NCBI GenBank assembly: GCA_017481495.1 | Contig: JAFUPC010000033.1 | Span: forward strand, 22,593 to 54,592 | Length of the DNA: 32,000 nt | Origin: Clostridia bacterium | GTDB lineage: Bacteria > Bacillota > Clostridia > Oscillospirales > CAG-272 | Reading direction: 5' to 3' | In this document: positions 1-32,000 of the stretch, one piece after another | Position numbering within the stretch: position 1 is the first letter of the stretch | How the letters are laid out: every line of letters begins with the position of its first letter | Position numbers and translations under genes: made by a program | The notes under the pieces: model-generated | Told to the model about the DNA's origin: nothing | Database searches by the model: none | Seen by the model: only the letters and a program-made list of their open reading frames with translations

Positions 1-343
1 TCTCCCAGAGCGCGACACATCCCCACGCACCGACAGCGCACTGGGTATGACCGCTGGGAAATGAATAGCCGGTGGCGGCTTCTCTTGCGCTTTCCACGAT
101 GGTAAAATCCGGGTCCAGCACCCACGGGCGCGGGATGCGGAACATCATTTTCAGCCCTTGATTGATCATCGTGCCGCCAAGACCGACGACGAGAAGATAA
201 TATCCGCCGCGTTTGTCCACGCACCAGAACATGATGAGCACCAAAATGATGAACAGAAGTTCATGTCCGAAATAGGTCACGGCTGAGAAAAATGCATCCA
301 ATATGGGATTGCGGATCGATTCAAAAAAGTATAAAATTTCCAT
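1..343 (-). CDS. PAP2-family phosphatase (phosphatidate/undecaprenyl-diphosphate phosphatase-like). The N-terminal part is in the window and the gene runs off the left edge.
   Basis: Not in the ORF track because it is open to the window edge. Reverse-strand translation from the ATG at 343-341 gives MEILYFFESIRNPILDAFFSAVTYFGHELLFIILVLIMFWCVDKRGGYYLLVVGLGGTMINQGLKMMFRIPRPW...YSFPSGHTQ. This carries the PAP2 KxxxxxxRP and PSGH blocks. A GGAAGGA SD (reverse complement of 353-359) lies 9 nt upstream. Confidence 0.75.
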   Translation of the reverse strand, partial: MEILYFFESIRNPILDAFFSAVTYFGHELLFIILVLIMFWCVDKRGGYYLLVVGLGGTMINQGLKMMFRIPRPWVLDPDFTIVESAREAATGYSFPSGHTQCAVGAWGCVALWE

Positions 344-462
344 AAGTGAATTTCCTTCCGTTCGATTCTATATTCTTATTATACCACAGAATCATGACAA
401 ACACAAGAGGGCCGGATAAAAAACCCGTAATTATCGAAAATGCCGAAAAATCGGAAAAGGGA

Positions 463-491
463 TTGACAGGCTGAGAAAAGTATGGTATAAT
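463..491 (+). promoter_or_regulatory. Sigma-A type promoter for the pfl leader
   Basis: TTGACA at 463-468, a 17-bp spacer, then an extended -10 TGgTATAAT (TG at 483-484, TATAAT at 486-491). This implies a leader of about 220 nt before the pflB ATG at 721. Confidence 0.7.
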
Positions 492-509
492 GGGTACATG
501 GTAAAACAT

Positions 510-623
510 AAGCCTCTGACGGAATTGCGGTGTCCCGGATGCAGAATGGATTCTGTTTCCCGGTACTGCCGTATGTGGAAATAACCACAATGAGGTTTCA
601 GTATGTGCCGCTTCGTCTGGGCA
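510..623 (+). promoter_or_regulatory. Candidate ZTP (pfl-motif) riboswitch aptamer in the pflB leader
   Basis: The putative P1 pairs AAGCCUC (510-516) with GAGGUUU (592-598). It is followed by CUGACG (516-521; recalled consensus CUGGCG). P2 is the hairpin UGUGG-AAAUAA-CCACA (574-589). The 3' element CGUCUGGGCA (614-623) resembles the recalled consensus CGCCUGGGCA. The G-to-A change on the 5' side and the C-to-U change on the 3' side are compensatory for the pseudoknot. An extra insert of about 45 nt (531-573) is atypical. The consensus is recalled from memory and was not aligned. Confidence 0.45.
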
Positions 624-662
624 ACACTTTCGCAAAACGGAAGTGCGGCCTTTTTTGTTTTT
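607..662 (+). terminator. Intrinsic terminator / attenuator in the pflB leader
   Basis: The stem pairs GCCGCTTCGT (607-616) with ACGGAAGTGCGGC (637-649), with one bulge. It is followed by TTTTTTGTTTTT (651-662). The 5' arm overlaps the putative riboswitch 3' element, as expected for an expression platform. Confidence 0.65.
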
Positions 663-720
663 ATATTTGGAATGTTTTCCATCTGTTTTGGTGGAAAGCG
701 CAAAGAAAGGAATCTGAATT

Positions 721-2952
721 ATGAAATTTGAACAGTGGAACGGCTTTTCTGCCGGTGTCTGGCAGGACAGCATCAATGTGCGCGACTTCATCCAGAAAAA
801 CTATACGCCGTATGAGGGGGACGAATCGTTCCTCGCACCGCCGACGGCGCGCACGCGGATGCTCAACGAAAAATTATCGGAGCTGCTGGCAAAGGAGCAT
901 GAACGCGGCGGTATTCTCGATGTCGATACCGAAACGGTCGCATCGCTCTGCTCATTTGCACCCGGCTATCTCGACCGGGACAATGAAATCATCGTCGGTC
1001 TTCAGACAGATGCGCCGCTCAAACGCGCGGTGAACCCGTTCGGCGGCATCAACATGACCCGCAAAGCCTGCAAGGCATACGGCTACGAGCTGTCGCAGAA
1101 GGTGGAGGACGAATTCAAGTTCCGCACCACGCACAATGACGGTGTGTTCCGCGTTTACAACGAAGCCATCCGCGCGGCACGCCACACGGGCATCATCACG
1201 GGTCTTCCCGATGCCTACGGCCGCGGACGCATCATCGGCGACTACCGCCGCGTTGCACTGTACGGTGTGGATGTTCTCATTGAACAGAAGAAGAAAGACA
1301 AGGCTGCCATTGCCTCTCACAATGTCCTGGCAGACGACATCCGCCGTCTGGAGGAGCTGTATCAGCAGATTGCGTTCCTGGAAAAATTGAAAGATATGGC
1401 GGCGATGTACGGTTATGACATTTCCGTTCCGGCAAAGGACTCCCGCGAAGCGGTGCAGTGGCTGTATTTCGGCTATCTCGGTGCCATCAAGGAGCAGAAC
1501 GGTGCGGCGATGAGCCTTGGACGCAACATGGCGTTCCTTGACATCTATTTTGAACGCGATCTGAAAGCCGGCATTTATGACGAGTGTGCCATTCAGGAGA
1601 TCATCGACGACTTTGTCATGAAGCTGCGCATGGCGCGGCATCTGCGTACGCCCGAATACAACGAGCTGTTTGCCGGCGACCCGATGTGGATCACGGAAGC
1701 CATCGGCGGTATGGGCGAGGACGGCAGAACGCTGGTCACAAAGTCCGCATTCCGCATTCTGCATACGCTTTACAACCTGAATCCCTCCGCAGAACCGAAC
1801 CTGACCGTGCTTTGGTCGAAAGACCTGCCCGCCGGTTTCCGCCGTTATGCCGCAAAGGTCTCCTGCGATACCGACTCCATCCAGTATGAAAACGACGACC
1901 TGATGCGCCGCAAGTTCGGCGACGACTACGCGATCGCGTGCTGTGTCTCGGCGATGCGTGTCGGAAAGGATATGCAGTTCTTCGGCGCGCGCGCGAATCT
2001 GGTCAAGCTGCTGCTTCTCTCGCTCAACGGCGGCAGAGACGAAAAGAGCGGAACGCAGATCGCGACTGCCGGAAAGCGGTTTGAGGGCGAATATCTGGAT
2101 TACGACACCGTCTGCACCCTGATGGACGAATACCGTCCATGGCTTGCCGAGACGTATGTCAAAGCCATGAACATGATCCACTATATGCACGACAAGTATG
2201 CTTATGAAAAGATCCAGATGGCACTGCATGACACCGATGTTCACCGCTTCATGGCGTTCGGTGTGGCGGGACTTTCCGTTCTGGCGGACTCGCTGTCGGC
2301 GATCCGGTATGCAAAGGTGCGTGTTATCCGCGACGAAACGGGACTGATCAAGGATTTTGAGACGGTCGGCGAATTCCCGAAATACGGCAACGATGACGAC
2401 CGTGTGGACAGCATCGCTGTAGAGCAGGTCGGAAAATTCTTCGATGCGCTCAAAGCCATTCCAACCTACCGCGATGCCGAGCATACGCTGTCGATTCTGA
2501 CCATTACCTCAAATGTAGTCTACGGCAAGAAGACCGGTTCCACGCCAGACGGCAGAAAAGCCGGCGAACCGTTTGCGCCCGGCGCGAACCCGATGCACGG
2601 CAGAGATGCTTCCGGTGCGCTCGCATCCCTCAACTCCGTTGCGAAGCTCTCCTATGATGTCTGCAAGGACGGCATTTCCAACACGTTCTGCATCATTCCG
2701 CAGGCGCTCGGTGCCGACGACGAATCCCGTTATGCAAATCTCTGCACCATCATTGACGGTTATTTCGGACAGGATGCACAGCACATCAACGTCAACGTCT
2801 TCAACCGCGATATGCTTCTTGATGCCCAGGCACATCCGGAAAAGTACCCGAATCTGACCATCCGTGTCTCCGGCTACGCGGTCAACTTCCACCGTCTGTC
2901 GAGAGAACAGCAGAATGAGGTCATCGCGCGTACTTTCCACGGCGCAATGTAA
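721..2952 (+). CDS. pflB: Pyruvate formate-lyase (formate C-acetyltransferase), a glycyl-radical enzyme
   Basis: 743-aa ORF. It has the C-terminal glycyl-radical motif [11 protein letters not shown] and the active-site Cys pair IACCVSAM. Length and overall sequence are typical of PFL. The activase gene lies immediately downstream. Confidence 0.95.
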
Positions 2953-2972
2953 ACCCGATACCGAACACACAA

Positions 2973-3007
2973 AAGGCGTACCGTTTCCGACAGTACGCCT
3001 TTATTTT
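2973..3007 (+). terminator. Hairpin plus T-tract between pflB and pflA (partial terminator)
   Basis: AAGGCGTAC (2973-2981) pairs with GTACGCCTT (2993-3001), a 9-bp perfect stem, followed by TTATTTT. pflA starts at 3018. Confidence 0.6.
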
Positions 3008-3017
3008 AGGAGAATTT

Positions 3018-3773
3018 ATGATAAATAAACCCATCAAAGCCCGCGTTCACAGCTTCCAGAGCCTGGGTGCCGTGGACGGACCGGGCATCCGATATGTCAT
3101 CTTTCTGCAGGGGTGTCCTTATCACTGCCCCTACTGTCACAATCCCGATACCCAGCCGCTTTTGGCTGTGACAAATGAGAACGGCGGCGGGGAATACACT
3201 GTCACAGAGCTTGCTGACCGGGTCGAGCGGTACAAAAGCTACTTCGGCGAGACGGGTGGTGTGACTGTGTCCGGCGGGGAACCGCTTCTGCAAAAGGAAT
3301 TTATGGCGGAATTTTTTGCCGAGTGCCACCGCCGCGGCATCGGGACCTGTCTTGACACGGCGGGAGTGATGCCGGACGATGCTGTCCGAGCGGTGCTGTC
3401 CCACACCGATGTCGTCCTGTGTGACATTAAGCATCCGGATGAAACGAAAAGTCTGGAACTGTTCGGCGTGAACCTGGGGGCGACCGGGGAATTTCTTTCC
3501 GCCTGCCGCGATGCGCACTGCCGCGTGTGGATCCGTCACGTCGTCGTTCCCGGTCTGACCGACACCCCTGACGGCATCCGGGCGGTGGAACGGTTTGCGG
3601 GAGCAATTCTGACACCGGAAAAAATCGAGCTTCTGCCGTTCCGGAAGCTGTGCCTTGAAAAATACGAGCGGCTCGGAATCCCGTTTCCGCTTGCGGATAC
3701 GCCGGAATGCGACAAAAAAACGCTGGAAAATTGCCAGAAGGTCTTGACTTTGACGCCGCGTCAAGTGGTATAA
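3018..3773 (+). CDS. pflA: Pyruvate formate-lyase activating enzyme (radical SAM)
   Basis: 251 aa. It has the motif GCPYHCPYCHN (CxxxCxxC radical SAM cluster) and an N-terminal GAVDGPGIRYVIFLQGC typical of glycyl-radical activases. A GGAG SD sits upstream, and pflB is adjacent. Confidence 0.93.
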   Translation: MINKPIKARVHSFQSLGAVDGPGIRYVIFLQGCPYHCPYCHNPDTQPLLAVTNENGGGEYTVTELADRVERYKSYFGETGGVTVSGGEPLLQKEFMAEFFAECHRRGIGTCLDTAGVMPDDAVRAVLSHTDVVLCDIKHPDETKSLELFGVNLGATGEFLSACRDAHCRVWIRHVVVPGLTDTPDGIRAVERFAGAILTPEKIELLPFRKLCLEKYERLGIPFPLADTPECDKKTLENCQKVLTLTPRQVV

Positions 3774-3785
3774 TATCTTAAGCAA

Positions 3786-3950
3786 GCAAAAAGCGTTGCT
3801 TTTTGCACCCATTCTGCTGAACAGCAGAATGGGTAGGTTTCGCCAGACGGCGAAACCGCTTGATATTTTGATCATATGACACACAATGCTTCGCATTATG
3901 TTTCGCTGTGTATCACAGCGCGGATTTCCTGCGGAAATCCATGTCATATG
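3786..3950. repeat. Cluster of at least six back-to-back, mostly perfect, short hairpins/palindromes in the pflA-merR intergenic region
   Basis: The hairpins are:
- GCAAAAAGC-gtt-GCTTTTTGC (3786-3806);
- ACCCATTCTGCTG-aa-CAGCAGAATGGGT (3807-3834);
- GGTTTCGCC-agac-GGCGAAACC (3836-3857);
- CACAATGC-ttc-GCATTATG (3882-3900, 1 mismatch);
- CGCTGTG-tat-CACAGCG (3904-3920);
- GGATTTCC-tgc-GGAAATCC (3922-3940).
In addition, the outer inverted repeat CATATGACA (3873-3881) / TGTCATATG (3942-3950) encloses the last three. Confidence 0.7.
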
Positions 3951-3988
3951 ATATAATATTCTCAAACCACCCAAAAGGAGAATTTATT

Positions 3989-4990
3989 ATGGCACTTCAG
4001 ACCATCAGTCAGGTATCGCTGTTCTACGGCATTTCCACGCGCACCCTGCGGTATTGGGAACAGGTCGGACTGATCGCATCCATCCGCGGTGAACGGGAGG
4101 ATTACTCCTACCGCACCTATGACGAGGACACCGTTGGACGGCTCCGGCAGATCATCGTTCTGCGCAAGCTGCGGATCCCATTGAAACAGATCGCGGTGAT
4201 TTTGCAAAGCGACAGCGCGGCGCCCGCCATTGCGGCGTTCGAGGAAAACCTCGCCGGGGTCGAGTCCGAGCTGTCGGCGCTGTCCACCATCCGAAGCATC
4301 CTCGTGCGGCTTTTGGAGCAGCTGAAGCTGGACGAGACCAGGTTTGCGCTTCCGGATGACGAGACACTGCTTGAAATGACGGATGCGCTGACCGTTTCCC
4401 GCAATCTGCGCAGGGAAGAAACACCGGAAAAACCGCCGGCAACGATGGAAGACCTGACCCGCGCGGAACAGAAGCTCAACCGCTTATCCGATCGGGATGT
4501 GCGGATCTTGTATCTGCCACCGATGACAGTCGCATCGTATCAGTACATCGGCGATGCGCCGGAAGACCGGACGGGGGAGGTCATCGACCGATTTGTGCGG
4601 GAGCATGATCTGCCTGCGCGTTACCCCGCGATGCGGCATTTCGGTTTCAATGCGCCGAATCCTGTGGATGAGACCGGTTTTCACGGGTATGAACGCTGGG
4701 TCTCGATTCCCGAGGACATGGAGGTTCCCGCGCCGCTTGTGAAAAAATCCATTCCCGGCGGACTGTATGCGGCACACATGATCCCAATGGGCGCGTTTGA
4801 GGAGTGGAGATTGCTTCTCGAGTGGGTCTGTGAAAGCCGGAAATACGATCTCAATATCGAAGACCTGGGCGGCGGGTACCACATGGGACTGTATGAAGAG
4901 CATCTCAATTACGTCAATTATGTGAATCAGGCTGACCTGAAACCGGAAGATATTCAGCTGGATCTGCTGGTTGCGGTGAAACCGAAATAA
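3989..4990 (+). CDS. MerR-family transcriptional regulator with a C-terminal GyrI-like/effector-binding domain
   Basis: The start is chosen at ATG 3989 (MALQTISQVSLFYGISTRTLRYWEQVGLI...), with an AAAGGAG SD at 3974-3980. The track start at 3908 lacks an SD. The N-terminus is a MerR HTH, followed by a coiled-coil linker. The C-terminal ~150 aa resemble BmrR/GyrI-like ligand-binding domains. An extended -10 TGaTATAAT lies at 3949-3957. Confidence 0.8.
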   Translation: MALQTISQVSLFYGISTRTLRYWEQVGLIASIRGEREDYSYRTYDEDTVGRLRQIIVLRKLRIPLKQIAVILQSDSAAPAIAAFEENLAGVESELSALSTIRSILVRLLEQLKLDETRFALPDDETLLEMTDALTVSRNLRREETPEKPPATMEDLTRAEQKLNRLSDRDVRILYLPPMTVASYQYIGDAPEDRTGEVIDRFVREHDLPARYPAMRHFGFNAPNPVDETGFHGYERWVSIPEDMEVPAPLVKKSIPGGLYAAHMIPMGAFEEWRLLLEWVCESRKYDLNIEDLGGGYHMGLYEEHLNYVNYVNQADLKPEDIQLDLLVAVKPK

Positions 4991-5049
4991 AAAAGGTTCT
5001 TTATAAAAAGGAAAGAAGCGATGCGTAAGGTTTAAGCGTTTTTTCTTCT

Positions 5050-5726
5050 TTAAGCAATGCTCCAGCCCTCTGCGTGTTCAATCGTTGCCAGACGATGCGC
5101 GATAACAACAACCGGTTTACCAACTGTCAATTCACTTATTGCCTGTTGAATCAAATGCTCATTTTCTGGATCGACGCTTGCAGTAGCTTCATCCAAAATA
5201 ATGATGGTAGCATTTTTCAAAATAGCTCTGGTAATGGATATACGCTGCTTTTCGCCGCCAGATAGAGAAGAACCACCCTCACCAACGGTTGTGTTATATC
5301 CATTAGGAAGCCGCATAATAAAATCATGGCATTGCGCTTTTTTCGCTGCTTGAACGACATCATCATGTGTCGCCGCCGGATTGCCAAAGCGTATATTATT
5401 CTCGATGGTATCATTAAACAAATACACTTTCTGGAATACCATAAAAATATTTAAAAAGCTATCGCAGGTCATTTTCCGTACATCCGCCTGACTAACCGAC
5501 ACTGTACCGCTGTTCACATCATAAAATCCTGCAATCAGATTACATATCGTTGTTTTTCCGCTGCCGGATGACCCGACAATGGCCGTTGTTGTCTGTTCGG
5601 GAATGGTAAAGTAATATCCTTTAATACGGCTCTATCATCATATCCGAAACTCACATGGTCAAAGCAAATATCGTATTTTTCAAGTTTAATATCTTTTCGC
5701 AACTTGCTATTGCAATTTGCGATTTT
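5050..5726 (-). pseudogene. Remnant of an ABC exporter ATP-binding domain, truncated at both ends and frameshifted
   Basis: Reverse-strand translation gives KDIKLEKYDICFDHVSFGYDDRAVLKDIT. A -1 frameshift follows in the T-run around 5607-5611. Reading then continues FTIPEQTTTAIVGSSGSGKTTICNLIAGFYDV (Walker A), LSGGEKQR (signature), IIILDEATASVD (Walker B) and VIAHRL. There is no transmembrane domain upstream: an in-frame TAA abuts the neighbouring gene's stop at 5727. The C-terminus diverges and stops right after AHRLATIEHA. The fragment is visibly AT-richer than its flanks. Confidence 0.8.
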
Positions 5727-6686
5727 TTATTTCTGTAATTCCATGATCGCCGGTTGCTTCTCAATCGCTCCGGGTAGATTCATTTTTTGTTCCAGATACT
5801 CCCTGAACTTCTCCCTCCCCTCCTCCGTCACACACGAAAACCGTTCCTCAATCATCGGATCATGAAGCCGCTGTTCTGCGCGCCGGCGTTCGCGGACGGC
5901 GTCGTCTTTGTTTTCAAAGGAGCCGAGATAGTAGCGCTTTTTCCGGAAATTGATGTAGGCGGTATACATTCCGGTGCGGGCGTTCTGGTAGACACCGGTA
6001 CAGCCGGTGGAGTTGTTGCGGCGAACGTTTTTGGCGGCGATGAGGGAACCGAGACAGGTGCCGTCGGTGATGTCGCGGCGATAAGAGGAACAATCCGCGC
6101 GGGAGGAGCGGTAGAGACAGCCGCAGGAGCGCACATGGCCGTGCCGGAGAACGCTGACGGAGTGAAACGCGGTGTTGCCGCAGTCGCACTGACATTTCCA
6201 GACAATGGAACCGCAGGAATCGCGGCGGTCGGTGGGAGAGAGCGCGACCAGGGAACCGAAACGCTCGCCGGTGATGTTTTCGGTGCGCATGGCGACCATG
6301 TGCTCCGTCAAAAGACAGCCGCAGGAGCGCGTGTTGCCCCATTTGACATTTGCCGCGGGAATGACGATCTCTTTGCCGCAGGTGCAAGAAAACGACCAGC
6401 AGTCCTGCTTTTTTTCATTATAATATTGAAAGGAACGGGCGGTCAGGCGGCCGAAAACCTGACCGGAAATGTCCCGGGGCGCACCGCGCGTGCGGCGCAT
6501 ACAGCCACAGCTTTGCGTGTGCCCATTGCGCAGATACATCGCGGGCACTTCTTTTTCCCGTCCGCAGTCGCAGACACAGCGCCAGATGACCCCACGCCGT
6601 CCCTCCGAGCGCAGAGGTTCCATCGCCGTGAGAAGACCGAATTTCTGTCCTGTCAGATCGTTTTTCATGTTACCGTCTCCCGTCAT
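5727..6686 (-). CDS. AP2-domain DNA-binding protein with three N-terminal CxC...CGC zinc-ribbon repeats
   Basis: 319-aa ORF. A more likely start is ATG 6668 (MKNDLTGQKFG), preceded by GGGAGACGG. There are three repeats of G(Q/E)xFGxLxA...WxCxCxCGxxxxV...GHxxSCGC. The C-terminus STGCTGVYQNARTGMYTAYINFRKKRYYLGSFENKDDAVRERRRAE matches the AP2/ERF-type fold signature (GV..x..GKW.A.I...gk...LG.F...eeA), as seen in phage and mobile-element proteins. Confidence 0.7.
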   Translation of the reverse strand: MTGDGNMKNDLTGQKFGLLTAMEPLRSEGRRGVIWRCVCDCGREKEVPAMYLRNGHTQSCGCMRRTRGAPRDISGQVFGRLTARSFQYYNEKKQDCWSFSCTCGKEIVIPAANVKWGNTRSCGCLLTEHMVAMRTENITGERFGSLVALSPTDRRDSCGSIVWKCQCDCGNTAFHSVSVLRHGHVRSCGCLYRSSRADCSSYRRDITDGTCLGSLIAAKNVRRNNSTGCTGVYQNARTGMYTAYINFRKKRYYLGSFENKDDAVRERRRAEQRLHDPMIEERFSCVTEEGREKFREYLEQKMNLPGAIEKQPAIMELQK

Positions 6687-6713
6687 TTTTATAATTTTGA
6701 CGGTTGGGTTTCG

Positions 6714-7081
6714 TAAAGCATATTACTTTGCGCTTTATCGCCAAATATCGCGATAATTTTGCGCAATTTCAACAGGTTTCTCCGCGATGCGCCGTCAAAC
6801 GACGGCTTTGGGGCGGTTTCGTTTTTATATTCTGACAGCTTATTTCTGGAATTTTTCTCGCATTATAACAAATGGTAAGAATTTCCACGTTCCGCGCGCA
6901 GAAGAGCCCGGATTTCTGACGGCGGACTGACGGCGATGACCCGAAATTCACGGATTTTTTGTGAGCATTTTGTGAACAAACGGGAAATTATGACGGATTT
7001 TGTTGCAAAATCTTTGATTTTATGATACAATATGAATCATAAAGAACGACGGAATACGGTTGCGCAAAGTAATATGCTTTA
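6714..7081. repeat. Perfect 20-bp inverted repeats bracketing a 328-bp AT-rich promoter-bearing segment
   Basis: The left arm is TAAAGCATATTACTTTGCGC (6714-6733). The right arm is GCGCAAAGTAATATGCTTTA (7062-7081), its exact reverse complement. The flanking bases do not extend the match. The segment sits between the divergent AP2 gene and the giant surface-protein gene. Confidence 0.9.
7003..7031 (+). promoter_or_regulatory. Promoter P1 (inside the IR-bracketed segment), pointing toward the giant gene
   Basis: TTGCAA at 7003-7008, a 17-bp spacer, then an extended -10 TGaTACAAT (TACAAT at 7026-7031). Confidence 0.55.
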
Positions 7082-7134
7082 AGCAAGAATAAACAAATAA
7101 AATGTACGAAAATAATATTATGAACATAAAACAG

Positions 7135-7163
7135 TTGATTTTTGCGCGGGATTGTGCTATAAT
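7135..7163 (+). promoter_or_regulatory. Promoter P2 (outside the IRs) for the giant gene
   Basis: TTGATT at 7135-7140, a 17-bp spacer, then an extended -10 TGcTATAAT (TATAAT at 7158-7163). About 105 nt of leader precede ATG 7275. Confidence 0.65.
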
Positions 7164-7274
7164 TATTATGTGAAAAATAGGGATAGAATTTCTATCTGAC
7201 CCCTATGAAAACATAAATAGATGCGGACAGAACCGGAAACCGGACACCCGCAAATCCTGAAGGGAGACAATTTT

Positions 7275-10200
7275 ATGAAAGCTTTTTCAATGAAGCGGTT
7301 CACGGCTTTGATGTTGTGCTTGCTCATGCTCATCGGATGTTTGCCGGTGAATGTGTTGGCAGTAGAACCTCGCAGTTCTGAAACCGTTCTTGATGCGGCG
7401 ATTTTCTGCTCTGATGTACATGATAATCCGAGTACAGTCACTTCGGTATTTAATGGCATCAAGTCGGCAGATTCAACATTTGCCCCGACAACAGCTGCAT
7501 TTGTGGGCGATACACAGACAACTGCAAGCAGTGTCACATCTGCGGCACATGAAGTGTATTCTGACGTGCAGTGTATATATGCTTTCGGCAATCATGATGA
7601 CGAGGGCGATTATGGTATCGATGATTTCACCGGCTTGAGTTACGGTGATAGTACTACGAATTATTATATTTATACTATCAGTGAAAATTCGATGAGTAGC
7701 AGTAGTCCAGATACTTCCAATTTTACATCTACTGTCGCAGGTCTTGACAAGACCAAACCGTTATTTATTATTTCTCATATGCCTTTGCACGCACGCAGAG
7801 GTGATAATAACGGTGCGGCGGCATGGTATACTGCCATTTCTGCCGCGGCTAAACAAATGGATATTGCGTTCTTCTGGGCGCATAACCATACTTCTGAAAG
7901 TAATGTTGATACAGCCGCGTATTATATTGCAAAAAATGGTAGTGAAACTATCTCTATTCAGGGCGGTTCTACCGTAACACCCAATTTTACTTATCTGAAT
8001 GCAGGATACATCGATCCTCCGAATACACCTGCACGCAACAAAGTTGCTACTGCAGTTCGTATTTACGATGATAGCATCAATTATACTGTGTATAATGCGG
8101 ACGGTGAATTGAGTGGAACTTATGCGGTTAATGAGACTGTACCGCGTGCGTTTGCTTCTAGTACTGATTCCGGTTCTGGTGACACTGATAACGGCACCAC
8201 CAAGGAAGTCTACGTTCTTGTTGACACCATGACCGTCGGCGAGGATTATCTGATTGCTAACGGCAACACCGACATGGTCACTCTGCTTGGTCAGAGCAGT
8301 GGTTCCGCTGATACTACTACCGCAACGGTGGTTACTAGTGGTGACTACACTTATATCGAGAAAGCCGATTCCGGTTATGTCTGGAATGCTACGGCACATA
8401 CCAATAGCAGTTATTCCAGTTATCCCAGACTGATTAACGCAGAGACTTATGCCATGTACGCAAGTAGCGGTTCTTTGGCATTCAGTAGCAGTTTAACTAG
8501 CACCAGCGGTGCTGTTTATACCCGTTACTGGACATATTCCGATGGTCAGCTCGCTTGTGTTTCTACGAACAGCGACAGTACCACCTATTATCTGACCTAC
8601 AGCGATGGTTACTCTATGACTTCCACCGCTACGGATGGTATCTATATCTACGAGAAGCAGACCATCACGGTCAGTTCCGACGGCACTGTCTCGGGCGGCG
8701 ATTCCTCCGACGGTTCCACCGAGACTGTTGTAGGTGGTGCAACTGTTACCACCGCAGACGATGGTTCTTTCCAGAAGGTATCCACCACGGAAAAGAAGAC
8801 TGTTTATGTGCTGACCAGCAGCATTACTTCCGGTACTTCTTATCTGATTGTCAACGGTAATTCCGCAGGAAGTTATTATGCTCTGGCGAATAACAGCGGT
8901 TCGGTTGCGGCAACCGGTGTAACTGTCAAGACAGACAGCACAATCGGTGCATATATCGAACTTACGGATGCGACCGATGATGAGCTTTGGACTGCGAGCG
9001 GTAGCAGTTCTACTTCTCTGAAAAATGGTAGTTACTACCTGACTTATAGTGGTTCTAACAGTAACTATTCTTTGGACTTGTCAACAAGTTCTACGAGTTC
9101 TACGAGTTGGACATATTCGTCCAATAGATTATCTATTGTTCCTAAAAGAACTACTTATTATCTTGTTTATGATTCTGGTTGGGACATGAGTAGTTCTTCT
9201 GATAATATCTACTTCTACGTTCCCACTGAAGTTGACGGTAGTGTTACCTACTCCGTCACCGCCTCCGACATCGAACACATCTACGATTCGGACGATTCTA
9301 CCGCGGAAACGGAAACCATCGTAGCAAAAACAAATGCTTCTGAAGGCACCTACTCCTATGCAATCGTCTCCGACGAATCCGGTATCATTGACACCGCAAA
9401 TACGACCGGTTCCACCCTCTCATTCACAGGCGAAGCCGGTACTGCGACTGTCCGTGTATACTACACGTTTATTACGAAAGATGGTACAGAGTACAAGATC
9501 TGGGACACCATCACCGTCACCGCAACGTATCCTTATTACACTGTTGACATCACACATAATTCCGATGGTACGGGGGCAGAGGGAACGACTTCCGATTATG
9601 TTTCCGTTACCGATACGATTTCGATCAAAGGCGTGGAAGCAAATGACACATATGACCTTTGGGCGAAAGTATATCTCAACGGTGAAACAGAACAAACTGT
9701 TGAAAGCAGTAAACTGACTTGGAATTCCAATAATACCGCTGTTGCAAAAGTCGATTCTGACGGTAATGTCACATTCATCGGAGAAGAGGGAACTGTACAG
9801 ATTACCGTTTATTACGCATATACCAACAATGAGGGCGAGACCGTACAGGCAACAGACGTTGTGACGTTCTCCGTATCCAAAAATAATTACGTTATCCCCT
9901 CCGACGGCACCAACGACTTCCCCGAATACCCCAACGAAGGCGCAATCCGTTTCGACAAAACTGCGACCGCGGTCGGTAACTTCTCCGAAACCGGTATCGC
10001 ACAGGTTGAACTGTCTATGACGGGTGTACCGTATTCGACCGGTTCCGAGATTGACGTTGTCATTATGCTGGATATGACAGGTTCCATGTCCAGTACAGCA
10101 ATGACTGCGGCAGAAGAATCCGCAATTGCTTTTGCAGAGCAGATCGTCAAAAACGAGGACGGCACTTACAATAACAATCGTATTGCTGTTCTGGCATTCA

Positions 10201-13200
10201 ACAGTGGTAACAGTTCGCCATACACATACTGGGAGTTGGGAACTATCTCCGCTGACCAATGGGATTCTTTCTGCACCGCAGTCCGTGGTGCGAGTGATGA
10301 CCAGGAATCCGGTGGTACACCTTATGACGAAGCTCTTGAGAAGTGTCAGCAAATCCTGACTGCCGCCAAGACCGACGGCATCGGCAATGACCGCCAGCAG
10401 TTCTGCGTTTTCGTATCCGACGGTGGTCCTACATCTTATAAGTACATCACCAACTATGATGCAGTAAAAGCCGGCACTGCTACAAGTTATACCAATTCTA
10501 CTGCAAGTGCAAGCGGTGGTTCCAATCAGTCTGACAGCAACTTTGCAACCATCGCCACTTACACTCACGAGTATTACTCCACGCTGATGAAAGACGACGG
10601 CGTGACGATGTACTCTGTTCTTACCGGTTTGTCGGCAGACGATTATCCGAACTGTACGACGATTCTGCAGAACATCGCTTCTGATTCCAGTAAGGCTTAT
10701 GTAGTTGAAGATGGCAGTGATACGACTGCATTAAAAGGCGCATTTGCGAATATCGCCCTCGAAATCAAACAAGCCGCAACCAATGTTGTTGTCGAAGACA
10801 AGATTGACTCCCACTATACCGTAAACTTCGCACTCCCCACCGGTGTCACAAGTACCGAAGCTGGAATGAGCGAATTTTACATCCAGGCGGTTCAGTATAC
10901 GCTTGACAGTAACAAAGAACGTACTGGTGACCCGGCCGTTCTTGAAAACTTCACGTTCAACGCAGATGGCACGCTTAAGAGCCATACGGTTGACGGTGTA
11001 ACTTGTACAGATTGCACGCATGTAACCATCACTGATGGCATTGTAACCAAGATAGATGGTACATACTTCGATTATGAAGTAACAAGTGAAGGCGAGTTCT
11101 TCAACTGGTATGCAGATAAGCTTGATACAACCGAGCTTGCGCTCCAGTATTTCGTTTATCTTGATAAGTCTGCAGGTTATAATGTAGATGATCAGGTTGC
11201 GGCAGGTACTTACAATACCAACGAATACGCAACGATTACTTACACAAACTTCAATGGTAATAAGTGCCAGCAGGAATTCCCAGTTCCGCAGTTAACTTGG
11301 AATGGCGCACAAGTAACCTATGTGTTTTATTTAGTGAATGAAAATGGTGAGCCTGTTAACCGTGCCGGGAAAGTCGTTCCGTTTGCAGAAGCTGTATATG
11401 TAACAACTCCGTATACATATGCTGTAACTTGGAATGAACTGGAAGGACAAGAAAAAATGCTTGCACAAGATTTGTATGCAAGCGCAAAAGTACCTGACGT
11501 TTATACATTGTATGACACAAAAGCATACTATGAAATCCGAGTATATGAAACAGAATCGGTAGATAATGGAACAACAAAGAATAATGATTATTTCATTATT
11601 GAAGGTTCTACGAGCGGTTTGAAATCGTATGAAACTACCAAAGTGTTTAACACCAAGGCAGATACAAAGTACGATGATTACGGTGCATACTCTGCAACAG
11701 CAGGTACTTATACCTCCACAAAATCCAATACATCTTACGAAGCAACCGTAACTACCGACATCGACTACGCCAATACCACAGTCGCATTCGCTGTCGTCTG
11801 GAAACCCGCACTGGTCGAAGATACCGTTGTCATCGACTTCGGTCTCGATGTCGTCATTGATGTCTACACCAACGACGGTCTCGCGGCAGGTGTTACGGGT
11901 GTTATGCTGAATGCTCCGTCCAGCGTTACCATCAACAGCGGTACATATACAACCGCAGTTGGTTCCGATTCTGTCAAAAGTTCCGATGGCGTCTGGACTG
12001 CATCCAAGGAAAATCTGACCTCCGTCCGCTTCCATCTGAACAACATGGAAATCGACGAACCCGCAGTATTCTACTACGAAGCCGGTGTCAACTACTACAC
12101 CTACGATGCAAGCAACAACGCAACCCTCAACACGACGAATATGTATTCGTCCGTCACAGTCATCCCGGCTACGACGATTTATTATGAGGATGATTTTGTA
12201 GAATTAAGTTCTTATACCATTACGTATGATGAAGCAGGAAATGTGACTTCAACAACTCCTGATGAAAATACTCAGTGGACAAGCATCGGCACAACAATCA
12301 ATGATACCCAGGACGTTGACCGCCCCGGCGTTTCCCAGGCAATGAGCGCGGCATATGATGCCAACAACCTCTACGGCTACGACAGCGCATACGATTCAAT
12401 GAGTACGTATTCTATGGGTAGCGCAAAACAAGTAAAAGTTGATGCAGACCATTTTGCAAATGCGACATTTGAATTTTATGGTACTGGTTTTGATGTAATC
12501 AGTATGACGGACAAAACATCAGGTGCAATAACTGTTACAGTGACTGGTGCCGATGGAACCTCAGAATCTTATTTCGTAAATAACTATTATGGTTATGCTT
12601 ATGAAAATGGAGAATGGGTTGCTGTGGATAGTGCTTCTCCGAATGCGCTTTATCAAGTTCCTGTTATGAAAGTAAGTGGACTGACTTACGGAAAATATAC
12701 AGTTACGATAAAAGCCGCGTATAATTCGATCTTTGATAAGACGGATGATATTGAAGGAGAAAGCAACGATAACGCATATACGTTCATTCTCGATGCAATT
12801 CGTATTTATGACCCCACCGGAAATGTAAATGATATTGCAAACGATGCATACGGAAAAGATGATGAAGCATGGCCGCAGTACATTGAACTGCGTAACAACA
12901 TTATTGCTGCATCGAATTACACTGTAACAGAAAATGAAGATGGAACTGTTACTGTAAGCGGAACAGATTTGAGCGGTGCTATCTTTATTGATGGTAACAA
13001 TGAAACAACGAGTATTGCCGATTATGTAAGTTACGGTCCTAATAATGAACTGTATCTTGATGCCAAACAGTCTGTTGCGTTCAAACTCAATCCGACATAC
13101 GCTTCTAACATTGCAGATGTTCAGATTGGTTTGAAGGTTGCAAATGGTGGTTCTGTAAGTTATAAGATTTATGATTCGGATACAACAGCAGAAACCGCCA

Positions 13201-13775
13201 AGACGATAAACACCGCTACCGATATGTATTACAGTATTAAGGACATTTCGTCCGGAACTGTTGTAATTACAAATACCGGAACAACAAGTGGAATTCTTTC
13301 CATCACAAATATTAAGATTACATATACGCAGAATCCTTATGGAAAATCTGAAAGTGATCTTGATGAGCCGATGACAACAAGCCTTTACATGGATGAAGTC
13401 AGTGCAACCTCTGCATTGATGAGTCTGCGTAGTGTCAGTGTCGAAGAACCGGAAGAAGAAATTTTCGTCCCCGAATCTTTCGATGTCCGCGTTTCTTCCA
13501 AGTCTGTCAAAGTCGGTCAGAAGTTCAGCGTGATCATCACGACCTCCGCTGACGTGGAAAGTGTTTCCGTCAACGGTCAGACCGTCACCAAGTACAAGGA
13601 AAACCGGAAAACCGGTGTCCGTACCTGGTCGGTACAGATGACCGCCGCCGAAGCCGGTGACATGACGATCTCCGCTGTTGCATACGATGCCGACGGCATT
13701 GCAAGCGAAGCGGAAGAAACTGTTGTCACGGTTGCGGAAAAGAACAACAAAAACAACAAGAAAAACAAGAAGTAA
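7275..13775 (+). CDS. Giant (2,166 aa) secreted or lipoprotein-like multidomain surface protein. It comprises a metallophosphoesterase, two tandem ~150-aa modules, Big_2-like Ig domains, a vWA domain and a long beta-rich region.
   Basis: - Start: chosen at ATG 7275, with a GGGAGA SD at 7262-7267. The track start at 7221 has none.
- Signal peptide: MKAFSMKRFTALMLCLLMLIGC, with a possible lipobox LIGC or an SPase I site VLA/VEP.
- Calcineurin-like phosphoesterase motifs: SDVHD, VGDT, GNHDDE, SHMPLH, AHNH (about 7390-8050).
- Tandem modules: they begin VYVLVDTMTVGEDYLIANGN (8205-8660) and VYVLTSSITSGTSYLIVNGN (8800-9225), each with YYLTYS and IY(I/F)Y.
- Big_2-like domain: KLTWNSNNTAVAKVDSDGNVTFIGEEGTVQITV (about 9709-9810).
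- vWA domain: MIDAS-like IDVVIMLDMTGSMS and FVSDGGPT (about 10045-10770).
- C-terminus: no LPXTG and no C-terminal TM. It ends in a basic tail, EKNNKNNKKNKK. Confidence 0.85.
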   Translation: MKAFSMKRFTALMLCLLMLIGCLPVNVLAVEPRSSETVLDAAIFCSDVHDNPSTVTSVFNGIKSADSTFAPTTAAFVGDTQTTASSVTSAAHEVYSDVQCIYAFGNHDDEGDYGIDDFTGLSYGDSTTNYYIYTISENSMSSSSPDTSNFTSTVAGLDKTKPLFIISHMPLHARRGDNNGAAAWYTAISAAAKQMDIAFFWAHNHTSESNVDTAAYYIAKNGSETISIQGGSTVTPNFTYLNAGYIDPPNTPARNKVATAVRIYDDSINYTVYNADGELSGTYAVNETVPRAFASSTDSGSGDTDNGTTKEVYVLVDTMTVGEDYLIANGNTDMVTLLGQSSGSADTTTATVVTSGDYTYIEKADSGYVWNATAHTNSSYSSYPRLINAETYAMYASSGSLAFSSSLTSTSGAVYTRYWTYSDGQLACVSTNSDSTTYYLTYSDGYSMTSTATDGIYIYEKQTITVSSDGTVSGGDSSDGSTETVVGGATVTTADDGSFQKVSTTEKKTVYVLTSSITSGTSYLIVNGNSAGSYYALANNSGSVAATGVTVKTDSTIGAYIELTDATDDELWTASGSSSTSLKNGSYYLTYSGSNSNYSLDLSTSSTSSTSWTYSSNRLSIVPKRTTYYLVYDSGWDMSSSSDNIYFYVPTEVDGSVTYSVTASDIEHIYDSDDSTAETETIVAKTNASEGTYSYAIVSDESGIIDTANTTGSTLSFTGEAGTATVRVYYTFITKDGTEYKIWDTITVTATYPYYTVDITHNSDGTGAEGTTSDYVSVTDTISIKGVEANDTYDLWAKVYLNGETEQTVESSKLTWNSNNTAVAKVDSDGNVTFIGEEGTVQITVYYAYTNNEGETVQATDVVTFSVSKNNYVIPSDGTNDFPEYPNEGAIRFDKTATAVGNFSETGIAQVELSMTGVPYSTGSEIDVVIMLDMTGSMSSTAMTAAEESAIAFAEQIVKNEDGTYNNNRIAVLAFNSGNSSPYTYWELGTISADQWDSFCTAVRGASDDQESGGTPYDEALEKCQQILTAAKTDGIGNDRQQFCVFVSDGGPTSYKYITNYDAVKAGTATSYTNSTASASGGSNQSDSNFATIATYTHEYYSTLMKDDGVTMYSVLTGLSADDYPNCTTILQNIASDSSKAYVVEDGSDTTALKGAFANIALEIKQAATNVVVEDKIDSHYTVNFALPTGVTSTEAGMSEFYIQAVQYTLDSNKERTGDPAVLENFTFNADGTLKSHTVDGVTCTDCTHVTITDGIVTKIDGTYFDYEVTSEGEFFNWYADKLDTTELALQYFVYLDKSAGYNVDDQVAAGTYNTNEYATITYTNFNGNKCQQEFPVPQLTWNGAQVTYVFYLVNENGEPVNRAGKVVPFAEAVYVTTPYTYAVTWNELEGQEKMLAQDLYASAKVPDVYTLYDTKAYYEIRVYETESVDNGTTKNNDYFIIEGSTSGLKSYETTKVFNTKADTKYDDYGAYSATAGTYTSTKSNTSYEATVTTDIDYANTTVAFAVVWKPALVEDTVVIDFGLDVVIDVYTNDGLAAGVTGVMLNAPSSVTINSGTYTTAVGSDSVKSSDGVWTASKENLTSVRFHLNNMEIDEPAVFYYEAGVNYYTYDASNNATLNTTNMYSSVTVIPATTIYYEDDFVELSSYTITYDEAGNVTSTTPDENTQWTSIGTTINDTQDVDRPGVSQAMSAAYDANNLYGYDSAYDSMSTYSMGSAKQVKVDADHFANATFEFYGTGFDVISMTDKTSGAITVTVTGADGTSESYFVNNYYGYAYENGEWVAVDSASPNALYQVPVMKVSGLTYGKYTVTIKAAYNSIFDKTDDIEGESNDNAYTFILDAIRIYDPTGNVNDIANDAYGKDDEAWPQYIELRNNIIAASNYTVTENEDGTVTVSGTDLSGAIFIDGNNETTSIADYVSYGPNNELYLDAKQSVAFKLNPTYASNIADVQIGLKVANGGSVSYKIYDSDTTAETAKTINTATDMYYSIKDISSGTVVITNTGTTSGILSITNIKITYTQNPYGKSESDLDEPMTTSLYMDEVSATSALMSLRSVSVEEPEEEIFVPESFDVRVSSKSVKVGQKFSVIITTSADVESVSVNGQTVTKYKENRKTGVRTWSVQMTAAEAGDMTISAVAYDADGIASEAEETVVTVAEKNNKNNKKNKK

Positions 13776-13789
13776 GGAGGGTACTGACC

Positions 13790-14038
13790 TTGAAAAAGCT
13801 TTACACAAAGCCGGAAATCACATTTGAAGATTTTACCCTCAACACTTCTATTGCGGGAGATTGTGAAGTAAAAACACATACACCTGCTGCTGAACAATGT
13901 GGTATTGCATTCGGTGATATAAACATTTTCTTGGATGGAAATGAAGGCTGTACCACAACAATTATTGATGGATCGAAAGATTTTGATGGTCTTTGTTACC
14001 ATGTACCAACCGAGACCAACAACCTCTTCAACTCCTAA
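13790..14038 (+). CDS. 82-aa acidic 4-Cys peptide with no signal peptide; candidate RiPP precursor
   Basis: TTG start at 13790, 9 nt after a strong SD AGGAGG (13775-13780). Sequence: MKKLYTKPEITFEDFTLNTSIAGDCEVKTHTPAAEQCGIAFGDINIFLDGNEGCTTTIIDGSKDFDGLCYHVPTETNNLFNS. Cys residues are at 25, 37, 54 and 69, and the C-terminal residue is Ser. An intrinsic terminator follows immediately, then the rSAM/PqqD genes. Confidence 0.6.
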   Translation: MKKLYTKPEITFEDFTLNTSIAGDCEVKTHTPAAEQCGIAFGDINIFLDGNEGCTTTIIDGSKDFDGLCYHVPTETNNLFNS

Positions 14039-14062
14039 CCCCTAACCCCCGAAAACCGAACA

Positions 14063-14093
14063 AAGCCGCACCCATCGGCGGTGCGGCTTTTTC
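14063..14093 (+). terminator. Intrinsic terminator after the peptide gene
   Basis: GCCGCACC (14065-14072) pairs with GGTGCGGC (14080-14087), an 8-bp GC-rich stem, followed by TTTTT (14088-14092). AAA on the 5' side makes it potentially bidirectional. Confidence 0.75.
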
Positions 14094-14209
14094 ATTCTTA
14101 AATAGATATGATCGATAACCTCCATTCTGCCGAGAAATACGCGAAATATCCTTGATTTAATGGATAGTGACAGGTTATCGAACATATCTAATGCCGACAC
14201 GAGGTGCTT

Positions 14210-14983
14210 ATGAACGCAAAAACATCCAAAAAACGAAAAGGGAACCGCGCGGTGCTGTGGTGCTGTCTCGGCGCGGTTGTGGTTCTGCTGGGGCTGACCG
14301 TTTATCTGGCACTGACCTCCCGCGGGAATGTCGCTGATGCGGAACCGGACATCGACGGAACGGGCGGTACGCCTGTTGTCACGGCCTCCATTAACACGGC
14401 GGCGGAAGAAATTCCGCTTGTCACCGGGACGAAGCAAACCCTTGTCATCTGCGACATGGGCAGCTATGCGGGTCTGTACATGGAAGACGGCTCCGACGAA
14501 ATCGTCTCCGGCGTGATGATGATCATTGTCGAAAATGTCTCCGCCTCCGACCTGCAATACGCGGAAATTTCGCTCTCCTACGAAGACGGTACGACCACTG
14601 CGTTTTCCGTCTCGACCCTACCGGCGGGAGAAAAAGCGGTGCTTCTCGAAAAGAACCGTCTCTCCTATCCCGGCGATGGGGTGAAACCAACCTCCGCTCT
14701 GGTCTCGAACGTTGTTCTCTTTGACACGCCGATGACCCTGTGCGACAGCGTTCTGGAGATCATCGGCCTGGACGGCGCGCTGAACGTGCGCAACGTCTCG
14801 GACGAAGACCTTGACGGCGACATCTATATCTGCTACAAAAACGCCGCGTCGGATCTGTACTACGGCGGTATCACCTACCGCGTGAAGATCGAGGGCGGTC
14901 TTTCCGCGGGTGAGCTGCGGCAGGTCATGACGGGACATTATACCGTCTCCGGCAGCAAAATCGTCATGGTGGAATGCCGATGA
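14210..14983 (+). CDS. Bitopic membrane protein of unknown function (basic N-terminus, one TM, extracytoplasmic domain with an internal duplication)
   Basis: The start is probably ATG 14210 (the track GTG is at 14204), with GAGG at 14201-14204. The sequence begins MNAKTSKKRKGNRAVLWCCLGAVVVLLGLTVYLAL (the TM). Two similar segments follow: VENVSASDLQYAEISLSY...LPAGEKAVL and VRNVSDEDLDGDIYICYK...LSAGELRQV. The stop overlaps the next gene's start by 10 nt. Confidence 0.6.
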   Translation: MNAKTSKKRKGNRAVLWCCLGAVVVLLGLTVYLALTSRGNVADAEPDIDGTGGTPVVTASINTAAEEIPLVTGTKQTLVICDMGSYAGLYMEDGSDEIVSGVMMIIVENVSASDLQYAEISLSYEDGTTTAFSVSTLPAGEKAVLLEKNRLSYPGDGVKPTSALVSNVVLFDTPMTLCDSVLEIIGLDGALNVRNVSDEDLDGDIYICYKNAASDLYYGGITYRVKIEGGLSAGELRQVMTGHYTVSGSKIVMVECR

Positions 14984-15864
14984 CGAGAGAAACCTGTTAC
15001 CGCATCGGCGGCATTCCGGTATCCGTGCGCATGACGGGCGACGATGTTTTCACGGACGATGGCGTGCTTCTGCCGTTTGCGGAAACCGACACGCCTGCGC
15101 CCGCGCACCGGTACGACATCGTCTGCACCGACACACTGCCAAAACCGACGGGGAACTGCATTTATCATGACCCCGCAAAGCGCGTTTATCTGTCGGATGA
15201 CGGCAAAACGCAGACCCGGTATGTCGGTGCGGTCGGCGAAACCGCCGCCGGCGCATATCTGTGCATTCAGCGAAACGCAAGGGAAACACTTGTCCTTTAC
15301 AAAGGCACCCGCATCACACCGAAAACCGTGCTGTCCTCCCTGGAAGCGGAGCATCTCATCACCGTACACGCGGGGATTCTTTTGCACGCATCGTGTATCC
15401 GATACGAAAACCGCGCGATCCTGTTCACCGCCCCCTCCGGAACCGGAAAATCGACCCAGGCGGATCTCTGGAGCGCCCACCGTCACGCCGAACTCATCAA
15501 CGGCGACCGCGCGGCGGTCTTTTCCCCGGAAACCGACGGCGGCATCCGTGTCCGCGGCATTCCGTATGCCGGAAGCTCCGGTGTCGCACGGTGCGCCGAT
15601 CTGCCGCTTTGGGCGATCGTCTATCTCTCACAGGCAAAGGAAAACACCGTCCGCCGTCTCACGGGACAGGCCGCGTTCCGCGCGGTCTGGGAAGGATGCA
15701 GTGTCAATACCTGGTCAAAAGACGATGTCACCGCCGCCGCCGACACGGTGATGCGCCTCGTCTCGGGCGTTCCCGTCCTGTCGCTTGCCTGCACCAAAGA
15801 CGTCCGCGCCGTGGAAACGCTGGAACACGCGCTGGAAACCGACCGGAAAGGAGTCAACGTTTAA
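14974..15864 (+). CDS. HPr-kinase-like P-loop protein (HprK C-terminal-domain-related)
   Basis: 296 aa. The segment LLHASCIRYENRAILFTAPSGTGKSTQADLW resembles the HPr kinase/phosphorylase nucleotide-binding segment (hG..v...g.gvLi.G.SG.GKS). The gene is embedded between the membrane protein and the rSAM gene. Confidence 0.6.
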   Translation: MPMTRETCYRIGGIPVSVRMTGDDVFTDDGVLLPFAETDTPAPAHRYDIVCTDTLPKPTGNCIYHDPAKRVYLSDDGKTQTRYVGAVGETAAGAYLCIQRNARETLVLYKGTRITPKTVLSSLEAEHLITVHAGILLHASCIRYENRAILFTAPSGTGKSTQADLWSAHRHAELINGDRAAVFSPETDGGIRVRGIPYAGSSGVARCADLPLWAIVYLSQAKENTVRRLTGQAAFRAVWEGCSVNTWSKDDVTAAADTVMRLVSGVPVLSLACTKDVRAVETLEHALETDRKGVNV

Positions 15865-15869
15865 CCGAT

Positions 15870-16997
15870 ATGCAGAAAAAACAAACCGAACCCTATCTTT
15901 CCACCTATCTGCACAGCAAAGGCGCGAAGCTCGGTCTTCCCATCGGCGGGAATTTCGAGCTGACCTCCCGCTGTAACTTCCGCTGTCCGATGTGTTACGT
16001 CCACAATGCCGAAAACGACAGCGAAGCCAAACGGCGGGAGCTTTCCGCCGCAGAATGGATTTCCCTTGCCAAACAAGCGCGCGACCGCGGTATGGTCTTT
16101 GCACTGCTCACCGGCGGGGAACCGTTCGTCAGGCGCGATTTCTTTGAAATTTATCACGCCATGAAAGAAATGGGGATCCTCGTTTCCATCAATTCAAACG
16201 GGTCGCTTCTGGACGGCGAGATCCGCGAAAAGCTGTTTGAAGACCCGCCGTTCCGCGTGAATGTCTCCCTTTACGGGGGATGCGAGGAGACCTACCGTTC
16301 CATGTGCGGACAACCTGTCTTTGAAAAGGTCGTTGACAATATCCGTACTCTGAAAGAACGCGGCATTGATGTCCGGCTGAATCTGTCGATCACGCCGTAT
16401 AACTGTCATGACATCGGGAAAATCTATGAGATCGCAAGCGCGCTGAATGTCCACGTCAAGGCGACCGCCTATATGTACCCGCCCATCCGCGTAAACGGCG
16501 AACAATACGGAACCGGTGTCCGTCTGTCTCCGTCGGAAGCGGCGAAATATATGGTCTCCTGGGACAAAATGCGCTTCACAAAGGAAGAATTTCTCGCGCG
16601 TGCGGAAAATATGCGCAATCTTTGTTCTGTGAACACGCGGGAATGTGCGGCGGATATGGAGGAGGGGGTGTCCTGCCGTGCGGGTTCCTCCGCGTTCTGG
16701 ATCTGCTGGGACGGGTGGATGCTCCCCTGCGGAATGATGCCGGGGCCTGCGGTTGATCCTCTGCGCGACGGTTTCGATGCCGCGTGGGACGAATTGCGGC
16801 AGAAGACCGCGGAGATCCGGATGCCGCACGGGTGCGGAACCTGTCCGAAACGCGATGTCTGTCCCGTGTGCGCGGCGGTGTGTGTGACCGAAACCGGTGC
16901 ATTCGACCGCACGCCAGAATTTGTCTGTGCATCCACAGATGCACTTCTCACCGAAACCGAACTTGCAGCAAAGGAGATGGAACCCCATGCAGATTAA
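15870..16997 (+). CDS. Radical SAM / SPASM-domain peptide-maturase-like enzyme
   Basis: The true start is ATG 15870 (MQKKQTEPYL...). The 578-aa track ORF from 15261 overlaps the previous gene in another frame. It has the radical SAM cluster motif TSRCNFRCPMCY. The C-terminal auxiliary-cluster Cys pattern is CRAGSSAFWICWDGWMLPC ... CGTCPKRDVCPVCAAVC, which is SPASM-type (CxxCx5Cx2-3C). Confidence 0.85.
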   Translation: MQKKQTEPYLSTYLHSKGAKLGLPIGGNFELTSRCNFRCPMCYVHNAENDSEAKRRELSAAEWISLAKQARDRGMVFALLTGGEPFVRRDFFEIYHAMKEMGILVSINSNGSLLDGEIREKLFEDPPFRVNVSLYGGCEETYRSMCGQPVFEKVVDNIRTLKERGIDVRLNLSITPYNCHDIGKIYEIASALNVHVKATAYMYPPIRVNGEQYGTGVRLSPSEAAKYMVSWDKMRFTKEEFLARAENMRNLCSVNTRECAADMEEGVSCRAGSSAFWICWDGWMLPCGMMPGPAVDPLRDGFDAAWDELRQKTAEIRMPHGCGTCPKRDVCPVCAAVCVTETGAFDRTPEFVCASTDALLTETELAAKEMEPHAD

Positions 16998-17247
16998 AAA
17001 AGAATTCGTCCGGCGCGACGTCGCCGGAGAGACGATCCTCGTCCCGTTCGGAAAAACCATTTACGACGCAAACGGACTGTTCGTTTTGAGCGAACTCGGC
17101 GCCTTTTTGTGGGACAGGATCCCGGATGCGGAGAATGAGGAAACGCTGGTGCGCGCGGTACTGGAAGAATATGAGGTGGACGAAGCCACCGCACGGGCGG
17201 ATATCGCGGAATTTCTTGGAAAGCTCCGGGAGATGGGAATTCTGTGA
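16987..17247 (+). CDS. PqqD-family protein (stand-alone RiPP recognition element)
   Basis: 86 aa from ATG 16987, with an AAGGAG SD at 16971-16976. It overlaps the rSAM stop by 11 nt. Sequence: MQIKKEFVRRDVAGETILVPFGKTIYDANGLFVLSELGAFLWDRIPDAENEETLVRAVLEEYEVDEATARADIAEFLGKLREMGIL. This fits the typical PqqD pattern (..LN..g..iW..l.......l...l...Y.vd......Dv..Fl..L...gll). Confidence 0.85.
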   Translation: MQIKKEFVRRDVAGETILVPFGKTIYDANGLFVLSELGAFLWDRIPDAENEETLVRAVLEEYEVDEATARADIAEFLGKLREMGIL

Positions 17248-17273
17248 AAACCCCGGACTGAACCGAAAAAACA

Positions 17274-17323
17274 CCCGGAACATTTGGCAGAAAGTAAAGA
17301 TTCTGTGAAGTTCCGGGATTTTT
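17274..17323 (+). terminator. Probable terminator ending the cassette
   Basis: CCCGGAAC (17274-17281) pairs with GTTCCGGG (17310-17317), followed by ATTTTT. The loop is long (28 nt), so confidence is moderate. Confidence 0.45.
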
Positions 17324-17325
17324 CG

Positions 17326-17354
17326 TTGCTATTTTTCCGGAATTGTGGTATAAT
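17326..17354 (+). promoter_or_regulatory. Promoter of the Rrf2 regulator gene
   Basis: TTGCTA at 17326-17331, a 17-bp spacer, then an extended -10 TGgTATAAT (TATAAT at 17349-17354). Confidence 0.6.
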
Positions 17355-17405
17355 ATTCAGGTCAATGATAAAAAAATCGGCAGACGGAAGGGGAGGTGCG
17401 ATATC

Positions 17406-17831
17406 ATGATGATTTCCACGAAAGGGAAGTATGCCCTGCAGACAATGGTCGATTTAGCACAGCACGGCGGCTGTGACAGCTCAGGTGACTGCGTGTCCCT
17501 GAAAGCCATTGCCGAGCGGCAGAACATTTCCATGAAATATCTGGAAGCGATCGTCGCACTGCTCAACCGCGGAGGACTCGTCAGAAGCACGCGCGGTAAG
17601 GACGGCGGATACCGTCTCGCGCGGCCTGCCGGGGAAATCACCGTTGCGGAGGTCATGGCAATGACAGAGGGGTCGCTTGCGCCCGTTTCCTGCCTGGATA
17701 CGTGTTCCGATGGACAATGTGTCCATGCCGATACCTGCCTGACCCTGCCGCTGTGGCAGAAGCTCGATGCGATGATCGACGGATACCTGTCCGGCATCAC
17801 GATACAGGATATTGTCAACCGCAATGTCTGA
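17406..17831 (+). CDS. Rrf2-family transcriptional regulator (IscR/CymR-like)
   Basis: 141 aa from ATG 17406, with a GGGGAGG SD upstream. The N-terminus MMISTKGKYALQTMVDLAQH is the Rrf2 wHTH. Cys residues in PVSCLDTCSDGQCVHADTC could ligate an Fe-S cluster. The gene lies directly upstream of nifS-nifU. Confidence 0.85.
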   Translation: MMISTKGKYALQTMVDLAQHGGCDSSGDCVSLKAIAERQNISMKYLEAIVALLNRGGLVRSTRGKDGGYRLARPAGEITVAEVMAMTEGSLAPVSCLDTCSDGQCVHADTCLTLPLWQKLDAMIDGYLSGITIQDIVNRNV

Positions 17832-17901
17832 ATGTCAACCATATTGCTTGACTGTCAACCTGACGGTTTACAATAAAATCCCCATTCAAGAATTATTTAC
17901 A

Positions 17902-17982
17902 AATTCCTACACGAAATATAGGAATTAACCCTTGACAAAATGCGCATTCTGTGGTATAATTCCTACTGTAAGAATAGGAATT
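17902..17982 (+). promoter_or_regulatory. nifS promoter flanked and overlapped by two copies of an AATTCCTA-N9-TAGGAATT operator
   Basis: Operator 1 is AATTCCTA (17902-17909) / TAGGAATT (17919-17926). The promoter is TTGACA (17932-17937), a 17-bp spacer and TGgTATAAT (TATAAT at 17955-17960). Operator 2 is AATTCCTA (17958-17965, overlapping the -10) / TAGGAATT (17975-17982); it extends to a 10-bp arm, ATAATTCCTA/TAGGAATTAT. Confidence 0.7.
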
Positions 17983-18010
17983 ATACCATTGTTCATTGGA
18001 GGTAACATCC

Positions 18011-19198
18011 ATGTTTGTATATGCAGACAACGCGGCGACGACAAAAATGAGTCCGACCGCAATCAAGGCCATGACGGAAGCGATGGAAACGGTCTGGGGC
18101 AACCCGTCCAGTCTTCACACCACCGGCCAGACGGCAAAGGAAGCACTGGAAAACGCGAGGGGGACGATCGCTTCGCTGCTCGGCGCGGAACCGCGGGAGA
18201 TCTATTTCACCTCCGGCGGCTCGGAAGCGGACAACCAGGCGATCCTTTCGGCGGCGATCAATGGTGCAAAGAAAAACAAATAGTACATCATTTCCACCGC
18301 ATTTGAACATCATGCGGTTCTCCATACGCTGAAAAAGCTGGAAAAGCAGGGTTATGAGATCGAACTTCTGGACGTGCATGAAAACGGCATCGTCACAGCG
18401 GAACAGGTCAGAGGAGCCATCCGTCCCGATACCGCGCTTGTCACTGTGATGTATGCAAACAATGAGATCGGTACCATCCAGCCCATCCGGGAAATCGGTG
18501 CAGTATGCCGCGAGATGGGTGTTCCGTTTCACACGGATGCTGTGCAGGCGGTCGGGCACATTCCGGTCAACGTCAAAGAGGACAACATTGATATGCTGTC
18601 TGTTTCCGCACACAAGTTCCACGGTCCCAAGGGCATCGGCGTTCTGTACGCAAAACGCGGCACCATCCTCTCCAACGTCATCGAAGGCGGCGCACAGGAG
18701 CGCGGCAAACGTGCGGGCACGGAAAATATGCCGGCGATCGTCGCAATGGCGGCGGCAATGAAAGAAGCCGTTGAAACGATGGATGCAGTGAACGCAAAGA
18801 TCATCCCGATGCGTGAAAAGCTGATCGAGGGTCTTGAAAAGATCCCGCACAGCAAGCTCAACGGCGACAGAAATAGCCGCGTTCCGGGTACGGTCAACTT
18901 CTGCTTTGAGGGCATTGAGGGCGAATCTCTGCTTCTGATGCTTGATGAGGAGGGCATTGAAGCATCCTCCGGTTCTGCCTGCACCTCCGGCTCTCTCGAC
19001 CCCAGCCATGTTTTGCTGGCACTCGGTATGCCGCATGAGGTCGCACACGGTTCTCTGCGTCTCTCCATCTGCGAAAACAACACCGATGAGGAGATCGACC
19101 ACATTCTGCGTGTCGTTCCCGAAGTCGTTTCTTATCTGCGCAATATGTCTCCCGTCTGGGAAGCACTCGAATCCGGCGAAAAGCCGCATCTTATCTGA
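18011..19198 (+). pseudogene. nifS: Cysteine desulfurase (NifS/IscS class V aminotransferase) interrupted by one in-frame TAG at 18281-18283
   Basis: The start is ATG 18011, with a GGAGG SD at 17998-18002. The two track ORFs (17996-18283 and 18374-19198) are in the same frame. The interval between them translates without stops as [39 protein letters not shown], which is canonical NifS sequence. Also present are [10 protein letters not shown] (PLP Lys) and SSGSACTSG (catalytic Cys). Confidence 0.8.
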
Positions 19199-19221
19199 TC
19201 TGGGAAAGGAAAATCAAAGTT

Positions 19222-19668
19222 ATGGCATTATACAGCGAAAAGGTCATGGATCACTTCAAGAATCCCCGCAACGTCGGTAAAATGGAAGATGCAGACGGTA
19301 TCGGCGAGGTCGGCAACGCAAAGTGCGGCGACATCATGAAGATGTACCTTAAAATCGAGGACGGCATCATCGTGGATGTAAAGTTCAATACGTTCGGATG
19401 CGGCAGTGCGATCGCAACATCGTCGATGGCGACCGAGATGATCAAGGGTAAGTCCGTCGATGAAGCGCTCACACTGTCCAACAAGGCGGTCGTCGAAGCA
19501 CTGGACGGTCTGCCCGCACATAAGATCCACTGTTCTGTGCTTGCGGAAGAAGCCGTCAAAGCCGCGATCAAGGATTATTACGACAAAAACGGCATCGAAT
19601 ATGACCACGAGATGTTCTGTGAGGGTGACTGCGCGCACTGTCATGAACACGATGCGGACGGTCTGTGA
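19222..19668 (+). CDS. nifU: Fe-S cluster assembly scaffold NifU/IscU
   Basis: 148 aa. MALYSEKVMDHFKNPRNVG...GNAKCGDIM...FGCGSAIATSS...HCSVLA carries the three conserved IscU Cys residues. Confidence 0.92.
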   Translation: MALYSEKVMDHFKNPRNVGKMEDADGIGEVGNAKCGDIMKMYLKIEDGIIVDVKFNTFGCGSAIATSSMATEMIKGKSVDEALTLSNKAVVEALDGLPAHKIHCSVLAEEAVKAAIKDYYDKNGIEYDHEMFCEGDCAHCHEHDADGL

Positions 19669-19752
19669 TCGTTGTATCATCAAGCAAGAGCCCGGCGAAT
19701 ATACAAAAACTTTACAGAAGCGAGAAAAAATTTACAAAATCTTGAAAAAGAA

Positions 19753-19781
19753 TTGACAAAACTGAACAAAAGGTGTATAAT
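19753..19781 (+). promoter_or_regulatory. Promoter of the CBM-like protein gene
   Basis: TTGACA at 19753-19758, a 17-bp spacer, TATAAT at 19776-19781. Confidence 0.6.
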
Positions 19782-19816
19782 AGAAATACCCAAAACGAAA
19801 GTGAGGTTTATCTCCT

Positions 19817-20539
19817 ATGAAACATCTTTTCAAACTTACCCTCAGCATTGTTCTTGTCATGCTCCTCTGCACGGCAGGACTCTCCGCCTTTTATTCCGAA
19901 GGTACCGAAGTCTACTTCCTCGAATGTGAGGACGGTGTCATCACCGGTGCTGCAAAGGATTACAAGGACGGCAATATCCAGGACGTCGGCATCGCATCGG
20001 GCGGCAAGATCGTCGGTCTCGGCGGCGTCAGTGATGCACCGCAGATGGCATCGTGGGTCACGTTTGCCGATCTTGAGATCCCGGTGAGCGGCGTTTACGC
20101 GGTCACATTCTGCTACGACACCAACGCAGGCGACACGAAGAAGGCTGACATCGTCATCGACGACGTCCGTTACAACGTGCCGATCAACATGGACGAGCTT
20201 CCCGAGCTTTACGGCGAAGAATTCCGTGACTACACGCTGGAGATCGAACTGTCCGCCGGCAAGCATACCTTTGCCGTTACCACGGCCGAGGACTTCAACC
20301 GCGACAGCGCGGCAGGCCCCGTTGTCAAGAGTGTCAATGCCGACTACATCCGCATCGCACTGCTTGCTGAGATCGCTGAGCCGGAACCTGCTCCCGAAAC
20401 CCCTGCGGACGAAGCTCCTGCAGAAGAAGTCGTTGAATCTCTTCCCGAAGAAGCGACCCCTGTCACCGCAGATATGGGTATGATGGCATCCCTGCTTGCA
20501 TTCGCGGCAGCGGCTGTCGTTCTTGTCAAGAGAAAATAA
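19817..20539 (+). CDS. Secreted CBM6/35-like carbohydrate-binding-module protein with a Pro/Glu/Ala linker and a C-terminal TM anchor
   Basis: 240 aa. The signal peptide is MKHLFKLTLSIVLVMLLCTAGLSA. The beta-sandwich-like core ends in ADYIRIAL. A PEPAPETPADEAPAEE linker follows, then MGMMASLLAFAAAAVVLVKRK (a hydrophobic helix plus a basic tail). There is no LPXTG. Confidence 0.55.
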   Translation: MKHLFKLTLSIVLVMLLCTAGLSAFYSEGTEVYFLECEDGVITGAAKDYKDGNIQDVGIASGGKIVGLGGVSDAPQMASWVTFADLEIPVSGVYAVTFCYDTNAGDTKKADIVIDDVRYNVPINMDELPELYGEEFRDYTLEIELSAGKHTFAVTTAEDFNRDSAAGPVVKSVNADYIRIALLAEIAEPEPAPETPADEAPAEEVVESLPEEATPVTADMGMMASLLAFAAAAVVLVKRK

Positions 20540-20552
20540 TTGCACAACAAAT

Positions 20553-20580
20553 AAGGGGTGCCGTGCGGCATCCCTTTGTT
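20553..20580 (+). terminator. Intrinsic terminator
   Basis: AAGGGGTGCC-gtgc-GGCATCCCTT hairpin (one G-U pair), followed by TTTGTT. Confidence 0.65.
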
Positions 20581-20615
20581 ATACAACTGATTATACAGGA
20601 AAGCGAGGATTTCAG

Positions 20616-21434
20616 ATGACATCCTATGAACTCTGGTCGGAATCGACCGCAATCCCCGGCAGCCGGGAATCCTGCATCCCGCGCATTCATTATTACCGGG
20701 CGAAACGCAGAACCCACAAGGGAAGCATCATCATTTTTCCGGGCGGCGGCTACAACCACCGTGCGGCGCATGAGGGACAGGGTTACGCCGTTGATTTTGT
20801 GAACGCACACGGAATGGATGCGTTTGTTGTTGATTACCGTGTTTATCCGGATTTTTATCCCGCACCACTTCTGGATGCGCGGCGGGCAGTACGGTTTGTA
20901 CGGTATCACGCACCGGATTTCGGACTGGATGCGAAACGGGTCGCCGTCATGGGTTCCTCCGCCGGCGGAAATCTCATCGGTCTGCTGTGCTCCGATGCCG
21001 CACTGAATACGAACATCGCGGCATATGAGACCGGAGACGAGATCGACGCGCTTGACTGTATGCCGAATGCGCAGATCCACTGTTATTCCTACATCAGTAT
21101 GTGCGAGGAGGGTCTGCGGCATGACGGATGTTCAAAAAATCTCCTGTCGGAAACAAAGATGAACCTCTGTACGGATATATCGCCGGAGCTGCACATCGCG
21201 GACAATGCGCCGCCCGCGTTTATGTTCCATACTTTTGCGGATGAAACGGTGAATGTCATCCATTGCCTGCGGTATGCGGAACGCCTGAAAAACAAGAATA
21301 TCCCATGCGAAGTCCACATTTTTCCGGAGGGCGCGCACGGTATGGGTCTCGGCGTGCACCCCGACCGCGGAAATCCCCATGCGGCACAGTGGCCGGGTCT
21401 GCTCTGGAACTGGCTCATCCATCGTGGATTTTAA
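20616..21434 (+). CDS. Alpha/beta-hydrolase fold esterase/lipase (HSL/acetyl-esterase-like)
   Basis: 272 aa from ATG 20616, with a GCGAGGA SD. It has the oxyanion-hole motif FPGGGY and the nucleophile elbow GSSAGG, with later D and H residues (FADETV, GAHGMG). Confidence 0.8.
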   Translation: MTSYELWSESTAIPGSRESCIPRIHYYRAKRRTHKGSIIIFPGGGYNHRAAHEGQGYAVDFVNAHGMDAFVVDYRVYPDFYPAPLLDARRAVRFVRYHAPDFGLDAKRVAVMGSSAGGNLIGLLCSDAALNTNIAAYETGDEIDALDCMPNAQIHCYSYISMCEEGLRHDGCSKNLLSETKMNLCTDISPELHIADNAPPAFMFHTFADETVNVIHCLRYAERLKNKNIPCEVHIFPEGAHGMGLGVHPDRGNPHAAQWPGLLWNWLIHRGF

Positions 21435-21489
21435 TTCACGATGAATGTTACATCGGGGATTCTGATGAATTTTTATAAAAAGCATAAAC

Positions 21490-21545
21490 AAACGGACTGC
21501 TGTACTGGTGCTGAAAATGCACCGCGCAAACGGCAGTCCGTTTTT
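21490..21545. terminator. Bidirectional terminator between convergent genes
   Basis: AAACGGACTGC (21490-21500) pairs with GCAGTCCGTTT (21533-21543), an 11-bp perfect stem. It encloses a second hairpin, GGTGC-tgaaaa-GCACC. T-runs are present on both strands. Confidence 0.6.
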
Positions 21546-21593
21546 CGGTTTTCCGGAAATGTGATCCGAAAAACGATTTTTACAAAAATCCGA

Positions 21594-24500
21594 TTACTTC
21601 ACAAAGAAGAACATCGGGGAGGTGAGCATACCAAGGTCGCGGACACGGTATTCGTCACACCAGCGGTCAGCACCGTAGTATACGGGTGCGGGAACACCGT
21701 CTTCGATGACGACATCGCCGATGATGCCCTTACGGTCGCCGGTACGCCAGATGCCGGGGCCTGCCCACTTGTCTTCGAGATTCGTGTTGTGAACGGCGCC
21801 GAAGCAGTTATAACGGTTGCCGTTGACATTGAACACGACTTCATGCTTTCCGGCTTTGACATCCGGAACCGTGATGGTGTACGGCTCGTAAGCGATGTGA
21901 CCGAGCGCTTCGCCGTCCATTTCCACGCAGATGACAGCACCTGCATAAGTACCTGCGCGGATGACAAGCGTGCAATCCTCCGGAACATCCACTTCGGTCT
22001 TGTAAATGAGGTTTCCGCCGTAGAACGGAAGCCCCTGCATCGTGACGGACTGGAATGCGATCGTATCGGTCGGTGCGACGACGGTCTTCACACAGCCCTC
22101 CAGACGGACGTTGAATTCACCGAGCAGATAGCACCATTCGGTATTGGTCTGACGTCCGAAAGGCATGGTGACGATCAGCTCATTGTCGCCTTTTTTGAGC
22201 GGCGGGAGCGGCACGATCTTGATGGATTCGTCGGTGAAGTAGCCGGTGATGATGGGTTCCACGCCCTCACCATTCCACTCGATGGCGAGATTTTCGGCGT
22301 TTTCGATGGCAAGCGCGATCTCATCCGTTTCGTATTCGCTGGGAATGACGAAACGCAGGGTCAGCGTGTGCTCGGGAATTTCCGGCGGGAAGACCCACGG
22401 CTGAACAATGTGTCCCTGGCGCGGCGGCATACCGTTCTTTGCACGGACGATGTTATCAAGATGCAGAATTTCGTCGGCGGGGCAGAATGTTTCCATATCG
22501 TCCCACTTATATTCCGCCCAGTCCAGCAGAACCACGTTCGGTTCGGTGCGCTCATAAGGAACCTTTGCGCGGATGGTCTGCGCGGGTGCGATCTGTTTCA
22601 GAACGGTCTTCGGCAGGGAAACCGACGGAATCGCCTGCGGCAGAAGCTTTAAGAGAATGCTGTCGGAGGAGAAAATGGTGCGTTCGATGAATGTACAGCC
22701 GTTTTCGGTGACATAGGACAACGCTTCCGTCTCGCCGTTCAGCGTGTTGTAAAGGACAGGTGTGTATTCACCCTTGACGGAAATGCGGATGTGCTGGGGC
22801 TTGGTGACAAACTTGTTGTTGTTCTGGTGGAGGTGTGCCAGGAACAGCCAGTCACAGTCGTTGTCGCGGCGCATCTGGTAGATCAGATTGGAGGTCAGCG
22901 TGCCATCGCCGTTGCGGATATCAACGATACGGTCGCTCTCCACGGCACCGAGAATCGAGTTGCGGTCGTAATTTGCGTGTTCGCAGACGTCGTAAAGCAC
23001 CTTGACCTCATCGGAGGGAATGGCATCGACGAGAGTCGGGCAGGAGCCAATGAAGACGATGTGACCGCCTGCGGCATGGTACTTTTTCAGAATTTCGAGC
23101 GTGGAACGGCGCATGGTCTCCAGCTCCGGAACGAGGATCGTGTCATAGGACATGACACCGACGGGGAGCTGACTGCCGGAAATTTCGCCGACCTGTTCGG
23201 GGAGCAGGGATTCGGAGATGAAGTCGAAGTCCACAAGACCGCCGAGCATCCATTCAATCAGGGAACGGAAGTGGTTTTCCATCTGTCCACGGACGGATTC
23301 GGTCATGAACTTCGGGCCGAAATGGAGCCAGTAGCTTTCGATGGGATGGATGATACCGACATTGACCATCGGCTTGCCGCGGGTCAGCGCGGTGTTGACA
23401 CGGGCGAAATGGTCTTCCACATAGGAATATTCCTTGTACCACGGGGACTGATGACCGATGGATGCGGGATAGTCGCGCTTCGCTTCGCCCTCCATCGAGA
23501 CCCAGTACAGATGCGGGACACGGATGGTGACACCGAGTGCCGCCTGCCAGTCGCCCTGGAACTTGTGTCCGCGGAAATCGAAATCCCAGTCGGTCACGCC
23601 GTACAGCTCGGAAAGCATACCCTCACGGCCGTACTGGTGAACGGCGGACTGCGCCTGTTTTGCGGTGGAAAGCTCGACACGGTTGCAGAGCATATCAATG
23701 CCCGGCAGACCGAACTTGCGGTAGGAGCGCATGGCTTCACCGAGTGCGGAGGTCTGGGACAAGAGGGTAGGCTCTTCCATCATGTGACCGGTCATGTCGA
23801 TGCCGTGGTCGGCGCACCACTGACCGCAGTTGTCGGCAAAGGCTTCCGTGAAGCGGTCGCAGACATGGTCGTGATAATGATACCGTGCAACGGAAATCTC
23901 TCCGCCCGGCAGATCCCAGAACAGCTCGGGCAGTTTCGGGATGAGGTCGTAGCCGTATTTGTCGGAGAACGTCTTCGGCAGGTCAGGTGTCCACGGGAGC
24001 GTGACATCGCGGGTGTCGGTCGCGTAGTTGAGGGTCTGCTTACGAGAGAACTGCGGCTCGTCCGTGAAGATGGCGGGAACGATGCTGCCGAATTCATCGC
24101 CGACGGCTTCGGCATACGCATCATGTGTGGTGTGGATGAATGTGTCGATGGCATCCTTGGACAGCGTATCGACATAGGACTGCCCGTTGTACCACGGGTC
24201 GTTGCCGGCGGTCATCATGTAGGCATACCATTTGGTGCCGGCGGCGGTTTCATCAGCTCCGATGACCTTTGCGGAAGCAAGCAGACCGTTTCCGTCAAGC
24301 ACAATGTCGTATGCGGCGATCAGATACGGCGCACCGGTCGTGAATGCGGTGTCAAAATCGACCGCATTTTCGTTTGCCTTGGTCGTGAAGCGCAGATGGC
24401 GTGCGCGCCAGCGGTAGTCCTTGGTGACAAGACCGCCTGCCGCACCGGAGGGCCAGCGGTCCTCATCATAGAGCCATGCAAGCATATCTTCTTTGCGTGC

Positions 24501-24746
24501 CTTCTCGACACAGCCGCGGACACGATCCATGAATTCTTCGGTCAGATACGGCGTCGCCATACCGGTGCGAGAGTGCATATGGAAGCCGCCCATGCCCATT
24601 ACCTTCATCGCATCGATCTCGCGGTCGAGATGCTCCTGCTCCAAATGCGTATTCCACGCCCAGAACGGGGTGCAGCGGTATTCTGCGGTCGGATTCCGGA
24701 ACAGCTCCCGGTCAAGGGTTTCCGCTTTGTTCTTTTTGTAAAGCAT
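21594..24746 (-). CDS. Large cytoplasmic glycoside-hydrolase-like protein (family not assignable by eye)
   Basis: 1,050 aa, no signal peptide, AGGAGG SD. The N-terminus RCTPFWAWNTHLEQEHLDREIDAMKVMGMGGFHMHSRTG is a pattern I associate with TIM-barrel glycosidases. The C-terminal segments look like galactose-binding-like beta-sandwiches. The functional call is from memory only. Confidence 0.5.
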   Translation of the reverse strand: MLYKKNKAETLDRELFRNPTAEYRCTPFWAWNTHLEQEHLDREIDAMKVMGMGGFHMHSRTGMATPYLTEEFMDRVRGCVEKARKEDMLAWLYDEDRWPSGAAGGLVTKDYRWRARHLRFTTKANENAVDFDTAFTTGAPYLIAAYDIVLDGNGLLASAKVIGADETAAGTKWYAYMMTAGNDPWYNGQSYVDTLSKDAIDTFIHTTHDAYAEAVGDEFGSIVPAIFTDEPQFSRKQTLNYATDTRDVTLPWTPDLPKTFSDKYGYDLIPKLPELFWDLPGGEISVARYHYHDHVCDRFTEAFADNCGQWCADHGIDMTGHMMEEPTLLSQTSALGEAMRSYRKFGLPGIDMLCNRVELSTAKQAQSAVHQYGREGMLSELYGVTDWDFDFRGHKFQGDWQAALGVTIRVPHLYWVSMEGEAKRDYPASIGHQSPWYKEYSYVEDHFARVNTALTRGKPMVNVGIIHPIESYWLHFGPKFMTESVRGQMENHFRSLIEWMLGGLVDFDFISESLLPEQVGEISGSQLPVGVMSYDTILVPELETMRRSTLEILKKYHAAGGHIVFIGSCPTLVDAIPSDEVKVLYDVCEHANYDRNSILGAVESDRIVDIRNGDGTLTSNLIYQMRRDNDCDWLFLAHLHQNNNKFVTKPQHIRISVKGEYTPVLYNTLNGETEALSYVTENGCTFIERTIFSSDSILLKLLPQAIPSVSLPKTVLKQIAPAQTIRAKVPYERTEPNVVLLDWAEYKWDDMETFCPADEILHLDNIVRAKNGMPPRQGHIVQPWVFPPEIPEHTLTLRFVIPSEYETDEIALAIENAENLAIEWNGEGVEPIITGYFTDESIKIVPLPPLKKGDNELIVTMPFGRQTNTEWCYLLGEFNVRLEGCVKTVVAPTDTIAFQSVTMQGLPFYGGNLIYKTEVDVPEDCTLVIRAGTYAGAVICVEMDGEALGHIAYEPYTITVPDVKAGKHEVVFNVNGNRYNCFGAVHNTNLEDKWAGPGIWRTGDRKGIIGDVVIEDGVPAPVYYGADRWCDEYRVRDLGMLTSPMFFFVK

Positions 24747-24830
24747 ATAATTCCTCCTTTGTTTTCCAGTGGAAAATTCCGCACGGCAGAAACTTCCGTA
24801 TAACGGAAAACAACATATTTTATCAGTATT

Positions 24831-24859
24831 ATTTTATCACACTGTGCGGGATTTGTCAA
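24831..24859 (-). promoter_or_regulatory. Promoter of the GH-like gene
   Basis: On the minus strand: TTGACA (reverse complement of 24854-24859), a 17-bp spacer, then an extended -10 TGaTAAAAT (reverse complement of 24831-24839). Confidence 0.55.
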
Positions 24860-24938
24860 TAAGATTACGTCAAAACCTGTCCCTGTTTTCCTGCATGAAA
24901 AAATTTGAAGAAATATCCAAAAATATTTCGGAAATGTA

Positions 24939-24967
24939 TTGACAAAACACGGGAACCGTGATATAAT
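24939..24967 (+). promoter_or_regulatory. feoA-feoB promoter
   Basis: TTGACA at 24939-24944, a 17-bp spacer, then an extended -10 TGaTATAAT (TATAAT at 24962-24967). Confidence 0.7.
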
Positions 24968-24973
24968 ATTATC

Positions 24974-25023
24974 GGTTAGAGAGTGCTAACCAATCTTTCG
25001 GAAAACAAGTTAGCGTTTGCTAA
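24974..25023. promoter_or_regulatory. Two GTTAG(C)/(G)CTAAC palindromes at and just after the predicted feo transcription start
   Basis: GGTTAG-agagtg-CTAACC (24974-24991) and TTAGC-gttt-GCTAA (25010-25023). Confidence 0.55.
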
Positions 25024-25116
25024 TTACAGATACCGAAAAACAAATGCGTACAAAAGATACAGTGGAGACCTCCAAAACAGAAGGCTTCGCTGTGTCCGCT
25101 CCACGGAAGAAAGGAG

Positions 25117-25341
25117 ATGACGTTTGCCATGAATCTGAAAGAGGCAAAAGACGGACAGGAATATGTCATCAAAGCGATCGACACCGATGACGAAGAACTG
25201 GATGCGTTCCTGTTTTCCCTTGGCTGTTACAGCGGCGAGAAGATTACAGTTGTCTCTCATCTGAAAGGCGGTTGCGTGGTTTCCATCAAGGATGGCAGAT
25301 ACAACATCGACAATCAGCTGGCAGAGGCGATCATTGTCTGA
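25117..25341 (+). CDS. feoA: FeoA-domain ferrous iron transport protein A
   Basis: 74-aa ORF. ATG 25129 (MNLKEAKDGQEYVIKAI...) is the more likely start, because the AAGGAG SD (25111-25116) abuts ATG 25117. The sequence is a small SH3-like FeoA, and feoB lies downstream. Confidence 0.85.
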   Translation: MTFAMNLKEAKDGQEYVIKAIDTDDEELDAFLFSLGCYSGEKITVVSHLKGGCVVSIKDGRYNIDNQLAEAIIV

Positions 25342-25407
25342 TCCCCAGGCGATCATTGCATGACTCCCCATAACAAAACAATTTTCGGATTGTTTTGCTG
25401 CCCTTTG

Positions 25408-25423
25408 GTTAGCGATCGCTAAC
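25408..25423. promoter_or_regulatory. Third palindrome of the same family, between feoA and feoB
   Basis: GTTAGCGATCGCTAAC, a perfect 16-bp palindrome at 25408-25423. Confidence 0.55.
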
Positions 25424-25519
25424 TTTTGTACAAAAACAGGTAACTTCTGATCTGCCGCATCATAAAATATTTGCGGTAAGATTTTCAGGATAAGTTGAAT
25501 TTCAGGAGGATATTTCCAT

Positions 25520-27532
25520 ATGAGAATCGCATTGACCGGCAATCCCAACTCCGGCAAGACTACGATGTACAATGCGCTCACCGGCCGCAATGAAAAGGTC
25601 GGCAACTGGGCAGGTGTCACCGTAGACAAGAAAGAACACCCCATTAAAAAGGCATACTACAACGGACAAGAACAGCTGATTGCTGTTGACTTACCCGGTG
25701 CCTATTCCATGTCCCCGTTCACAAGCGAGGAAAGCATCACCAGCTCCTATGTGAAAAAGGAAAATCCCGATGTCATCATCAACATCGTGGATGCGACCAA
25801 CCTTTCCCGCAGTCTGTTCTTCACGACACAGCTCTTGGAACTCGGCGTTCCGGTCGTCGTCGCGCTGAACAAGAGCGACCTCAACAAGAAAAAGGACAAC
25901 AGAATTGATGTGGATGCACTTTCAGCAAAACTGGGGTGCCCCGTCATCAATACTACATCTACTACTGCCGATGGTCTGAAAGCGGTCGTTGAGGCTGCAG
26001 CCGCATCTGCAAACAGAACGCAGACAGCACCTTATGTTCAGGACGATATTGATCTGACGGACAAAAAGGCTGTTGAAGCGGCTGACCGTAAGCGTTTCGA
26101 TTATGTCAATGGAATTGTAAAAGAAGTTGAGACCCGTAAGACATTCACCAAAGACAAGAATATTGGTGATAAAATTGATGCTGTCCTGACCAATAAATTT
26201 CTTGGCATTCCGATTTTCGCCGTTGTCATGTTCCTTGTGTTCCAGATTTCGCAGGTTTGGATCGGTACACCGATTGCAGACTTACTCGTTGGTTGGTTGG
26301 AAAGTTTCCAGGGATGGGTAGGTGATCTGATCGCAGATGCTTCTCCGCTTCTCTCTGCAATTCTTGTTGATGGTGTCATCGGCGGTGTTGTTGCCGTTGT
26401 CGGATTCCTGCCGCTTGTCATGGTCATGTACTTCCTGCTGGCACTGCTCGAAGACTGCGGTTATATGGCGCGTGTTGCCGTTGTGCTTGACCCCATTTTC
26501 AAGAAGGTCGGTCTTTCCGGTAAATCCGTCATTCCGTTCGTCATCGGTATCGGTTGTGCCGTTCCCGGTGTCATGGCTTCCCGTACCATCCGCAATGAGC
26601 GGGAACGCAGAGCGACCGCGATGCTGACACCGTTCATGCCCTGCGGCGCAAAGATTCCCGTCATCTCCCTGTTCGCGGGTGCATTCTTTGACAATGCCGG
26701 CTGGGTCAGCTTCACGATGTATGCTGTCGGTATCATTCTGATTTTCCTCTGCGCACTCCTCATCAACCAGATCACTGGCTACAAGGCAAGAAAATCTTTC
26801 TTCATCATTGAGCTTCCCGAATATAAGATTCCGTCTCTGTGGGGCGCATTCAAGTCCATGTGCAGCCGCGGCTGGGCATACATCGTCAAAGCTGCTACCA
26901 TTATCCTCCTCTGCAACATGGTCGTTCAGCTCATGCAGACCTTTACATGGTCTCTCCAGGTTGCCGAAAACGCAAACGATTCCATTCTCGCATCCATCGG
27001 CGCACCGTTCGCATATCTGCTTGTTCCGATTGTCGGTGTGGTTTCCTGGCAGCTTGCCGCAGCGGCTATCACCGGCTTCATCGCAAAGGAAAATGTTGTC
27101 GGTACGCTTGCCGTCTGCTTTGTCGGTCTTGAAAACCTCATCGACACCGAAGAGCTTGCCCTTATGGAAGGTGCAGGCGCAGAAGCTGCAGGCATTATGG
27201 CAATCACGAAAGTTGCCGCGCTTGCTTACCTGATGTTCAACCTTTACACCCCGCCGTGCTTTGCCGCTATCGGTGCAATGAACGCCGAAATGAAGAGCGG
27301 TAAGTGGCTGTGGGCAGGCATCGGACTCCAGCTCGGTGTCGGATTTACCGTCGGTTATCTCGTTCATACTGTCGGTATCATCATTACCGGCGGTGCACTG
27401 AATGTCGGTGCGGCGGTCGCAGGTCTGATTGCGGTTGCGGTCATGGTAGTCATCGTTGCAGCAATGATCAACAACACCAACAAAAAACTCAAGGCAGAAT
27501 ATGCGCTGAAAGCCCAGGTTCAGAAAGCATAA
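25520..27532 (+). CDS. feoB: Ferrous iron transporter FeoB
   Basis: 670 aa. The N-terminal G-domain is MRIALTGNPNSGKTTMYNALTG (G1), with DLPG and NKSD motifs. A polytopic membrane domain follows. Confidence 0.95.
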   Translation: MRIALTGNPNSGKTTMYNALTGRNEKVGNWAGVTVDKKEHPIKKAYYNGQEQLIAVDLPGAYSMSPFTSEESITSSYVKKENPDVIINIVDATNLSRSLFFTTQLLELGVPVVVALNKSDLNKKKDNRIDVDALSAKLGCPVINTTSTTADGLKAVVEAAAASANRTQTAPYVQDDIDLTDKKAVEAADRKRFDYVNGIVKEVETRKTFTKDKNIGDKIDAVLTNKFLGIPIFAVVMFLVFQISQVWIGTPIADLLVGWLESFQGWVGDLIADASPLLSAILVDGVIGGVVAVVGFLPLVMVMYFLLALLEDCGYMARVAVVLDPIFKKVGLSGKSVIPFVIGIGCAVPGVMASRTIRNERERRATAMLTPFMPCGAKIPVISLFAGAFFDNAGWVSFTMYAVGIILIFLCALLINQITGYKARKSFFIIELPEYKIPSLWGAFKSMCSRGWAYIVKAATIILLCNMVVQLMQTFTWSLQVAENANDSILASIGAPFAYLLVPIVGVVSWQLAAAAITGFIAKENVVGTLAVCFVGLENLIDTEELALMEGAGAEAAGIMAITKVAALAYLMFNLYTPPCFAAIGAMNAEMKSGKWLWAGIGLQLGVGFTVGYLVHTVGIIITGGALNVGAAVAGLIAVAVMVVIVAAMINNTNKKLKAEYALKAQVQKA

Positions 27533-27586
27533 ATACCGTCCGGGAAAGGAGATCGCTTCCGGGAGACGGAAGCGGCGGATAAACTT

Positions 27587-27766
27587 ATGGTAAATGTCAT
27601 CGTCATCCTGATTCTTGTGTGCATCGTCGCCGCCATTGTCCTGTATCTGTACAGGGTCAAAAAACGCGGGGAACACTGCGTCGGCTGTCCTTATGCAAAG
27701 CAGTGTGCAAGCCACAGCGGCACGGGATGCGGCGGCTGCCATAATACCGGACATCAGAATCAGTAA
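27587..27766 (+). CDS. FeoB-associated Cys-rich small membrane protein (59 aa; below the ORF-track cutoff)
   Basis: My own translation is MVNVIVILILVCIVAAIVLYLYRVKKRGEHCVGCPYAKQCASHSGTGCGGCHNTGHQNQ. It has one TM helix, a basic stretch and a Cys-rich tail, immediately after feoB. This matches the FeoB-associated Cys-rich protein family as I recall it. The SD is weak. Confidence 0.65.
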   Translation: MVNVIVILILVCIVAAIVLYLYRVKKRGEHCVGCPYAKQCASHSGTGCGGCHNTGHQNQ

Positions 27767-27770
27767 TCAG

Positions 27771-27807
27771 AAAGGGATGCGTACTTCCATGTCCGCATCC
27801 TTTTTTT
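27771..27807 (+). terminator. Intrinsic terminator after the feo operon
   Basis: GGATGCG (27775-27781) pairs with CGCATCC (27794-27800), followed by TTTTTTT (27801-27807). Confidence 0.7.
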
Positions 27808-27854
27808 CAGTACAGATTTTCTATGATATATATGATAGAAAGGAAGGATTTCAA

Positions 27855-28220
27855 ATGACAAATATCATCATCGTCATTGTCATCGCTCTTGTGCTCGTGC
27901 TTGCCGGCCGGCATACCGTGCGGCATTTCAAAGGTCGGAGCGGTTGCTGCGGCGGGGGCGATTATAAACCTCGCAAAAAGAAATTGAAGCACGTTCATTA
28001 CCGGAAAACCTTCCGGGTCGAGGGGATGCACTGCGAGCATTGTAAAAACCGTGTTGAGGAAATCATCAACGATATTCCGGGAACTGCCGGACAAGTGAAT
28101 CTGAAAAAAGGAGAATTGACGGTACTGTATGCCGAGGAGGTCGATGATGGACTGCTTGCGGAACGGCTGAGGAGAGCGGGGTACACCCTTGCCGGAATTG
28201 TGGGATCGGATGACACATGA
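27855..28220 (+). CDS. Fusion protein: an N-terminal TM helix plus Cys-rich stretch (FeoB-associated-like), fused to a heavy-metal-associated (HMA) domain
   Basis: 121 aa from ATG 27855, with a GGAAGGA SD. The track ORF from 27615 is an out-of-context extension. The sequence begins MTNIIIVIVIALVLVLAGRHTVRHFKGRSGCCGGGDYKPRKKK, then FRVEGMHCEHCKNRVEEII (the GMxCxxC HMA motif). Confidence 0.75.
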   Translation: MTNIIIVIVIALVLVLAGRHTVRHFKGRSGCCGGGDYKPRKKKLKHVHYRKTFRVEGMHCEHCKNRVEEIINDIPGTAGQVNLKKGELTVLYAEEVDDGLLAERLRRAGYTLAGIVGSDDT

Positions 28221-28645
28221 ATAACGCAGAAACCCCGAAAACAAACGGACTCCATCCAGCATCGGATGACCGAAACGAGGAAACACAGGTGCAGAGAAGT
28301 ATCAGTACCCAGCTTCACATCCGGCTGGCGGAGGATGTGTGCGCGTACTTGGATGCGCATCCGTCCGAAAAAATCACACTGGAACAACTCACGCGCATTT
28401 TCCATATCTCCGCAACAACGCTGAAAAGCAGTTTCAAAGCCGTTTACGGTGTGTCTGTTTCCCATTTTGTCCGGAAACGGAAAATGCAGGAAGCGGCAAA
28501 GATGCTCTCCGAAACGGAGGAAACCGTTCTTACAATCGCCGGACGGTTCGGATACGAAAATGCGAGTAAATTTTCCGCCGCATTTCGCGCCGTGATGGGC
28601 GTTTCTCCGACGGAATACCGGAAAAAACGGGAGGAAAACGGATGA
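28217..28645 (+). CDS. AraC-family HTH protein (DNA-binding domain only)
   Basis: 142 aa. The ATGA start/stop overlaps the previous gene. ITLEQLTRIFHISATTLKSSFKAVYGVSVSHFVRKRKMQEAAKMLSETEETVLTIAGRFGYENASKFSAAFRAVMGVSPTEYR is a dual-HTH AraC/XylS C-terminal domain. Confidence 0.85.
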   Translation: MNNAETPKTNGLHPASDDRNEETQVQRSISTQLHIRLAEDVCAYLDAHPSEKITLEQLTRIFHISATTLKSSFKAVYGVSVSHFVRKRKMQEAAKMLSETEETVLTIAGRFGYENASKFSAAFRAVMGVSPTEYRKKREENG

Positions 28646-28921
28646 TTTACAAAAAAAGTCTGAATGGAGCAGACAAAAGAGAAAAAAACGTGTATAATTA
28701 TAAGATAAAATCAGTCGTGAGGTGAAACGTCTGAAAAAATTTCAAGACGTGTTTTGTGACTTTCGCCACAATTCCACATAAGAAAGGAAATAACTTTCGC
28801 TGTACGAAAGTTATGATCATAACTATGAAAAATCACAAGCTGTTTGCGTGGCTGACGGTGCTGTTCTTTTTATTGACCATCATCACCGGTTACGAAAAGA
28901 AATAATAGGAGGAAGATTACA

Positions 28922-29206
28922 ATGATTTTAGGAAATCTTGCCATTTTTGCAGGCGGCGTCCTGTTTGGGACGGCAGGCATCAGACTTCTGGGAAGCAAAG
29001 ATGCAAAGAAGGTCTACGCGCATACCGCAGCTGCGGCTCTCCGCGTGAAAGATACCGTTATGACGACGGTGACAAACATCCGTGAAAACGCAGACGACAT
29101 CATGGCAGATGCAAAAGCCATCAACGATGCGCGTGCAGTACAGGAAGAAATCGTGGAAGACTGCTCCGGGGATACCTGCAGCGAAGAAAAGAACGACGAA
29201 GAATAA
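28922..29206 (+). CDS. Small N-terminally membrane-anchored protein with an acidic C-terminal tail carrying two Cys (unknown function), first gene of the ATPase operon
   Basis: 94 aa with a strong SD, AGGAGGAAG. The N-terminus MILGNLAIFAGGVLFGTAGIRLLG is the TM. A helical region follows, then EEIVEDCSGDTCSEEKNDEE. Confidence 0.55.
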   Translation: MILGNLAIFAGGVLFGTAGIRLLGSKDAKKVYAHTAAAALRVKDTVMTTVTNIRENADDIMADAKAINDARAVQEEIVEDCSGDTCSEEKNDEE

Positions 29207-29274
29207 ATGTGTTTCCAAAGCAAGAGCTGCCCGCTTCTGTCCGGCGGCTTTTGTTTAATTTCGGAGGTATCGGT

Positions 29275-31353
29275 ATGAAATGCAAAATTCTCCATGAATC
29301 CGCAGGACGACTGCGAATCCGTGTGATGCAGAACAGAATGACGTCTGCGCAGGCGGATATTCTGGAATATTATCTGCGGAATATCGACGGTGTCACGGGC
29401 GTCAAGGTCTTTGACCGCACTTGCGATGCCATTATCCGGTATACCTGCACAAGAAAGAACATCCTTGCCGCTCTGGCGGCATTTTCCTACAGCGAACAGA
29501 ACGCGGTGCTGGTTCCGGAGCATACTGGACGGGAGCTGAACCGGCAGTATGAAGAAAAACTGGTCTTCTCCGCCGTCGGCCGCATTCTCGGAAAGTTATT
29601 TGTTCCGTCACCCTTGCGGACGGTGTACTGTATTTTCCGCGGCATCGGATATATTCGCCGCGGACTCCGGACGCTGATGGAACGGAAACTGGAGGTTTCT
29701 GTTCTGGATGCCGTTGCGATCACGGTTTCGCTTCTGCGGCGGGATTACAATACGGCTTCTTCTGTGATGTTCCTTCTGAAACTGGGAGAACTGCTGGAGG
29801 AATGGACGCATAAAAAGTCGGTGGACGACCTTGCCGGAACGATGGCTTTGAACATCGACAAAACTTGGGTGCGCACGGCGGACGGTCAGGAATGTCTCGT
29901 TCCGGTCCGCGACGTGCAGGTCGGGGATACTGTCATTGTCCGCACCGGCGGAATCATTCCGCTGGACGGCAGAGTGTCCGACGGCGATGCAGATGTCAAT
30001 CAGGCATCCATCACAGGGGAAGGGTTGCCCGTACACAAGACCGCAGGCAGTTATGTCTACGCCGGAACGGTTGTGGAGGACGGGGAATGCGCCATTATTG
30101 TGGATAAGGTAATGGGAAGCGGGCGGTATGACCGCATCGTTCGCATGATTGAGGAATCGGAAAAGCTGAAATCCACATCTGAGGCAAAAGCCGCCCATCT
30201 GGCGGACAAACTGGTCCCCATCACGCTGGGCGGGACTATCCTGACATGGCTTCTGACCCACAATGTGACAAAAGCGCTGTCGATTCTCATGGTGGACTTT
30301 TCCTGCGCACTCAAGCTTGCGATGCCGCTGGCGATTCTTTCTGCCATGCGGGAGAGCGGTACGCATCATATTTCTGTCAAGGGCGGACGGTTCCTGGAAG
30401 CTGCGGCGGAAGCGGACACGATTGTATTTGATAAAACGGGAACACTGACTTACGCCACGCCGACCGTCGCAAAAATCGTTCCGTTTGACGGACACGATGA
30501 GAATGAGGTTCTCCGTCTTGCCGCTTGTCTTGAAGAACATTATCCGCATTCTATCGCCCGTGCCGTGGTCGAAGAAGCCCGGCGGCGGGAACTGCATCAT
30601 GAAGAGCGGCATTCCAAGGTGGAATATGTGGTTGCGCACGGCATTTCCAGCATTGTGGATGGTGAACGGGTGCTGATCGGCAGTCATCATTTTATCTTTG
30701 AAGACGAAAAATGCGTGGTTTCCGGGGAGGAACAGCATATCTTCGACAGTCTGCCCGCGGAATATTCCCATCTGTATCTGGCGATTTCCGGAAAGCTGGC
30801 AGCGGTACTTTGTATTTCCGACCCGCTCCGCAAAGAAGCACCGGACGTCATCCGTCAGCTGAAGGAACTTGGTTTCCGTAAAATCGTCATGATGACCGGA
30901 GACAGCGCAAGAACAGCCGCGGCGGTGGCGGAAAAGGTCGGCGTGGACGAATACTACGCCGAGGTTCTGCCCGGAGACAAGGCAGAATTCATTCGCCGGG
31001 CGCACAAAGCCGGACACCGCGTCATTATGCTGGGCGACGGCATCAACGACTCCCCAGCACTTTCCGAAGCAGATGCAGGCATTGCTATCCGCGAGGGTGC
31101 CGCCATCGCACGGGAAATTGCGGACATCACGATTTCTGCGGACGACCTGTATGCACTCGTGACCCTGCGGAAACTCAGCATGGTGCTGATGAAGCGTGTG
31201 AATGTCAATTACCGTTTCATCATCAGCTTCAATCTGATGCTCATTCTGCTGGGCGTGAGCGGTGTTTTGCCGCCGGCGACATCGGCGCTTTTGCATAATC
31301 TTTCAACGCTTGGTGTGAGTATGTACAGTATGACGAATCTGCTGAAAGCGTAA
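29275..31353 (+). CDS. P1B-type (heavy-metal) P-type ATPase with a non-canonical SCA transmembrane motif
   Basis: 692 aa from ATG 29275, with a GGAGG SD at 29263-29267. It has the motifs ITGEG (actuator), DKTGTLT (30430-30450), MMTGDS and GDGINDSPAL. The TM metal site is DFSCALKLAMP (SCA at 30301-30309) instead of CPC/CPH/SPC. The N-terminal HMA-like fold lacks CxxC. Confidence 0.85.
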   Translation: MKCKILHESAGRLRIRVMQNRMTSAQADILEYYLRNIDGVTGVKVFDRTCDAIIRYTCTRKNILAALAAFSYSEQNAVLVPEHTGRELNRQYEEKLVFSAVGRILGKLFVPSPLRTVYCIFRGIGYIRRGLRTLMERKLEVSVLDAVAITVSLLRRDYNTASSVMFLLKLGELLEEWTHKKSVDDLAGTMALNIDKTWVRTADGQECLVPVRDVQVGDTVIVRTGGIIPLDGRVSDGDADVNQASITGEGLPVHKTAGSYVYAGTVVEDGECAIIVDKVMGSGRYDRIVRMIEESEKLKSTSEAKAAHLADKLVPITLGGTILTWLLTHNVTKALSILMVDFSCALKLAMPLAILSAMRESGTHHISVKGGRFLEAAAEADTIVFDKTGTLTYATPTVAKIVPFDGHDENEVLRLAACLEEHYPHSIARAVVEEARRRELHHEERHSKVEYVVAHGISSIVDGERVLIGSHHFIFEDEKCVVSGEEQHIFDSLPAEYSHLYLAISGKLAAVLCISDPLRKEAPDVIRQLKELGFRKIVMMTGDSARTAAAVAEKVGVDEYYAEVLPGDKAEFIRRAHKAGHRVIMLGDGINDSPALSEADAGIAIREGAAIAREIADITISADDLYALVTLRKLSMVLMKRVNVNYRFIISFNLMLILLGVSGVLPPATSALLHNLSTLGVSMYSMTNLLKA

Positions 31354-31365
31354 TCATGAAAAATG

Positions 31366-31406
31366 GAGTTTTATTCGGTCTTGTCGGCGTGGATAAAACT
31401 CTTTTT
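31366..31406 (+). terminator. Intrinsic terminator after the ATPase gene
   Basis: GAGTTTTAT (31366-31374) pairs with ATAAAACTC (31393-31401), followed by TTTTT. Confidence 0.6.
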
Positions 31407-31601
31407 CTTTATATTTTGTGTTGCGATATTTATAATTCTGAAATATTTGTTGATATGCTTTTATCCTCCCATTTATCAAAACAGGGAGATTTTCTTATAT
31501 GACACCTTTGGACTTGTGTGTGCGTAAGCTTATACAACACATTTTAGAATGTCAATCACATCAGAATCCGAAATTTTCATTATAATTATAAATATAAGTG
31601 T

Positions 31602-32000
31602 TTAATTTGTTTCCTGCTCTCCTCCCCGTCCATATCTTTTCAGATTTCTCTCACCGATTATCGCATAATACGCCGTCTCGGTCACAATGTAATGTTCCAA
31701 CAAACAAATCCCAACCGCAGAAAACGCGCGCTCCATTGCATCCGTGAAGTCCAGATCTTCCTGCGAGGGGAGCGGACTTCCGCCCGGATGATTGTGAGCG
31801 AGAATGACATTCGCGGCACCGGCATTAAGTGCCTGCTGGATGCACCGCTTGCGGTCGATGACCGCCTGACTGGAAGTGCCGACGGCGAGCTGAACAGTAT
31901 CCAAGCGGTATCCGATGTTGTTCAAAAGGATCATATACATCCGTTCGCTTCTGTGGCCGAAAAACATGGGACGGAGGTACTCCATCGTGACATCGACACC
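31602..32000 (-). CDS. radC: RadC/JAMM-family protein (UPF0758). The C-terminal domain is in the window and the gene is open to the right edge.
   Basis: It has the ILAHNHPGGSPLPSQEDLDFT JAMM-like motif (HxHPxG...S..D). The frame stays open upstream of the listed Met to position 32000 (..GVDVTMEYLRPMFFG..), so the gene probably starts outside the window. Confidence 0.75.
   Translation of the reverse strand, partial: GVDVTMEYLRPMFFGHRSERMYMILLNNIGYRLDTVQLAVGTSSQAVIDRKRCIQQALNAGAANVILAHNHPGGSPLPSQEDLDFTDAMERAFSAVGICLLEHYIVTETAYYAIIGERNLKRYGRGGEQETN

Follow-up and report, generated by a model that had tools for sequence, protein, structure and literature searches.

In Clostridioides difficile, the RecV-dependent switches (cwpV, flgB, cmrRST and pdcB) are intergenic segments upstream of surface or signalling genes; they are bounded by inverted repeats (IRs) of about 20 bp, and the tyrosine recombinase is encoded elsewhere. 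The cwpV and flgB switches have a fixed promoter upstream of them and exert their effect in the leader RNA. Terminal IRs are also found in small non-coding elements, including the Correia elements of Neisseria and the pneumococcal RUP, which have TA flanks and possible outward promoters. Invertons upstream of surface-protein genes have already been described, the Clostridia included (PMC5903667, PMC5386303, PMC11892184). More than 75% of the PhaseFinder invertons are under 300 nt (PMC11602134), and the median count per Clostridia-like genome is three (PMC11892184). The capsular-polysaccharide invertons of Bacteroides consist of a promoter, which is followed by the UpxY regulator as the first gene and then by the surface-structure genes (PMC11892184).

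The locus analysed here lies in a window of 32 kb (the whole stretch of DNA under analysis, 32,000 nucleotides). The window comes from an NCBI metagenome-assembled genome (MAG; BioSample SAMN15829985) that is named ‘Clostridia bacterium’ and has the locus tags IJ449_; this MAG belongs to a series of ruminant-gut metagenomes. It contains a unit of 368 bp, composed of two IR arms and the segment between them, which on balance is probably a promoter inverton. This is the likeliest reading because relatives of the neighbouring AP2-like gene carry such switches. The original prediction of an invertible switch is partly supported, namely by the anatomy of the unit and by the inverton-like loci of the homologues; however, flipping at this locus was not observed, and two assemblies have the same orientation.

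Between the outer end of the left arm (TAAAGCATATTACTTTGCGC; positions 6714-6733, plus strand) and the start codon of the AP2-like gene there are 46 bp; the right arm (7062-7081, minus strand) is the exact reverse complement of the left. As had been predicted, the IR is perfect over 20 bp (20/20 identity), and the two arms are 328 nt apart. It is also beyond chance, since 100 dinucleotide shuffles produced no match at ≤3 mismatches; the two arms are the sole matches to the 20-mer in the window at this threshold. Among perfect IRs with a gap of 30-2000 bp, it is the longest in the window (the runner-up has 14 bp), and the longest perfect IR per block-shuffled window was 12-18 bp (30 shuffles, same gap range). 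The arms can be extended outward to 25 nt at 92% identity (6709-6733 and 7062-7086), with a weak decay of similarity on the outer side (3/5 matches) and an abrupt stop on the inner side. The internal dyad symmetry of the 20-mer is weak (AAAG-N7-CTTT). The locus has, as expected of an inverton, an IR pair around a short segment (less than about 1 kb). An assembly artefact was ruled out, as two large-k-mer assemblies read straight through the 20-bp repeats.

The interior (6734-7061), which is the putative invertible segment, is 328 bp long and non-coding; this length was taken as within the usual size range of invertons. Its left part is richer in GC (46%) than its right part (32%). The longest of its ORFs has 60 aa and no transposase ORF lies between the repeats, which does not fit an insertion sequence. 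The Rfam search of the element gave one sub-threshold chance match only.

The promoter calls in this region are consensus matches only, and six promoter-like sites were found vs 1.7 ± 1.4 in shuffles. The promoter scan reported both plus-strand sites that had been noticed before. The one inside the repeats (P1; 7003-7031, TTGCAA-17-TGaTACAAT) is an extended -10 promoter-like sequence with the upstream TG present; it points outward to the giant operon, with 30 bp between its end and the right arm. The other (P2; 7135-7163, TTGATT-17-TGcTATAAT) lies outside the repeats, 112 nt before the ATG of the giant gene. On the minus strand, the scan also revealed a promoter-like sequence (6744-6772, TTGAAA-17-GATATT), which is 10 bp from the left arm and is directed outward to the AP2-like gene as assembled. 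The original prediction had proposed an extended -10 sequence at 6862-6870 of the minus strand. The sequence TGTTATAAT is indeed located there and can be read by eye; however, it has a poor -35 and is not among the sites that the scan listed. The predicted outward sigma-70-like sites at each arm would give the segment an orientation-dependent payload, as is typical of an inverton. The internal direct repeats are also present (CGGATTT three times, ACGGATTTT twice and TTTTGTGA twice), but 14-20% of the dinucleotide shuffles match them, and they therefore have no weight as support. Their possible role as phased binding sites was rejected owing to this chance-level frequency.

The unit lies, as had been stated, between the divergent AP2-like gene and the giant surface-protein operon. 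The AP2-like gene (5727-6668, minus strand) encodes a protein of 313 aa with three Cys-rich repeats and a C-terminal AP2-like module. It had been named an AP2-domain gene; the homologues do carry PF00847, whereas the match in the protein itself is sub-threshold (E = 0.11). The protein matches PHROG families of DNA-binding modules of HNH-AP2 homing endonucleases, and no nuclease domain was detected in it. The GC content of the gene (58%) equals that of the neighbouring housekeeping genes, and the window mean is 51%; the idea that the gene is a foreign GC island that brought the element along was therefore dropped. Downstream of the AP2-like gene is a truncated, frameshifted ABC ATPase pseudogene. 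On the other side, the giant gene (7275-13775, plus strand) encodes a secreted VWA-domain protein of 2166 aa, with a signal peptide and a VWA domain. It is the first gene of a cassette with a conserved order: the giant protein, a protein of 82 aa, a protein of ~260 aa, a ScmC-like protein, a radical SAM/SPASM protein and PqqD. No literature linking ScmC with radical SAM was found.

Three orthologous cassettes (L002, L003 and L004) were available for comparison, and their giant protein is 45-53% identical. The giant gene has only ~200-350 bp upstream of it in these loci, and no long IR was found there. By reading, a sigma-70-like promoter is present in each of them at a distance of 90-113 nt from the start of the giant gene (TTGATT-17-TATAAT in L002, TTGACA-17-TATAAT in L003, and TTGACA-17-TACAAT in L004), and P2 is the positional equivalent of these promoters in the window. 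Since the three orthologous operons have no such element, the IR-bounded unit is lineage-specific extra DNA upstream of P2. The conserved P2 lies outside the repeats, and therefore the switch cannot be the sole on/off control of the operon; P2 limits the effect of any switch on the giant operon. The original prediction that an inversion would swap the promoters facing the operon is thus only partly retained: outward promoter-like sites exist at both arms, but P2 remains in place.

The AP2-like family is large and unannotated, with more than 6,500 homologues. The closest homologues (54-60% identity; L079-L090 and L093) adjoin the same radical-SAM/PqqD cassette downstream, a radical SAM gene, or giant surface proteins; after the giant surface proteins, they form tandem arrays. 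Across the family, the AP2-like genes repeatedly adjoin giant secreted proteins or a cassette of the window type. The neighbourhoods of the closest homologues suggest that the AP2-like gene is a recurrent partner of such loci. No long repeats were found near these closest homologues, and the inverton precedent is confined to the AP2-like homologues at 33-41% identity.

The distant homologues were collected as a set of 74 loci from species-representative genomes (33-41% identity). Long IR pairs within 700 bp upstream were found in 10 of the 61 AP2-like loci with enough upstream sequence. For example, L020-L025, L028 and L042 have two or three copies of an 18-31-bp repeat upstream of the AP2-like gene. 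The repeat is CATGACATAAT-N4-ATTATGTCATG in L020-L025 and L028, and is shorter in L042 (ACATAAT-N4-ATTATGT). The 20-mer of the window is unrelated in sequence to these repeats. In L021-L025 and L028, the proximal repeat is located within 15-50 bp of the start, and its end is about 15-25 bp away from the start codon; in L042, it is ~200 bp upstream. The inter-repeat segment of the relatives (~150 bp) carries TTGAAA-17-TGnTAnnAT, and its blastn orientation relative to the gene is plus in two loci (L028 and L022) and minus in three (L021, L023 and L025). Moreover, the repeat has an asymmetric centre, which in one copy reads as the reverse complement of the other (ACTG vs CAGT in L028), and the copies are therefore genuinely inverted. 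In the ON-state relatives L028 and L022, the -10 ends ~35 nt inside the proximal repeat, with a leader of ~70-80 nt (by reading).

In L006, L023 and L042, the distal repeat follows within a few bases of the end of a tyrosine recombinase gene (~300 aa; PF00589, E = 6e-22 to 5e-27; L006:657-1568, L023:1901-2806 and L042:1591-2439). L006 belongs to the same ruminant collection as the window, and its MAG is an Oscillospiraceae one. The order in this locus is the recombinase, a 29-bp IR, 264 bp, the second IR(s), two AP2-like genes, and a giant secreted protein with Flg_new repeats. By these comparative criteria, the IR-flanked segments of the distant AP2-like loci are invertons, and they show that genes of the AP2-like family often stand first behind a predicted invertible promoter. 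A role of the paired palindromes upstream of the related genes as operators was ruled out, because the flanked segments occur in both orientations; the palindrome pairs thus favour an inverton over an operator. The IR switches of the relatives possibly belong to the Clostridia-dominated, tyrosine-recombinase-linked inverton group described previously (PMC11892184). No paper that connects the AP2-like family with invertons or invertible promoters was found in the literature.

Only two public assemblies carry the window locus. One of them, the ENA scaffold_8222 (L001), has exactly the sequence of the window; the other, also from ENA (ERZ28018670, contig k141_1138638; L091), has one SNP at position 6680, which falls in the ribosome-binding site of the AP2-like gene. 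The opposite orientation was seen in neither of them (the interior of L091 is the same way round over the 280 bases compared), and neither has a contig break at the repeats. The uniform orientation is weak evidence against a high-frequency mixed population, and it has no bearing on low-frequency flipping. No recombinase ORF was found in the 32-kb window. Invertases acting in trans are common.

The anatomy of the locus fits an inverton, as judged from its perfect IR, its short non-coding interior, its outward promoter-like sites, and its position between a regulator-like gene and a giant operon. We infer inversion at this locus, the recombinase and the promoter activity from these features and from the related loci. 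A recombinase encoded elsewhere in the genome, probably of the tyrosine type, would act on the two 20-bp arms and so invert the 328 bp between them. In the assembled orientation, P1, the best internal promoter, would fire across the right arm toward the VWA/radical-SAM operon; and the weaker promoter-like site would point the other way, over the left arm to the AP2-like gene. Flipping would turn P1 round, so that it reads over the left arm into the AP2-like gene and gives a leader of ~89 nt; this geometry is that of the ON state in the related loci. The distance of 46 bp between the left arm and the start codon of the AP2-like gene is inside the 15-50 bp range of the relatives. The assembled state would thus have P1 away from the AP2-like gene (toward the giant operon), as in five of the seven relatives. 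The giant operon would keep P2 as a basal conserved promoter outside the switch, and the switch would be a promoter-strength toggle between two divergent units rather than a device that simply turns the operon on or off. The AP2-like gene is likely to be the primary target of the switch, and by inference its DNA-binding product is probably a regulator of surface-protein genes. A broader model must be regarded as tentative and rather doubtful: one invertible promoter might alternately drive the homing-endonuclease-derived AP2-like regulator or the giant adhesin/radical-SAM operon, and the family might represent UpxY-like phase-variable master regulators of the Clostridia, each as the first gene behind an invertible promoter.

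The unit might alternatively be a static MITE-like insertion with 18-bp terminal IRs and a TA duplication (IS630/mariner style), which landed upstream of the operon promoter and brought an outward promoter-like sequence; this is considered unlikely. The short upstream regions of the three orthologous operons, which have no long IR, and the conserved promoter just past the element are as expected for an inserted piece. The unit is also AT-rich and non-coding with a length of ~364 bp, and has terminal IRs without a transposase, as a MITE does. When the arms are read as 18 bp, TA is found on each flank; however, TA is self-complementary and merely extends the IR, and this ‘duplication’ is therefore uninformative. 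No direct target-site duplication (1-10 bp) was seen outside the 20-bp arms by reading. Moreover, the outward decay and the inward dead stop of the similarity are the reverse of typical transposon ends. The dispersed copies that characterise MITEs were not found in the 32-kb window, species-representative genomes, JGI metagenomes, IMG/VR, phages or plasmids. The exact 20-mer had no match in 185,579 species-representative genomes or in the JGI metagenome contigs, the exact 18-mer had none in the IMG/VR viral contigs, and the two-arm pattern had none in the JGI metagenome contigs. The blastn search of the element against phages and plasmids showed no similarity, and neither did the blastn and nhmmer searches against the 93 fetched loci. 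Further copies of the 20-mer in the window itself are absent at ≤3 mismatches, and at ≤4 mismatches there is a single degenerate match (16/20; TGGTAAAGTAATATCCTTTA on the plus strand) at 5604-5623 of the minus strand, in the same orientation as the right arm. This third copy is located inside the truncated ABC ATPase pseudogene. A match as good is expected in ~3% of shuffled windows (p about 0.03 per window), and the third copy is probably a coincidence because the conserved ABC motif VLKDITL is encoded there.

The same third copy, which is just downstream of the AP2-like gene, could also be read as an additional binding site. The arms might alternatively be paired recognition sites, most plausibly for the AP2-like protein, which are 348 bp apart and would bracket or loop the divergent promoters without any rearrangement; this seems about as improbable as the MITE-like insertion. 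The AP2-like protein is made of HNH-AP2 DNA-binding modules, which are suited to a long asymmetric site, and the left arm is close to its start codon (46 bp). In addition, TTGCGCAA occurs twice in the 32 kb, both times within the element, and TTTGCGC is found again in the P2 spacer. However, operators seldom require 20/20 identity, and the perfect identity with sharp edges suggests recombinational homogenisation or a recent duplication. The third copy is accounted for by the conserved ABC motif, and the operator-like repeats of the relatives flank segments that occur in both orientations beside recombinases. The least probable explanation is a neutral relic (a junction duplication from the local rearrangement that cut short the ABC gene and brought the AP2-like gene into its upstream, divergent position) or a 20-bp RNA stem in a long AP2-like mRNA leader. 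The closest relatives have the AP2-like gene at the 3' end of the cassette and in the same direction; here, it is upstream, divergent and beside the ABC pseudogene. This change of position, together with the adjoining truncated pseudogene, shows that the region has been rearranged. Nevertheless, no mechanism predicts a perfect 20-bp inverted duplication that flanks exactly the promoter region. As for the RNA stem, the 20-bp stem does close the single-strand fold (z = -3.15), but this z-score is owed to the stem alone, and beyond one weak site there is no promoter that would put both arms in one transcript.

If the segment flips as a promoter inverton, an uncultured Clostridia bacterium of the ruminant gut would phase-vary a giant VWA adhesin-like protein together with a radical-SAM peptide-modification cassette. 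If true, this phase variation would act through, or jointly with, an AP2-like DNA-binding protein. What would be new at a real switch of this kind is the unrelated sequence of its repeats, together with a ‘toggle’ layout between divergent units. The wider pattern is that AP2-like genes stand first behind IR-flanked promoters found in both orientations, beside tyrosine recombinases and upstream of surface or polysaccharide genes. Such a family-level pattern would give a role to the unannotated AP2-like family (>6,500 homologues), and would also serve as a sequence-only prior for inverton calling in Clostridia MAGs. The link between the AP2-like, homing-endonuclease-derived DNA-binding proteins and the invertible promoters might be the more interesting by-product of this analysis.

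Comparison with the known systems showed both similarities and differences. The Correia and RUP MITEs are multi-copy families, whereas the unit of the window has no other copy in the collections searched. The Bacteroides UpxY invertons resemble the proposed reading of the window in that the first downstream gene is a regulator. This analogy is functional only; the phylum, the promoter type, the IR motifs and the regulator family are all different. The RecV switches of C. difficile share with the window a short IR-flanked intergenic segment and the class Clostridia (PMC5386303, PMC5903667). C. difficile has RecV, whereas no RecV homologue was identified for the window. Moreover, the fixed promoter is upstream of the switch in cwpV and flgB, but downstream of it in the window. 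The switches of the AP2-like relatives (L006, L020-L025, L028 and L042) differ from the window in their repeats, which are near-palindromes of 18-31 bp (…ACATAA-spacer-TTATGT…) unlike the 20-mer; and both orientations and adjacent recombinases were seen in the relatives, whereas neither was seen at the window locus. The AP2-like gene is co-directional with the surface genes in the relatives, whereas the switch of the window would stand between divergent units. Their similarities to the window include the same gene family (33-41% identity) and the repeat-plus-AP2 architecture. Like the window, these relatives have an IR pair around a promoter-bearing segment of 130-320 bp, with the proximal arm tens of bp from the start; the promoter is at one end and would fire across the arm, and surface-protein or polysaccharide genes are located nearby.

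The AP2-like gene of the window (5727-6668, minus strand, 313 aa) lies beside the left arm of the perfect 20-bp inverted repeat (arms at 6714-6733 and 7062-7081). Comparison with the second public assembly of the locus (L091, from ENA) showed a single difference over 1455 bp, a C/A SNP at 6680, which alters the ribosome-binding site of the AP2-like gene from GGGAG to GTGAG. An antisense ORF of 284 aa (5862-6716, plus strand) overlaps this GC-rich gene, and the ENA assemblies annotate it as the gene in place of the AP2-like gene; the AP2-like protein therefore has no exact-match record. The antisense call is probably spurious.

Next to the AP2-like gene is the remnant of an ABC-transporter ATPase (5050-5726, minus strand), which retains only the nucleotide-binding domain and no transmembrane part. 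The remnant is frameshifted between the segments VLKDITLPFP and EQTTTAIVGSSGSGKTT, and it looks as if it had been cut off at the end of the AP2-like gene. It also carries a degenerate third copy of the repeat (5604-5623) in the right-arm orientation, which matches at 16 of 20 positions and at 15 of 16 core bases. The AP2-like gene separates this copy from the left arm, and the two bracket the gene in inverted orientation. About 3% of shuffled windows would hold a match of this kind by chance, and the copy coincides with the coding sequence of a conserved ABC motif. The palindrome TTGCGCAA has only two copies in the 32 kb: one (6759-6766) is within the segment between the arms, and the other (7060-7067) begins 2 bp inside that segment and extends into the right arm. 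TTTGCGC is also found at 7141-7147, within the -35/-10 spacer of P2, the conserved promoter outside the arms. These short sequences could be a small candidate operator motif, or could have arisen by chance.

The cassette beyond P2 (7275-17250) is conserved in L002, L003 and L004, which carry orthologous giant-protein operons, and in L079-L082, loci of close AP2-like homologues. Its genes encode, in order, a giant secreted VWA protein, an 82-84-aa protein, a protein of about 260 aa, an ScmC-like (HprK-related) protein, a radical SAM/SPASM enzyme and a PqqD chaperone. The cassette has the appearance of a system for peptide or protein modification coupled to a giant surface protein; no account of a giant VWA/ScmC-like/radical SAM/PqqD cassette was found in the literature search. 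In some relatives an AP2-like gene occupies its 3' end, and the cassette may be located at the edges of mobile DNA. In two related loci, mobile-element genes closely follow the AP2-like gene that ends the cassette: L079 has genes for a MobA/MobL relaxase and for a large serine recombinase (4555-6915), and L085 has one for an IS110-type transposase (4280-4735). Further along the window, Rrf2 and NifU flank a cysteine desulfurase gene (17932-19198) that is seemingly split across two frames (17932-18306 and 18374-19198, the latter matching Aminotran_5 positions 122-370), which may reflect a frameshift or an assembly error.

Promoter segments flanked by inverted repeats were found in both orientations across loci, upstream of the AP2-like homologues (L020-L025, L028, L042 and L006); examples are L028:2782-2975, L023:2784-2986 and L006:1572-1918. 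In L025, the CATGACATAAT-type repeat occurs three times within 2670-3010, and an inverted duplicate of the gene region's first 20 bp is present (TCTTTCTCCATATGCAAAAT at -234 and -12). The three repeats and the inverted duplicate together suggest nested or successive inversions at a single locus. The distal repeat is the end point of tyrosine recombinase genes in L006, L023 and L042. Further downstream are giant secreted proteins in L006 and L023, and epimerase/dehydratase-type polysaccharide genes in L024 and L028. The inverted-repeat segment, the AP2-like gene and the recombinase look like an inverton-regulator module of Clostridia that has seemingly not been described.

Follow-up and report, generated by a model that had tools for sequence, protein, structure and literature searches.

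A conserved gene cluster of gut and rumen Clostridia predicted to cross-link and phosphorylate a mini-protein

Introduction

The linear polyphosphorylated peptides (LPPs; Popov et al., Nat Commun 2026, PMC13381572) are the closest characterised family to the system described here, which is thus not without relatives. In LPP biosynthesis, the kinase LppK polyphosphorylates a Ser of the precursor (PMC13381572). Both systems combine a discrete PqqD-type RiPP recognition element (RRE) with an HprK-like kinase, and both have long precursors (35-200 aa for LPPs) whose leaders open with MKKxYxxPx[V/I] and contain FE[T/S]. The LPP core set of exporter, signal peptidase, NTP transferase and so forth is also carried by related loci of the present family. 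In these the SipW-type peptidase shares 28-33% identity with the SpI set of that paper, the NTP transferase belongs to PF14907 and the exporter is MsbA-like; the genes are set in capsule (BY-kinase/CpsB) loci. There are also clear differences. LPP systems lack a radical SAM (rSAM) enzyme (0 mentions in PMC13381572), an Ig-like membrane protein and a linked giant protein, all three of which are present here. The LPP leader has an extra LxHQxI segment, the phosphosite is Ser3 of the core, and the precursor C-termini are variable, whereas in the present precursors the terminal Ser is invariant and there are four Cys. The present kinase is of the ScmC type (PF27840), and no SpI, NTP transferase or exporter is found in the window. 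Finally, LPPs occur in Bacilli and not in Clostridia, and in the LPP dataset an SpI of Oscillospiraceae is listed only with an "other RRE" rather than an LPP RRE.

A second point of comparison is the tailoring of the paeninodin/pseudomycoidin lasso peptides, in which an HprK-fold kinase (with or without a nucleotidyltransferase) is likewise accompanied, in a RiPP cluster, by a discrete RRE of the PqqD type and a leader of the YxxPxL type. The HprK homologues of paeninodin-type clusters phosphorylate the C-terminal Ser side chain of the lasso precursor, to which an NTP transferase then adds a sugar; this site fits the invariant terminal Ser seen here. Neither the window nor the set of recurrent neighbour families, however, includes a macrolactam cyclase or B2 protease family, and the present system has an rSAM enzyme and a core that is 3-6 times longer. 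With the sactipeptide and ranthipeptide maturases (SkfB, StsB) the system shares a full-SPASM rSAM enzyme and a precursor with Cys and an RRE-dependent leader, but its RRE is discrete rather than fused, a kinase is added, the core of roughly 60 aa holds only four, widely spaced Cys, and the rSAM enzyme reaches no equivalog cut-off.

The same combination of ScmC-type P-loop protein, rSAM/SPASM enzyme and PqqD protein is found in the SynChlorMet (SCM) cassette (TIGR04249-04251), which consists of ScmC, ScmE and ScmF with a PqqD homologue. To our knowledge SCM is a bioinformatic family without a known product, and no papers on it were found in the literature searched. The present proteins score far under the curated SCM cut-offs (29 vs 125 bits for ScmC, 75 vs 400 for ScmE), there is one rSAM enzyme rather than two, and a precursor family can be identified. 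The original prediction for this locus stated that its gene set matches no RiPP class that can be named; the reading as an uncharacterised RiPP-type system is borne out, but the LPPs now supply a characterised relative.

Results

The window is the whole stretch of DNA analysed, 32,000 nucleotides long, and all of the features described lie on its + strand. The original prediction had grouped five tightly packed genes as an uncharacterised RiPP-type system, and these genes, their overlaps, the Shine-Dalgarno site and the terminator were all found in the sequence where it had placed them, as were the CX3CX2C and SPASM cysteines and the PqqD domain. The precursor gene (13790-14038) is followed by genes for a bitopic membrane protein (14204-14983), a ScmC-type P-loop protein of HprK/PEPCK fold that is a predicted peptide Ser kinase (14974-15864), a 375-aa rSAM/SPASM enzyme (15870-16997) and a discrete, 86-aa PqqD-family RRE (16987-17247). 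The membrane protein and kinase genes overlap by 10 nt, the kinase and rSAM genes are 5 nt apart, and the rSAM and PqqD genes overlap by 11 nt. Past the precursor gene is an intrinsic terminator or attenuator (14062-14097), a G+C-rich hairpin with an 11-bp stem followed by a T tract, the two spanning 14062-14090; an equivalent hairpin and T tract lie 6-21 nt past the precursor stop codon in 34/45 distinct related loci, compared with 7/142 control windows.

The unit is not limited to these five genes, as had been proposed. It begins 5' of 13790 and includes a gene at 7221-13775 for a giant secreted multidomain protein of 2184 aa, which stops 14 nt short of the precursor gene and whose stop codon is overlapped by the Shine-Dalgarno site of that gene (AAGGAGG, 13774-13780). 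The giant protein has a signal peptide and a VWA domain at aa 946-1068 (Pfam VWA_2, 2.8e-8), and a large homologue is encoded directly upstream of the peptide in 39/39 peptide-positive genome loci and also in L001-L010. In a coverage plot of 46 homologues, a C-terminal module of ~400 aa (about aa 1640-2040; 12138-13340) is the only part common to all peptide-linked giant proteins, and it always adjoins the peptide gene. The module matches no Pfam or PDB family, apart from a weak CBM-like match (3nqh, E=0.007). Across loci, 14-16 nt separate the giant gene from the peptide gene, or the two overlap by 4 nt; one terminator is common to both.

The precursor ORF has a TTG start and encodes 82 aa, with a leader (MKKLYTKPEITFEDF) followed by ..IAGDC, four invariant Cys and a conserved tail (CYHVPTETNNLFNS) that ends in Ser. 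Its composition is acidic (13 D+E vs 5 K+R). There are 39 homologues of 40-60% identity, and a profile search (E<=1e-3) gave a family of 1349 cluster representatives. These searches show that the small ORF represents a true precursor family and is no chance reading frame. The family leader consensus, MKKxYxKPxIxFExF, is a lasso/PQQ-type RRE motif, in which Y5, P8 and I10 (each at least 90% conserved in the precursor alignment) fit [Y/W]xxPx[L/V/I], the motif to which the discrete RREs of lasso and LPP systems bind (PMC13381572); hhalign places an LPP leader on precursor residues 1-13. Directly past the leader is a universally conserved Cys in an A-x-x-C motif. Among the top 150 representatives, exactly four Cys are present in 136 and Ser is the final residue in 142, while seven of the other eight end in Ser plus one residue. 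The terminal Ser is invariant across the precursor alignment and is the sole invariant hydroxyl residue; in divergent relatives of 130-148 aa it is kept along with the leader and the first Cys, although the cores are otherwise unrelated. This Ser, the strongest clue to the chemistry, had been overlooked in the original prediction.

The core of the precursor family (60-130 aa) has a conserved hydrophobic/aromatic pattern, and in sequence it resembles a folded domain more than it does a peptide. A less likely possibility is that the mini-protein, instead of being a free natural product, serves the giant secreted protein as a small cross-linked subunit or partner, and that the cassette exists to make it. 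The QhpC/QhpD system offers a comparison, in which the gamma subunit of quinohemoprotein amine dehydrogenase, QhpC, is cross-linked by an rSAM enzyme. A domain-like core, the strict pairing of peptide and giant protein (39/39 loci), the single conserved module adjoining the peptide gene and the close spacing with a common terminator would all suit such a subunit. The mini-protein, however, has no signal peptide in its sequence, whereas the giant protein has one; some ScmC/rSAM cassettes are found without giant protein or peptide; and the LPP-type exporter and peptidase genes of related loci suit an exported peptide. The subunit explanation overlaps with that of a RiPP-type maturation system; all that sets it apart is what becomes of the product.

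The membrane protein gene probably starts at the ATG at 14210, behind GAGG. Its product has a basic N-terminus, a TM helix (aa 15-38), a disordered linker and a tandem Ig-like beta-sandwich ectodomain (aa 80-258). It has 364 homologues and an AF2 model with a pLDDT of 84.5, for which Foldseek gave only generic beta-sandwich matches, all at E>=1e-3.

The best NCBIfam match of the kinase is SynChlorMet ScmC (5e-7), followed by HprK_rel_A (8e-4), both under cut-off, and its homologues bear Pfam PF27840 (ScmC); the original prediction was right that a family pairing HprK-related, PqqD and rSAM proteins has been catalogued. The AF2 model (pLDDT 95.5) matches PEPCK (1e-7) and HprK/P (4e-6) in Foldseek. 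A profile alignment with HprK spans H138, the P-loop and GD178R, with H138 and D178 corresponding to MH.. and ..DDR of HprK, and S155, G158, S160 and T161 of the P-loop are invariant. The predicted structure thus confirms an HprK/PEPCK fold with intact P-loop and catalytic Asp. The sequence similarity to HprK is distant (E=0.12 vs PDB) and Pfam Hpr_kinase_C has no match in the protein, which counts against the kinase step of a maturation system.

The rSAM enzyme matches Pfam Radical_SAM (1.3e-23), and the CX3CX2C cysteines (C35, C39, C42) and seven SPASM cysteines (C269, C287, C322, C325, C331, C334, C353) are invariant across 57 homologues. The Pfam SPASM model has no match, and the SPASM assignment comes from the pattern of Cys together with full-length matches to the SPASM families AhbD, GeoRSP and ACGX. 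The single best NCBIfam match is AhbD (heme b synthase, 1.5e-26), which is not a peptide maturase and so counts against a role in peptide maturation; the RiPP maturases StsB (4e-22), WgkB and ScmE are also among the top matches, and among solved structures the nearest is that of the sactipeptide synthase SkfB (5e-12). No curated NCBIfam cut-off is reached, including that of any cofactor or anSME family. The PqqD protein matches Pfam PqqD (6e-16) and the lasso_PqqD models (3e-8); it is 28-40% identical to LPP and lasso RREs, and 37% identical to one listed as "other RRE" in the LPP dataset. The RRE, rSAM/SPASM and HprK/PEPCK-fold identities, all put forward in the original prediction, are established, although of the Pfam models it had named only Radical_SAM and PqqD gave matches.

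The cluster is real, conserved and widespread in gut and rumen Clostridia. Homologues of the ScmC-like kinase occur at no fewer than 592 loci in GTDB species genomes. In the 64 kinase-anchored GTDB loci with enough flank, rSAM is present in 58, PqqD in 50 and the peptide in 39, with the full six-gene order in 30. The same small ORF was seen on 5/5 peptide-anchored contigs examined, and membrane protein, ScmC, rSAM and PqqD genes are present on every such contig with downstream sequence. The refuting case named in the original prediction, in which homologous cassettes never carry such an ORF, thus does not apply, and the conserved gene set supports the proposed RiPP-type system. No adjacent precursor was detected in the other 25/64 cassettes, and some membrane protein-ScmC pairs have no rSAM or PqqD (L018, L019, L032, L041, L047, L051); the modules are therefore separable, which counts against a maturation system, as does the contrast in GC3 between the giant and peptide genes (0.33-0.44) and the enzyme genes (0.65-0.71).

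The same observations bear on whether the giant-peptide operon and the membrane-ScmC-rSAM-PqqD operon are merely unrelated neighbours, or whether the enzymes act on the giant or another large protein in the manner of anSME. The terminator between the gene groups, their unlike codon usage, the peptide-less cassettes and the cofactor enzyme as top rSAM match would be expected from this, yet we consider it very improbable: adjacency is kept in Oscillospiraceae, Lachnospiraceae, Erysipelotrichaceae and Pseudoflavonifractor even where the order is shuffled (L061, L063, L084, L085), the peptide has a canonical RRE-binding leader with the RRE inside the cassette, and no anSME or cofactor cut-off is reached.

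Discussion

With moderate confidence, we read the locus as a RiPP-type maturation system that acts on an unusually long precursor, and its best reading is an rSAM-containing, ScmC-kinase variant of LPP/paeninodin-type chemistry. Most likely, the cluster cross-links and phosphorylates the 82-residue mini-protein through chemical steps all of which we infer. The giant and precursor genes would be co-transcribed, with partial read-through of the terminator into the four maturation genes unless these have their own promoter. The PqqD RRE would bind the Y-x-K-P-x-I leader motif and hand the precursor to the enzymes. The rSAM/SPASM enzyme would make at least one intramolecular cross-link, most likely a Cys thioether of the sacti- or ranthipeptide kind, starting at the conserved Cys of A-x-x-C. 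The ScmC-type kinase would use ATP to place phosphate, perhaps repeatedly, on the C-terminal Ser side chain.

The position of the phosphate deserves separate consideration. In LPPs, the one characterised linear relative, the phospho-Ser is residue 3 of the core, within a conserved FETxxS motif (PMC13381572), which counts against the C-terminal site. In the present precursors, Ser/Thr occurs at 18-20 after FE[SD]F, and the kinase target might be such a residue just past the leader (..FE[SD]Fxx[ST]..), with the terminal Ser serving as a recognition or attachment site or as the rSAM target. We regard this as unlikely, since the Ser/Thr position is not fixed (N18, T19, S20 in the peptide of the window), divergent precursors such as MKLVYESPKMYGEVFVANQYVAAC.. 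lack Ser/Thr there yet keep Ser as their last residue, and only the terminal Ser is an invariant hydroxyl.

In fuller systems, an NTP transferase would decorate the phosphate, a SipW-type peptidase would cut off the leader and an MsbA-like ABC pump would export the product. In the window there is no peptidase, no NTP transferase and no intact exporter (an ABC gene is present only as a remnant), which counts against a maturation system. The original prediction that leader peptidase and exporter are lacking thus holds for the window, but not for related loci, in which both recur.

Finally, we suggest an extracellular role for the mature product, in concert with the giant protein and the membrane-tethered Ig-like protein. 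This role probably belongs to the biology of the cell surface or capsule and is probably not that of a classical bacteriocin, and the product probably works together with the giant surface protein.

Organization and conservation of the gene unit

All five genes of the RiPP-type system that had been predicted from the sequence at 13790-17247 are present on the forward strand, with the overlaps and spacing as described; the window comes from a Clostridia MAG, and its proteins are MBQ8577038-42. The first gene (13790-14038) encodes an 82-aa peptide, starts with TTG, and has both of the signals ascribed to it: a strong Shine-Dalgarno sequence, AAGGAGG (13774-13780), which overlaps the stop codon of the upstream gene, and its own terminator-like element, an 11-bp, G+C-rich hairpin with a T tract located 3′ of the ORF (14062-14090). 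A hairpin and T tract 6-21 nt past the precursor stop recur in 34 of 45 distinct loci, versus 7 of 142 control windows. The remaining genes encode a membrane protein (14204-14983, with a more likely start, judging from the GAGG that precedes it, at ATG 14210), an HprK-like protein (14974-15864, overlapping the membrane protein gene by 10 nt), an rSAM/SPASM enzyme (15870-16997, after a 5-nt gap) and a PqqD-type RRE protein (16987-17247, overlapping the rSAM gene by 11 nt).

The same gene order is found in all five peptide-anchored contigs, where a giant protein (>1000-2200 aa) is followed by the peptide, the membrane protein (240-280 aa), the kinase-like PF27840 'ScmC' protein, Radical_SAM and PqqD. 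When one genome per GTDB species was scanned with the kinase alignment as seed, at least 592 loci were obtained among the species representatives, mostly in Oscillospiraceae, Lachnospiraceae and other Clostridia of human and ruminant guts, including the cultured strains Pseudoflavonifractor capillosus ATCC 29799 and Mediterraneibacter glycyrrhizinilyticus An427. Gene content was counted for the 64 loci with adequate flanks among the best 80 of these. Near the kinase gene, an rSAM gene is present in 58 of the 64, PqqD in 50, a giant-protein homologue in 41, and the membrane protein and the peptide in 39 each; the full six-gene arrangement occurs in 30. A small ORF of this kind thus does accompany homologous cassettes, although 25 of the 64 have no adjacent precursor.

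In every peptide-positive locus (39 of 64), a homologue of the giant protein lies directly upstream of the peptide, and the conserved unit therefore begins at the giant-protein gene (7221-13775, encoding a 2184-aa secreted protein) rather than at 13790; the five predicted genes stand, and the start of the unit is revised. Common to all of the giant proteins is only a C-terminal module of ~400 aa (aa ~1640-2040 in the window protein), which has no Pfam or PDB family match, while the N-terminal parts differ. VWA was the sole Pfam domain found in the protein, and a sequence search of the PDB gave no match. Codon usage changes sharply within the unit: values of GC3 are lower for the giant and peptide genes (0.44 and 0.33, across 7221-14038) than for the membrane protein, ScmC and rSAM genes (0.71, 0.71 and 0.65, in 14204-17247), and of 36 related loci, 28 show a contrast in the same direction. 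Expression level, amino-acid composition, or exchange of a giant-plus-peptide module between genomes may lie behind it.

Other arrangements were also seen. Membrane protein and ScmC genes occur as pairs lacking rSAM and PqqD in six related loci (L018, L019, L032, L041, L047 and L051), where unrelated genes follow, e.g., amylase; L019 retains the peptide. In some cases the pair is a second copy in a genome that has a full cluster as well (L032/L037 in JAZRTS, L034/L041 in JAZNEN and L044/L051 in JBGVLZ). Genes for sortase and LytR-CpsA-Psr proteins adjoin the cluster downstream of PqqD in three metagenome contigs (L002, L004 and L009), and fall below the recurrence threshold in the 80 genome loci. 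Elsewhere in the window are genes for pyruvate formate-lyase with its activating rSAM enzyme (721-3773, forward strand) and a GH106 glycoside hydrolase (21594-24746, reverse strand), of which the plus-strand ORFs 21441-22652 and 22791-24803 are shadows.

The precursor family

The small Cys-containing ORF is genuine and belongs to a large family. Full-length homologues at 40-60% identity number 39 in a word-indexed search, and of 1.84 billion cluster representatives searched with a profile, 1349 match at E<=1e-3, 470 of them at E<=1e-10; no usable Pfam or NCBIfam match was obtained for the peptide. The alignment has a conserved leader, MKKxYTKPEIxFE(S/D)F (in general form, MKKxYxKPxIxFExF), an NIAGDC motif, after which come four invariant Cys residues separated by variable, indel-rich loops, and a C-terminal tail, CYHVPTExxNLFNS, that is invariant. 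Of the 150 top-ranking representatives, 142 have Ser as the last residue, and exactly four Cys were counted in 136; the eight exceptions at the C terminus have one residue after the Ser (seven) or a final Thr (one). The 'VPTE' near the C terminus was considered as a sortase signal and rejected, being neither LPxTG-like nor followed by a hydrophobic segment or a basic tail.

More distant cassettes are accompanied by divergent relatives of 130-148 aa, whose cores are unrelated. These retain the leader, the first Cys within an A-x-x-C motif, and the terminal Ser, their C termini being, e.g., IFQAS, IANFS, VTEKS and HPNRS. Tandem precursor genes, two or three in number, are seen in some loci, and some have the rSAM/ScmC/PqqD set in duplicate together with long, divergent precursors of 130-145 aa (L055, L084, L085 and L088); the three precursors of L055 (7362-8995) all end in FNSL, i.e., in Ser plus one residue.

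The cassette proteins

The identification of the third protein as HPr-kinase-like is borne out by its predicted structure. Its best NCBIfam matches, SynChlorMet ScmC (5e-7) and HprK-related kinase A (8e-4), fall far short of their cut-offs; for the ScmC equivalog TIGR04249 (E 5e-7), the score is 29.3 bits against a cut-off of 125, and just the P-loop half is covered. The AF2 model (pLDDT 95.5) has its matches among PEP carboxykinases (1e-7) and HPr kinase/phosphorylase (1ko7, 4e-6; 1jb1, 8.5e-6), two enzyme types assigned to a single P-loop fold group. Profile alignment with the Lactobacillus casei HprK/P superposes H138, the P-loop (APSGTGKST on GDSGVGKSE) and GD178R (on DDR), and these residues are invariant or nearly so among homologues. 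Given the modelled HprK/PEPCK fold and the aligned, conserved motifs, the predicted kinase is very probably an active phosphotransferase.

The rSAM protein matches Pfam Radical_SAM at 1.3e-23, and the CX3CX2C motif and SPASM-type Cys block noted earlier prove to be invariant in all 57 homologues, with seven SPASM Cys in the arrangement CX12GX4C ... CX2CX5CX2C ... C. Its top NCBIfam match is a cofactor enzyme. The leading matches are mixed (AhbD, MoaA, StsB, WgkB, ScmE and PqqE), and no curated family cut-off is reached: PqqE scores 72.8 bits against 381, MftC 67 against 265, and the anSME match (2.7e-6) covers the rSAM core only and lies below its cut-off. Among solved structures, its best match is SkfB, a sactipeptide synthase (5e-12).

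The proposed RRE is confirmed by a Pfam PqqD match of 6e-16 (59 bits, cut-off 23.4), and the protein is 28-40% identical to LPP and lasso RREs. Directly downstream of its gene are genes for an Rrf2-family regulator, a NifS-like cysteine desulfurase and NifU (17343-19668, forward strand); Fe-S assembly genes thus adjoin a three-cluster rSAM enzyme, with the same neighbours in the sister contig L091.

The membrane protein has no usable Pfam or NCBIfam match. Its AF2 model (pLDDT 84.5) starts with a basic N terminus and a single TM helix; a disordered linker then leads to tandem Ig-like sandwiches, which would face outward by the positive-inside rule. Because its Foldseek matches are generic Ig/FN3-like sandwiches (E>=1e-3), a function cannot be read from them.

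Relationship to known peptide families

Two generic RiPP features are present, namely a conserved-leader small precursor gene beside modifying enzymes and an RRE. The rSAM enzyme with a SPASM domain (seven invariant Cys in 57/57 homologues) is a feature shared with sactipeptide and ranthipeptide systems, and the four invariant Cys of the precursor are available for thioether cross-links from S to C(alpha/beta/gamma). The SynChlorMet cassette carries two rSAM/SPASM proteins, ScmE and ScmF, whereas there is one here, scoring 75 and 66 bits against cut-offs of 400 each. In lasso clusters of the paeninodin type, the C-terminal Ser receives a phosphate from a homologous kinase, and a sugar is attached to this phosphate by an NTP transferase. 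Neither an asparagine-synthetase-like macrolactam cyclase nor a B2 cysteine protease is found among the annotated window genes, in keeping with the reported absence of a lasso cyclase, nor do they occur among the families that recur in the 80 related loci. An anti-phage defence system was considered as well and discarded: in a PADLOC search there was only generic rSAM-core similarity to pVip, and the other four proteins had no match.

Clustering of neighbouring genes in the 80 best loci revealed an MsbA-like ABC exporter (21/80), a PF14907 NTP transferase (10/80), a small S24/S26 peptidase that scores as an archaeal-type/SipW signal peptidase I (SpI; TIGR02228 1.9e-9; 8/80), and a recurrent capsule module of CpsB, Ig-like and double BY-kinase proteins. 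A compact, complete cluster in M. glycyrrhizinilyticus has the order membrane protein, PqqD, peptide, ScmC, rSAM, ABC exporter and SpI, followed by capsule genes. The window itself carries a reduced set, in which SpI and the NTP transferase are lacking. The peptidase, exporter and NTP transferase were also sought beyond it, and are absent from a sister contig of 26.7 kb whose neighbouring genes are the same.

The statement that the window holds no leader peptidase and no exporter is accordingly correct with respect to SpI and an intact exporter, and is to be qualified in that related loci carry both and that an ABC remnant is present (5068-5625, reverse strand). Aligned with the ~590-aa MsbA-like exporters that lie beside ScmC/rSAM cassettes elsewhere, the remnant covers their residues ~359-570, with 50% identity to the copy in the related locus L028. 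Since there is no transmembrane part upstream of it, it looks like a decayed exporter gene; it was rejected as an exporter in its own right, being a fragment of the nucleotide-binding domain whose upstream ORF encodes an unrelated Cys-rich protein. That unannotated 319-aa ORF (5727-6686, reverse strand) has repeated C-x-C-x-C-G-like units, and a 309-aa ORF on the opposite strand (5787-6716), with no Pfam match, is probably a shadow.

In the literature searched there is no study of this rSAM, ScmC-kinase and PqqD system, the nearest being the description in 2026 of the linear polyphosphorylated peptides (LPPs), whose clusters are embedded in capsule loci (PMC13381572). The LPP core set comprises an SpI-like peptidase (LppS), a discrete RRE (LppB), an HprK-like kinase (LppK), an NTP transferase (LppN) and an MsbA-like pump (LppD) (PMC13381572), and the exporter, SpI and NTP transferase of the related loci, together with the RRE and kinase, make up the same set. 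In the window, by contrast, SpI, LppN and LppD were not found, apart from the ABC remnant. The SpI-like proteins of related loci are 28-33% identical to the SpI set of that study, with the best match to an Oscillospiraceae entry listed by its authors only with 'other RRE' (PMC13381572). The window kinase, compared with LppK by description, has the HprK/PEPCK fold and motifs and belongs to the ScmC subfamily. Radical SAM enzymes are unmentioned in the main text and supplements of the LPP paper (PMC13381572), whereas the present cassette has one. LPP precursors are 35-200 aa in length and start with YxxPxVLxHQxIxFETxxS (PMC13381572); of the precursors described here, only the first 13 residues align with an LPP leader (hhalign probability 68%), LxHQxI is lacking, and the Ser after FE is not fixed.

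Judged by the defining features of each, the LPP, SynChlorMet, lasso, sactipeptide/ranthipeptide, PQQ, mycofactocin and anSME families do not include the system. Its closest likeness is to LPP/paeninodin-type phosphopeptide maturation, of which it would be a variant with an rSAM enzyme and an ScmC-type kinase. The original prediction of an uncharacterised RiPP-type system is thus supported, and is amended by this resemblance and by the link to the giant protein.

Possible mechanism

Alongside the observed gene content, conservation, folds and motifs, we infer the following scheme. The PqqD RRE would bind the YxKPxI leader, and the rSAM/SPASM enzyme would then cross-link the core, most likely by a thioether from the universally conserved first Cys, with the other three Cys cross-linked as well in the main precursor family. 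The ScmC-type kinase would phosphorylate the invariant terminal Ser. In LPPs, LppK places up to four phosphates on Ser3 of the core (PMC13381572); we favour the terminal Ser over such an N-terminal site because the Ser/Thr after FE(S/D)F is neither fixed nor kept in the divergent precursors, while the terminal Ser is kept. The NTP transferase, SpI and ABC pump, where present, would decorate, trim and export the product, which may act at the cell surface with the giant protein and the Ig-like membrane protein.

Implications

The link to a giant secreted protein is unexpected and strictly conserved, and the system is widespread in gut Clostridia. The family is large: its precursors form 1349 clusters, and GTDB species representatives contain at least 592 of its loci. 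It has its centre in Oscillospiraceae and other Clostridia from the guts of humans and ruminants, a setting from which very few RiPP products have been described. On a substrate core of 60-130 residues, at the border between peptide and protein, it is predicted to combine rSAM/SPASM cross-linking with HprK-type Ser phosphorylation, a pairing of chemistries that has not yet been seen. The cultured carriers, P. capillosus ATCC 29799 and M. glycyrrhizinilyticus An427, make the system tractable, and the invariant C-terminal Ser provides a directly testable prediction.

Finally, the strict pairing with the giant protein and the recurrent capsule context, as in LPPs and paeninodins, point to a role at the cell surface or in biofilms; such a role is a question raised by the LPP authors themselves (PMC13381572). 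A bolder and rather improbable idea is that the product is a cross-linked, C-terminally phosphorylated (in some species phosphoglycosylated) mini-protein that serves as a dedicated extracellular partner of the ~2000-aa adhesin-like proteins of gut Clostridia. The conserved CBM-like C-terminal module of the giant protein and/or the membrane-tethered Ig-like protein would bind it or be linked to it, whereby these giant surface proteins would be tethered or organised on the capsule or envelope. If this were true, the system would represent a previously unknown RiPP-based form of cell-surface assembly in Gram-positive bacteria, rather than an antibiotic.

Follow-up and report, generated by a model that had tools for sequence, protein, structure and literature searches.

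The closest described counterparts of the locus analyzed here belong to several families of peptide maturation systems. In the kinase-bearing lasso peptide systems of Firmicutes (paeninodin PadeA/B1/K and pseudomycoidin PsmA/K/N), a YxxPxL leader motif is recognized by PqqD-like B1 proteins (PMC10368454), and HprK-type kinases, which require the leader and are stimulated by the RRE, phosphorylate a terminal Ser (PMC6993621, PMC10368454). Sactipeptides and ranthipeptides, e.g., SkfA/SkfB and ruminococcin C, are thioether RiPPs made by radical SAM (rSAM)/SPASM enzymes. QhpC, the QHNDH gamma-subunit, is a four-Cys, acidic, random-coil peptide that is cross-linked by the rSAM enzyme QhpD and forms a subunit of a large periplasmic enzyme (PMC7876137). 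The SynChlorMet (SCM) cassette of NCBIfam/TIGRFAMs (ScmC, ScmD, ScmE, ScmF) combines a ScmC-family protein with rSAM/SPASM and PqqD proteins and is not known to have an identified precursor, while in the PQQ system the peptide PqqA, of about 23 aa, is found with PqqD and PqqE.

The analyzed window, a 32,000-nt stretch of a Clostridia bacterium contig (JAFUPC010000033.1), carries a short ORF (13790..14038, + strand, stop 14036-14038) that encodes an 82-aa peptide from a TTG start codon. The sequence AGGAGG at 13775-13780, 9 nt upstream of the TTG, constitutes a Shine-Dalgarno (SD) sequence and overlaps the TAA stop codon (13773-13775) of the preceding ORF. The peptide contains 13 Asp+Glu, 5 Lys and no Arg residues, with Cys at positions 25, 37, 54 and 69, preceded at -3 by A, A, N and D, respectively. 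The maximum Kyte-Doolittle mean over 15 residues is 0.95, i.e., there is no signal peptide-like segment. Directly downstream lies an intrinsic terminator-like hairpin with a T run (14062..14093, +), whose stem (14062-14090) has 11 pairs, 7 of them G-C; its dG is -21.2 kcal/mol (z = -4.5), and none of 200 shuffled sequences folded as well. The initial annotation had described these features from the sequence alone, and what it observed was confirmed in every detail.

To determine whether the ORF is a real gene, we searched for homologues. Thirty-nine full-length homologues of 76-91 aa were found, with E-values down to 1e-23 apart from a 99%-identical copy. A profile search identified 1349 representative clusters (50% identity, E <= 1e-3), and 80 species-representative genomes carry the gene, with multiple divergent copies per genome. 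The family has so far been seen only in gut and rumen Clostridia assemblies. Between the window and a near-identical strain (locus L004), the first 25 codons differ by a single synonymous change. These results place the ORF far beyond chance.

Comparison of 139 unique peptides of this family showed three regions. The putative leader, residues 1-22 (13790..13855; MKKLYTKPEITFEDFTLNTSIA), includes a conserved N-terminal MKKxYxKPxIxFExF block and is the most conserved part of the peptide, with near-invariant M1, K2, K3, Y5, P8, I10, F15, I21 and A22; its boundary is inferred. It contains the motif Y5-x-x-P8-x-I10, and YxxPx[ILVMF] is present in 136/139 peptides. The variable core, residues 23-68 (13856..13993), includes Cys25 (13862-13864), Cys37 (13898-13900), Cys54 (13949-13951) and the invariant Phe47. 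The loops between the Cys vary in sequence and length (11-17, 14-23 and 5-23 residues), while the distances from the start to Cys1 and from Cys4 to the end are fixed. All four Cys are (near-)invariant. The C-terminal block, residues 69-82 (13994..14035; CYHVPTETNNLFNS), is conserved as a CYHVP...LFxS tail, with Cys69, Tyr70, His71 (83%), Pro73, Phe80 and Ser82 (14033-14035), and has 12-14 residues after Cys4. Ser is the last residue in 134/139 peptides and penultimate in the other five, which end in Ser-Leu, so a strictly terminal Ser is not essential.

The leader and core differ sharply in their conservation between strains. Between loci whose rSAM enzymes are >=95% identical, the median identity was 92% for the leader and 39% for the core, and between the window and L004 the nucleotide identity was 99% and 46%, respectively. 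An AlphaFold2 model of the peptide based on a 39-sequence alignment had a pLDDT of 53, a pTM of 0.17 and no secondary structure, as expected for a substrate, which excludes an autonomous folded mini-protein.

The gene preceding the peptide gene (7221..13775, +) encodes a giant secreted protein of 2184 aa, counted from the first ATG; the likely start is at 7275 (MKAFSMKRF...). It has a signal peptide with a possible lipobox (LIGC), both read by eye, a Metallophos-like domain (approximately nt 7401-7892; 23.1 bits against a cut-off of 21.5) and a VWA domain (approximately nt 10053-10577; 1.9e-9). Its C-proximal module (12138..13460; aa ∼1640-2080) is the only part present in essentially all homologues, and a profile of this module found no relative in Pfam or among PDB sequences. 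In 73 of 87 loci ascertained through the peptide, a homologue of the giant protein (1200-3300 aa) ends 9-32 nt upstream of the peptide gene, and a strong SD is present in nearly all loci. In the reciprocal test, with the conserved module as bait, 75/75 assessable loci had the peptide gene behind it. The pairs also occur in tandem (locus L077), and 17 of the 87 loci are orphan pairs, without maturase genes within 6 kb; for most of their MAGs no full cluster was seen among the hits. Behind the orphan pairs only locus L033 has an alternative maturase, a different rSAM enzyme, the other downstream genes being unrelated. The orphan peptides keep the leader, Cys and Ser features.

A sigma-70-like promoter candidate (7135..7163, +; TTGATT-17-TATAAT with TG; 10 of 12 matches, extended -10), supported by consensus match only, lies upstream of the giant gene, whereas no + strand promoter-like site was found in 13000-13790 or 14094-14210. 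The hairpin, which is 97% identical in L004, follows 15/17 orphan pairs but only 18/53 full clusters. It would therefore end a giant-plus-peptide unit ahead of the maturase operon. An Rfam search of the whole window found no known RNA element.

Downstream lies a tight operon of four genes. The first (14210..14983, +) encodes a 257-aa protein with a basic N-terminus and one N-terminal TM helix, the bulk of which is predicted (topology read by eye) to be outside the cell; it is conserved in 48 loci and has no Pfam, NCBIfam or PDB relative. The second (14974..15864, +), whose start overlaps the end of the first, encodes a 296-aa ScmC-like P-loop protein with a predicted HprK/PEPCK fold and invariant H138, FTAPSGTGKSTQA (151-163) and N176-G177-D178-R179. 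Its matches to ScmC (5e-7) and HprK_rel_A (8e-4) are below cut-off, but its homologues carry Pfam PF27840 (ScmC). It has no sequence-level PDB match, but its model (pLDDT 96) matched PEPCK (1e-7) and HprK/P (1ko7, 1kkm and 1jb1, about 1e-5; TM on target up to 0.55) in a Foldseek search. The third gene (15870..16997, +) encodes a 375-aa radical SAM/SPASM enzyme (Radical_SAM 1.3e-23) with C35x3C39x2C42, GGEP and the seven-Cys SPASM motif plus an upstream Cys; C269x12G282x4C287, C322x2C325x5C331x2C334 and C353, i.e., a complete SPASM domain, are conserved in 47 sequences. Its closest solved structure is the thioether synthase SkfB (5e-12), and anSME is among its structural relatives. The fourth gene (16987..17247, +), overlapping the end of the third, encodes an 86-aa PqqD-family RRE (Pfam PqqD 6e-16), whose best NCBIfam hits are the lasso chaperones lasso_PqqD_Bac (2.7e-8) and lasso_PqqD_Strm (6e-8), both below cut-off, and not the PQQ PqqD.

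This gene set follows the peptide in 53 of the 87 peptide-ascertained loci (the remainder being the 17 orphans, 4 partial clusters and 13 loci cut by contig ends) and in 44/44 giant-ascertained loci with enough sequence. The only other conserved downstream gene encodes NTP_transf_5, found next to PqqD in 14 loci, about a quarter of the clusters. No conserved protease or exporter was identified. No member of the cluster reached a curated family cut-off: StsB scored 78.5 bits (cut-off 625), ScmC 29.3 (125), ScmE 75.3 (400), ScmF 66.2 (400), PqqE 72.8 (381) and mycofactocin rSAM 67 (265), and the GeoRSP and WgkB scores were likewise far below; no PqqA or PqqD equivalog was hit, the peptide matched no family, and no other sacti- or ranthipeptide maturase model came near its cut-off. 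A search for defence systems with PADLOC gave only a generic viperin/rSAM-core match. Literature searches on ScmC, SynChlorMet, PF14907, rSAM enzymes combined with PqqD and HPr kinase, and Oscillospiraceae RiPPs found no description of the system or of the pairing with the giant protein.

The interpretation given in the initial annotation was only partly supported. The conserved gene is indeed adjacent to rSAM/SPASM and PqqD genes, and the proposed division into a leader of about 20 residues, bound by the PqqD-like protein, and a Cys-containing core agrees with the observed conservation; that the Cys would be cross-link donors remains an inference. However, the leader, which had been compared to the start of PqqA, matches the lasso YxxPxL motif over its whole length, so PqqA is the weaker comparison. 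The hhalign alignment to the lasso leader is too short for statistical proof (P 0.008, probability 5%), and we regard it as a resemblance, not as proof of homology. The suggested NxxC/DxxC spacing is conserved only at Cys4 ([N/D]GxC, 70/83); the -3 position is variable at Cys2 and Cys3 and is Ala at Cys1, so NxxC is not a repeated feature. The terminator, thought to belong to the peptide gene alone and to yield an excess of precursor transcript, is not the peptide's own. Finally, no role had been offered for the C-terminal Ser, which was not connected to the HprK-fold protein, and the giant partner had been missed.

We therefore consider it somewhat more likely than not (probability about 0.55) that the ORF encodes a RiPP-type precursor peptide for a previously undescribed radical-SAM maturation system of gut Clostridia. 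In this model, the giant and peptide genes are transcribed together from about 7135-7163 to the hairpin, and the position of the SD on the giant's stop codon would couple their synthesis. The leader would be bound through Y5-x-x-P8-x-I10 by the PqqD-type RRE, as lasso B1 proteins bind YxxPxL leaders, and the peptide delivered to the rSAM/SPASM enzyme, which would modify the core at the four Cys, most likely forming intramolecular thioether cross-links, as SkfB, QhpD and the ranthipeptide synthases do. The ScmC-like protein would use a nucleotide to modify the tail, most likely by phosphorylation of the Ser82 side chain, and NTP_transf_5, where present, could decorate it further, as PadeK/PsmK and PsmN do in lasso systems. 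The cross-linked peptide would then act together with the giant protein as a small subunit or ligand, for which the QHNDH gamma-subunit is the precedent, and the single-pass membrane protein may help on the outside of the cell. The gene layout, the enzyme class of the rSAM protein, the fold (from a predicted model) and motifs of the ScmC-like protein and the obligate pairing with the giant gene are established by our analysis, whereas the joint transcript, the leader binding, the cross-linking chemistry, the substrate of the ScmC-like protein and the functional link to the giant protein are inferred.

Several findings speak against parts of this model. No modification has been observed, and all the chemistry is by analogy. 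In the ScmC-like protein the His and P-loop residues (H138...G156, G158, K159, S160) have the same His-to-Lys spacing as the lasso kinase motif (H-G-G-G-K-S-D-D), but N176-G177 followed by D178 replaces the catalytic Asp-Asp pair, mutation of which kills PsmK; kinase activity is therefore uncertain. It is unexplained how a cytoplasmic peptide without a signal sequence would reach a secreted protein, given the absence of a conserved protease or exporter. The window/L004 pair suggested strict co-variation of the peptide core and the giant protein, but this was rejected by wider sampling: peptide and giant sequences do not co-vary more than peptide and rSAM do (Spearman 0.45 for both), and the two can be swapped independently (locus pairs L134/L135 and L125/L137), which weakens a specific-interaction model. 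The 17 orphan pairs without a maturase, the five peptides that end in Ser-Leu, the short lasso-leader alignment and the failure of any protein of the cluster to reach a curated family cut-off also count against it.

Of the alternatives, a conventional diffusible RiPP survives best, although we consider it unlikely. The peptide would be a sacti- or ranthipeptide-like bacteriocin or a signalling peptide, its hypervariable core reflecting strain competition or signalling specificity, and the giant gene only a transcriptional neighbour or a receptor or immunity-type accessory. The leader/core pattern, the rSAM/SPASM plus RRE set, the independent variation of peptide and giant sequences and the terminator, a common RiPP layout after the precursor, are in agreement with this view. 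Against it are the lack of a conserved protease or exporter near the cluster, the adjacency to the giant gene, which is far tighter than the link to the maturases, and the conserved 14-residue C-terminal block, unusual for a free antimicrobial core.

Two further alternatives are each improbable. In the first, the peptide is an unmodified small partner of the giant protein, e.g., a cytoplasmic escort for its basic C-terminal tail or a small subunit with disulfides or a bound metal, and the operon acts on something else, possibly the giant protein itself, as anSME-type SPASM enzymes act on proteins. The orphan pairs, the acidity of the peptides (mean net charge -4.6), the basic amphipathic tails of many giant proteins and the structural relation to anSME are in its favour. 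However, the peptide carries a lasso-type RRE-binding motif and the cluster a free-standing RRE, the features kept by orphan peptides imply that they are still under the same constraints, the peptide has no predicted fold, its Cys are not in CxxC pairs, and maturases follow in all 44 giant-ascertained loci with enough sequence. In the second, the rSAM enzyme performs other chemistry, such as C-C or C-O cross-links at Phe47, Tyr70 or His71, or epimerisation, and the Cys form disulfides or bind metal afterwards. The invariance of F47, Y70 and F80, the 83% conservation of H71 and the many cross-link types catalyzed by SPASM enzymes with RREs (WgkB, 2.8e-21, and PqqE are among the NCBIfam hits) are consistent with this, but the Cys are the most strictly conserved core residues and act as a fixed framework for variable loops, as in thioether peptides, and the closest solved relative is a sactisynthase, although none of this is decisive. 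A precursor of a redox cofactor, like PqqA or mycofactocin MftA, with CYH...FNS as the processed part, is very unlikely despite the rSAM/SPASM and PqqD-like proteins and the conserved Tyr-containing C-terminus, since PqqE and mycofactocin rSAM scores are far below cut-off, no other PQQ or mycofactocin genes are conserved, and a cofactor precursor would not need a 45-residue strain-hypervariable core or multiple divergent copies per genome.

The family is abundant in human and ruminant gut Clostridia (besides the peptide clusters, 2935 ScmC-like protein clusters and 489 giant-module loci in one metagenome scan), yet it has no Pfam or NCBIfam model. It provides a clear candidate substrate for a ScmC-family/rSAM/PqqD system. 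The giant protein differs between otherwise 99%-identical strains, which points to a role of the pair in strain-specific surface biology, such as adhesion, recognition or competition in the gut. It is possible, although less likely than not, that the peptide is not a free natural product but a cross-linked, tail-modified small subunit or ligand made one-for-one with a giant, strain-variable surface protein. Such a RiPP as protein subunit, in a non-redox, cell-surface setting and with loops that diversify between strains, would define a new functional class for rSAM-modified peptides and give a handle on a widespread family of giant gut-bacterial surface proteins.

Compared with the known systems, the locus shares with PqqA/PqqD/PqqE an aromatic-x-K-P-x-hydrophobic start, a PqqD-family partner and an rSAM/SPASM enzyme, but PqqA has a conserved Glu/Tyr pair and no Cys framework. 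It resembles the SCM cassette in its combination of proteins, but has one rSAM gene, not two, occurs in different taxa and has a peptide that can be pointed to as substrate. Like QhpC, the peptide is a four-Cys, acidic, largely unstructured polypeptide of about 80 residues (the mature length in QhpC) with an N-terminal leader, encoded with an rSAM/SPASM enzyme and a large extracytoplasmic protein; however, the conserved Trp for CTQ, the protease QhpE, the ABC exporter QhpF and the flavoprotein QhpG are not conserved here, the partner is a non-redox VWA/metallophosphoesterase-like giant, and the core is hypervariable. With sactipeptides and ranthipeptides it has in common an rSAM with a full SPASM domain, RRE-type recognition, a Cys-framework peptide with variable loops and a Firmicutes and gut origin, but it has a separate RRE, an additional HprK-fold enzyme and a membrane protein, a conserved C-terminal block and the preceding giant gene, and no conserved protease or exporter. 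Finally, the kinase-bearing lasso systems share with it the MKKx[Y/W]xxPx[L/I] leader, a free-standing PqqD-like RRE, an HprK-fold P-loop protein, a precursor ending in Ser and, in some clusters, an NTP_transf_5-type nucleotidyltransferase. The B2 leader peptidase, the lasso cyclase (the C macrolactam synthetase) and the ABC exporter are missing here, and the peptide is twice as long, with its four Cys and its giant partner gene; the locus joins, in an unusual combination, lasso-type recognition and tail-modification parts with an rSAM/SPASM enzyme in place of the lasso cyclase.

The ORF proved to be exactly as the initial annotation described it: it lies at 13790-14038 on the + strand, has a TTG start and encodes 82 aa. 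The sequence AGGAGG is found at 13775-13780, 9 nt upstream of the start codon, and overlaps the TAA stop codon (13773-13775) of the preceding 2184-aa ORF. The peptide contains 13 acidic residues, 5 Lys and Cys at positions 25, 37, 54 and 69, with A, A, N and D at the respective -3 positions. No hydrophobic segment is present, the maximum 15-residue Kyte-Doolittle mean being 0.95. The hairpin at 14062-14090, together with its T run, folds at -21.2 kcal/mol (z = -4.5; 0 of 200 shuffles fold as well), and a search against Rfam identified no known RNA family anywhere in the window.

The peptide matches no Pfam or NCBIfam model, but it is a real gene of a large, unnamed family. It has 39 full-length homologues of 76-91 aa in metagenome assemblies. 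A profile search of 1.84 billion representative proteins identified 1349 clusters at E <= 1e-3 and 470 at <= 1e-10; the 150 best hits listed are 73-111 aa long, so none of them is a fusion to a large protein. A scan of species-representative genomes yielded 80 loci, all in MAGs of gut or rumen Clostridia (Oscillospiraceae, Faecousia, Lachnospiraceae, Erysipelotrichaceae, Ruminococcus, Anaerovoracaceae), several of which carry 2-3 copies.

Among 139 unique peptides from 163 loci, the length is 70-92 aa, 121 have exactly four Cys, 136 carry YxxPx[ILVMF] near the N-terminus, 138 carry the CY[H/D/N...] tail, and 134 end in Ser and the other five in Ser-Leu. The latter peptides form a sub-clade (L014, L091-L094 in our numbering of the homologous loci) ending in ...LFNSL, in which the conserved Ser is penultimate; this argues that any modification targets the Ser side chain, not the free carboxylate. 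In the first set of 85 unique peptides, the (near-)invariant positions are M1, K2, K3, Y5, P8, I10, F15, I21, A22, C25, C37, F47, C54, C69, Y70, P73, F80 and S82. The distances from the start to Cys1 (23-28) and from Cys4 to the end (12-14) are nearly fixed, while the three loops between the Cys residues vary in length (11-17, 14-23 and 5-23) and in sequence. AlphaFold2 run with the family alignment predicted no fold (pLDDT 53, pTM 0.17).

Four genes follow the peptide gene in a tight, partly overlapping operon. The first (14210-14983) encodes a 257-aa protein with a basic N-terminus and one TM helix, for which no relatives were found in Pfam, NCBIfam or PDB sequences. The second (14974-15864) encodes a 296-aa P-loop protein with weak hits to ScmC (5e-7) and HprK-related kinase A (8e-4), both below cut-off. 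Its homologues carry Pfam PF27840 (ScmC), and its structural model (pLDDT 96) matches the PEPCK and HprK/P fold. The third (15870-16997) encodes an rSAM with CX3CX2C, GGEP and a complete, family-wide conserved SPASM motif; its closest solved relative is the sactisynthase SkfB (5e-12), followed by MoaA, PqqE, anSME and SuiB. The fourth (16987-17247) encodes an 86-aa PqqD protein (Pfam 6e-16), whose best NCBIfam hits are lasso-peptide PqqD chaperones. No member reaches a curated equivalog cut-off, so the system belongs to no named family.

Of 87 loci ascertained from the peptide, 53 carry the whole set, 17 are orphans, 4 are partial and 13 are cut by contig ends. In metagenome loci ascertained from the giant protein described below, 44 of 44 with enough sequence carry it. 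In 14 loci (L006, L008, L010, L012, L016, L019, L035, L039, L043, L050, L055, L063, L085 and L087) an NTP_transf_5 (PF14907) nucleotidyltransferase of about 410 aa sits next to PqqD, 3.3-6.5 kb after the peptide start. It is absent from the window, and it recalls the nucleotidyltransferase PsmN of kinase-bearing lasso clusters. No protease or exporter is conserved. In the window, Rrf2/IscR-like, NifS-like and NifU-like genes (17343-19668) lie directly after PqqD, with a perfect sigma-70-like promoter at 17932-17960. Iron-sulfur assembly genes thus sit beside a three-cluster rSAM, but this arrangement, shared with locus L004 (from a near-identical strain), is not found at loci L002 or L006, and is therefore probably coincidental.

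The gene in front of the peptide was overlooked in the initial annotation. In 73 of 87 loci a huge ORF (1239-3315 aa when complete) ends 9-32 nt before the start codon of the peptide, and most of the exceptions are cut by contig ends. The copy in the window has a signal peptide, a Metallophos-like domain, a VWA domain and Ig-like regions. The part shared by all homologues is a module of ∼440 aa near the C-terminus (window aa 1640-2080), for which no family was found in Pfam or PDB sequences. This module, and not the peptide, was used as bait against metagenome contigs and identified 489 relatives; of the 80 loci kept, all 75 assessable ones have a peptide of this family directly behind the giant ORF.

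Seventeen loci are giant+peptide pairs with no maturase within 6 kb. One of these orphan pairs (L033) is followed, 414-1769 nt after the peptide start, by a different rSAM/SPASM protein (451 aa, only 27% identical to the rSAM of the window) with an N-terminal extension of ∼100 aa, which may be an alternative maturase with a fused recognition domain. Locus L077 has two pairs in tandem: the order is peptide, giant, peptide (peptides at 95-325 and 7435-7635), so giant+peptide pairs can occur in tandem arrays. The pairing with the giant gene is therefore tighter than the pairing with the enzymes. Among the giant homologues (e.g. those of L001, L006, L008, L012 and L020, and of L058, L074, L075 and L078), many end in a basic amphipathic tail with an aromatic end (...KTIKSLLGWLFK, ...FGWFR) and a few end in dockerin-like repeats, while the copy in the window ends in KNNKNNKKNKK. 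The peptides are acidic (mean net charge -4.6).

The strong hairpin with T run follows 15 of 17 orphan pairs but only 18 of 53 full clusters. No promoter-like site was found in the 790 nt before the peptide, whereas a good one (TTGATT-17-TATAAT with TG) lies at 7135-7163, before the giant gene; these are consensus scans and not evidence of function. The hairpin, which the initial annotation had taken for the peptide's own terminator, is therefore best read as the terminator of a giant+peptide bicistron, and in this window it also separates that unit from the enzyme operon.

A 319-aa ORF (5727-6686, - strand) has several repeats of a Cys-rich unit (W.C.C.CG...C.C) and a C-terminal AP2-like segment (YINFRKKRYYLGSF), and is unrelated to the finding. 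A 155-aa ORF (5050-5517, - strand) looks like only the C-terminal ATPase part of an ABC exporter (LSGGEKQR, ILDEATS) and is possibly a gene fragment. Pyruvate formate-lyase and its activating enzyme, another radical-SAM protein (721-3773), followed by a MerR-type regulator (3908-4990), are ordinary anaerobe housekeeping genes, identified by eye from the translations.

To examine variation between strains, the window was compared with L004, which is 98.5-99.6% identical to it at the DNA level on both flanks (5686-7360 and 14190-24181). From just after the signal peptide or lipobox of the giant protein (about nt 7360) to 13443, about 330 nt before the giant's stop codon, no nucleotide similarity was detectable. 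This looks like allele replacement by recombination at fixed boundaries. Within the peptide gene, nucleotide identity to L004 is 99% for leader codons 1-25 (one synonymous change), 46% for core codons 26-65 and 85% for the C-terminal block, and it is 97% for the hairpin and T run. About 86 nt between the terminator and the TM gene (14104-14189) have no counterpart in L004, where the blastn alignments join at 9178-9180; this is an insertion or deletion in an otherwise ∼98% identical region, and no promoter-like site was found in it.

The same pattern holds generally: in 49 locus pairs with >=95% identical rSAM, the median identity is 92% for the leader, 39% for the core and 68% for the last 650 aa of the giant protein. 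However, the two variable parts are not strictly coupled. Loci L134 and L135 share a 98% identical giant C-terminus but their peptides are 58% identical, while L125 and L137 show the reverse, and the rank correlation of peptide with giant (0.45) equals that of peptide with rSAM. A strict co-variation of peptide core and giant protein, suggested by the first comparison, was therefore rejected.

The gene layout, the conservation pattern, the enzyme folds and motifs and the obligate pairing are established by these analyses, whereas the mechanism that we consider most likely is inferred from them, without chemical data. In this view, the peptide would be co-transcribed with the giant gene and their translation coupled, and the leader (residues 1 to ∼22) would be bound by the PqqD RRE. 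The rSAM/SPASM enzyme would then introduce cross-links, most likely thioethers, at the four Cys, and the ScmC-like protein would carry out a nucleotide-dependent modification of the conserved tail, most likely phosphorylation of Ser82, elaborated by NTP_transf_5 in some clusters. The product would act with the giant surface protein. This proposal is weakened by the altered acidic motif of the ScmC-like protein, the lack of an export route, the independent variation of peptide and giant, and the existence of orphan pairs. The interpretation offered in the initial annotation is partly supported.

In the literature searched, no paper describes ScmC, the SynChlorMet cassette, an rSAM+PqqD+HprK-type combination, or this peptide. 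A large human-microbiome RiPP survey reports thousands of uncharacterised precursor families but does not describe this one (PMC11953309). RRE-guided rSAM-modified peptides are already known; the peptide family, the enzyme combination and above all the obligate pairing with a giant strain-variable secreted protein are new. We put at about one in three the chance that the system is a functionally new class, a RiPP-type peptide serving as a subunit or ligand of a surface protein.

Of the known systems, PqqA, whose resemblance was pointed out in the initial annotation, is the weaker comparison; PqqE scores 73 bits against a cut-off of 381. The NxxC motif, also invoked there, is conserved only at Cys4. 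Firmicutes lasso leaders read MKKDWTIPTLEVL... or MTYNKPSFEKI... (PMC7533575), and the consensus of the present peptide family, MKKxYTKPEIxFExF, has the same form. In an hhalign comparison, residues 1-23 were aligned to the complete 21-residue leader of a paeninodin-like precursor, both ending in AG (38% identity, P 0.008), although the sequences are too short for a homology call (probability 5%).

HprK-family lasso kinases (PadeK, PsmK) phosphorylate the side chain of the C-terminal Ser of the precursor. They act on the linear precursor, need the leader and are stimulated by the RRE, after which a nucleotidyltransferase (PsmN) adds hexose (PMC6993621, PMC10368454). Their motif is H148-G163-G166-G168-K169-S170-D186-D187. 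The ScmC-like family has invariant H138, G156, G158, K159 and S160 with the same His-to-Lys spacing, but has N176-G177-D178 where the Asp-Asp pair should be, so kinase activity is plausible but not assured. In the case of the QHNDH gamma-subunit QhpC, the protease, the exporter and the conserved Trp of that system have no counterpart here. The rSAM QhpD cross-links QhpC by three Cys-to-Asp/Glu thioethers, and QhpC then serves as a subunit of a large periplasmic enzyme encoded in the same operon (PMC7876137). This is the closest precedent for an rSAM-modified peptide whose job is to be part of a big extracytoplasmic protein.
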